DNA of 44,298 bases from Gemmatimonadota bacterium. GTDB lineage: Bacteria; Gemmatimonadota; Gemmatimonadetes; Gemmatimonadales; GWC2-71-9. This document shows positions 1 through 44,298 of this stretch, piece by piece. The stretch covers positions 1-44,298 of the forward strand of contig JAZDCY010000084.1 in NCBI GenBank assembly GCA_036679645.1, read 5' to 3'. Under the pieces are notes generated by a model, which worked only from the letters and a program-made list of their open reading frames with translations, had not been told where the DNA came from and made no database searches. Position 1 is the first letter of the stretch. The number at the start of each line of letters is the position of its first letter. A program made the translations under genes and the position numbers.

Positions 1-302
1 ATCCAGTCCACGTACGTCTCCATCTCCTTCCCGGCGACGGTCTCGGGATAGTTCTGCTCGACCGGAAACGGCGGGACCGCCATGGCCGGCGTCAGGAGAT
101 GATCGAACCGCTCGAAGAACTCCTTGAAGTGATGCCACGCACGCGCACGCGCGTATTCGGCCGCTCCGAGTTGCTCCCCCGTGATCGCGAGTCCCGCTTT
201 CGTATTATTGGCGACGTTGACGCCGAAGTCTTCGATCCTGTCGAGCCGTCGATGCATGACCGACGCAAACCAGTACGCTCTCAATGCGAGAAACGCATCG
301 CG
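1..302 (-). pseudogene. Amidase-family C-terminal fragment lacking its N-terminus; runs off the left edge
   Basis: Manual translation of the minus strand gives RDAFLALRAYWFASVMHRRLDRIEDFG...FFERFDHLLTPAMAVPPFPVEQNYPETVAGKEMETYVDW, typical of amidase-signature C-termini. The upstream DNA is the CoxS-like gene in another frame. Not in the ORF track. Confidence 0.7.
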
Positions 303-688
303 ACATTTGGCTGCTCTTTGAGGAATGCCGTCAAGGTCATCAGAATACCGGGCGAACAGAACCCGCATTGCAGCCCGTGCTTTTCGTGAAACGCCATCTG
401 GATCGGGTGGAGATCGTCGCTTCCGACGTCGGTCATTCCCTCGACGGTCTGGACATCGAGCCCATCGACCTGTACAGCAAACAGCAAGCACGCGCGCATA
501 GGTTGTCCGTCCGGCAACACTGTGCACGCCCCGCACACGCCGTGTTCGCAACCCACGTGCGTGCCCGTCAGGTTCAGTTGGTCACGAAGAAAATCGCTGA
601 GCAACACACGTGGCTCGACCACGCACTCGCGCCGCGTGCCGTTGACCGTCACGACGATGGAGACTTGTTGACTCCGTACGCCGTCCAA
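281..688 (-). pseudogene. (2Fe-2S)-binding CoxS/CutS-type small subunit, 3' truncated
   Basis: Contains GCEHGVCGAC and QCGFCSPG but ends at KEQPNVAMRFSH, without the conserved NLCRC motif that supplies two Cys of the second cluster. Confidence 0.75.
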
Positions 689-830
689 CCCTGTTTTCTA
701 CTGGTCGGGAAGTACATCGTATCCGCTGTACGGTAGTAGACCAGCTCTCACGTTACACCAGACGCATAACCTCTGGCGCTGTGGCGGTTTGGCGTGCATA
801 CTCGTGCTCGCGCGCTGATCGCCGGAGGCC

Positions 831-1343
831 ATGATGTCCACGAAGGTCGTCGCACACTTCATCGATCACGATATCGTCAAGGGTACGAGCCTGGACCTCG
901 ATCCGGGGCGGCCGACCTGCCACATCACCACGGAAGACCGCGGTACCGTAGAGGTCGATCTGTCGCTGTGCAAGGCGCTCTACGTAGTGAAGGAACTGGG
1001 GGGCAACCCCAATTACACCGAGCTACAGCGGCCCAGCCAGGGTGATATTCGTCTGCGCGGCAGCAAGATGATCGAGATCACGTTCCATGATGGAGAGACC
1101 TTAGGCGGGCTGGCAAACTCCTTTCCACCCAAACGGCCGTTCTTCTTCGTGCTACCGATAGACCCGAAGAGCAACAACGTCCGCATCTTGATCAACCGCG
1201 AAGCGGTTGCGTCAATGAAGGAACTCAAAGATCAGACCACTCCACCCGCGGCGCAACCGACGCCGCGCACCCCCAACCCCAAGAAGCCGCGCACCAGCTG
1301 GGTGTTCGACGGCAAAGAAATCAAGGAGATCCGCTCGGACTAG
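831..1343 (+). CDS. Hypothetical protein, DUF6982-like, with Pro-rich C-terminal tail
   Basis: GGAGG RBS. KVVAHF...KG...H, KALYVVK, F.DGE and FFVLPIDPKSNNVRI resemble DUF6982 proteins (from memory). Confidence 0.65.
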   Translation: MMSTKVVAHFIDHDIVKGTSLDLDPGRPTCHITTEDRGTVEVDLSLCKALYVVKELGGNPNYTELQRPSQGDIRLRGSKMIEITFHDGETLGGLANSFPPKRPFFFVLPIDPKSNNVRILINREAVASMKELKDQTTPPAAQPTPRTPNPKKPRTSWVFDGKEIKEIRSD

Positions 1344-1953
1344 CCCCCTCGACTCGCCGATACATCCGCGACTCCCAAAACCGGCGCCGCATGCTCCCGT
1401 GCTCCACCGTGACCTCGAGCCGTAGGTACAGCCCCGAGTCGGCCAGAAAGTACGACTCGATCAGCTTGCCTCCACTATTCGGCTCGTACTCGATAATGAG
1501 ATCCCCGTCATCCCAATGGGCCTTCACCTCGACGGTCACATCGTCGTTCAGGTCCATCTGTGTCTTGGGGCCGTCCGGGAAAACTCGGTAGGTGAATCCA
1601 TCTTCGTTAGTCACGACGACCGAAGAGTCGTCGATGGCTAGTTGGAAGGCCGGTACGGCCTGGGCCATCCCGATGAGCAGGCCAATGCCAAACCGGTCAG
1701 ACTCGCTGAGACCCCGGCGACTGCCGCGTCCCCCACGCCGTGCCTCGCCCGGCGGTCCGCTATCGCGCTGGAACGTGTCACGCGCTTCCTCCTCGCGCGC
1801 GCTCTTCGCCGAGTCGATGGCGGCCCTGTCGCGTAGCTCCCAATTCCCGGCCATCGGGTTCTGCTGGGCAGCGAGGCGAGAGGACCCCGCCGTCGCGAGC
1901 AGCGCGAGCCCCAGCAAGGCGGCCGAATACACGGATTGTCGCATACGCACCAT
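1321..1953 (-). CDS. Hypothetical exported protein
   Basis: Signal-peptide-like N-terminus (MRQSVYSAALLGLALLATAG...AAQQ), followed by a GNWEL motif and a beta-rich C-terminus. Start is 1953 or 1944, not 2130. Confidence 0.65.
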   Translation of the reverse strand: MVRMRQSVYSAALLGLALLATAGSSRLAAQQNPMAGNWELRDRAAIDSAKSAREEEARDTFQRDSGPPGEARRGGRGSRRGLSESDRFGIGLLIGMAQAVPAFQLAIDDSSVVVTNEDGFTYRVFPDGPKTQMDLNDDVTVEVKAHWDDGDLIIEYEPNSGGKLIESYFLADSGLYLRLEVTVEHGSMRRRFWESRMYRRVEGASPSGSP

Positions 1954-2036
1954 CGTGGATGAAGGTTCCTTCTTCGAACACCCCAGGGCGACCGGTACGT
2001 TCCCGACTGTTCCCCTTCCCGTCCCCCCCCAACGCC

Positions 2037-2063
2037 TCAGGACTGATCGCGGACTGCCGATAC
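2037..2063 (+). promoter_or_regulatory. Sigma28 (FliA)-like promoter upstream of the bactofilin gene
   Basis: TCAGG-N14-GCCGATAC, versus the sigma28 consensus TCAAG/TAAAG-N14-GCCGATA. Intergenic and correctly oriented. Confidence 0.6.
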
Positions 2064-2175
2064 CTCTAGTGAGTCGGATCACACTCTTCGGTCCGGCGAC
2101 GCCATAGTGTCGAGGAGACACGTGGGGCACAAGGCCCCGCCGTCGATGACAGACACGCGCGGAGGAGCGTTACCG

Positions 2176-2583
2176 ATGGCTGTATTCTCGAGCCCACGGA
2201 ACGGTGATCAATCCGAATTCCGCATCGACAACGGGCACGCACTGTCGATACTCGCGCCGGGGAGTTCGGTGGTGGGCGACCTGGTGTCCGACGGCGTCAT
2301 CAAGGTAGAGGGCCGAATCGAGGGACGCGTAGCCGGCCACCAGGTGCTGATCTCCAAGGGTGGACGGGTAATGGGCGATATCGAGGCGGCTGTAGCGGTG
2401 GTCGCCGGCGAGGTCCACGGCAACATCGCAGCCCGCGAACGCCTCGAGCTACAGGCCGGGTGCACCGTCCACGGAAACGTAACGGCCGCGCGCGTGGTGA
2501 TTCACGAGGGCGGCGAGCTGAACGGACAGCTGCGCATGGAGCGGAAAGCCACCGTGAGCGCGCCCAGTTCGGTAGCCGCCTAG
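2176..2583 (+). CDS. Bactofilin (polymer-forming cytoskeletal protein)
   Basis: GGAGGAG RBS at 2161. SILAPGSSVVGDL...IKVEGRIEG...VAGEVHGNI...VHGNV...GGELNGQLRM is the bactofilin beta-helix pattern. Confidence 0.9.
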   Translation: MAVFSSPRNGDQSEFRIDNGHALSILAPGSSVVGDLVSDGVIKVEGRIEGRVAGHQVLISKGGRVMGDIEAAVAVVAGEVHGNIAARERLELQAGCTVHGNVTAARVVIHEGGELNGQLRMERKATVSAPSSVAA

Positions 2584-2608
2584 CCGTCCAAGATTCAGCT
2601 GGATTCCT

Positions 2609-4741
2609 TCAGCGGGGCTCGCCGTACCGCTCGGCAAGCTGCACCACACCGGCCGGCTCGCCGATAATCGTGAGCCGGTCGTTGTCCATGAGCACCGTTT
2701 GCCCGCGCGGTACGATCGAGACGCCGCGCCGCCGGATGAGAGCGACCAGCGCGCCCTCCGGCATCTGTAATTCACACAGCGCCTTCCCAATGAGCACCTC
2801 ACTGCGAGCGCCGCTGCGTACCTGCAGGGAGAGAAACCGGTCATCGCGCAGGAGCGTCTCCTTGAGGTCCTGTTCGTCCTCGTTCGCGAGCCACTCCGGC
2901 ATAAAGCCCTGATCGTCGACGCGGCCGGCAATCTGGGCCAGAATCCGCAGGTGCTGGCCGGGATCCGCCTCCCCGCTCACCAGGAAAAACACAGCACGGA
3001 TAGGTTGAGCGGCTGCCTGACGCGCGAACTCCGCATCTGTCTCAGTCTCCGATACGTGCACCCCCGCACCACAGCGGACAATCACCAACTCGGAATCGTC
3101 GACGGTCGGAAGCCTCGTGTGCACCAGGGCGGCACCGTGCGAGACCGGCGTCCCCCCTGCGGCAAGTCCACGCTCGAAACCAGCCACGAGAGCCTCGGCG
3201 GTGACTGGAAGCCGGCGCGCCAGGAGACCGCTCGCCTCCTCGATGAGGTGATGTATCTCCTGGGATACCGCGCAGTCGATCACATCGGAGTGCGCGACGA
3301 CATGATCGAACGGGTCTTCGGCGCGTGCGCCCTTTTCCTTCATGATGTCGCGCAACTCGCGGTCGAGCCCCGCGAACCGTCGTCGCCCGAGCCTCTCGAA
3401 CACGTGGAAGATGGCGCCTTCGCGCTCGATACGTGGCCGCGCGTAGTAGTTGTACCAGGCCACCGATCCGACAGCTACGGCGAGCGTGAACAGCACGGTC
3501 AGCCACCCCATCTCCGCAACCAGAATGAAAGGCACAATCAAACCGGCGAGTTGCATCCAAGGGTAGAGCGGCGAGCGGAAGCCCGGGTCGTAGGACTCGA
3601 TCCGGCTCTCACGCATCACGATCACGGAGACATTGAGAAGACCGAACAGCATCAGCTGCAGCGCGCTCGCCAGCTTGGCCACCCCCTCGACGTTCAGCGT
3701 GAGCAAGAACGCCGCGAGGAGCGCGCACGTAAGGAGAATCGAGAGGACCGGCTGTCCCCTGCCGCTCAACCCCGCGAACCGGTCGGGGAACACCCGGTCA
3801 CGCGCCATCGCGAGCGGATACCGAGACGCGGAGAGAATGCCGGCGTTGGCCATCGCCGCGAACGCCACAACGGCAGCCACCGCCATGACCCATACTCCCA
3901 GACGTCCCGGCATCCAGGCCGTGAACACAGCGGCCGCATCGGCAATGGGCGTCAGACTACCGCTCATCCGGTCGGCGCCGAGCGACGTGACCATCACGAA
4001 CACGGCCAGAACATAGACCACCAGAGCCGTTCCCAAGGCAAACATCATTCCCAATGGGATGTTCCGCTCGGGGTCAACCACCTCTTCAGCGAGACTCGCG
4101 ACATTGGTGAGCCCGACATAGGACACGAACACGATGCCAATAGTCCCGATTAGCCCGTCGACGCCGTCGAGCAGGAAGGGCGTCAGCCGCAAGCGCACGT
4201 GCGACACGGTATCGGCCTGCGCCCCGACATCGACCAGCCCGAGGACGATGAAGAACGCCATCGCGGCGAGGAGCACGAAGAGGAGTGCCCGTAACAATCT
4301 GCTCGATTCCCGGGCCCCGACGACGTTGAGGGCGGCGAAGAACGCCGTGAACGCCAGTGCAGTAGACTTAACGGGGACGTCCACCACCAACGCGATGTAG
4401 GCGCCCATTCCGATGAGTGCGAACGCCGCCTTCAAGACGAGCGCGAACCACGTCCCCACCCCACCGATCGTTCCTACCAATGGGCCCAACGTGCGATCGA
4501 GGTAGTAGTAGGCGCCTCCCGCACGGGGCATCGCCGTAGCAAGCTCCGCCTGGCTCAACATGGCAGGAACGATCAACAGCCCGGACAAGAGATACGCGAG
4601 GATTACGCTCGGCCCCGTGTACGACGCCGCGATGCCCGGCAGGAGAAAGAGCCCTGCGCTGATCATGGTGCCCGTGCTCACGACGTAGACGTCGAAGAGC
4701 GTCAGGCGCTTCTCCAGACGGGCAAACGGGACGCGGGTCAT
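2609..4741 (-). CDS. APC-family amino acid permease fused to a PTS EIIA-like domain and a TrkA-C (RCK_C) domain
   Basis: GTMISAGLFLLPG, AELATAMPRAGG, LAEEV, SRYPLAMARD and many TM helices. Then GTPVSHGAALVH...HLRILAQIA (EIIA-2) and LVALIRRRGVSIVPRGQTVL...DRLTIIG (RCK_C). Confidence 0.88.
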   Translation of the reverse strand: MTRVPFARLEKRLTLFDVYVVSTGTMISAGLFLLPGIAASYTGPSVILAYLLSGLLIVPAMLSQAELATAMPRAGGAYYYLDRTLGPLVGTIGGVGTWFALVLKAAFALIGMGAYIALVVDVPVKSTALAFTAFFAALNVVGARESSRLLRALLFVLLAAMAFFIVLGLVDVGAQADTVSHVRLRLTPFLLDGVDGLIGTIGIVFVSYVGLTNVASLAEEVVDPERNIPLGMMFALGTALVVYVLAVFVMVTSLGADRMSGSLTPIADAAAVFTAWMPGRLGVWVMAVAAVVAFAAMANAGILSASRYPLAMARDRVFPDRFAGLSGRGQPVLSILLTCALLAAFLLTLNVEGVAKLASALQLMLFGLLNVSVIVMRESRIESYDPGFRSPLYPWMQLAGLIVPFILVAEMGWLTVLFTLAVAVGSVAWYNYYARPRIEREGAIFHVFERLGRRRFAGLDRELRDIMKEKGARAEDPFDHVVAHSDVIDCAVSQEIHHLIEEASGLLARRLPVTAEALVAGFERGLAAGGTPVSHGAALVHTRLPTVDDSELVIVRCGAGVHVSETETDAEFARQAAAQPIRAVFFLVSGEADPGQHLRILAQIAGRVDDQGFMPEWLANEDEQDLKETLLRDDRFLSLQVRSGARSEVLIGKALCELQMPEGALVALIRRRGVSIVPRGQTVLMDNDRLTIIGEPAGVVQLAERYGEPR

Positions 4742-4753
4742 GGCCTATGATAC

Positions 4754-4849
4754 GGGCGATGATAGGAGCGATGAAAGGGGCGATGAGAAGGGGCGATGCT
4801 CGCTCGCGCGACCTAACCCCGGGCGTGAGCCCGGGGTTAGGGGCGATGG
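4754..4849. repeat. GGGCGATG short repeats flanking a perfect 13-bp hairpin (REP-like or terminator-like)
   Basis: GG(G/A)GCGATG-like units at about 4754, 4765, 4777, 4790 and 4840. Hairpin CCTAACCCCGGGC-GTGA-GCCCGGGGTTAGG at 4812-4841. Confidence 0.7.
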
Positions 4850-4855
4850 AGGGGG

Positions 4856-5929
4856 TTAGCCACGGCTCACACTGGCGGGCATGTCTGTGCGGAGGCTCGA
4901 GCTCAAAAACCGTCCCGCCATGAGTTCAGCCAGGGGCCGGGTGGTCTGGAACCGCGCCAGCACGATGCGCAGTACCGCCGTGATGGGCGTTGCCAGCAAC
5001 ATCCCGACGACACCCCAGAGCAACCCCCAGAACACGAGCGCCAACAACACCGTGATGGGACTGAGGTCGAGTCCTTCCCCCATCACCTTGGGCTCGATGC
5101 CATTGCCGATCACGATCTGGACCACACCCAGCAGGGCCACGACCGTGCCTACCATCCACATGCTGTCGTAATGCACGAGCGCAATCGGGAGGGGCAGGAG
5201 CGTGGCAATGATCGAGCCGATTGACGGGATGAAGTTGAGCAGGAAGGCCAGCATGCCGAACACGAGCGCCAGGGGCAGCCCAAAGAGTGCCAGAATCGTC
5301 CCCACCAGGGTGCCGGTGACAGCCGAGATGATGAACTTCATGACGAGGAAGCGGCGGATCTTTTCGTCGATCTCCTGGATGATCCCCGTCCGCACGGTGT
5401 CGGCGCGCCGCCCGATGAGCAGGAAGATCACGAAGATCAACACCAGGAAGCCGTTGGTAACGAGACCGAACACCGTCCCAGCGGCACCGCTCACGAGACG
5501 GGCGAGCGGCAGCTGGCGGAGCGACTCGAGCACGTTGGCCTGGCCGAGGTCGATGTTGTATCGGTCGAGCACGCCGAAGATGCGCTGCGTCAAGTTGACC
5601 AGTTTTTCGCGGTAGATGTCGGCGGAGTCCAACAGCCCGCTCGCCGATAACGTGATCAACAGCCCCAGCAGCCCCAGCAGCGCTGCGACCAGCAGGAACG
5701 TGACCAGGACCGAGGCCCAGCGGGGGAACCTGGCGTGGCTCTCCAGCATGGTCGCGACCGGTGAGACCAGATAATACACGAAGATCGCGAGCACGAACGG
5801 CACCATCACCGGCCGCGTGTACGCGAGCGCGAACGCGGCCGCCACGGCAGCGATCACCATCATCGACGCCGTGACGAGCCAGCTACGCTCTTCGGACAGG
5901 TTCCGCGGCAGCAGGGCCATGGGTCGCAT
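4856..5929 (-). CDS. AI-2E family (PerM/TqsA-like) transporter
   Basis: LNFIPSIG, GNGIEPKVMGEGLDLSP and FWGLLWGVVGMLLATPITA motifs. Confidence 0.92.
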   Translation of the reverse strand: MRPMALLPRNLSEERSWLVTASMMVIAAVAAAFALAYTRPVMVPFVLAIFVYYLVSPVATMLESHARFPRWASVLVTFLLVAALLGLLGLLITLSASGLLDSADIYREKLVNLTQRIFGVLDRYNIDLGQANVLESLRQLPLARLVSGAAGTVFGLVTNGFLVLIFVIFLLIGRRADTVRTGIIQEIDEKIRRFLVMKFIISAVTGTLVGTILALFGLPLALVFGMLAFLLNFIPSIGSIIATLLPLPIALVHYDSMWMVGTVVALLGVVQIVIGNGIEPKVMGEGLDLSPITVLLALVFWGLLWGVVGMLLATPITAVLRIVLARFQTTRPLAELMAGRFLSSSLRTDMPASVSRG

Positions 5930-5935
5930 TATGCC

Positions 5936-6358
5936 TTACGCGAACGAACCACTCAACCCCAGGACCAACTCCATCGCCACCGCGGTATCCGGACACGCAC
6001 CCCGGAACTCCGCCGACGCCATCACCGGCTCGGCAACGTCACCGCGCCCGATCACGCGAAACCCGAACCGCGGAAAGAAGCGCTCCGCCGTCTCGGTCAG
6101 CAGATAGAGTGTCGATACGCCCTCCGTGCGCGCCAGGTCCAGCGCCGCGCCCACCGCGACCGATCGGAGCAGCCCATGCGTCCCATGGCATTCCACGGCC
6201 GCGCTGCCAAGAACCTGCGCACCCACTCGCGCAACGAGCACCGTACGCCAATGTCCCTCGAGACCGTCCGGTGGGAGATTGCTGGCACGCAGCAATGCCA
6301 GCACGGCGTCCCGATCCCGATCGGTCGCTCGCTCGATGATCACCGGATCGAGGTGCAC
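5936..6358 (-). pseudogene. ArsN2-like GNAT N-acetyltransferase with an in-frame internal deletion of acetyl-CoA motif A
   Basis: GLLRSVAV, LYLLTETAERFF.RFGF and SAEFRGACPDTAVAM match ArsN2-type GNATs. The usual RGxGxG segment after RSVAV is absent. Confidence 0.65.
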
Positions 6359-6373
6359 CGTGCCTCCTCGCGC

Positions 6374-6961
6374 TCAGCGCCCGTCGTCTCTTACCATCGC
6401 CTCGAGTGCCGCACGCGGACAGACATGGGTCCCGAGATACTCGAGAAGCCGTGTAGCCAAGCCGCGCACCTGTTTCTCCACGGCGTTGTCCGTGCACGTG
6501 CCGTCCTCATCGAACACACCCTGAACTCCAGCCACGGAAACGGGGCCCGGTAACACGATGGCACCGACATGCGACGCCACGCTACGCAGGTGTTCGAGCG
6601 ACTTGATGGCCCCAATTCTGCCGGCGGCTACGCCGAGCAAGGCGATGGGCTTGCCCGCCAACACAGACGGAAAGCCGAGGTTCTCGATAACGAGCTTCAT
6701 GGCCGCACTGAACGACCCGTGGTACTCCGGTGTGGCCAAGACCACAGCGTCGGCAGCCTGCACCACCTCACGCAGCCTGGGCCCATCAGGCGATTCACCA
6801 CCTCCCGGAAGCGCCAACGTGAGCGCGGCGGCATCGAGCAGCGTTACCGTTACATCGCGCCGGCGCAACTCGTCAACCACCAACGCCAACGCGCGTCCCG
6901 TATAATTCCCGTCGCGCGCGGTCCCCAGCACCGCAGCGACTTGAAGACCTGCGTCAGCCAT
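6374..6961 (-). CDS. NADPH-dependent FMN reductase (flavodoxin-like)
   Basis: LGTARDG, ADAVVLATPEYHGSFSAAMK and LAGKP motifs. GGAGG RBS before the ATG at 6961. Confidence 0.9.
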   Translation of the reverse strand: MADAGLQVAAVLGTARDGNYTGRALALVVDELRRRDVTVTLLDAAALTLALPGGGESPDGPRLREVVQAADAVVLATPEYHGSFSAAMKLVIENLGFPSVLAGKPIALLGVAAGRIGAIKSLEHLRSVASHVGAIVLPGPVSVAGVQGVFDEDGTCTDNAVEKQVRGLATRLLEYLGTHVCPRAALEAMVRDDGR

Positions 6962-7165
6962 GAAGTCCTCCAGTGAAGGACGGCTACGGCCACGGTGGAT
7001 GTCATCGCAGCCATTGGTCCCGAAGCTAGACAGTTCCTGGGCCGCCGCAACGCCTCGCGACCTGTCGCGATGCCGCAACGGGGGTTCCAACCCGCACCTC
7101 TTCAGCGACACTCGTGGGGGTTAGGTAACACCATGTGCTACAACGAGTAAGCCTATCTCCGCAAT

Positions 7166-7180
7166 CGGCATACGTCTTGC
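7166..7180 (+). promoter_or_regulatory. Sigma54-like -24/-12 promoter upstream of aceB
   Basis: CGGCATACGTCTTGC has exact GG-N10-GC spacing and TTGC at -12, about 50 nt before the ATG. Confidence 0.55.
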
Positions 7181-7229
7181 GCTTTCACCGGCCGAAGGGG
7201 TAGTCGTCACCTTACGAAAGGCGGGATGA

Positions 7230-8882
7230 ATGCGGGCTGTGCAAGAACGCGGCAGGACGGACGGTCACACAGAGGACGGGACGCGCCGCCGGCGCCCCTC
7301 AGGCGCCTCGGGCCTCGAGCTGACTCGTGCGCTCGCATCGGAGCATGAGCGTATGCTGACGCCGGACGCCCTCCGTTTTCTGGTGGATCTCCACCGCGCG
7401 TTCGAGCACCGTCGGCAAGAGGTCCTGGGCCGCCGATTGAAAGTCCGTACGCGAATCCGCGACGGTGAGCTGCCGGCCTTTCGCGAGGATACCGCACACA
7501 TCCGCACGGCCGCCTGGACGGTGGCACCCATTCCCGCCGACCTCCAGGACCGGCGCGTCGAAATCACCGGGCCGGTCGATCGCAAGATGATCATCAACGC
7601 GCTCAATTCGGGCGCAAACGTCTTCATGGCGGACTTCGAGGACTCAAACAGTCCTACCTGGCAGAACGTCATCGACGGGCAGGTAAACCTGCACGACGCC
7701 GTGCGCCGCACGATCAGCTTCACCAACCCCGACGGCAAGCACTATGCACTTGGTGACGACACAGCCGTACTCTTCGTCCGGCCACGGGGCTGGCACCTCT
7801 CAGAGCAGAATTGTCTGGTCGACCGCACCCCCATGTCCGGGTCACTGTTCGATTTCGGCCTGTTCTTCTATCACAATGCCCACGCGCTCATCGAGGCTGG
7901 GACCGGGCCGTACTTCTATCTCCCCAAACTCGAAGATGCGCACGAGGCCCAGCTCTGGAATGACGTTTTCGTCTTTGCCCAAGATGCCCTGGGCGTGCCG
8001 CGCGGTACGATTCGCGCTACGGTACTGATCGAAACGATCTTGGCCGCCTTCCAGATGGACGAGATCCTGTGGGAGTTGAAGGACCACTCCGCCGGTCTGA
8101 ACTGCGGGCGCTGGGACTACATCTTCAGCTTCATCAAGACGTTCGCCAATCGTCCCGACTTCCTGCTGCCCGACCGCGGGCAGGTCACGATGGACAGCCG
8201 TTTTCTCCACGCGTACGTCGAGTTGCTGATCCACACGTGCCATCGGCGCGGCATCCACGCCATGGGCGGCATGGCCGCCCAGATTCCCATCAAGGGCGAT
8301 GAGGAGGCCAATGCGCGCGCAATCGAGCAGGTGCGCCAGGACAAGCTGCGCGAGGTGCGGGCCGGCCACGACGGGACGTGGGTCGCGCATCCCGGCCTCA
8401 TTCCGGTGGCCAGGGCAATCTTCGACGAGCACATGCCGACCCCGCATCAGATCGACAACACGCGCGACGATGTCGACGTGGACGCCTCCGACCTACTGGC
8501 CGTCCCCGACGGAACGATCACGCGCGCTGGTCTCCGGCACAACGTCGACGTCGGCATCCAGTACCTCGAAGCGTGGCTGCGCGGGTCGGGTTGCGTTCCC
8601 ATCTACAACCTGATGGAAGACGCCGCGACAGCAGAGATCTCCCGTACGCAGGTCTGGCAGTGGGTGCGGCATGCGGCCACGCTCGACGACGGCGCGACAG
8701 TGTCCGCGGCTATCGTCGAGGAGACGATCCTCGAGGTGCTCAAATCCATACGCGATCGGTTGGGAGCGTCACAGTTTGCGAACTCGCAGTTCACACTCGC
8801 CGGACGACTCTACAAGGACATGATGATCGCCCCCGAGCTGGGGGAGTGGCTCACAACCGTAGCCTACGAGCACATCGACTGA
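7230..8882 (+). CDS. aceB: Malate synthase A
   Basis: [40 protein letters not shown] and [12 protein letters not shown] motifs. Confidence 0.97.
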
Positions 8883-8902
8883 AACCGGGACGCGAGGGCT
8901 CC

Positions 8903-10213
8903 ATGGACAAGCGGATCTTCGTCAATCAACTGCAACACCGCTGGACCCACGAGGCGCGGTGGCAAGGAATAGAGCGCCCCTACTGCGCCGAGGACGTCTG
9001 GCGACTCGCGGGTACGGTCCGCATAGACCACTCGCTGGCACGAATCGGATCCGAGCGCCTCTGGAAGCTGCTGCTCGACGAAGCGTACGTGCACGTCCTG
9101 AGTGCCGTCACCGGCAATCAAGCCATCCAACAGGTCCGCGCCGGGTTGCGGGCAATTTATGTGAGTGGCTGGCAGGTGGCGGGAGACGCCAACGACATGG
9201 GCGAAGTCTACCCGGACCAGAGTCTGTACCCCGCCAACAGCTGTCCCAACCACGTCGAGCGCATCAACAACGCGCTGCTCCGCGCCGACCAGATTCACCA
9301 TCAGCGGGGTGAGGACGCGACGGAGTGGCTCGTTCCCGTCATCGCCGATGGGGAAGCCGGCTTTGGTGGCCTGCTGAACGCCTTCGAGCTAATGAAGAAC
9401 ATGATCAAGAAAGGTGCAGCCGGCGTGCACTTCGAGGATCAGCTCGCCTCACTGAAGAAGTGCGGCCATCTGGGCGGTAAGGTGCTCGTGCCAACCCAGG
9501 AGTTCATCAACAAGCTCGTGGCCGCCCGGCTCGCAGCCGACGTGTGTGGCGTCGATACCGTGCTCATCGCGCGCACCGACGCCCTGAGCGCGACGATCCT
9601 GGCCAACGATATCGACCCCAACGACCAACCGTACCTGACCGGTGAGCGCACGCCCGAGGGGTTCGCCCGCATCCGGTGCGGCATCGAGGCAGCGATCGCC
9701 CGCGGGTTGGCCTACGCTCCCTACGCGGATGTGCTCTGGTTCGAGACCGGCAAGCCGGATCTCGAGGAAGCGGGCCAGTTTGCCGAGGCCATGCACGCGC
9801 GGTTCCCCGGCAAGCTCCTGGCGTATAACTGCTCGCCGTCATTCAACTGGAAAATGCACCTCAGCGATCGGGAGATTGCGACGTTCCAGCACGAGCTTGG
9901 CAGTCTGGGCTACAAGTTCCAATTCGTGACCCTCTCGGGATTCCATTCCCTGAACCACGCCATGTATGAACTGGCCAGTGGCTACCGGGACCGCGGCATG
10001 GCCGCCTACGCCGATCTCCAGGAGCGAGAGCTCGCCACCGAAGAGGAAGGATACGAGGCCATCAAGCACCAACAGTTCGTCGGCGCCGGATACTTCGACC
10101 AGATTACGCAGATCGTCACACAAGGAGAATCGGCGGTCCTGGCCATGGAGGGATCCACCGAAGAAGAGCAGTTCGAGGAGCACCCCGCTTCTCCGCAACG
10201 CGCCAGCGCATGA
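8903..10213 (+). CDS. aceA: Isocitrate lyase
   Basis: [30 protein letters not shown] and [10 protein letters not shown] motifs. ATG at 8903 after GAGGG. Confidence 0.97.
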
Positions 10214-10299
10214 GCGGCGGTTCGGTGGGCTGACGGGGTGGGGGAATACACACCACCCCGGCCGACCCACCGAGCCGCTGGCTCGCCAACCACCCCCTT

Positions 10300-10328
10300 T
10301 GAAACCATCTCCCCCCCTCGTGCGTCTA
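10300..10328 (+). promoter_or_regulatory. ECF sigma-type promoter
   Basis: TGAAAC-N17-CGTCTA, matching the SigM/SigW-like ECF consensus. Confidence 0.55.
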
Positions 10329-10333
10329 TAACG

Positions 10334-10458
10334 CAGGGGAAGGGATGGCCATCTACGGCCTGTCGCCACGGAGCATGGCAAACGGACACCCCCCATCGGG
10401 CCGGCTGTCCCCTCTCTCCACCCCTCTGCCCCATCTCATCGGGCAGAGGGGTTTCTCT
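10334..10458 (+). ncRNA. Candidate ~125-nt structured small RNA or leader ending in a terminator hairpin
   Basis: Helices 10342-10350/10403-10411, 10357-10362/10397-10402 and 10365-10368/10376-10379. Promoter upstream and a 12-bp hairpin downstream. Confidence 0.45.
10420..10458 (+). terminator. Intrinsic terminator-like hairpin
   Basis: ACCCCTCTGCCC-N9-GGGCAGAGGGGT followed by a short pyrimidine tail (TTCTCT). Confidence 0.55.
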
Positions 10459-10539
10459 GTGCTGGCTGATCTCCGGGGACTTGACTGAACTCCGCCGCGG
10501 GCCAACTCTACAACGTCCCATCGGAGGAGCCGGACGTTC

Positions 10540-11004
10540 ATGCCTGCCATCACGTTTACGCTGAACGGTCAAGCACAGACCGTCGATGCACCCGCCGATA
10601 TGCCGCTGTTGTGGGTAATCCGCGACCTCGTGGGTCTCACGGGCACCAAGTTCGGGTGCGGTATCGGTCAGTGTCGCGCGTGCACCGTGCACCTGAACGG
10701 CAACGCGACGTTCTCCTGCCAGCTACCGGTCTCGGCCGTCGAGGGCCAGACAGTGACGACCATCGAGGGACTGTCGGAAGACGGGCTCCATCCGGTACAG
10801 CGTGCGTGGATCGACGTGGACGTGCCCCAGTGTGGCTACTGCCAGCCCGGCCAGATCATGTCTGCCGTCGCCCTGCTCGCCCAGAACCCGCAACCGTCCG
10901 ATGACGACATCGACCGGGCCATGTCCGACAACATCTGCCGGTGCGGTACCTACAACCGGATTCGCCGGGCCATTCATGTGGCGGCTGAGGAGATGAACCG
11001 ATGA
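10540..11004 (+). CDS. iorA: Isoquinoline 1-oxidoreductase-type alpha subunit, (2Fe-2S)-binding
   Basis: [22 protein letters not shown] and NICRCGTY motifs. GGAGGAG RBS. Confidence 0.9.
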
Positions 11005-13130
11005 CCGCCCTCACGATGAAACGCCGCGATTTTCTGCAAGTGTCTACGATTGGAGGGGCCTTCATCCTCGGGTTCCGGATCCCGACGAGCCGGCCCGCCA
11101 CACCTGCCGGCTCCTCGGTGGGCAGCGACATCAATGCCTGGATCCGCGTCGACCAGGATGACACGATCACGATGTTCGTGAGTGAATCGGAAATGGGACA
11201 GGGCATCATGACGGCGGTTTCCATGCTGCTCGCAGACGAGATGGAAGCGGATTGGTCGCACGTGCGGGCCGAACACGCGCTTGCCGACCGCGACAAATAT
11301 GGTAGTCAGTCGACGGGCGGCTCGACCTCGATCCGGGCAGGCTACGAGCGATTCCGCCAGGCCGGTGCCGCCGCCCGCGAGATGATGATCGCGGCCGCCG
11401 CCGACCGGTGGGGTGTACCCGCCGACGACTGCCGCGCCGAGCAGAGCGTTGTGATCCACACGCCGACGAATCGCGGATTGCGCTACGGCGAGCTGGCAAC
11501 CGCTGCGGCCGCCATGCCGATCCCCGAACACCCGCGGCTCAAGGAACCATCTGAGTTCCGTCTCATCGGCCACAGCACCAAGCGCCTCGACACCCCGCTC
11601 AAGGTGACGGGCCGCGCCACGTTCGGGATTGATGTCCGGATTCCCAACATGGTGGTCGCACAGGTAGTGCACTGCCCGGTGTTTGGGGGACAGGTGGCGA
11701 GGTTCGACGCCAGCCGCGCCAAGGATGTACCGGGCGTGCTCGACGTCGTCGAGATCCCCACAGGCGTCGCAGTAGTAGCCGAACATTTTTGGGCGGCCAA
11801 GAAGGGCCGTGACGTACTCGATGTGACATGGGACGAGGGCGCGAACGCCAACCTGTCATCAGACGGGATCACCGCCCGGTGCCGGGAGATCGTGGGTTCC
11901 GGAACCACGGCTCGTACCGACGGGAATGCGGAAACGGCCATCGCGAACGCCAGCCGCACTCTCAGTGCGACGTACCACGTGCCGTACCTGGCCCACGCGA
12001 CCATGGAACCGATGAACTGCACTGCCGATGTGCGCGTCGACCGGTGTGAGATCTGGGCCCCTACACAATCACCTTCGGGCGCGCAACGCACGGGGATGAG
12101 CATTACTGACCTGCCCGCCGACCGCGTCACGGTGCATACGACGTTCATGGGTGGGGGATTCGGCCGGCGCTCGGAATCCGACTTCGTTGCCGACGCCGTT
12201 CACGCCTCCAAAGCCGTCGGGCGGCCGGTGAAGATCATCTGGACGCGGGAAGACGACACGCGGGGCGGGTACTATCGGCCCACCGCGTACAACGAGTTCG
12301 TGGGCGCGGTTGACGCCAACGGTTGGCCCAGTGCGTGGGTGCACCGTATCGCGAGTCCGTCGATTCTCATGAGCAAGGGTTACGGGCTACGGGACGGACT
12401 CGATGCCCCGGCGATCGAGGGGGCCGCGAACATCCCCTACGGTTTCCCCGACCTGCACGTCACGTGGGCTGACCCCGAGATTCCGATCCCGCTACACTGG
12501 TGGCGATCGGTCGGGAGCTCCCAGAATGCGTACGTCACCGAGTGTTTCTTCGACGAACTCTGCGCTCTAGGAGGCGTCGATCCCCTCGAAGCCCGGCTGC
12601 GCATGCTCGACTCCCATGCGAGACACCGCGGGGTGCTCAACGTCGCCGCTGAGCACTCGGGATGGGGCACGCCACTCCCGACGGGGCGTGCGCGTGGGAT
12701 CGCGGTCCACGAGTCATTTGGTAGCATCGTGGCGCAGGTAGCAGAGGTATCGCTGCGCGATGACGGACTTCCGCGGGTACATCACGTCACCTGCGCGGTG
12801 GACTGCGGCATCGTGGTGAACCCCGACACCGTTCGTGCCCAGATGGAGAGCGGCATCATGTACGGGTTGTCGGCCGCGCTGTATGGCGAGCTGACCATCG
12901 AGCGCGGGCGCGTGGTGGAAAGCAACTTCCATGACTACCCCGTCGTCCGGATGCGCGAGGCGCCAACGGTCGATGTGCAGATCGCCGTGCATGGCGACGC
13001 GCCGGGCGGTATTGGGGAACCCGGCACACCTCCCATTGCACCCGCCGTAGTGAACGCCATGCGGGCGCTGACTGGTGAGCCCACTCGACAGTTGCCGATG
13101 CGACTGGGGATCGGGCGGGCGGATGGTTGA
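11001..13130 (+). CDS. iorB: Xanthine dehydrogenase-family molybdopterin-binding subunit (IorB type) with Tat signal
   Basis: KRRDFL Tat motif, SEMGQG, TGGSTS, HATMEP, GGGFGRR, WRSVG and GIGEP. ATGA overlap with iorA. Confidence 0.92.
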
Positions 13131-13164
13131 TGGTTGACGGTTTCTAGTTAAACGTATCAGTGAG

Positions 13165-13197
13165 CGGGTGGGGCGTCGCGACCCCCACCCGTTTTTT
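13165..13197 (+). terminator. Rho-independent terminator of iorAB
   Basis: CGGGTGGGG...CCCCACCCG stem followed by T6. Confidence 0.85.
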
Positions 13198-13253
13198 GCA
13201 TCGACAAGAGTCCGCCTCTCTGTCCACCACCAATGACGAAGCTACGGTAGAAC

Positions 13254-13374
13254 GATTGCAGATTAGTGATTGCAGATTGCAGATGTCAGATTGGCGCATG
13301 GCAAGGCCCACTTCGCGATATCGAGCGTCTTTTAGATCTGCAATTTGCGATCTGCAATCAGTAATCTGCAATTC
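13254..13374. repeat. Inverted pair of GATTGCA heptamer arrays (~37-bp imperfect hairpin)
   Basis: Six GATTGCA-like units at 13254-13295, and the reverse-complement array at 13336-13374. Confidence 0.85.
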
Positions 13375-14779
13375 GCTGCCGTGGCACGTAGCACTCCTCG
13401 TGATGGCGATGTCCGGCACCGCGCCCGGCACGACGCACGGCCAACAACCCCCGCTTCTCATACGAGGCGGCCAACTCTTCGACGGCACGCGCGACACCCT
13501 AATCCCCAACACCGGTATCATTATTGTTGCGGGAAAGTTCTTCGAAGTTGGTGTAAGCCTCCCACCGTCCGCATTGTCCGGGGCGCGGGTCCTCGAGCTC
13601 GGGAATGACGACTACATCCTTCCCGGCTTGTTCGACCTGCACGCGCACTATGCCGTGGATCTGTTCGGTCGTGGGCGCGTCGACGACACGACCGCCTATC
13701 CGGTCATCTTCCTGGCAAACGGGGTTACGTCGACATTTCCGGCGGGCGAGGTGAGCCCGCAGCGCATGCGGCGGCTGCGATTGCGCATCGACCGTGGAGA
13801 TGCCACCGGCCCGCACATTTTCAGCTCCGGTCCCTACTTCGGCTCGTGGCGGCAGGGATGGGATCGGGACGCGACGGCGGAAGACATCTATCGTGAAGTG
13901 GACTCGCTCGCGACGGCCGGTGTCGCGGGGTTCAAGGCCAAGGGTATCACGCCGGGTCACCTACAAGCACTCATTGCGCGGGCCCATCTACACGGGCTCA
14001 CCGTCACCGGTCACTTGGGTTCGGGTTTCCGCAACAGCGTCAATCCGCGGGACGCCATCCTGATGGGGATCGACCGCGTCGAGCATTTCCTGGGCGGGGA
14101 CGCGATGCCGGCCACACAATCGGCATACGCGTCGCTCGAGGCGCTCGAGCCGAACACGGCCGAGTTCGATTCCATTGTAGCACTCTATCTGCGCCATCAC
14201 GTTTTCTTCGACGCGACCCTCACCGCCTACGGGTATTTCGGCGAACGCGACCCCGAGGTGTACACCTATTTCGCTGACGAACCAGGGTTCTTCACCCCAT
14301 ATGCGCGCGAGCGTATTGCCGAACGATTACCCCGCGATGTGCTCGACCAGTTCGAGCGGATCTATTGGGTGAAGCGACGCACGATCAAGGCGTTCTACGA
14401 CGCCGGCGGAGGCCATCTCATCACACTCGGGACCGACCATCCGAGTTGGGGTGAATACGTCTCGGGCTTCAGCGTGCACCGCGAGATGCACGCTATGGTC
14501 CTTGCAGGTATTCCCCCCGCCGCCGTGCTCCGCATTGCAACCATCAACGGCGCACGCGCACTGGGTGTGGGCGACCGGCTCGGTACGATCGAGCCCGGGA
14601 AGCTCGCCGACCTCGTCGTCGTACGGGGGAATCCGCTCGCCGACATCCGGAACACGAGGAACGTTCGCCTGGTCGTGAAGGCGGGAGTGGTCTACGATGC
14701 GCAGGAGCTACTACAATCCGTCATTGGTACGATCGGCCCCCACAGCCCGGATGAAGTCTCGGCGTGGATCGGCCGCTAG
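13298..14779 (+). CDS. Amidohydrolase-family protein, probably exported; start uncertain (13298 or 13403)
   Basis: ILPGLFDLHAH, ANGVT, VTGH, VEH, LGTDHP, ATINGARALG and GTIEPGKLADLVV motifs. Confidence 0.88.
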   Translation: MARPTSRYRASFRSAICDLQSVICNSLPWHVALLVMAMSGTAPGTTHGQQPPLLIRGGQLFDGTRDTLIPNTGIIIVAGKFFEVGVSLPPSALSGARVLELGNDDYILPGLFDLHAHYAVDLFGRGRVDDTTAYPVIFLANGVTSTFPAGEVSPQRMRRLRLRIDRGDATGPHIFSSGPYFGSWRQGWDRDATAEDIYREVDSLATAGVAGFKAKGITPGHLQALIARAHLHGLTVTGHLGSGFRNSVNPRDAILMGIDRVEHFLGGDAMPATQSAYASLEALEPNTAEFDSIVALYLRHHVFFDATLTAYGYFGERDPEVYTYFADEPGFFTPYARERIAERLPRDVLDQFERIYWVKRRTIKAFYDAGGGHLITLGTDHPSWGEYVSGFSVHREMHAMVLAGIPPAAVLRIATINGARALGVGDRLGTIEPGKLADLVVVRGNPLADIRNTRNVRLVVKAGVVYDAQELLQSVIGTIGPHSPDEVSAWIGR

Positions 14780-15212
14780 GCAGCACCATTCGCCTTGATG
14801 TGCGATGCCACCACCACCGCGCCGGTCCGCTCGCCGATCGCGATCGTCTCACTCACGGCATCGAGCAGCGACGGGGGGCGCGCCTCGGATTGGCTGGGCT
14901 GGTACCAGAGTGGGTCAGCGCCTTCGCTCCGTTGGTGCGCGATATACACGCCACGGAACGGGACAATTTCTTCCGCCAGCGCGACCAATTCTTCGGTACG
15001 CGCGCATCGATGGTGCGCCGCGCCGTCAGATCAGACAACCGGCCCACCGCGACGATGCGTCCGTCCCCCACGGCAACATCCGCCAGAAACCAGGGATTCC
15101 CAGTCCCGTCGATCACTCGTCCGCCGAGGATCAACACATCGACCGATTGCGCGTTCCCCAGTACCGTGGTGGAGAGCAAGGCACCCAGCACCAGGAGTGT
15201 GCGTGTGAGCAT
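14776..15212 (-). pseudogene. N-acyl-D-amino acid deacylase (D-aminoacylase) remnant with an internal frameshifting deletion and 3' truncation
   Basis: Signal peptide plus DVLILGGRVIDGTGNP...ADVAV.DGRI...IDAR jumps at about 15000 into another frame: TEELVALA...GVYIAHQRSEG...DAVSETIAIGERTG...SHIKA, then a stop. Confidence 0.8.
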
Positions 15213-15332
15213 GCAGCAAATGTAGGGTGCGAGTTGATTGTGCGTCAGAGAGCGAACGATCGATCCCGTGAGTGCGGCGGGCGTGCTACCTTATGCCAGG
15301 TCCGTTAGACCTCTCGACTCCCGGAGTAGTGG

Positions 15333-16421
15333 ATGATCCGCGCGACCGTCATGACCGAACCGATGAAACCGCTCGAGGTACGGGAACTCCCAGACCCAAC
15401 GGTCGAGCCCGGCGGCATCCTGTTGGAAACGCTGGCGAGCGAGGTGTGTGGAACGGACGTGCACTTGCACCACGGGCGGCTGGCCGGCGTGCCGTACCCG
15501 ATCATTCCGGGACACATTAGCGTGGGACGCATCGTCGAGCTGCGCGACGTCACGACCGACGCGTTGGAACGCCCTATAGCTCTCGGCGATATCGTCACGT
15601 TTTATGACGTGCACGAGATCTGCAACGCGTGCTACCACTGTCTCGTGGCGAAGCAGCCCAACCGGTGTCCGTCCCGCAAGGTGTACGGCATCACGTACTC
15701 CGCCGATGACGGTCCCCTGGGCGGTTGGGCCGAGCGCATCTACCTGAAACCGGGCGTGCGAGTCCTCAGACTTCCAGACGGGCTCACGGTCGATGACGTC
15801 ATCGGCGGCGGCTGCGGATTGTTCACGGGATTCGGCGCCGTGCGACGCGCCGATATCGAGTTGGGAGATACGGTCCTCGTGCAGGGAGCCGGACCGGTTG
15901 GCCTCTCGGCAGCGGCGTTCGCCGCCCTGCGCGGCGCGGCCCAGGTAATCGTCATCGGCGCGCCACAGACACGACTCGATCTCGCTCGACGTCTTGGTGC
16001 CGACGTGACGCTCTCGCTCGACGAGGGTCCGCCGCACGAGCGCGAGGAGCGGATCCGCGCACTGACCGGCGGACGGGGGGTCGATGTCGCCATCGAAGCC
16101 GCAGGTAACCCAGCCGCCATCACGGAGGGGTTCCGCCTGCTCCGAGACGGCGGCACGTACGTCATCGCCGGCCACTATACCGACGTCGGCACTGTGAACG
16201 TGAACTTCCACACCGAGGTCAACCGCAAACACGCCGACGTACGCGGGCAGTGGGGTACCGACTTCGCCGACATGGTCCGCGCCCTGACGCTGTACGCCAA
16301 GTGCCGCGAGCGCCTCCCGTTTGCGGATGTTATTGGCGGGCGGTACGGCCTCGAGGACGCCGGCCGTGCCCTCGCGGACGTGGAGGCGCTGCGGGTGACG
16401 AAGGCGATCATCGTTCCCTAA
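15333..16421 (+). CDS. Zinc-dependent alcohol dehydrogenase (MDR superfamily)
   Basis: CGTDVH, PGH, CNACYHC...C structural Zn site and GAGPVG. Confidence 0.92.
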   Translation: MIRATVMTEPMKPLEVRELPDPTVEPGGILLETLASEVCGTDVHLHHGRLAGVPYPIIPGHISVGRIVELRDVTTDALERPIALGDIVTFYDVHEICNACYHCLVAKQPNRCPSRKVYGITYSADDGPLGGWAERIYLKPGVRVLRLPDGLTVDDVIGGGCGLFTGFGAVRRADIELGDTVLVQGAGPVGLSAAAFAALRGAAQVIVIGAPQTRLDLARRLGADVTLSLDEGPPHEREERIRALTGGRGVDVAIEAAGNPAAITEGFRLLRDGGTYVIAGHYTDVGTVNVNFHTEVNRKHADVRGQWGTDFADMVRALTLYAKCRERLPFADVIGGRYGLEDAGRALADVEALRVTKAIIVP

Positions 16422-17071
16422 TGGCCGTTCCTTTCGAGACGTATCTCTTCGATCTCGACGGGACACTCATCGACTCGATCGAGCTGATTCTCACATCGTA
16501 CCGCCACACAATGCGCGTGCACCGCGGCACCGAGCCCTCGGACGACCTCTGGCTCGCCGGCTTGGGGACCCCGCTCACTGCGCAGTTCCGTGACTTCACG
16601 GATGACCCAGCCGAAGTCGAGGCGATGATCGCTACATATCGAGCCTACAACCGCGAGCATCACGACCGCATGGTCCGACCCTACGACGGCATAGTCGACG
16701 CAGTAGAGAAGGTGGCACAGCACGCTCAGCTCGGTGTCGTCACGAGCAAGACGCACGAGGGCGCGGAGCGGGGCCTACGGTCCTGTGGTCTTGACGGCAT
16801 CTTTCACGCAATCGTCGGCTCGGACGATGTGACGCGCCACAAGCCTGACCCTGCGCCGGTCCAGCACGCGCTACGCCTGCTCGACGGCACGCCGGAGACA
16901 ACGGTCTTCGTGGGAGATTCGCCGCACGACATGGCGGCGGGGCGGGCGGCCGGCGTGCGGACAGCCGCCGCGCTCTGGGGCCCTTTCGGGCGACCGCAGC
17001 TCACGCCACAAGCACCCGACTATTGGCTGGATGCGCCGGCGGCGCTCACCCAGCTTGCACATACGTCTTAA
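16421..17071 (+). CDS. HAD-family hydrolase (PpaX/phosphoglycolate phosphatase-like)
   Basis: FDLDGTL, VVTSK, KPDP and VGDSPHD motifs. TAATG coupling to the upstream gene. Confidence 0.9.
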   Translation: MAVPFETYLFDLDGTLIDSIELILTSYRHTMRVHRGTEPSDDLWLAGLGTPLTAQFRDFTDDPAEVEAMIATYRAYNREHHDRMVRPYDGIVDAVEKVAQHAQLGVVTSKTHEGAERGLRSCGLDGIFHAIVGSDDVTRHKPDPAPVQHALRLLDGTPETTVFVGDSPHDMAAGRAAGVRTAAALWGPFGRPQLTPQAPDYWLDAPAALTQLAHTS

Positions 17072-17178
17072 GTGTTGTATTTAAAGCGGTTACAGAATCC
17101 AATTCCGTGGTCCTCACGGTACAGTTCGCAGCGAGCCTTCGGATGTGACTCGGCCGGATTCAGCGGAGGGAACTCACG

Positions 17179-17553
17179 GTGAACTCGGAGCGCGAGACGA
17201 TCTCCATCCTCGTCGTCGATGACGAAGAGGGCATTCGTAGGAATCTGCGGCGTTACCTGGAGCGGCTCGGATACGAAGTGACGGTGGCCGCTGACGGCCA
17301 TCAGGGGCTTGCCGAGCTACGTAGGCGCGCGTTCGATCTTGCGTTCATCGATTTCGCGATGCCCAAAATGACCGGCATCGAGTTGATCCAACGAATGCGC
17401 ACCCACTACCCCAACGTCATTCCGATCGGGATGAGTGGTTACTGGAAGTCGTTCGATCTCGAGGCCTGTTCGCTCGACGATCGATCGTTCTTGCGGAAGC
17501 CGTTCACGCTCGCCCAAATCTCCGAGATCTTGGAGTCTTACCTCACTGCGTGA
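17179..17553 (+). CDS. Single-domain response regulator (REC)
   Basis: ILVVDDE, DFAMPKMTG, MSG and LRKPF motifs. GGAGGG RBS. Confidence 0.9.
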   Translation: MNSERETISILVVDDEEGIRRNLRRYLERLGYEVTVAADGHQGLAELRRRAFDLAFIDFAMPKMTGIELIQRMRTHYPNVIPIGMSGYWKSFDLEACSLDDRSFLRKPFTLAQISEILESYLTA

Positions 17554-17682
17554 TCGCCGCCGCCGGCCCCGCCGCCCATCTCCCCATGCGGCGTCATCGT
17601 CCGCCAGAGAGGTGGGTTGCGATTTTCCCTCTGACACACGCATCTTCGAAGACACAACATCACGCCAGACGACCCCGGAGCC

Positions 17683-18417
17683 ATGACGGAACTGCTCACC
17701 GAAGCCGAGCAGCAGGAATTGTTCGTGCGGGTGGACCGGGCGGCCGCAACGGGATCGCTCCTGCGCGGTCTGATCCATGCCGTACGGAACCCGCTCCAGA
17801 GCATCGTGATTGCCGCGACCTCGATTGCCGAGGACGCGGGCGAGCGCGCCGATGCCGTAATGACCGACCTGGTTGAGGAGCAGACCGCCGAGCTTACCGC
17901 GGTCCTTCACAAGCTCGCTGGTCTCACGCCGCCCACCCCCACCGCGACCGCACCAGAGCCCACGAGCGTGCACGATGTTGTGGCGTACGTGCTCGACATC
18001 CAGCAGTACCAGCACCTCGGCATGATCATCACCGTGCACGATGATCTTCCGGAGGACCTCCCGCTCGTCCAGGCACGCGAGCCACAACTGCAACACGCAT
18101 TGCTGAACGTGATCACGAACGCCAAGGACGCGTTGCAGCATCAGACGGACGGCGCTGTGTGGCTCTCGGCGGCGCGCCGCAGCGCGTACGTCGAAGTCGC
18201 CATAGAAGACAACGGGCCCGGCGTGGCAGGGGAGGTGCGCGAGCGGCTCTTCACACCGCACGGTTCTACCAAGGACGATCCACACGCCGGCCTCGGACTG
18301 ACCGTGGCGCGGTACCTCGTGGAGCGTGACGGCGGATCGCTGGCGTTTGCGGGCGAGAGCGCGCGCGGCGGGGCCCGGTTTGTGTTCCAGATCCCCGTGT
18401 GGCAGGAGACCGCCTAG
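17683..18417 (+). CDS. Cytoplasmic histidine kinase (HisKA + HATPase, no sensor domain)
   Basis: H box LIHAVRNPL, N box LLNVITNAKDA, G1 DNGPG and G2 AGLGL. Confidence 0.85.
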   Translation: MTELLTEAEQQELFVRVDRAAATGSLLRGLIHAVRNPLQSIVIAATSIAEDAGERADAVMTDLVEEQTAELTAVLHKLAGLTPPTPTATAPEPTSVHDVVAYVLDIQQYQHLGMIITVHDDLPEDLPLVQAREPQLQHALLNVITNAKDALQHQTDGAVWLSAARRSAYVEVAIEDNGPGVAGEVRERLFTPHGSTKDDPHAGLGLTVARYLVERDGGSLAFAGESARGGARFVFQIPVWQETA

Positions 18418-18614
18418 GAAACAGGCGGTTCAGATGGCGTCGCCTCGGGCTGTGCGGCAGTCTCGTCCTCCACCAACTCCGCTCTCCGTATAATCAACTC
18501 CCGCGGGGCATCGATGCCGAGGCGGACGCCCCGACGTGACGAGTCCAGCACGACAATCCGTATACCGCCACCGAGCAACACCGCTTCACCCGGCCGCCGG
18601 CTCAGTACGAGCAT
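18414..18614 (-). CDS. csrA: Carbon storage regulator CsrA
   Basis: MLVLSRRPGE...VRLGIDAP...I.R.EL signature. Confidence 0.9.
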   Translation of the reverse strand: MLVLSRRPGEAVLLGGGIRIVVLDSSRRGVRLGIDAPRELIIRRAELVEDETAAQPEATPSEPPVS

Positions 18615-18625
18615 CGAGACGCGCC

Positions 18626-18700
18626 TCAGACCATCCGCAAGAGTTCTTGCATCAGATCACGCAACAACCGATCGGGTTTCATGATGCTTCGTAAAGACAT
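18626..18700 (-). pseudogene. 24-aa chimeric ORF, a putative deletion scar of flagellar rod/hook genes
   Basis: AAGGAGG RBS, then MSLRSIMKPDRLLRDLMQELLRMV*. The C-terminal DLMQELLRMV resembles the axial flagellar (FlgK/FlgE-type) C-terminal motif. Lies between fliA and csrA. Confidence 0.45.
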
Positions 18701-18751
18701 GCATCCTCCTTGGAACCATGCGGCTGGTATCGCCGCCTCAAGACCTTCCGC

Positions 18752-19513
18752 TCAGACTTCGAGCACTGGCGAGAGCACCCGCCGCAGTCTACGGAGCGCC
18801 TGGCTGCGGATCTGCGAGATCCGTGACTCGGTGAGATGCAGGAGCCCCGCGATCTGGCGCAGTTTCAGATGCTCGAAGTAATAGAGCGCCAACACCGTGC
18901 GTTCGCGCTCGGGCAGATCGCGCAGCGCGTTCTGCAGCGCGGCGACCTCCCCTTCGTGTTGCAGCGAGTCGTGCGCTTCGAGCCCGGATGAGCCCGCCAG
19001 CGTTTCGCCCAGCGCCAGCGCATTCTCGTTGTCGCCCGTGCCTGGGACATCGAGAGGAATGAGAGTTCCGCCTTCCGTCTCTTCCCGCCACCGCCAGTAT
19101 GTCTCCAGCTCGAGATTGAGCTCAAAGGCGGTCTCCTCATCGGTTGGCGCGCGGCCGAGCACGCCCCGCAACCGTTCCTGGGCGTTCCGAGTGTCGCGGG
19201 CTTTCGATCGAACCGACCGAGGTATCCAGTCGGTTGCTCGGAGGTCGTCGAGGATCCCGCCGCGGATCCGCGGCGTTGCATAGGTACTGAACGCGAGACC
19301 ACGTGACCGATCGAACGACTCGAGCGCGCGCACCAGCCCGAGCGTGCCCGAACTGACGAGGTCGTCGAGTTCGACTTCGTCCGGAAGGTTCACGTGGATC
19401 GCGCGCGCGACGTGGTGCACCAGACCGAGGTGGCGCTCGAGTAGCTGCGCCCGAGCGGTCGCATCGCCCTGATCTCGATAACGCTGCCAGAGCCGTTCGT
19501 CGACTTCGTTCAT
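18752..19513 (-). CDS. fliA: RNA polymerase sigma factor FliA/WhiG (sigma28)
   Basis: DDLVSSGTLGL, FSTYATPRIRGGILDDLR..DWIPRSVR, LYYFE and TESRISQI motifs. Confidence 0.93.
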   Translation of the reverse strand: MNEVDERLWQRYRDQGDATARAQLLERHLGLVHHVARAIHVNLPDEVELDDLVSSGTLGLVRALESFDRSRGLAFSTYATPRIRGGILDDLRATDWIPRSVRSKARDTRNAQERLRGVLGRAPTDEETAFELNLELETYWRWREETEGGTLIPLDVPGTGDNENALALGETLAGSSGLEAHDSLQHEGEVAALQNALRDLPERERTVLALYYFEHLKLRQIAGLLHLTESRISQIRSQALRRLRRVLSPVLEV

Positions 19514-19770
19514 AGTTCCCCTCCTGCGTGAGCCGCGGCGTACACGGGGGTGTCGTCGAGGCCAAGCGCGTCGGTCATGACGCTCGCGAGCGACTGGGAG
19601 GCAGGCATCGTCTCAGCGATGCCGAGCGGGAATGCGAAATCGGATGCGTCGGCAGGAGCCAGCGCGTTGGCGACACGCGACGCGATGCCGCAGTGCGTCG
19701 CGCTGACCTCATCGAGACCATCGCGCACCTTGGCGGGCATCGTACCTGCACCAAAGAGTCCCCGAATCAT
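19510..19770 (-). pseudogene. FlgB-like N-terminus fused to an unrelated C-terminal remnant
   Basis: GGGAGG RBS and sigma54 promoter. GLDEVSATHCGIASRVANA resembles FlgB LD....R...IA.N.AN, but no FlgB C-terminal helix follows. ATGA-coupled to fliA. Confidence 0.5.
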
Positions 19771-19801
19771 CCGCACCTCCCTGAGTTGGGGCTCTCGAAA
19801 A

Positions 19802-19817
19802 AGCAAGGCGTGTACCA
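19802..19817 (-). promoter_or_regulatory. Sigma54 -24/-12 promoter for the flgB-like/fliA/csrA unit
   Basis: TGGTACACGCCTTGCT on the minus strand (GG-N10-GC), immediately downstream of a sigma54 activator gene. Confidence 0.8.
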
Positions 19818-19978
19818 AGCGCGCACGCGCTGGTTGAACACCATCGCAGCATGAGTCAACTTCATGATATACTTGAGGTTAGACAGCGTTACCAGCCGTC
19901 AGAGAGGTGCCCTGGTAGGCGGGGTCCGACTACCCAATGCGGAAAAAGTTTCCGCATGGTTGGTGGCGTTTTTTGCCG

Positions 19979-21361
19979 CTACGACGCCTTGGTGTTCAGC
20001 TTGTTCCGCAGCGTGCGCTCACTTACACCAAGCAGCTTCGCCGCCCGCGAGCGGTTGCCTTCGGTTGTGTGAAGCGCCCGCTGAATCAAGATCGCTTCGA
20101 TCTCGCGCAGGTCGTACAACTCTGGTGGGATGCCGTCATACGGACCGGCCATTCCGTCGGCATTGGTGAGTGCCTGGGCGCGTGGGGCGACCGCCCCCTC
20201 GAGAAAGCCCGCGAACGAATCGGGACCGATCACGCCACCGCCCGCCATGATCACCGCGCGCTCGATCACGTTGCCGAGTTCGCGCACGTTGCCCGGCCAC
20301 CGGTGCGATTGCAACAGGCGGATAGCCTCCGGAGACACGCTCGGCGCGGGGACCTCCAGTTCCTGCGAAACCTTGCGTACGAAATACTGCACCAGTAGCG
20401 GGATGTCTTCGAGGCGTTCGCGAAGTGCCGGGGTGCGGATCGGCACGACTGCGAGACGGTAATAGAGGTCCTCACGGAACTCCCCTTTCTCGAGGGCGGC
20501 CTTGAGATCGCGGTTGGTCGTCGCGACCAGGCGTACGTCAACGGAGATGGACGATGAGCCGCCAACGCGCTCGAACTCCTGCTCCTGGATCACGCGGAGC
20601 AGCTTGGCCTGAAGGTCCAGCCGCATCTCGGAGACCTCGTCGAGCAGCAACGTCCCGCCGTTGGCGCGCTCGAACGCGCCGCACGATCGGGCCGTCGCCC
20701 CAGTAAACGCGCCTTTCTCGTGCCCGAACAGCGCGCTCTCCACCAGCCCCTCCGGAAGGGCCGCACAATTCAACGTGACGAAGGGCCGCTCGTTGCGCGG
20801 GCTCTGCTCGTGAATGGCCCGAGCGAACAGCTCTTTGCCCGTCCCGGACTCACCCTCGAGCAGCACGGTCGCGCGGGTGGGCGCAACGGTGCCCATCGTC
20901 AGCAATGCCTTGCGCAAAGCGGCCGACTCGCCAATGATCTGGCGACTCGTGCGGATCTCACAGAGTTCGCGCCGGAAATTCGCGTTTTCTCGCCGCAACC
21001 GGATCACCTGCAACGCCTGCTCTACCGCCACACGCAAGGTCTCCTGGCGCACCGGCTTGGTCAGATAGTCGATCGCCCCGCTCTTGATCGAGGTAACGGC
21101 GTTCTCGATGCTCGAGTACCCCGTCATCATGATCACCGGGATGTCGTGGCCTTCGTCCTCGAGCCGGCGCAGCAGGTCCACACCCGTAGCTTTGGGCATC
21201 TGGTAATCGGAAAGGATGAGCGCGACCTGATTCTTACGGATCAGGTCGAGTGCGTCATTGACACTGCGCGCGTACAGCGGACGGTGACCCAGCTTGCTGA
21301 GAACGTGTTCAATGACGACGCCGACCGCCGGCTCGTCGTCAACGCAGAGAATAGTGGGCAT
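19979..21361 (-). CDS. Sigma54-dependent response regulator (REC-AAA+-Fis HTH; FleR/FlrC/AtoC-like)
   Basis: GESGTGKE, ESALFGHEKGAFTGA, LLLDE, FREDLYYRL, WPGNVREL and an HTH domain. Confidence 0.95.
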   Translation of the reverse strand: MPTILCVDDEPAVGVVIEHVLSKLGHRPLYARSVNDALDLIRKNQVALILSDYQMPKATGVDLLRRLEDEGHDIPVIMMTGYSSIENAVTSIKSGAIDYLTKPVRQETLRVAVEQALQVIRLRRENANFRRELCEIRTSRQIIGESAALRKALLTMGTVAPTRATVLLEGESGTGKELFARAIHEQSPRNERPFVTLNCAALPEGLVESALFGHEKGAFTGATARSCGAFERANGGTLLLDEVSEMRLDLQAKLLRVIQEQEFERVGGSSSISVDVRLVATTNRDLKAALEKGEFREDLYYRLAVVPIRTPALRERLEDIPLLVQYFVRKVSQELEVPAPSVSPEAIRLLQSHRWPGNVRELGNVIERAVIMAGGGVIGPDSFAGFLEGAVAPRAQALTNADGMAGPYDGIPPELYDLREIEAILIQRALHTTEGNRSRAAKLLGVSERTLRNKLNTKAS

Positions 21362-21689
21362 CGATCCCCGGACCGGTCCATCGGTGAAACCGTCGTGTCC
21401 GACTGCTCGTGGACGCGCTCTCTAAGGCTCGCGCCCACAAGGCCTTAACCGAGCGCCTTTCCATCATAATGGGATGACGGGTGGCAATAAGGCAAATGCG
21501 GTGACGCCGCGGAGAACGGGGGCGCAGCGGCACTCCGTCCCCTTCCCGGTCTGGTTGATCGGCGAGACGGGCCGCCGGAAAACACAATTACCGCGCCCCC
21601 CGCGGACGCGAAGCTCGCGTCGCATTTTGACTGCATGCGGCAGACAGAAATGCCGATACTCAAACGCGAAGGGATGCGATCCGCGTCCC

Positions 21690-21717
21690 TTGAGTTCCTT
21701 TACCTGAGGGCCGATAC
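21690..21717 (+). promoter_or_regulatory. Sigma28-like promoter upstream of flgM
   Basis: TTGAG-N15-GCCGATAC, 23 nt before the ATG. A second GCCGATAC lies at 21652-21659. Confidence 0.6.
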
Positions 21718-21740
21718 TTGAGGGATGACGGGAGTACGCA

Positions 21741-22052
21741 ATGACGATCGACCCCATTCAGTCCGGTCCCGCCTTTGGGCACCGTAAGGTGCAACAGCCC
21801 GACAGCCCGGAGCCCGCTGCGGAGAGCCGCGGCGCGAAAACTCGCCCGAGCGACCAACACGACCGGGTCGAGTTTTCCAGCGCGGATCGCGAGCTCGCCA
21901 AACTGATCGAGGGCGCCGGACCGCCCGGGCTCGAGGTCTCAGCGGACCGTCTCCGCGAGATCGCGCAACGGCTTGCCGAGGGCCACTACAATTCGCCCGA
22001 GGTGCGCGAGGACGTCGCCCGAGCGATCCTCAACGAGTTGCGCGGCGGCTGA
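21741..22052 (+). CDS. flgM: Anti-sigma28 factor FlgM-like protein
   Basis: Low-complexity N-terminus, DRVEFS and DRLREIAQRLAEGHY...VARAIL FlgM C-terminal pattern. Adjacent to fliA. Confidence 0.75.
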   Translation: MTIDPIQSGPAFGHRKVQQPDSPEPAAESRGAKTRPSDQHDRVEFSSADRELAKLIEGAGPPGLEVSADRLREIAQRLAEGHYNSPEVREDVARAILNELRGG

Positions 22053-22056
22053 GGCC

Positions 22057-22491
22057 ATGACCGGCGTCACACCACCATCACAGCCAACACCACTCAACCC
22101 AATCCGGGGCCATATCCTCCTGGTCGATGATGAAGACGCGGTACGCCGCGTCGTCGGGACATTGCTCCAGAAACTGGGATACCAGGTCACACGCGCCGCG
22201 AGCGGCACCGCCGCCCTCGCCGCCCTCCAAGAGCACGACTACGACGTGATGATCTGCGATCTCTGCATGCCCGAACTATCGGGTGCAGAGGTCTACGCCC
22301 GAATGGAGCACGAGCATCCGTCAATGACCAACCGGGTCGTGTTCACCAGCGGCGATCTCGAGACCGACAACGCGCGCGCGCTCCTCGCCCGAGCCGGCGG
22401 CCCTGGCGTTCAGAAGCCCTACGATATCGAGACCCTGCTCACAGCGGTACGCACGGTGCAGGCCTCGACACCTCAACGCAAATCGGCGTAG
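22057..22491 (+). CDS. Single-domain response regulator (REC)
   Basis: ILLVDDE, CDLCMPELSG, FTSG and QKPY motifs. Confidence 0.88.
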   Translation: MTGVTPPSQPTPLNPIRGHILLVDDEDAVRRVVGTLLQKLGYQVTRAASGTAALAALQEHDYDVMICDLCMPELSGAEVYARMEHEHPSMTNRVVFTSGDLETDNARALLARAGGPGVQKPYDIETLLTAVRTVQASTPQRKSA

Positions 22492-22663
22492 CACCCGCCT
22501 CCCCCGTTACCACAGCACCGCCGGGAAGGCAAGCCAGCAACGGGTGGGCCGCGCGATGCCACCGAACTCACAGATACTCGCTAGCCGAGGCCTGCAAACC
22601 CTCTCGCGCCAACGAGTATCTAACCTCCGGATCACCACTTCATCGCAGCACCGGAGGAGAGTC

Positions 22664-23746
22664 ATGCACAGCACCGTTTCCGCCGTTCGCTCCGCGATCG
22701 GCCTGGCAGTCATGGCAGCAGCGTTGGCCGCGACCGCGTCTCCAGCAACTGCGCAACGGTACGAGTTGAGCGGTGGGCGGGTTGCAGTCTACAACCTCGC
22801 CGGCGAGATCACGTTGGAGCCGGGGTCCGGGTCGGCCGTCATCGTCACCGTGACCCGGGGCGGCGCCGACGGCGACGCGCTCGACGTTGAGACCGGTCCC
22901 CTCAATGGGTGGGAGACGCTGCGGGTGCTCTATCCCGAGGACGACATCATCTATCGGCCGCGTGGACGCCGGAGCCGCATGCAAACCACGATCCGGGTCC
23001 GCGAGGACGGCACGTTCGGCGACGGCAACCGTCACGATCGACGCCGGCGAGGGCGTCGCGTGGAGATCCATTCCTCGGGCCGCGGGTTCGAGGGGTGGGC
23101 AGATCTCACCATCCAAATTCCGCGAGGCAAGCAGTTCGCCATCAACCTCGGCGCGGGCACGGTGTCGGCCAGCAACATCGATGGGAACATCCATATAGAC
23201 ACACACTCCGGCGGTGTCAGCGCGACCGGGATGCAGGGCCCACTGTCGATCGACACCGGATCCGGCAGCATCGAGGTGACGGATGCGCAAGGGGATCTCA
23301 ACCTCGATACCGGATCGGGCGGGGTCGATGTCTCGGGCATCGCAGGTGAATCTCTGCGTATCGATACGGGATCGGGCTCCGTGATCGCGTCGCAGATTAC
23401 GGTGACGGACCTGGACATCGACACCGGCTCGGGCCGGATAGACGTCACCGACGCAAGCGCCCAGCACATCGTCATGGACACGGGCAGCGGCTCGGTCCGT
23501 GCCACATTCCACGGGTACGTCGAGAACGTAGCGGTCGATACTGGATCCGGCAGCGTCACGCTCACACTGCCGGAGACATTTTCTGCCACGGTGGACATCG
23601 AGACCGGCTCGGGCGGGATCGACCTGGACTTCCCAGTCGAGGTTCAGCGTTGGGAACGCGACCACGTGCGTGGGGTCATCGGCGACGGGCGGGGACGGCT
23701 CACGATCGACACGGGGTCCGGCAGCATCACGATCCGGCAGGGGTGA
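22664..23746 (+). CDS. Exported DUF4097-family beta-strand repeat protein
   Basis: Signal peptide and many DTGSG repeats. GGAGGAG RBS. A weak ECF-like GCAAAC-N17-TATCTA lies at 22594-22622. Confidence 0.88.
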   Translation: MHSTVSAVRSAIGLAVMAAALAATASPATAQRYELSGGRVAVYNLAGEITLEPGSGSAVIVTVTRGGADGDALDVETGPLNGWETLRVLYPEDDIIYRPRGRRSRMQTTIRVREDGTFGDGNRHDRRRRGRRVEIHSSGRGFEGWADLTIQIPRGKQFAINLGAGTVSASNIDGNIHIDTHSGGVSATGMQGPLSIDTGSGSIEVTDAQGDLNLDTGSGGVDVSGIAGESLRIDTGSGSVIASQITVTDLDIDTGSGRIDVTDASAQHIVMDTGSGSVRATFHGYVENVAVDTGSGSVTLTLPETFSATVDIETGSGGIDLDFPVEVQRWERDHVRGVIGDGRGRLTIDTGSGSITIRQG

Positions 23747-23755
23747 GCGGTAGGC

Positions 23756-23801
23756 GGTGCGCAGTGCGCGGGAGATCCGTTCTCACCGCTCACTGCGCAC
23801 C
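23756..23801. repeat. ~20-bp imperfect inverted repeat built from heptamer units
   Basis: GGTGCGCAGTGCGCGGGAGA pairs with TCTCACCGCTCACTGCGCACC. Confidence 0.75.
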
Positions 23802-23861
23802 CCCCACCCGCTTGTCACCGCCCCTTCCATCGCCCCGCATCGCCCACCATTTTCCCTCTTC

Positions 23862-24983
23862 ATGAGGCCCTTCGTTCCGTTTGAGCTCGAGCGCTGGCAA
23901 AGCGTGTGGGAACATCGCGTCCGCTTCAACCTGTCGGAAAGCGGCGTCCACCCCTTGTCGATCGGCGAGCTTCTCGACCTCTCGGGTGGCGATCTCGCGG
24001 ACCTCGCCGAGTTGCGCATGATCTACAACCAAGGCGACGGGTCCGACGAGCTGCGATCCGCCGTCGCCGCCCTCTATCCCGGCGCGACCGAAGCCAACAT
24101 CACCGTCACGCTGGGCAGCTCCGAAGCCAACTTCATTGCCTGCTGGACTGTGATCGAACCCGGCGACCACGTCGCCATCCTCATGCCGGCGTACAAGCAG
24201 ACGTGGGGGTTGGCAAAGAACTTCGGCGCGGACCTCTCGACCTTCGCGCTATCGTTTGCCAGCGGATGGGAACCGGATCCTGACGACATTGCGCGCGCCA
24301 TTACCGATGATACGAAACTCGTGATCGTGACCAATCCGAACAATCCGACAGGCCACGTGCTCTCGGATACCGCGCGGGCGGCAATCGTGGCGCGGGCCCA
24401 AGCCGTTGGTGCTTGGCTGCTCGTGGACGAAGTGTATCAGGGCGCGGAGCGCGACGGGCGGACGACAGCCAGCTTCTGGGGCAGCTACGAGCGCGTCATC
24501 GTCAGCAACGGGCTCTCGAAGGCGTACGGCCTGCCGGGTCTCCGGATCGGGTGGCTGGTCACCCCACCGGATTTCAAGCGGCAGGTCATCCGCAGACACG
24601 ACTATGCCGTCATTTGCCCCAGCCCGGCGAGCGACTACCTCGCCCGCCAGGCGCTCGCGGTACGCGAGCGCATTCTCGAGCGTACTCGCGGGATTCTGCG
24701 AGAGAACTACCCCTTGCTCGACCGATGGCTGAAGAGCTTCAATGGCCTGTTTGAATGGCACCCGCCCGAATGCGGCGCAATCTGCTTCGTACGGTATCGG
24801 CATTCGCTCACCGCGCTTGACCTCGTGGAACGCATCCGCAGCGAGCACGACATGCTGCTGGTTCCCGGAGAGCATTTCGACATACCCGGTCACCTACGGC
24901 TCGGTTACGGCAACGAGCGCGAGGAGCTGGAGATCGCGTTGGACCACCTGCGGCCGGCGATCGGTGACCTGCTGGGAGACTGA
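23862..24983 (+). CDS. PLP-dependent aminotransferase class I/II
   Basis: NLSESG, TNPNNPTG, DEVY and GLSKAYGLPGLRIGW motifs. Confidence 0.93.
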   Translation: MRPFVPFELERWQSVWEHRVRFNLSESGVHPLSIGELLDLSGGDLADLAELRMIYNQGDGSDELRSAVAALYPGATEANITVTLGSSEANFIACWTVIEPGDHVAILMPAYKQTWGLAKNFGADLSTFALSFASGWEPDPDDIARAITDDTKLVIVTNPNNPTGHVLSDTARAAIVARAQAVGAWLLVDEVYQGAERDGRTTASFWGSYERVIVSNGLSKAYGLPGLRIGWLVTPPDFKRQVIRRHDYAVICPSPASDYLARQALAVRERILERTRGILRENYPLLDRWLKSFNGLFEWHPPECGAICFVRYRHSLTALDLVERIRSEHDMLLVPGEHFDIPGHLRLGYGNEREELEIALDHLRPAIGDLLGD

Positions 24984-25008
24984 CGGGGTGTGCAGGACTG
25001 ACGGTGCA

Positions 25009-25050
25009 CCAATCTCCAATCTCCAATCTCCAATCTCTACTCTCTAATCT
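25009..25050. repeat. Heptamer tandem repeat (CCAATCT x4 plus two degenerate units) between convergent genes
   Basis: Read directly from the sequence. Confidence 0.9.
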
Positions 25051-25052
25051 CT

Positions 25053-27236
25053 CTACGGCGTCAGCTCAGCTCGCGCCGCGAGGTTCCGTGCCAACCAGTC
25101 CGTGAACAACGTGTACAGGTTGACACGTGTGGTGCGGCCTGCGATTGAGTGCGTCTTGTTGGGGTAGATGCGCAGGTCGAACTGTTTGTCCGCGTTCTCG
25201 AGCCGCTCCACGAGCTGCGTCGTGTTCTGCATGTGCACGTTGTCGTCTCCCGACCCGTGTACCAGGAGAAAACGTCCGCGCAACCGGTTCGCATACTCCA
25301 GCGGCGCGCCACGCGTGTATCCGTCCGCGTTCTCCTCGGGCGTGCGCATGTACCGTTCGGTGTAGATCGTGTCGTAGAACCGCCAGTCTGTCACCGGTGC
25401 CACCGATATCGCCGCGCTAAAGACACCATCTCCCTGGAAGAGCGAAAGCGAGGACATGTATCCGCCATAACTCCATCCCCAAATACCGACTCGCGATTCA
25501 TCGACATACGGCAACTCGGCAAAATAGCGGGCCGCGGCAATCTGATCCGCGGATTCTAGCTGGCCGAGCCGGCGGTAGACGTCCTTCGTGAAGTCGCGAC
25601 CGCGCCAGCCAGTCCCGCGGTTATCTACGCTGGCCACGATGAATCCCTGCTGTGCCAGCAGTTGGTGCCACAGGTAGCGCCCACCTCCCCAAACGTCACG
25701 CACCGTCTGGGATCGGGGTCCACCGTAGACATACATCAGCAGTGGATACTGGTGCGTCGAGTCGAAATCCGCCGGCTTGATGACCCATGCGTTCAGGTCC
25801 GTTCCGTCCGCACCAGGCACCGTGAGGAACTCTGGCGGGGCCATCGCTAGACGCGACAATCGTTCCTGCAGCGTGCTGTTGTCGGCAATGGTCCGAAGTA
25901 TGTGGCCATCGGCGCGGTGCAGCGTCTGGACGGGCGGACGGGCGGCCGTCGAATACCTGTCGACGTAGTAGTCGAACGACCGAGAGAAACTCACACCGTG
26001 CGTGCCCGCGCCCTCACTGATGCGCCGCACCCCGGGTCGCTCGAGATCGGCGCGGTAGAGCTGCCGGTCGAGCGGGCCCTCACCAACCCCCATGAAGTAG
26101 ACAACATCGCGGTCGTCATCGACGCCGAGAACGGCGGTCACGTCCCACGCCTCAGGCGTGAGCGTCCGCAGGAGGTTTCCGTCTCGTGAGAACACGTACA
26201 GATGGTAGAATCCGTCTCGTTCGCTGCGGAAGAGAAAGCGCTGCCCCTCATCGAACCAGATCGGTTCGTTGGCATCGACCCAAGCGGAATCCGCGTCGGT
26301 CATGATCACCCGTGCGGTCCCGGTTCGCGTATCGGCAAGCATGAGGTCGAGCCGGTTTTGATGCCGGTTGAGCCGCGTGAGCCACACCTCGTCCGCGGTC
26401 CCCGCGAAATCCATGGCCGCTACGTAAATATCGGCGTCGGGGCCGAGATCGACCCACGTCGTCTCGGAGGTCCGGAGATCTACCACCCCGATCCGGACCG
26501 TCGAGTTGTCGGTTCCCGCCTTGGGATACCGTACGGGAGTCACTTCGGGATAAAGCTGCATTTCGTCGATGAGATAGAACGGCGGGATTGCACTCTGATC
26601 GAGTCGCCAGAATGCCACACGGTGCCCATCGGGGCTGAACCGAAAGGCGTCGCGGAGGCCCAACTCCTCCTCGTATACCCAGTCCGTCGTCCCGTTGATG
26701 ATGTTCTCGTCACCATCGTTTGTGAGCTGCTGCTCTGTACCGGTCGCCAGCTCGGTCACGAACAGGTTGTTGTCGCGCACGAAACCGACCAGGGCGGCGT
26801 CGGGCGAAAACTTGGCGAACATCTGGAAGCCGGGCTGACGGCTGACGGGTTGCAGTCGCTCCCGCTCGAAGTCCCAGACGAAGTACTCCCCCTTGGTATT
26901 CTGGCGCCAGACGCGCTGCGAGTTGGTAAAGATCAGGAGTTTCTTACCGTCGGAGGAAAACGCATACGACTCGATATCGATCGGGCCGTCACCTGCTGAT
27001 GGAATCAGATCATCTCTTCGCAGAAGGAGCGTCCGGTCTCCGGAACGGATATCGATCCGGTACAGGTCCCCGCCCTCCAGCGCGCTGTAGTACCGGTCGT
27101 CGGGCATCCACCGGATGGATACGAGATCGCTGGCAAACTCGGAGGAGCCCCAGATTCGTTGCACGGTCAGGGCGTCCTGTGCCTGGAGTGGGACGGCACT
27201 GCATAGGACGACGAGCCCAGAGAGTACTGCACGCAT
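25053..27236 (-). CDS. S9B dipeptidyl peptidase IV-family serine peptidase
   Basis: Signal peptide, DWVYEEE, YPKAG, GWSYGG, HGSGDDNVH and KTHSI. Confidence 0.95.
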   Translation of the reverse strand: MRAVLSGLVVLCSAVPLQAQDALTVQRIWGSSEFASDLVSIRWMPDDRYYSALEGGDLYRIDIRSGDRTLLLRRDDLIPSAGDGPIDIESYAFSSDGKKLLIFTNSQRVWRQNTKGEYFVWDFERERLQPVSRQPGFQMFAKFSPDAALVGFVRDNNLFVTELATGTEQQLTNDGDENIINGTTDWVYEEELGLRDAFRFSPDGHRVAFWRLDQSAIPPFYLIDEMQLYPEVTPVRYPKAGTDNSTVRIGVVDLRTSETTWVDLGPDADIYVAAMDFAGTADEVWLTRLNRHQNRLDLMLADTRTGTARVIMTDADSAWVDANEPIWFDEGQRFLFRSERDGFYHLYVFSRDGNLLRTLTPEAWDVTAVLGVDDDRDVVYFMGVGEGPLDRQLYRADLERPGVRRISEGAGTHGVSFSRSFDYYVDRYSTAARPPVQTLHRADGHILRTIADNSTLQERLSRLAMAPPEFLTVPGADGTDLNAWVIKPADFDSTHQYPLLMYVYGGPRSQTVRDVWGGGRYLWHQLLAQQGFIVASVDNRGTGWRGRDFTKDVYRRLGQLESADQIAAARYFAELPYVDESRVGIWGWSYGGYMSSLSLFQGDGVFSAAISVAPVTDWRFYDTIYTERYMRTPEENADGYTRGAPLEYANRLRGRFLLVHGSGDDNVHMQNTTQLVERLENADKQFDLRIYPNKTHSIAGRTTRVNLYTLFTDWLARNLAARAELTP

Positions 27237-27259
27237 GTAATGTCTCGTTGGATTGGGAG

Positions 27260-28081
27260 TTACGTGTCGCTCGAGGGTTTGATGATGCCGACCCGTTCGA
27301 GCGTCTCTGCGATCGCGCCGAGCAACGTATCGACCTCGAAGGGTTTCGGGACGATCGCACACCCCGACCGCTCGAGAAACGCGCGGGTTTCCGGCCGCGT
27401 GTAGTCGCCCGTCACAAACACGAAGCGACTGGCGAGTTCCGGATGCTGTTCCTCGACCTGTTCGAACAACGCGCGGCCACCGAGCACGGGCATCCTGATG
27501 TCGCAGATGACACAGTCCATGTCGTTTCCTTCCAGGACATGCCACGCCTCGACCCCGTCGCGCGCGGGCGTCACCCGGTGTCCCAGCTTCTCGAGCATGC
27601 GAGTGATCACCTCGCGGTTGCTCGCGTCGTCCTCGACGACAAGAATGTTCGCGGGCCGCACCGGAGCGTCCCGCAAGATCTGGTAGGTAGTAGGAATAGT
27701 ATCGGGCGCAAAGGAGCTGACGCGGCGTAGGAGACCGGCGGTGATGGCATTCGCCCGCTTGATCTCCGTATCCACCTGCTCGAGGTATCCAACCAAGATC
27801 CGGTCGAGCCGCGCCCGCTCGACGTTAGCGATGATGCCGCCGATCGCGGCGAGCCGGTTGTTGAGGGCGTTCGCCGCATCGGCAACTTCTGTACGGAGAA
27901 ACTGCACCCACGCAGCCATCAGCACGCCGGGTGCTCGGGTTCCGGCCTCGGCTCCCGGGACACCGCCCAACTGGAGAGCGACGAGCGCCTGCGCCGTGTC
28001 GTCCGCTTCCCTGGCGTACCGTGCGCCGCGGCGGTTGAGCAAGAGCGCCGCGACGGCGACAACCGCCACGGCCGCTAGCAC
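27260..28081 (-). CDS. Membrane-anchored response regulator with a degenerate HisKA-like helix and C-terminal REC; start possibly ACG at 28099
   Basis: N-terminal TM helix, AANALNNRLAAI, ILVVEDD, CDIRMP, FVTG and PKPF. Confidence 0.8.
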   Translation of the reverse strand: MLAAVAVVAVAALLLNRRGARYAREADDTAQALVALQLGGVPGAEAGTRAPGVLMAAWVQFLRTEVADAANALNNRLAAIGGIIANVERARLDRILVGYLEQVDTEIKRANAITAGLLRRVSSFAPDTIPTTYQILRDAPVRPANILVVEDDASNREVITRMLEKLGHRVTPARDGVEAWHVLEGNDMDCVICDIRMPVLGGRALFEQVEEQHPELASRFVFVTGDYTRPETRAFLERSGCAIVPKPFEVDTLLGAIAETLERVGIIKPSSDT

Positions 28082-28127
28082 TAGGTCTCGGATTTCCGTC
28101 GCTACCTCCCAATCGGCCGCCGCAACG

Positions 28128-28556
28128 TCAGGCGGGCTGGCCGCAAAACGTATCGAACGCCGCGGTCAGGTCGGCGGCGATCTCCGGCGCCTCGCGGCCC
28201 TCGATGTCTTTCCGCTCGAGCATGTGGAGCAACCGCCCGTTCTTGAGGAGCGAGATCTGCGGGGATGACGGTGGATACCCTTCGAAGTACTGCCGCGCAC
28301 GATCGGTCGCTTCCAGATCCATCCCGGCGAAGACGGTCGTGAGACGCACCGGGGTCACACCATGCCGCAGCGCGAGCGCGACGCCGGGCCGGGCCTTCCC
28401 TGCCGCGCAACCGCACACCGAGTTCACGACCAACAGCACGGTCTCGTCCCGCGCCGCCAGGACCTGATCAACGTCGGCGGCGGATTTCAGTTCCTGAAAG
28501 CCGAGCGTGGTGAGTTCGTCACGCATAGGCTGAACAAGCTGCGGATCGTATCGCAC
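28128..28556 (-). CDS. BrxA/BrxB-family bacilliredoxin (YphP/YqiW)
   Basis: PMRDELT, VNSVCGCAAGKARP, TVFAG.D and PPSSP motifs. Confidence 0.93.
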   Translation of the reverse strand: MRYDPQLVQPMRDELTTLGFQELKSAADVDQVLAARDETVLLVVNSVCGCAAGKARPGVALALRHGVTPVRLTTVFAGMDLEATDRARQYFEGYPPSSPQISLLKNGRLLHMLERKDIEGREAPEIAADLTAAFDTFCGQPA

Positions 28557-28607
28557 GGGTACTCCCTCGTTCTAGATGATGCCTCGTGAAGAAAGATACA
28601 CCCGAGC

Positions 28608-29552
28608 TCAGGCAGGGTGAGATGCGGCGCGTGTGGGCTGCCACACTGCGGCCCGACCCGTAATGTCGATGTCGGGAAACTGTGCCGGGTGTAGCAGCCG
28701 TCCGAGCAACTCGATCCCGTCCACGACACGCGGGCCCGAGCGATTGAAGTAGGCCGAACCATCGACGACAAAGGCGCGACCCGCCGCTATCGCGCGCGGC
28801 GCGACGGCGAGCAGCCGCTCCCGATACCGGTCAGCCTCCTCTCGTGCCCGATCCAGCCCGTACCCGCACGGCAGCACCAGCACGACATCGGGATCCGCGC
28901 CGTCGAGCGCCCCCCACTCAACCTGCTGCGACCGGCGACCCGGGGACCCAAAGAGCGAGCGCCCGCCAGCCGCCTCGATCATCTCGGGACCCCAGTGTCC
29001 CGGCACGAAAACCGGGTCCAGCCACTCCAGTGCCATCACGTTGGCGTGGGGATGGGGATCGCACGCCACCCGCTCCCGTACGTCGTCGATCCGCTTTCGC
29101 AATTGGGAAACCAGCGCACGGCCGCGATGCGACACGCCAGCCGCCTCGGCCACACGCTCGACCGTGCCCAGGATCTCCTCGATGGAATGCGCATCTAGCG
29201 ACACCACGGCGGGGTCGCCTCCAACGGCCAACGCCGCCTGTCGGGCAAGCGACGTCGGTACGGCGCACACCTCGCACACGTCCTGGGTCAGGAGCAGATC
29301 GGGCGCCGCTTCCCGAAGCGCATCCACATCCAGCTGGTAGACACTGCCGTGCGCGCGCATCGCGTCCCGCACGGCGACGTCGATCTGCGCGCTGGTCAAC
29401 GTCGCGGGATCGAAACGAGGCCGGCTGACCCGCGGCCGATCGAGAATGGCCGCCGGAAAGTCACACTCGTGCGAGATTGCGATGAGCTGATCGGCAAGAT
29501 CGAGCGCGCACACGATTTCCGTGGCGCTGGCCAGCAGTGAGGCGATACGCAC
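28608..29552 (-). CDS. BtuF/cobalamin-binding-like substrate-binding protein, no obvious signal peptide
   Basis: RIASLLASATEIV, SHECDFP, TQDVCEVCAV, LEWLDP, GHW.PEM and YFNRSGPR. GTG start at 29552 inferred. Confidence 0.85.
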   Translation of the reverse strand: MRIASLLASATEIVCALDLADQLIAISHECDFPAAILDRPRVSRPRFDPATLTSAQIDVAVRDAMRAHGSVYQLDVDALREAAPDLLLTQDVCEVCAVPTSLARQAALAVGGDPAVVSLDAHSIEEILGTVERVAEAAGVSHRGRALVSQLRKRIDDVRERVACDPHPHANVMALEWLDPVFVPGHWGPEMIEAAGGRSLFGSPGRRSQQVEWGALDGADPDVVLVLPCGYGLDRAREEADRYRERLLAVAPRAIAAGRAFVVDGSAYFNRSGPRVVDGIELLGRLLHPAQFPDIDITGRAAVWQPTRAASHPA

Positions 29553-29665
29553 CAGCGAAAGATGGCCAGCCCCCATCACCGTGGCAAACGCGGTCACTTG
29601 ACAGTATCGCGGTGACTGTCCAACATACGGCGACCTAGACCATAACGATGTTTTTTGGAGCGAAT

Positions 29666-29935
29666 ATGCCCTACATCATTGCCGAGACATGCATCGACGT
29701 GAAGGACCGTGGATGTGTCGACGTGTGCCCGGTCGATTGTATCTACGAGGGCGACGACCAGCTCTACATCCACCCAGACGAGTGTATCGATTGCGGTGCA
29801 TGCGAGCCGGAGTGCCCGGTCACCGCCATCTTCCCGGAGGAGGACGTGCCTCCGGAGTGGGAGACCTTCATCGCAAAGAACCGGGTGTACTTCGAGACGG
29901 GTGAGGACCGGCAGGTCGCACAAGGCCGCGGCTGA
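29666..29935 (+). CDS. fdxA: FdxA-type dicluster ferredoxin
   Basis: MPYIIAETCIDVKDRGCVDVCPVDCI...ECIDCGACEPECPV. Confidence 0.93.
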   Translation: MPYIIAETCIDVKDRGCVDVCPVDCIYEGDDQLYIHPDECIDCGACEPECPVTAIFPEEDVPPEWETFIAKNRVYFETGEDRQVAQGRG

Positions 29936-30051
29936 GCCGTTGCCGGTTGTGTTGTCTCACGGGGCTCCGCGGTGACGCTGCGGGGCCCCGCTTCGCGTAC
30001 GCGCTGCCGACGACATGCTCATCGCCAAGGTTCCGCGCCGTTAACGACGCA

Positions 30052-30417
30052 CTAGAGCCGCGACAGATGGGTGTCCTTGAATGCGGTGGCATACTTGAGG
30101 CCGAATCCGAGCACGCGGTCGAGACCGATGTGGGCCAACCAGATGAGCCCCGCCAGCGCCCACACGCGGGACGGACCGGCCACCGCCGCCACGATGAGCA
30201 GGAGGGGCAAAGTGCTCGTGTGGCTGAGATTGTAGGTCGCGGCACCAACTCGTGCACTTGCCAGGTACCCAAGAAACGCGAGATCGGGCGCGAGAAAGAA
30301 TAGCGCAAACATCCCCCACCCCCCATCCATCGCCCAGTACGCGGCCACACTCGCCGCCACCAGGGCAAGTCCTTCGACCCGCAACAGTACCCGTGGCCCC
30401 ATCGGTGTCATCGCCAT
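30052..30417 (-). CDS. DUF4260-family membrane protein
   Basis: LLRVEG, LAPDL, YNLSH and AHIGLDRVLGFGLKY...FKDTHL motifs. Confidence 0.88.
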   Translation of the reverse strand: MAMTPMGPRVLLRVEGLALVAASVAAYWAMDGGWGMFALFFLAPDLAFLGYLASARVGAATYNLSHTSTLPLLLIVAAVAGPSRVWALAGLIWLAHIGLDRVLGFGLKYATAFKDTHLSRL

Positions 30418-30596
30418 CAGTCCCCCGCTTGTGCGCCGTTCTTCCGCAGCAGCACCGCCGTCGAATCAAGGCCGCTCTCGTTGCACGTGCGACCAAAGAT
30501 AGCGTACGGGGTACGCCTGTGAGACACACCCTTGCGGATGCTCACGACACGCGGTTAGCCTGCGCTCGCACCATCGATATCCACCACGGAGGCCGG

Positions 30597-32525
30597 ATGC
30601 ATCGCATCCCCATCCTGTTCTCGGTTGCCGCCATCGTCACGACATCATCCCTGGCGGCCCAGCGCCCCGTTCCTTATCCCGTCACCCCGTCTCCTGAGTT
30701 TGCTCGGGCGCTCGAGCGTGGCACCAGAACGGTCACAGGCGCACCGGGACCACAGTACTGGCAGCAATGGGCCGACTACACGCTCACCGCACGGATTGAC
30801 CCCGCAACGAAACGCGTCGACGGTACGGCGCGGATCATGTATCGCAACCGCGCACCCGACCCGCTGCCCGTGGTGTTCCTGCACCTGCGCCAGAACATCC
30901 ACGCCGAGGGCGCCGTGCGAAACGAGCCCCAGGAGGTTACCGGGGGCATCGAAGTGCGAAGGGTTACCGCAGGCGGGCAGGCGTTACGGGAGGGACCGCT
31001 GGCCGGGGGACCGGCATGGACGGTCCAGGGCACGATCATGGCCGTGCGCCCGCCTGTGCCCGTCACACCGGGTGGGACGCTGACACTCGAGATCGAGTGG
31101 GGATTCACCATTCCTCAATCCGGCGCCGGCCGCATGGGATGGAGCGAAGACAATCTCTTGTTCATTGCATACTGGTACCCACAGATGGCGGTCTACGACG
31201 ACGTAGTGGGGTGGCATGTGGACCCATACCTCGGTGGTGCCGAGTTCTACGCCGGGTTCGGGAGCTACGACGTCACGGTGGAAGCACCCCCCGGCTGGCT
31301 CGTGATGGGAACCGGCCACCTGGAAAACACGGGTGAGGTGCTACCCAACAACATCAGTGAGCGGCTGGCGCGGGCGGAGCAGAGCGACGAAGTCGTGCAC
31401 ATCCTCACCGCGGACGATATCGCGTCCGGGCACGTCACCCGAGATGGGGGGCCGCTGCGCTGGCGGTTCGTGGCCGATACGGTCCGCGACGCGGCTTTCT
31501 CCGTGACCCGAGCCTCGTTGTGGGACGCCGCGCGGACGCCCGTCGGCGACCGGGACGGCGATGGGCAAATGGAATATGCGCGCGTCGATGCCATCTGGCG
31601 CTCATCGGCACCGCGTTGGGCGCAGACGTGGCGCTACGCACAACACTCCATCGATTTCCTCTCCCGTTGGACCGGTCTCTCGTATCCGTGGCCGCACATG
31701 ACCGCGGTCGAGGGAGGGGGCATCATCGGCGGTGGGATGGAGTTCCCCATGATGACGCTCATCGGGGACTACAACGAGCGCGGCGATAGCGCGCTATACT
31801 TCGTGACGGCACACGAGCTGGCACACATGTGGGTCCCCATGACGGTGAGCAACGACGAGAAACGCCGGGCGTGGATGGACGAAGGCACCACGACGTTCAA
31901 CGAGAATCAGGCACGGAAGGAGTTCTTCCCCGGTCTCAATCACGATCTCCCCGACCGGGAGTCGTATCTGGGTGTTGCGCGGCAGGAGATGGAGGGTGAA
32001 ATCATGCGCTGGTCGGACTACCAGTATCCCGGACCGGCGTACGGCACCGCATCGTACGCGAAGCCCGCGACCGGACTGACCACACTGCGCGCACTCTTGG
32101 GTGAGGAGCTATTCGTGACGGCCTACCGCGAGTACCTGCACCGCTGGCGTTACAAGCATCCCAAGCCATGGGATTTTTTCAACACGTTCAATAGCGTGAG
32201 CGGCCAAGACCTGGATTGGTTCTGGCGGAGCTGGTACTACGAGACCTGGACCCTCGACCAGGCGGTAGGCAGCGTCACCTCGCACAACGGCCATACGACG
32301 ATCGTGATCGAGGATCGGGGGCTCCTTCCCATGCCGGCACGTCTCACCATTACTCAGACGGACGGATCGGTGTTGCAACGGGAGGTGCCGGTCGAGACGT
32401 GGCTGGCCGGCGCTGTGCAGGCGGAGATCACGGTACCGGTCGATGACGTCGCCAGCGTCGAGATCGACGCGGCTAACCTGTTCCCTGATATCGACCGCGG
32501 CAACAACGTGTGGCGGCATCGATGA
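30597..32525 (+). CDS. Exported M1-family (gluzincin) metalloaminopeptidase
   Basis: Signal peptide, YWQQWADY, GGMEFP, HELAH-x18-E (WMDEG) and DLDWFW. Confidence 0.92.
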   Translation: MHRIPILFSVAAIVTTSSLAAQRPVPYPVTPSPEFARALERGTRTVTGAPGPQYWQQWADYTLTARIDPATKRVDGTARIMYRNRAPDPLPVVFLHLRQNIHAEGAVRNEPQEVTGGIEVRRVTAGGQALREGPLAGGPAWTVQGTIMAVRPPVPVTPGGTLTLEIEWGFTIPQSGAGRMGWSEDNLLFIAYWYPQMAVYDDVVGWHVDPYLGGAEFYAGFGSYDVTVEAPPGWLVMGTGHLENTGEVLPNNISERLARAEQSDEVVHILTADDIASGHVTRDGGPLRWRFVADTVRDAAFSVTRASLWDAARTPVGDRDGDGQMEYARVDAIWRSSAPRWAQTWRYAQHSIDFLSRWTGLSYPWPHMTAVEGGGIIGGGMEFPMMTLIGDYNERGDSALYFVTAHELAHMWVPMTVSNDEKRRAWMDEGTTTFNENQARKEFFPGLNHDLPDRESYLGVARQEMEGEIMRWSDYQYPGPAYGTASYAKPATGLTTLRALLGEELFVTAYREYLHRWRYKHPKPWDFFNTFNSVSGQDLDWFWRSWYYETWTLDQAVGSVTSHNGHTTIVIEDRGLLPMPARLTITQTDGSVLQREVPVETWLAGAVQAEITVPVDDVASVEIDAANLFPDIDRGNNVWRHR

Positions 32526-33406
32526 GCGCGGCACGCAGGAGCTGCGCGACACTCGCCATCCTGGCTGCCTCGGCAGCTCCCGCCGCTGCGCAGGGACCCG
32601 GCGGGACAGAGATATACGTCGCGCGGCTCACGAACCGCGGTGGCGTGCCCACGCTCAGCGAGCCCGTCAACATCACGCAACGGGTCGGGTACGACAATCA
32701 GCCGTCGTTCAGCCCCGACGGATCGCTCGTGTACTACACGTCGTACCGCGACGGGCAGGCGGACACATACCTCTATGTTCTCGCCGACCGCACGACGCGT
32801 CAGGTGACGGACACACCCGAAAGCGAGTACTCACCGACGGTAACACCGGCCGGCAACCGGTTCTCCGTCGTGCGGGTTGAGCAGGACTCGACGCAGCGAC
32901 TGTGGACCTTCGCGCTCGACGGCACCGACCCGCAACTCCTGATACCGTCGGTCGCGCCGGTCGGCTACCACACATGGCTCAGTGAGGAGATTGTCGCGCT
33001 GTTCGTGCTCGGATCGCCCAGTACGTTGCAGGTGCTCCATGCGCTCGCGGGAAGCCCCATCTGGTTGGCCGACAATGTTGGACGAACGCTCACGCGTCAT
33101 CCAACGACCGGAGACCTGACCTTTCTCCAGCACACGGACACCGACGAACGGTGGATAACCGTACAAGAAACAGAGTCGGGCGCGTTTCGGCGGCTCACAC
33201 AAACACCGACAAACGAGTTCTTCGCGTGGACCCCCGACGGGACGCTGCTCTCCGGTGACGGGGCGAGGTTGCTTGCGTTTCGCCCAGGCGACGCGGGCTG
33301 GCGGGAGATCGGGGACTTTGCATCGGCCGGACTGGCCGGGATCACCAGAATCGCGGTGAGCCCAGACGGGACACTCGTCGCGTTCGTCGCCGCGGAGGAG
33401 AGCTAG
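32522..33406 (+). CDS. Exported TolB-like (PD40) beta-propeller protein
   Basis: GYDNQPSFSPDG, ESEYSP and AVSPDG motifs. ATGA overlap with the peptidase gene. Confidence 0.82.
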   Translation: MSAARRSCATLAILAASAAPAAAQGPGGTEIYVARLTNRGGVPTLSEPVNITQRVGYDNQPSFSPDGSLVYYTSYRDGQADTYLYVLADRTTRQVTDTPESEYSPTVTPAGNRFSVVRVEQDSTQRLWTFALDGTDPQLLIPSVAPVGYHTWLSEEIVALFVLGSPSTLQVLHALAGSPIWLADNVGRTLTRHPTTGDLTFLQHTDTDERWITVQETESGAFRRLTQTPTNEFFAWTPDGTLLSGDGARLLAFRPGDAGWREIGDFASAGLAGITRIAVSPDGTLVAFVAAEES

Positions 33407-33409
33407 ACG

Positions 33410-33940
33410 ATGCCACACGTAGACTTTGCCACGCTGCCGGGTACCGCACGCGCCTGGGTGTTCGCCGCTTCCCGCAAGCTACGGCCCGCGGAGCGTGATG
33501 AGCTGCTCACCGGCGTGGATCGGTTTCTAGACGGTTGGGCTGCGCACGCTGTGCCGCTCACCTGCTCACGGGACTGGCGCTACGACCGGTTTCTGGTCGT
33601 TGGGGTAGACGAGGCGGCGGCGGGAGTATCGGGATGTTCGATCGATGCGCTGACCCATCTGTTACAGGAGGTGGAGCGACGCTTCGCTGTTACGATGCTG
33701 GACCACGGTCCGGTGCTCTACCGTTCGGGCAATGCGATTCGCCGGGAGTCGCGCAAGGCGTTCGGCGCGCTGGCGGAGACGGGCCAGGTAGACCTCGATA
33801 CCGTGGTGTTCGACAACACTATTAGTACGGTGGCTGCACTGCGAGCGGGAGAGTGGGAAACCGCCGCCCGCGGGACATGGCACGGACGCGCGTTCTTCGG
33901 TGTCGCACCACCCCCTCTCTCACCTTCCCCCGGGAGCTAG
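33410..33940 (+). CDS. Conserved hypothetical protein with SGCSID motif
   Basis: ARAWVF, WAAH, VDE, SGCSID and TVVFDN. GGAGGAG RBS. Confidence 0.78.
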   Translation: MPHVDFATLPGTARAWVFAASRKLRPAERDELLTGVDRFLDGWAAHAVPLTCSRDWRYDRFLVVGVDEAAAGVSGCSIDALTHLLQEVERRFAVTMLDHGPVLYRSGNAIRRESRKAFGALAETGQVDLDTVVFDNTISTVAALRAGEWETAARGTWHGRAFFGVAPPPLSPSPGS

Positions 33941-34636
33941 ACGACCCCTTCCCGGCTGTGGCACAGCACGCAACGATCGAAGACCTGCCCACCGACCCAA
34001 CTGGATCGCGAGAGACGCGGCGGGCAACAAGGGCGTGGCAATTGTCCGCACGAGGACGCGCGACTCGCGAATGGCCGTGCGGAACCCCGCGGCATCCGTA
34101 AAGGACGGCATTTCCGTCCGGCAGCGTCCAATTTCTGTCGCAAAATGCGCGTCCGACCCTCCTCCAATGGGAAGCCTACGAGCCGCAGCAGCCCTGGTCG
34201 CGAGTCGGTTCCAGCGCGGCCAAAAAGCCCGGGAGTTCGCCGCCTCCACGACATCCGCCACGTTCAGGACCGCGCGCGATCGCTCGGCCTTGCGAAACGG
34301 GTATGCGCAGGGATGCGGGGCGTAGACAACACCACCCTGATCGCGAATGCGCTCCGCCACCTCCTCGACCGGCAAACCCGCAGGAATCCGATCGTGCAGG
34401 AACAGTCCTATCAGGTGTACGCCACCCCAACAGTGCACCTCTTCACCAACGACCACGCGGTGCGGGTCGAGCGCGCGGGCCTCCAAGGCGCCCTCGATCT
34501 CGTTGTGATCGGTGACCGCCACCCGCTCGAGCCCCGCCGCCGCCGCTTGTTCGACCAACACCGCGGGCGGTAGCACCGAGTCGCACGAAAAGGACGTGTG
34601 TGTATGCAGATCGACGTGAATGCGATCCAACGACAT
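33920..34636 (-). CDS. PHP-domain metal-dependent phosphoesterase
   Basis: DLHTHT, VTDHN, GEE, PHP and GGSDAH motifs. Confidence 0.9.
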   Translation of the reverse strand: MSLDRIHVDLHTHTSFSCDSVLPPAVLVEQAAAAGLERVAVTDHNEIEGALEARALDPHRVVVGEEVHCWGGVHLIGLFLHDRIPAGLPVEEVAERIRDQGGVVYAPHPCAYPFRKAERSRAVLNVADVVEAANSRAFWPRWNRLATRAAAARRLPIGGGSDAHFATEIGRCRTEMPSFTDAAGFRTAIRESRVLVRTIATPLLPAASLAIQLGRWAGLRSLRAVPQPGRGRLAPGGR

Positions 34637-34701
34637 GCGGTCGATTCCTCAATCCTCGAGGGAGAGACTGAACTCCCCGCGAATTACGGGGCCTCCTTCG
34701 A

Positions 34702-34729
34702 GTATCGGCAAGGAGGATGCCAGATGTGA
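34702..34729 (-). promoter_or_regulatory. Possible sigma28-like promoter upstream of the PHP gene
   Basis: TCACA-N15-GCCGATAC on the minus strand. The -35 element is weak. Confidence 0.4.
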
Positions 34730-34749
34730 ACCGCGGAGAGCGTAACCCG

Positions 34750-35580
34750 CTACTCGGGATCCACCCGTGCGCACCAGAACTCCTCCCGTGGGCCCAGCGT
34801 GCCAACCCCTTCCGAGCATGGCCGGGGAGTCGGCTCTTCGAGGCGCGCCGCGGCCAGCCACTCACGTTCCAGGTCATCCGTCGACGAGCCAAGCGACACA
34901 GACAGGTTCTGGCTCTGGAAGAGCTGGAGCCAGACATCCCGCCCAAAACGTTCCATCACCCAACGCGTAAAACTCCCCGCCTCTACAAAGACCTGCCAGG
35001 CAAACGCGTCCCCACTCGAACCGTGCAGCGAAAACGAAAAACTCCCTGCCCGATAGGCAGAAAAAAGAGAAATCGTAGTCCCCCGGTCGGCAAACAACGA
35101 AACCCAGGCGTGCGGCGGTTGCCCCCGGTACGGATTGACGCTCCTGCCGGCTGGGAGAAGGATCTCGGTAACGTAGACCGCAATACCCTCCTCCAGAAAG
35201 GCGCGCCGCGTGTATCTCGTCCAGAGGTGCGTCAGCTGATGCGGGATGTAGTCCAACGACAGCGACTCCAACCACTGGTTCATGCTGTTGTCGCCGGGAT
35301 CGACGAACGGGAGACCATCTCCGGCGCGCAGGTTGAAGACAATGGTCTCCGGCGGGACGAACTCCGCAAAGAAAGCCGCGACGCGTTCCCGCTCAAACTC
35401 GAGCCGCACGGCGAGTGAATCCAGCAGGGCTGGGGACGTCCCGGCTTGGTCCAGAATCAGGAAATTGGCGGTCTCAACCACCACCGGGTCTACCGGCACC
35501 GTCACGGGCGCGACGGGCTCGGACCCGCACGCACTCAAAGCGAGTACAACAGACGACAAACAAACCGCGTGTCGATTCAT
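34750..35580 (-). CDS. Putative lipoprotein with a gluzincin-like fold and HQxxH instead of HExxH
   Basis: Lipobox LSAC and IPHQLTHLW...FLEEGIAVY. Confidence 0.7.
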   Translation of the reverse strand: MNRHAVCLSSVVLALSACGSEPVAPVTVPVDPVVVETANFLILDQAGTSPALLDSLAVRLEFERERVAAFFAEFVPPETIVFNLRAGDGLPFVDPGDNSMNQWLESLSLDYIPHQLTHLWTRYTRRAFLEEGIAVYVTEILLPAGRSVNPYRGQPPHAWVSLFADRGTTISLFSAYRAGSFSFSLHGSSGDAFAWQVFVEAGSFTRWVMERFGRDVWLQLFQSQNLSVSLGSSTDDLEREWLAAARLEEPTPRPCSEGVGTLGPREEFWCARVDPE

Positions 35581-35723
35581 GGGCCTTCTCCTGCGTGTGG
35601 GCGCACGTATCCGCAAATTACACACCGTCCGGCGGGATCACCACTCGTACAATCTGTCCGCACACAACCCTCACAAAAGCCGTAGGTTTGCCGGTACACT
35701 ATGGGGCCTCCGGGAGGGGCGAC

Positions 35724-37364
35724 ATGAGACCGTTGCCGCATCCATTGCCCACGGGCGTGGCGCTGCTGTATGACCCGACCTTGAACAAAGGAACTGCGTT
35801 TTCCCAGCGTGAGCGTGACACTCTCGGCCTGCAGGGCCTCTTGCCCCCGCGCGTGCTAACGATGGAGGACCAGCTGGCCCGGATCATCGAGAACTTCCGG
35901 CTCAAGCCGTCGGATATCGATAAGTACATCTATATGGTCGCGCTCCAGGACCGGAATGAGACGCTTTTTTACCGCGCTGTAGTCGATCATGTCGAGCAGA
36001 TGATGCCGATCATCTATACCCCGACCGTGGGCGAAGCGTGCCAGCGGTACGGGCATCTCTTCCGGCGGTCGCGCGGCCTGTACATCACAGCCAAGCACCG
36101 CGGCCGAATCCGAGAGCTGCTGGGGAACTGGCCGGAGCGAGATATCGGCGTAATCGTCGTGACGGACGGAGAACGGATCCTGGGGCTGGGAGACCTTGGC
36201 GCCTACGGCATCGGTATCCCAATCGGCAAGCTGGCGCTCTACACGGCGCTGGCCGGCATTCACCCCGCGGTCTGTCTTCCCGTCATGCTGGACGTGGGAA
36301 CGAATCGGAAAGAACTGTTGGAAGATCCGCTCTACACGGGCCTGACGCAGGAGCGCCTACGGGGTAAACCCTACGACGACTTGGTGGAAGAGTTCGTGGT
36401 GGCCGTCCAGGACGCGTTTCCGAACGCCCTGATCCAGTTCGAGGACTTCGCCACGCAAAACGCGTTCGGTCTCCTCGCACGATACCGAGACCGCGTGTGC
36501 TGTTTCAACGACGACATCCAAGGCACCGCTGCCGTCACGCTCGCTGGAGTTCTGTCGGCCAGTCGCGTGACAGGGCATGAGCTCGTCGAGCATACGATTC
36601 TCTTTCAGGGGGCCGGCGCTGCTGCCGTTGGCATTGCCGATCTCTTCGTCAGCGCCTTCGTACGGGACGGTCTCGACGAGCCTGCCGCGCGGTCGCGGAT
36701 CTGGTTCGTCGATTCCCGTGGACTGGTCGTGGACGGGCGCGACCACCTCGCACCACACAAGCTGCGTTACGCGCACAAACACGAGTTCCTGCCCGACCTG
36801 GCAAGCGCCGTCGCACGATTGCAGCCTACCGTACTCGTTGGCGTCTCGGGCCAGCCGGGGGCGTTCACCGAACCCATCGTGCGCGATATGGCCCGCTTCA
36901 ACGAGCGGCCCATCATCTTTGCGCTGTCCAACCCGACGGCCAAGGCGGAGTGTACGGCTGAGAACGCATACCGCTGGACGGACGGCAAAGCGGTCTTCGC
37001 CAGTGGGAGTCCCTTCGATCCCGTCGAACTGAACGGCCAACGCCTCGTGCCCGGACAGGGGAACAACGCGTACATCTTCCCGGGCGTGGGACTCGGCGTT
37101 ATGGCATCCGGTGCCACGCGCGTCACCGACGACATGTTCTATTCCGCCGCGCTCTCCCTTGCCGAGTACGCCGATGAGGGGACTCGGGAAGAAGCGCGTG
37201 TGTACCCGTCACTCACGTCTATACGCGACGTGTCGGCCCGGATCGCCGTGGCCGTAGCGAACGAGGCCTATGCGGCGAACCTCGCCACGGTGCCGGCACC
37301 GGACGACATGATGGCCCGCGTGCGATCGCTGATGTGGGATCCGGTCTATCGATCGTACGTGTAG
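35724..37364 (+). CDS. maeA: NAD(P)-dependent malic enzyme (MaeA/SfcA type)
   Basis: NKGTAF, YTPTVG, TDGERILGLGDLG, QFEDF, FNDDIQGT, GAGAA, LSNPT and QGNN.YIFPG motifs. Confidence 0.93.
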   Translation: MRPLPHPLPTGVALLYDPTLNKGTAFSQRERDTLGLQGLLPPRVLTMEDQLARIIENFRLKPSDIDKYIYMVALQDRNETLFYRAVVDHVEQMMPIIYTPTVGEACQRYGHLFRRSRGLYITAKHRGRIRELLGNWPERDIGVIVVTDGERILGLGDLGAYGIGIPIGKLALYTALAGIHPAVCLPVMLDVGTNRKELLEDPLYTGLTQERLRGKPYDDLVEEFVVAVQDAFPNALIQFEDFATQNAFGLLARYRDRVCCFNDDIQGTAAVTLAGVLSASRVTGHELVEHTILFQGAGAAAVGIADLFVSAFVRDGLDEPAARSRIWFVDSRGLVVDGRDHLAPHKLRYAHKHEFLPDLASAVARLQPTVLVGVSGQPGAFTEPIVRDMARFNERPIIFALSNPTAKAECTAENAYRWTDGKAVFASGSPFDPVELNGQRLVPGQGNNAYIFPGVGLGVMASGATRVTDDMFYSAALSLAEYADEGTREEARVYPSLTSIRDVSARIAVAVANEAYAANLATVPAPDDMMARVRSLMWDPVYRSYV

Positions 37365-37480
37365 GCAGGGCCGGCGGCGCGACCTCCCGCGCCCACCGTC
37401 ACACGCTGCAACCACTGCGCCGAAACCCCGCGGCGCCATGTTGCGTAGGGCGAAATGACTCATACCATCAGGAGCACAAG

Positions 37481-37822
37481 ATGAACAGCTATCCCGCACG
37501 CCGCGGGAACGTCATGAGCGCCATGGGCTGGATGCTTGGGCTCTCCGCCGCGCTCTTCTGGATACCCGTGGTGGGCGGCCTGGTCGCGGGATTCGTAGGT
37601 GGCCGGAAAGCCGGAGGAGTTGGTCCCGCCATCATCGCCGTGTTCCTCCCCGGGCTCTTGCTCTTCGTACTGTCGCTGCTGCTCGGCGGCCTGCTCGGAT
37701 GGATCCCGATCATCGGCAACCTCGTAATGATGATCGTCGGCATGGGGTCCGTCATGTTGTCAGTGCTGAACGTGTTGCCGCTGTTGGTCGGAGCCATCCT
37801 GGGCGGCGCGACCGCCAAATAA
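37481..37822 (+). CDS. Small Gly-rich integral membrane protein
   Basis: GGAG RBS and a repeated WIP.(V/I)G hydrophobic unit. Confidence 0.75.
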   Translation: MNSYPARRGNVMSAMGWMLGLSAALFWIPVVGGLVAGFVGGRKAGGVGPAIIAVFLPGLLLFVLSLLLGGLLGWIPIIGNLVMMIVGMGSVMLSVLNVLPLLVGAILGGATAK

Positions 37823-37839
37823 CGCGCAGGGCGCATGCC

Positions 37840-37985
37840 GTGCGCGGTAGGGGCGCGTGCAGTGCGCCCCCGGGCTGCGTGCGCGGTAGGGGCGCGTGCA
37901 GTGCGCCCCCGGGCTGCGTGCGCGGTAGGGGGCGCACTGCGTGCGCCCCCGCCCCCGCCTCCGGGCGCACGCCATGCGCCCCTAC
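37840..37985. repeat. GTAG-family REP-like array (39-bp period)
   Basis: GTAGGGGCGC...GCGCCCCC palindromes starting at 37847, 37886 and 37925, plus an inverted copy ending CGCCCCTAC at 37985. Confidence 0.8.
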
Positions 37986-38998
37986 CGCCGTATGGCCACG
38001 CGTCCCGTTTCGAGGACTATTCGTTCGCCGGGCCGGCGACGTCGGTTTTCGGCGGCAACTTCTGCAACCCGCGCTTCCCAGGCGGCTCGACGTACCTCAT
38101 TCGCGACAACATTGTCGGGATACGGCCGGCCAGGCCTCCGCTCGAAGAAGCCGATGACCCCTGCGGCCGCGAGGACCAGCGCGGTCGCGAACTTGGGTCC
38201 GTCGTTGTCCGTGAAGACCGGTACGACCACGAGCGCCGCCCCAGCAGCCCCCAGCCCGAGACCCAGGCGGAGAAGACCCGGTCCCAGCGGCTCGCGCTGG
38301 GGCAGGAAATCGGGCGCGGGAGGACGCACGAGCGAATCGCGCATGGTGCGCGCAAGCCGGATCGGAACGTCGACGGTGCGCACCGGCTCGTCACCATCCC
38401 CCATCGACGACACACTCATGTTGTAGAGACCTTCAGCCAACCGGCGGCGGCGAGCGCCCCGCCCGTCCCACACGACGCGCGCGCTGTCCTCCACCAGCCC
38501 GTCATGGAGTGTACGCACGGCGCGACCGGCCGCGTCTTCGATACGCACACGTACGTGGTGGGGTGTGCTAGGATATAGCCGCGTGGCAAGACCACCTCGG
38601 CCCGGTTCGAAGGTGACACGACGGACCGTCTCCACCGCTACGACCATAGTCTGGCGGCGGGCCTGGTCAAATGCATCGAGGACGCGAGGGGCAAACGCGA
38701 GCCGATCGAGACGATATCTGGGATCCGTCTGAATGAGACGCTCGAACGCCGCGAAGGCGGAGTCGCGCCGATCCCGATAGAACTCGGCCGCGCCGAGATA
38801 CGCGAGGGCGTGCGTCCGATCTGCCTCTGGAAGATCGTGGGCGCCGAGCGAGAGGCGCAGCATCCGGGTAGCAGCCTCCATCTCGAGCGCGCGAAACGCG
38901 TCAATACCCTGCACGAGGAACTGAGGGCCTGTCTGCGCGACGGCGGGAACCGGCGCAGCCATCACGGCGGCGAGCACCGCAAGGTGCGCAACGCGCAT
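37982..38998 (-). CDS. Exported/membrane protein with a TPR-like region and FlgD-Ig-like domain
   Basis: Signal peptide, ALAYLGAA TPR-like helices, GRAVRTL...VVWDGR...GLY and two C-terminal hydrophobic helices. TGATG-coupled to the kinase. Confidence 0.72.
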   Translation of the reverse strand: MRVAHLAVLAAVMAAPVPAVAQTGPQFLVQGIDAFRALEMEAATRMLRLSLGAHDLPEADRTHALAYLGAAEFYRDRRDSAFAAFERLIQTDPRYRLDRLAFAPRVLDAFDQARRQTMVVAVETVRRVTFEPGRGGLATRLYPSTPHHVRVRIEDAAGRAVRTLHDGLVEDSARVVWDGRGARRRRLAEGLYNMSVSSMGDGDEPVRTVDVPIRLARTMRDSLVRPPAPDFLPQREPLGPGLLRLGLGLGAAGAALVVVPVFTDNDGPKFATALVLAAAGVIGFFERRPGRPYPDNVVANEVRRAAWEARVAEVAAENRRRRPGERIVLETGRVAIRR

Positions 38999-40335
38999 CA
39001 GCGCTCGCGTTCCAGCACGATATCGGTCCACCGGATCTCCTGCCCCGCCTCGATATCCACCGCGCGTTCCCACCGGCGATACCCGTCCTGCACGATGCTC
39101 AGGACGTGCCGCCCTTCACCCACACTGATGCCGATGACAGGAATGTTGCCGATCAACTCGCCGTCGATGATCAGTCTGCCCAAGGGCTGGGAATTCAGCC
39201 AGAGTTTTCCGTATCCAAACGCCACTGGACGGGCACTCGAGTCCGCGGTTGCGGCAGGTTGTGCCGGGACCGTGACCGCCATTGGATCGACAGTCCCTTC
39301 CGCACCGCGTCCCCCGACCAAGGCCTGCGTCGCGAACACGATCGCTGCCGCCACCATCCCGATCGTCAGATGCCCCGCCCGGCGCGGTAGGAGGGGGGGA
39401 GCGATCACGCGCGTCTCCTGCCCGATAGGCTCGGTGATGGCCTCGCTGACCTCTGTTGAGGCACGGGGCTGCGGAGCACGGGGGGGGCGCCGTCCGCCAA
39501 TCGAACTCAGGAAATCCAATACCGAGTCGAACCGCTCGTCCGGCTGCTTGCTCATCGCCTTGAGCACCCCTTCGGTAACGCGCCCAGGCAGATCCGGCCG
39601 AATATCCGAGAGGTGGGGCGCCGGTTCCACGCAGTGCATGCGGACCACCTCACCCACCGAGTGCGCTACGAACGGGTGACGTCCGGCCAACAACTCGAAC
39701 GTCATGACCGCCAGGGAGTACTGGTCCGAGCGCCCATCGACCGACTGTCCGTACAGCTGCTCGGGCGACATGTACGCCGGCGTCCCAATCGTCCCCCCGG
39801 TCTGCGTGAGCTTCACGTTGCCCGTCGCCTTCGCGACACCGAAATCACACACATATGCCCAGCTGTTTTCGTCCAGCATGACGTTCGCGGGCTTCATGTC
39901 GCGATGGACGACGCCTCGCCGGTGCGCGTACTCCAGTGCGCTCGCCGCCTGTTCGACGAGACTCAAACAACTGTGCAGGCCGAGACGTCCGAGATCGCGG
40001 AGCGTCTCCTCGAGCGACTGGCCCCGTATGTACTTCATCGAGTACCACAGGAACTCCGGCGTCGTCCCATACCGGTGCACCGGCGTTATGTGCGGATGAT
40101 CGAGGGATGCCGCGATAGTGGCTTCTTGTCGGAACCGCTCGGGCGCTGTCTTCTCCTCGGCGAACTTCAAGGGCAGCACCTTCAGCGCCACGGGCCGGTT
40201 GAGCTGGACATCGCGCGCCAGAAACACGACCGACATCCCACCACGACCCAGCAAACCTTCAATCCGGTACTCGCTCGCGAGCGCGGACCGGACTGTCGCC
40301 TCGATCTCGTCGACGACTGACACCTCAGGTGACAC
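38998..40335 (-). CDS. Hanks-type Ser/Thr protein kinase with TM helix and PEGA-like C-terminal domain
   Basis: LGRGGM, VALK, HRDMKPAN, DFG, GTPAYMSPE and DQYSL. GTG start after GGAGG. Confidence 0.93.
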   Translation of the reverse strand: MSPEVSVVDEIEATVRSALASEYRIEGLLGRGGMSVVFLARDVQLNRPVALKVLPLKFAEEKTAPERFRQEATIAASLDHPHITPVHRYGTTPEFLWYSMKYIRGQSLEETLRDLGRLGLHSCLSLVEQAASALEYAHRRGVVHRDMKPANVMLDENSWAYVCDFGVAKATGNVKLTQTGGTIGTPAYMSPEQLYGQSVDGRSDQYSLAVMTFELLAGRHPFVAHSVGEVVRMHCVEPAPHLSDIRPDLPGRVTEGVLKAMSKQPDERFDSVLDFLSSIGGRRPPRAPQPRASTEVSEAITEPIGQETRVIAPPLLPRRAGHLTIGMVAAAIVFATQALVGGRGAEGTVDPMAVTVPAQPAATADSSARPVAFGYGKLWLNSQPLGRLIIDGELIGNIPVIGISVGEGRHVLSIVQDGYRRWERAVDIEAGQEIRWTDIVLERER

Positions 40336-40508
40336 TAAACCCCTCCGTGCTGGGAGCAGCACCCAACGCAACCCGCCGGTACCATCGCGCAGAAACCGTA
40401 CCATGGGAACAGCATCGTGACGTCTACGCAACGCTTTACGACACAGGGAGTTACACCGTTTTGATACTCCCGGCTCGCCCCACGCGCACCGGGCGTTCTG
40501 CTATGGTA

Positions 40509-40761
40509 GCCGCAGCCCGCGGGCCGCGCCATCTGCCGGGACTAGGGGCTCTTACCGCGAGGGACCAGTCTTCGGCGAGAAACGGCGAATCGGGTCCCAA
40601 GACGCGCGGCAGCAAACCGCCGCCCGCGAGTTCTGCCAACGAGAGCGATTGGGGAATGAGCACCAACCAGCCACGACATCGGCGGCGTGGAGTCTCGGGG
40701 TCACGCCCCCCCCCCCTCCCCCCGCCGATTCAGTCAGCGTCTTCACCCGTGGGGTTGCGGC
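40509..40761. ncRNA. Candidate ~250-nt multi-helix structured RNA
   Basis: Closing helix 40509-40523/40746-40761, with nested helices 40561-40566/40593-40598, 40599-40605/40737-40743 and 40678-40685/40722-40729. Confidence 0.4.
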
Positions 40762-40947
40762 AGGGACACACTGCAATATTCATATGTCTGCAACTTGGCA
40801 CATGCGATCGTCCATTGTCGCCGTGACGGTGCGCACGGGTACTATTAGATCATCGAACCGAAGGTCACTGCCATTCTCTCCAGCATACGATCTTGTGATC
40901 TCGCCTGACCGCGGAGAAGCCGTCCCGATCGCTCACGGACGGGCATA

Positions 40948-42477
40948 ATGATCGACATCGTCGCCCAGACGCGCTCCGCCTCGTGGGCAAAAGTGATCGA
41001 CAACACGCGGTGCATAGGGTGCCATGCCTGTTCCACCGCATGCAAGTCCGAGAACGAGGTGCCGGTCGGAGTAAATCGGACGTACGTCAAGTACGTCGAC
41101 GTGGGCGTCTTCCCCCACGGCCGCCGAGCGTTCCAGGTCACGCGCTGCAACCAATGCGAGGATGCCCCTTGTGTCACTGCGTGCCCGACGGCGGCAATGT
41201 ATCAGCGCGACGACGGCATCGTGGACTTCGACAAGACAATCTGCATTGGCTGCAAAGCGTGCATCGCCGCCTGCCCGTACGACGCGATTTTCATCAACCC
41301 CGAAGATCACTCGGCCGAGAAGTGTAATTTCTGCGCACACCGGCTGGACATGGGTCTCGAACCGGCGTGTGTAGTCGTCTGTCCCACGCAGGCAATTATG
41401 GTCGGCGATCTACACGATCCGACTTCTTCGGTAGGCCGTCTGGTCCAGGAAAAGCCGGTGACGGTTCGTCGCCCGGAGAAGGGCACGCGCCCAAAGCTCT
41501 TCTACCTGGGCGCGCATGAGGCAACCCTCGATCCACTCGCCGCGTCGCGCCCCACGGGCGGGCTCTTCATGTGGAGCGAACAGGCCACGGGAGCGGGCAC
41601 CGTCGTCTCGGGACACCCTACGTCCGGGAACTCATCCGCCGCAGCACTGCTGTCCTATGACGTCCCGCACCGGATGCCGTGGGACTGGCGCGTCAGCCTC
41701 TACACCTGGACAAAAAGCATCGCGGCCGGCGCCTACCTCGCGCCGCTCATACTGTTACTACTCGGCACGATTCCACCAACCAGTCCTCTGTGGCAGTGGG
41801 GTGTCCCACTCATTGGGGGCGCGTTCCTCGCCCTCACCGGTGTGCTACTGATCGCTGATCTCGAGCATCCGATGCGGTTCTACATGATCTTCACGCGCGC
41901 GCAACAAAAGAGTTGGCTGGTCAAGGGCGCGTACGTGATCACGGCGTTTGCGATCATCCTGGGCGTGCATCTCGTCGCGACGTTGCTGAATAGACCCGAC
42001 CTGCACGGGATGCTCACGTGGCTCGGCATCCCGGTCGCGATCATGACGGCATCGTACACGGCGTTCTTGTTTGCGCAGGCACGCGCCCGGGACCTGTGGC
42101 AGAACCCGCTACTCCCTCCGCACTTTGCCGTGCAGGCCGTGCTTGCGGGTGCGGCGGTGACCATTCTGCTGGCCACCCAATTGGAACCGCTCGCCCTACC
42201 TGTCCTCGAGTGGCTGCTCGTCATCGCCGGGCTCGCCCACCTCACGCTGGTGCTCGGTGAAATCGCGCTGCCGCATCCGACGGAGCACGCGCGCCTCGCC
42301 ATGTGGGAGATGCTACGAGGGCGGTACGCCAGGTACTTCTGGGTGGGCATCGTCTTGACGTTTGGGTCGGTGTTTGCCCCATGGATCGGGACGCCCGCAG
42401 CGTTGTTGGCGCTCCTTGGACTCCTGGCGCATGAGCACGCCTACGTTCAGGCCGGCCAGGCGGTTCCGTTGGCATGA
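40948..42477 (+). CDS. 4Fe-4S four-cluster (NrfC/DmsB-like) domain fused to an NrfD/PsrC-type membrane anchor
   Basis: CIGCHACSTAC, CNQCEDAPCVTACP, CIGCKACIAACPY and KCNFC...PACVVVCP, then DLEHP.RF, SWL..G and TM helices. Confidence 0.92.
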   Translation: MIDIVAQTRSASWAKVIDNTRCIGCHACSTACKSENEVPVGVNRTYVKYVDVGVFPHGRRAFQVTRCNQCEDAPCVTACPTAAMYQRDDGIVDFDKTICIGCKACIAACPYDAIFINPEDHSAEKCNFCAHRLDMGLEPACVVVCPTQAIMVGDLHDPTSSVGRLVQEKPVTVRRPEKGTRPKLFYLGAHEATLDPLAASRPTGGLFMWSEQATGAGTVVSGHPTSGNSSAAALLSYDVPHRMPWDWRVSLYTWTKSIAAGAYLAPLILLLLGTIPPTSPLWQWGVPLIGGAFLALTGVLLIADLEHPMRFYMIFTRAQQKSWLVKGAYVITAFAIILGVHLVATLLNRPDLHGMLTWLGIPVAIMTASYTAFLFAQARARDLWQNPLLPPHFAVQAVLAGAAVTILLATQLEPLALPVLEWLLVIAGLAHLTLVLGEIALPHPTEHARLAMWEMLRGRYARYFWVGIVLTFGSVFAPWIGTPAALLALLGLLAHEHAYVQAGQAVPLA

Positions 42478-42571
42478 GACAGCCATTTGTGATTCTCGCA
42501 ACGCGAATGAACGCGCGTACCGGCGCTTGCAATGCGGGCCGCGGCGCGGAAAGACCTTCAGGAGGCGAGGC

Positions 42572-44298
42572 GTGAGCGACAAACTCCACCAGCGAGTTCG
42601 CGCGGCGCGCGAGGATGTAACGCGTCGCGGGGAGACGTTCTACCCAGGCGCGAGTGGTGGACAGCTCGCGGCGTTTCCGCCCAAGGAGCGATGGGACGAC
42701 TGGGTCGAGCTGGATAGCCACGCGTGGCCGGAACGGGCGGAACACCACTACACGCTCGTTCCCACGACATGCTTCAACTGCGAGTCCGCGTGCGGGCTCC
42801 TGGCCTACGTCGATCACGACACCGGCCAGATCCGCAAGTTCGAGGGGAACCCCGAACACCCCGGTTCGCGCGGCCGGAACTGCGCCAAGGGACCGGCTAC
42901 GCTCAATCAGATCCTCGACCCCGACAGGATTCTTCACCCGCTCAAGCGGGCGGGCGCGCGGGGCGAGGGTACGTGGAAGCAGGTCACGTGGGACGAGGCG
43001 CTCGACGACATCGCCGGACGTATCCGGGCCGCCATTCAGGACGGTCGCCACAATGAGATTATGTATCACGTGGGCCGCCCCGGAGAAGACGGCTTCACGG
43101 AGCGCATCCTGGCGGCGTGGGGAGTAGATGGACACAACTCGCACACCAACGTCTGTTCGTCGAGTGGGCGTGCCGGGTACCACTACTGGATGGGCATGGA
43201 CCGGCCGAGTCCGGATTTCGCCAACGCCGACGTGATCGTCATGGTGTCGGCGCACTTGGAGACGGGCCACTATTTCAATCCGCACGCACAGCGCGTCCTC
43301 GAAGCCAAGCAACGCGGCGCCAAGCTCATCGTGTTGGACACGCGCCTGTCGAACACCGCCACGCACGCGGACCTGTGGCTCGCTACCTACCCCGGATCCG
43401 AAGCGGCACTCTTCCTGGCAGTCGCGAATTGGATCATCCAGGAGCGGCGCTACGACCGCGACTTCGTGCGCAGGTGGTGGAATTGGGAACAGTACCTCCG
43501 CAGCGAACACCGGGAGGTCGAACCCACATTCGCCAACTTCGAGCTGATCCTGAGCACATTGTACGCGGAGTACACTTTCGAGTTCGCGGCCGAGGAATCG
43601 GGCATCCCCGCCGAGACGCTGCGCGAGACGGCGCAGATCATCGCCGACGCCGGGACCCGTCTCGCGACCCACACGTGGCGCAGTGCCGCCGCTGGGAACG
43701 AAGGTGGTTGGCAGGTATCCCGCACGCTCTTTCTGCTCAACGCGCTGCTCGGCGCGGTCGCCACGAAGGGCGGCACCTATCCCAATGCGTGGAACAAGTT
43801 CGTTCCCAAACCCATCCACACACCACCACACCCGAAGATATGGAACGACCTCACGTGGCCGGGCGAGTATCCCCTGGCCATGAACGAGCTGTCCTTCCTG
43901 TTGCCGCACTTCCTGAAAGAGCGGCGCGGGAAGCTCGACGTGTATTTCACCCGCGTGTACAACCCGGTGTGGACAAACCCAGATGGGTTCTCCTGGGTGG
44001 AGATGCTCACGGACGAGGCACGTGTGGGTCTCCACGTCGCCCTCACACCCACGTGGAACGAAACGGCGTACTTCGCCGACTACGTGCTGCCAATGGGGCA
44101 CAGCGCGGAGCGCCACGACATGCACTCGTACGAGACGCACAATGCGCGGTGGATCGGGTTTAGGCAGCCGGTGTTACGGGCCTTCCGGGAACGACAGGGC
44201 GAGACTATCAGCGATACGCGCGAGGTGAACGTCGGGGAGGTGTGGGAGGAGAACGAATTCTGGATAGATCTCACCTGGCGTATCGATCCGGATGGATC
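42572..44298 (+). CDS. Molybdopterin (DMSO reductase superfamily) oxidoreductase catalytic subunit, partial; runs off the right edge
   Basis: Manual translation from the GTG after GGAGG gives TCFNCESAC...GRNCAKG...DPDRILHPLKR...VTWDEALD...HTNVCSSSGR, still in frame at WRIDPDG at the window end. Not in the ORF track. Confidence 0.92.
   Translation, partial: MSDKLHQRVRAAREDVTRRGETFYPGASGGQLAAFPPKERWDDWVELDSHAWPERAEHHYTLVPTTCFNCESACGLLAYVDHDTGQIRKFEGNPEHPGSRGRNCAKGPATLNQILDPDRILHPLKRAGARGEGTWKQVTWDEALDDIAGRIRAAIQDGRHNEIMYHVGRPGEDGFTERILAAWGVDGHNSHTNVCSSSGRAGYHYWMGMDRPSPDFANADVIVMVSAHLETGHYFNPHAQRVLEAKQRGAKLIVLDTRLSNTATHADLWLATYPGSEAALFLAVANWIIQERRYDRDFVRRWWNWEQYLRSEHREVEPTFANFELILSTLYAEYTFEFAAEESGIPAETLRETAQIIADAGTRLATHTWRSAAAGNEGGWQVSRTLFLLNALLGAVATKGGTYPNAWNKFVPKPIHTPPHPKIWNDLTWPGEYPLAMNELSFLLPHFLKERRGKLDVYFTRVYNPVWTNPDGFSWVEMLTDEARVGLHVALTPTWNETAYFADYVLPMGHSAERHDMHSYETHNARWIGFRQPVLRAFRERQGETISDTREVNVGEVWEENEFWIDLTWRIDPDG

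Follow-up and report, generated by a model that had tools for sequence, protein, structure and literature searches.

The 44,298-nucleotide stretch of Gemmatimonadota DNA analysed here, which we call the window, probably holds a flagellar regulatory core that was left after the structural genes were deleted and that still works as a cascade. A first-pass annotation had listed an intact sigma-54 activator, a sigma-54 site, fliA, csrA, and a flgM-like gene, and all of these are present in the window. Around them, about 30 kb of cluster is gone, but none of the four regulators is truncated and their motifs are all intact.

The genome of the window (G000; 100 contigs, 92.7% complete) was proposed from the outset to be flagellum-free, and our searches bear this out. 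Profiles for 38 structural and assembly genes matched only a flgB scar and generic paralogues, and no intact flagellar structural gene was found with them in this 92.7% complete assembly; gene searches likewise found no fliC, flhA, or fliW. The assembly, at the same completeness, does not hold the set of export apparatus, basal body, hook, filament, and stator genes that makes up a functional flagellar system, and no flagellum was found elsewhere in it.

Gene order and scars match the full clusters of relatives in a synteny comparison. Only an 86-aa and a 24-aa open reading frame had been reported where structural genes would be expected, and both exist. The longer (19510..19770, reverse strand) consists of FlgB residues 1–67 and a tail; it matches positions 1–67 of the 97 in the FlgB HMM (E 6e-17; 5e-12 genome-wide). 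Its stop codon overlaps the start codon of fliA, an arrangement that fleN has in relatives—a fleN remnant as the tail fits by position, but gave no fleN HMM match and was rejected. The shorter (18626..18700, reverse strand) starts like FlgK heads and ends like FlgK tails, has as its sole HMM match FlgK positions 446–455 of 455 (E 0.02), and precedes csrA, as flgK does in relatives; it is probably an in-frame fusion of the first residues of FlgK to its last. The longer frame is a deletion scar, and the shorter probably one as well. The activator–flgM interval, 380 bp here, is much longer in G111 (about 4.9 kb) and G192 (13.7 kb), and a profile search of it found no remnants of flgL, fliW, fliC, fliD, or fliS. 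Of the two large deletions originally suggested, the collapse by deletion stands, but the number does not: the gaps number three and the junctions probably four, and the junction placed at about 19630 in the 86-aa frame lies near 19565. One contig of depth 97.6, which may be the source sample itself, covers 15500–24500 without differences; none of the X2 and X3 contigs reaches 31 bases on both sides of any junction.

The activator (19979..21361, reverse strand) is an orthologue of the flagellar cluster activator, 57–67% identical to its counterparts in flagellated family members. Its Pfam domains are REC, Sigma54_activat, and HTH_8, and its GESGTGKE, GAFTGA, LLDE, WPGNVRE, and REC acidic motifs are intact; with REC, an AAA+ domain bearing GAFTGA and Walker motifs, an HTH, and RpoN in the genome, it is an NtrC-type activator of REC-AAA+-HTH architecture. 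The sigma-54 (-24/-12) promoter TGGTACACGCCTTGCTT (19801..19817, reverse strand) is inherited from flgB and near-identical to the flgB site of G111; spacers with a similar site number 8 of 10 among cassettes and 7 of 8 among flagellated genomes. As the first-pass annotation had it, this site would drive fliA-csrA directly, the old flgB promoter now lying immediately ahead of them, and we infer transcription from it. Within 17000–22700 no sigma-70 promoters were found, and no structured RNA in the window (c-di-GMP riboswitch, CsrB-like) matched Rfam at gathering score.

FliA (sigma-28; 18752..19513, reverse strand) is an intact protein of 253 aa and a member of the FliA/WhiG sigma-28 family: it scores 213.5 bits against TIGR02479 (cut-off 189.6) and 204.7 against PRK06986 (cut-off 201), and its Pfam regions r2 and r4 lie above cut-off, with r3 just under. 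Its identity to the FliA proteins of flagellated family members reaches 60%, and it takes no resolved position in a quick FliA tree. The anti-sigma-28 factor FlgM (21741..22052, forward strand) is full-length at 103 aa and has as its homologue in flagellated relatives the gene that follows fliS. Its scores fall below the family cut-offs (PF04316, E 8e-5, 23.2 bits vs 25; TIGR03824, E 8e-5, 23.4 vs 40.75); it is nevertheless 30–38% identical to the cluster copies by alignment and orthologous to the gene in the flgM position behind a sigma-28 promoter. FlgM profile matches occur in 9 of 10 flagellated genomes and 0 of 37 fliA-less genomes. A sigma-28-like flgM promoter, TTGAG-N15-GCCGATAC (21690..21717, forward strand), has a perfect -10 and two -35 box mismatches vs the consensus of relatives. 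Modelling of the FliA–FlgM complex gave a score of 0.69 (best control 0.00), with FlgM predicted to contact the FliA C-terminal region; both the score and the contact may reflect likeness to a solved pair. The mark used was reached by 116 of 157 solved pairs and 2 of 215 mismatched pairs, and the model runs share at least 50% of contacts, at a partner pLDDT of at least 54. A search with the FlgM alignment matched no solved FlgM structure. In some lineages FlgM is reduced to open frames of 65–69 aa.

CsrA (66 aa; 18414..18614, reverse strand; PF02599, 63.7 bits vs 27) has E51 and Q55 in place of V/I51 and N55, the residues of CsrA that bind FliW (PMC7829508). Both binding residues are present in 10 of 10 FliW-bearing genomes and 0 of 4 FliW-less ones; with no FliW in the assembly either, this is not a FliW-regulated CsrA. 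The gene is optional, with a copy in 4 of 19 flagellum-less fliA genomes—in one of these four, G208, it lies outside the cassette and looks unlike the cluster type.

What FliA would transcribe is suggested by sigma-28-like sites ahead of genes for an HD-GYP phosphodiesterase, two PAS hybrid kinases, and one bactofilin; together with a REC-HD-GYP protein, these are its candidate targets. The bactofilin, a second paralogue (gene 2176..2583, forward strand), is preceded by an exact site at 2037..2062. Three of the four exact intergenic sites in the genome precede signalling genes, vs 106 of 3330 genes. The motif occurs 1.42 times per Mb in 24 flagellated genomes, 1.01 in 19 cassette genomes, and 0.41 in 37 fliA-less genomes (reversed-motif controls, 0.25–0.29), a test that is partly post hoc because the TCAGG variant was added after the G000 matches had been seen. 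Target sites are not kept as footprints across relatives: for the HD-GYP gene, the homologue in G192 lacks any site with one mismatch or fewer within 10 kb, and no such site was found at 30 bactofilin loci, most of which carry the other paralogue. Type IV pili were considered as an output and set aside, no site with two mismatches or fewer lying directly before 14 prepilin-motif and 4 PilB-like ATPase genes (the test in G000 covered sites directly before genes). Chemoreceptors and diguanylate cyclases were dropped as well, with no such site directly before 3 MCP and 11 GGDEF genes.

The arrangement recurs in the family, though its genomes are kin and the counts that follow are not independent. 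Matches to fliA occur in 53 of 250 family genomes (197 have none, most flagellum-less members among them), and 18 of the 53 are without both flhA and flagellin. Flagellin was found in 0 of 19 flagellum-less fliA genomes, G000 included, vs 3 of 3 controls; FlgM is kept in 13 of these 19 and the activator in 10, vs 0 of 37 fliA-less genomes for each. The same layout is seen in other genomes, one of which, G162, has the same gene order. An AU test rejects a single clade for the 10 cassette activators (p 3e-12), and several cassette genomes stand beside flagellated sisters in an RpoB tree. Selection on the regulators had been put forward as a condition, and signs of it are present in other flagellum-less genomes: dN/dS is 0.09–0.14 for FliA in 7 flagellum-less pairs (purifying selection) and 0.06 for the activator in G132/G177, dS being near saturation in most pairs. 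Low dN/dS with saturated dS points to long retention of the regulators. For the window itself, fliA codons 5–54 show 13 synonymous and 3 non-synonymous changes (16 of 24 differences listed) against an approximately 90%-identical sister contig of depth 2.3 whose genome may or may not be flagellated; the best metagenome relatives for dN/dS among the matches listed are only 36–40% identical.

Next to the cassette lies a sensor-less histidine kinase of 244 aa (17683..18417, forward strand; HATPase_c E 2e-16) that is an ancestral neighbour of the cluster end, together with stand-alone REC proteins of 124 aa (17179..17553, forward strand; PF00072 E 3e-23) and, downstream of flgM, 144 aa (22057..22491, forward strand; PF00072 E 8e-23). 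It has been suggested that these flanking proteins release FliA by a new partner-switching step, and REC genes do lie beside flgM or fliA in other cassettes too; we nonetheless consider this quite unlikely. The neighbours are not new partners but predate flagellum loss: in flagellated relatives, too, the kinase is convergent to csrA and REC genes follow flgM, and the 124-aa gene stands where an RR-HD-GYP gene precedes the kinase in those genomes. The published precedent for release (PMC5655016) points towards FlgM degradation. Furthermore, in 9 of the 10 cassettes with an activator the kinase is next to fliA (the tenth stops at a contig edge), whereas it is not in the fetched loci of the 9 flagellum-less fliA genomes without the activator, 5 of which keep FlgM. 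Among flagellum-less genomes, retention beside fliA only where the activator is kept points to a kinase-to-activator step rather than FliA release. Given this co-retention and an H-box His conserved across all 16 aligned homologues, the protein is likely the kinase of the sigma-54 activator, more likely than a factor freeing FliA.

The regulators might instead be remnants in the course of being lost, with hardly any function or none, the costly structural genes having been deleted first. Both same-genus genomes are without the whole block (in G001 the HAD and DUF4097 genes are adjacent), and this, with the many family genomes that have no fliA match, means that the module is dispensable over time; the flgB and flgK scars are still readable, and csrA and the scar frame have lowish coding scores. 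Yet the regulators remained whole as the cluster went, dN/dS is low in flagellum-less pairs, sigma-28 sites are above background in cassette genomes, and it is the same set of genes that has been spared repeatedly, so we find this reading improbable, if somewhat less so than partner switching. A different history with the same function, that the cassette formed by collapse at another site and came in already assembled, as an island, through transfer or duplication, seems to us about as unlikely as partner switching. G001 and G002 do not have the 5.4-kb block at the syntenic site, no flanking window gene stands beside any fetched flagellar cluster, some flagellated genomes (G111, G019) have a second fliA-activator copy, and the activator tree, unlike RpoB, puts the window with G208, away from G171, G122, and G177; against this, neither GC3 nor coding scores set the block apart from the rest of the genome, no convincing boundary repeats or mobile genes were found, and G208 is without the flgB scar. 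Misassembly or failed binning of flagellar genes that do exist we regard as very improbable: the assembly is fragmented and incomplete, and the bridging contig may come from the source sample, but all the gaps lie within a single contig, with in-frame scars left behind, the FliW residues of CsrA are gone, and the layout is repeated in other genomes.

We favour a retained regulatory core. In the proposed cascade, the kinase would switch on the sigma-54 activator, fliA and csrA would be expressed from the old flgB promoter, and flgM together with a handful of signalling genes would be transcribed by FliA. As there is no export channel, the likeliest way for FliA to be released is through excess synthesis and FlgM degradation—that is, it would be freed when activator-driven synthesis outruns FlgM and FlgM is degraded; by analogy with Legionella oakridgensis, FlgM turnover is a likelier route than the kinase. 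CsrA would escape inhibition by FliW. A bolder reading, which we offer tentatively and think rather doubtful, is that all three assembly checkpoints (the export-apparatus-sensing kinase, FlgM export, and flagellin-FliW-CsrA) no longer receive their inputs and have been rewired into a lifestyle switch, on repeated occasions across Gemmatimonadota. If so, the kinase would read a new signal, FliA would reset c-di-GMP and kinase signalling, FlgM would be a degradation-timed brake, and FliW-free CsrA a general translational regulator.

As a natural experiment with replicates, the family shows what in a regulon outlasts organelle loss: activator, sigma-54 promoter, FliA, FlgM, and kinase are repeatedly spared as structural genes go. 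The paired loss of FliW and its binding residues in CsrA offers a clean and testable example of how an interface decays. Matches to fliA, flgM, or csrA are not evidence of motility in Gemmatimonadota, because 18 of the 53 fliA-bearing genomes have neither flhA nor flagellin. A literature search found no published description of regulators kept after flagellum loss in this phylum.

Several known systems resemble parts of the cassette. In polar flagellates, FlgSR, FleSR, and FlrBC pair a cytoplasmic kinase with an NtrC-type activator of sigma-54-dependent rod and hook genes (PMC7064773); a similar pair is inferred here, and the clusters of flagellated relatives are of the FlhF/FlhG type, but the kinase of those systems is tied to the export apparatus and MS ring, both absent here. 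WhiG2 of Actinomycetota, likewise a sigma factor of flagellar type, persists where flagella are absent, and c-di-GMP enzymes are among its commonest predicted targets; it is held by RsiG and c-di-GMP (PMC12871210), whereas here the anti-sigma factor is FlgM and pilus genes have no site. The FliW–CsrA switch of Campylobacter and Bacillus (PMC7829508) is matched by flagellated relatives, which have FliW and a CsrA with V/I51 and N55; unlike that switch, this genome is without FliW and flagellin, and its CsrA is without both residues.

The closest likeness is to non-flagellated Legionella, in which regulators without a flagellum were known before. These species retain fliA together with flgM, and some also have fleQ, fleN, or fleSR; FlgM seems to be degraded in them, as proposed for L. 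oakridgensis; the orphan FliA/FlgM is reported from L. oakridgensis, L. israelensis, L. londiniensis, and L. longbeachae (PMC5655016). The window shares their defining feature, intact fliA and flgM with no structural genes. In both cases, structural genes were lost at several times, the sigma-28 and anti-sigma factors stay, sometimes with a sigma-54 activator, FleN, or a two-component pair, and FlgM export is impossible (PMC5655016). The present case differs in belonging to another phylum; it also has readable scars, a flgB sigma-54 promoter that abuts fliA, and, in the fliA unit, a FliW-type csrA whose FliW site has been lost.

The activator (19979-21361, minus strand), FliA (18752-19513, minus), CsrA (18414-18614, minus) and FlgM-like protein (21741-22052, plus) are all full length in the window, as the first-pass annotation had claimed. 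The NtrC-type activator has intact motifs; FliA scores over family cut-offs, with its ten best named matches all Gemmatimonadota records (41-58% identity), and the organism is accordingly assigned to this phylum. The FlgM-like protein lies slightly below the Pfam and NCBIfam cut-offs and can be aligned with the product of the gene following fliS in flagellated relatives. The window is an entire contig of an assembly (4.05 Mb, 100 contigs, 92.7% complete, 0.5% contaminated) that encodes RpoN and in which no flagellin, FlhA or FliW was found, in agreement with the earlier suggestion of apparently excised structural genes. A tblastn search with cluster proteins from five relatives matched only regulators, the kinase and generic paralogues. 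When 38 flagellar profiles built from relatives were run against all six frames, only flgB matched within the window; matches elsewhere to fliI, flhF, fleN, motB and, weakly, fliJ would most simply be ATP synthase or Rho, SRP GTPases, ParA/MinD and OmpA-type proteins. At 37982-40431 (minus), a Ser/Thr kinase gene is followed by a gene with an FlgD_ig domain; this gene gives no match to the profile of flagellar FlgD, and the domain is likely a generic surface-protein one.

Flagellated relatives share a common cluster layout. One arm runs activator, flgB, flgC, fliE-K, flgD, flgE, fliL-R, flhB, flhA, flhF, fleN, fliA, then a small ORF, flgF-G-A-H-I-J-N-K and csrA, to which the kinase gene is convergent; the divergent arm holds flgL, fliW, fliC, fliD, fliS and flgM. 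The window retains this layout without the structural genes, so the proposed collapse stands, with three shortened intervals rather than the two deletions first envisaged: 257 bp from flgB start to fliA start (~21.6 kb in the relative G192), 138 bp from fliA end to csrA start (against ~6.9 kb), and 380 bp between activator and flgM (against ~4.9 kb in G111 and ~13.7 kb in G192). In the 86-aa ORF (19510-19770, minus), a match to FlgB positions 1-67 of 97 (profile E 6e-17) is followed by a tail that gave no fleN profile match; its stop codon runs into the start of fliA, like that of fleN in relatives. The sigma-54 site at 19801-19817 (minus) is the inherited flgB promoter. The 24-aa ORF (18626-18700, minus) resembles FlgK heads at its start and FlgK tails at its end, and may be a FlgK remnant, judged largely on position given a weak match (E 0.02). 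The junctions are spanned by a contig of metagenome run X1, possibly the source sample, which covers 15500-24500 at depth 97.6 with zero differences; contigs of X2 and X3, from the same study, do not bridge them.

The arrangement recurs. Of 250 family genomes sampled, 53 carry a FliA orthologue, and FlhA is missing from 18 of these; flagellin was found in none of the 18, nor in the window's genome (controls 3/3). At the fliA loci of these 18 genomes, the activator adjoins fliA or fleN-fliA in nine, and the other nine hold fliA with or without flgM and without the activator. One genome, G162, has the same gene order as the window (kinase, csrA, fliA, activator, flgM, REC). Counting the window's genome, FlgM occurs in 13/19 genomes with such fliA-bearing cassettes and in 0/37 fliA-less genomes, by a profile partly derived from the same genomes, and the activator in 10/19 versus 0/37; the fliA-less genomes have no flagellin scoring above cut-off. 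The sigma-54 site is kept in 8/10 cassette spacers.

Several origins of the cassettes are likely, because G171, G186 and G162 each pair with a flagellated sister in an RpoB tree covering 26 genomes (the remaining 4 out of 30 gave no usable match), and a single origin of the ten cassette activators as one clade is rejected by an AU test (p 3e-12; quick LG+G4 tree). Not every cassette need be an in-place collapse: two genomes, G111 and G019, have another fliA-activator copy outside a full flagellar cluster, the window's neighbours differ between the activator and RpoB trees, and the whole block is missing from the same-genus genomes G001 and G002—in G001 the HAD and DUF4097 genes that flank it in the window are directly adjacent. 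The window block has native composition. In the second copies (L100, G111:C71; L027, G019:C1), found in flagellated genomes, fliA adjoins a second sigma-54 activator, and the neighbours of the G111 copy are similar in gene size to those flanking the G162 cassette. Also syntenic in G001 is a stretch of ordinary metabolism at 7230-13130 (plus): malate synthase, isocitrate lyase, then a 2Fe-2S and molybdopterin oxidoreductase pair.

Other loci show further arrangements. G122 (L340, L341; G122:C8:36000-62000) keeps basal-body and export genes, with weak flgL and flagellin matches and no fliW or csrA found, and its close sister G171 shows full collapse at the same locus; G122 may be an intermediate stage in flagellar loss. 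Genera g32, g73 and g49 have an orphan fliA (L045, L048, L055, L058, L059, L060, L061, L078, L079), in many cases accompanied by a short flgM, next to a row of genes of similar sizes, in flagellated and flagellum-less genomes alike; in g32 an RR-HD-type gene sits between flgM and fliA.

Selection on the regulators, on which the earlier reading had depended, is indicated among relatives. By Nei-Gojobori dN/dS, covering fliA and the activator, FliA gave 0.09-0.14 in 7/7 flagellum-less pairs and 0.04-0.36 in four flagellated pairs, with dS near saturation in most pairs, and the activator 0.06 for G132/G177. The window's own FliA, at 54-60% identity to relatives, gives comparisons that are saturated and uninformative. 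An X2 contig (240 bases, depth 2.3) ~90% identical to window fliA shows, in codons 5-54, 13 synonymous differences per 37 sites and 3 non-synonymous per 113, among 16 listed of 24 differences and from a population that may or may not be flagellated.

A FliA-FlgM complex model scored 0.69 (best control 0.00), passing a mark reached by 116/157 solved and 2/215 mismatched pairs, with at least 50% of contacts common to runs and partner pLDDT of at least 54. The model supports binding; a solved sigma-28/FlgM complex exists, and the pass may come from likeness to it. FlgM frames of 65 aa (G065) and 69 aa (G139), versus about 100-130 aa in flagellated relatives, suggest that the N-terminal export part becomes dispensable, although the window encodes a FlgM of full length. 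Release by the adjacent kinase (17683-18417, plus) and REC proteins, as first proposed, seems unlikely: the kinase tracks the activator, adjoining fliA in 9/10 activator cassettes versus 0/9 activator-less loci, which fits a step above FliA. Since in these loci it is retained only alongside the activator, and its H-box His is kept in 16/16 aligned homologues, the two would fit a pair like the flagellum-associated FlgSR/FleSR two-component systems (PMC7064773), acting upstream of FliA and not releasing it. FlgM of L. oakridgensis represses FliA targets and is apparently degraded (PMC5655016); by analogy, FlgM degradation would free FliA here, and activator-driven FliA synthesis could aid release.

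CsrA, present in only 4/19 cassette genomes, is therefore an optional passenger. To bind FliW, the CsrA of C. jejuni requires V51 and N55, and that of B. subtilis requires N55 (PMC7829508); V/I51 and N55 occur in 10/10 CsrAs of FliW-bearing genomes, and both are missing from 4/4 cluster-type CsrAs of FliW-less genomes (the window's, G162, G186, G017), the G208 CsrA being excluded as a different type. A sigma-28-like -10 box at 18727-18734 (minus; one mismatch, poor -35), between the fliA stop and the FlgK scar and csrA, could allow FliA-dependent csrA expression. In G017 the cluster-type csrA is isolated (L344, G017:C87:836-1015): the genome gave no match to fliA, flgM, the activator, fliW or flagellin, yet has six sigma-28-like sites; this may be a later stage of loss, or fliA may be unassembled.

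A candidate FliA regulon was sought with the motif CTCAAG-N14/15-GCCGATA, derived from relatives' fliC and flgM promoters, its -35 box broadened to TCARG once matches in the window's genome had been seen. Flagellated genomes (24) have 1.42 exact sites per Mb, cassette genomes (19) have 1.01 and fliA-less genomes (37) have 0.41 (reversed-motif controls 0.28, 0.29 and 0.25); the Mann-Whitney p of 5e-5 is overstated, since related genomes do not count as independent samples. By our own gene calls, fetched sites are intergenic at 5/5, 31/59 and 3/16 loci, respectively. The window's genome has five exact sites, one intragenic and four upstream of a HAMP-HD-GYP protein, two PAS hybrid kinases and a bactofilin paralogue, plus a one-mismatch site at a REC-HD-GYP gene; signalling genes follow three of the four, versus 106/3330 genes overall (Fisher p 1e-4, partly post hoc). 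Sites in other cassette genomes precede genes for PAS, REC, HDOD and CHASE4 proteins, one pilin and TonB receptors, and some precede unrelated or unannotated genes. Against the regulon, G192 has a homologue of the HD-GYP gene that lacks a site, and 0/30 bactofilin loci have one within one mismatch; a site is also lacking, as expected, from the homologue of one hybrid kinase in fliA-less G002. Pilin, MCP and GGDEF genes of the window's genome have no sigma-28-like site.

A second, stand-alone bactofilin paralogue lies at 2176-2583 (plus), the other copy being on contig C86; two copies also occur in cassette genomes G132 and G177 and fliA-less G010 and G015. Three exact sites within 1.5 kb (L250-L252, G208:C185:5714-7157) each precede a short ORF without a Pfam match. 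Upstream of flgM, a second perfect sigma-28 -10 box (21652-21659, plus) has no recognisable -35, and a hairpin (21669-21691) overlaps the start of the main sigma-28 site.

The window feature is real, and what it adds is the scar-level anatomy of a collapsed cluster, its recurrence in about one third of the family genomes that carry fliA, and the loss of FliW matched by loss of the FliW site on CsrA. A Gemmatimonadota survey describes flagellar genes as patchy, its passages on flagella leaving retained regulators unmentioned (PMC10581226), and our search, which left most subscription journals outside, found no published account of them in this phylum. Elsewhere, one survey reports FliA matches in 41% of non-motile genomes (PMC12199754), and non-flagellated Actinomycetota have sigma-28 factors with predicted c-di-GMP targets (PMC12871210). 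As a kind of system, retained flagellar regulators are already known from Legionella, where flagella were lost at different times and fliA, flgM, fleQ, fleN or fleSR persist in their absence (PMC5655016); the window's genome resembles Legionella in having retained its flagellar regulators after flagella were lost.
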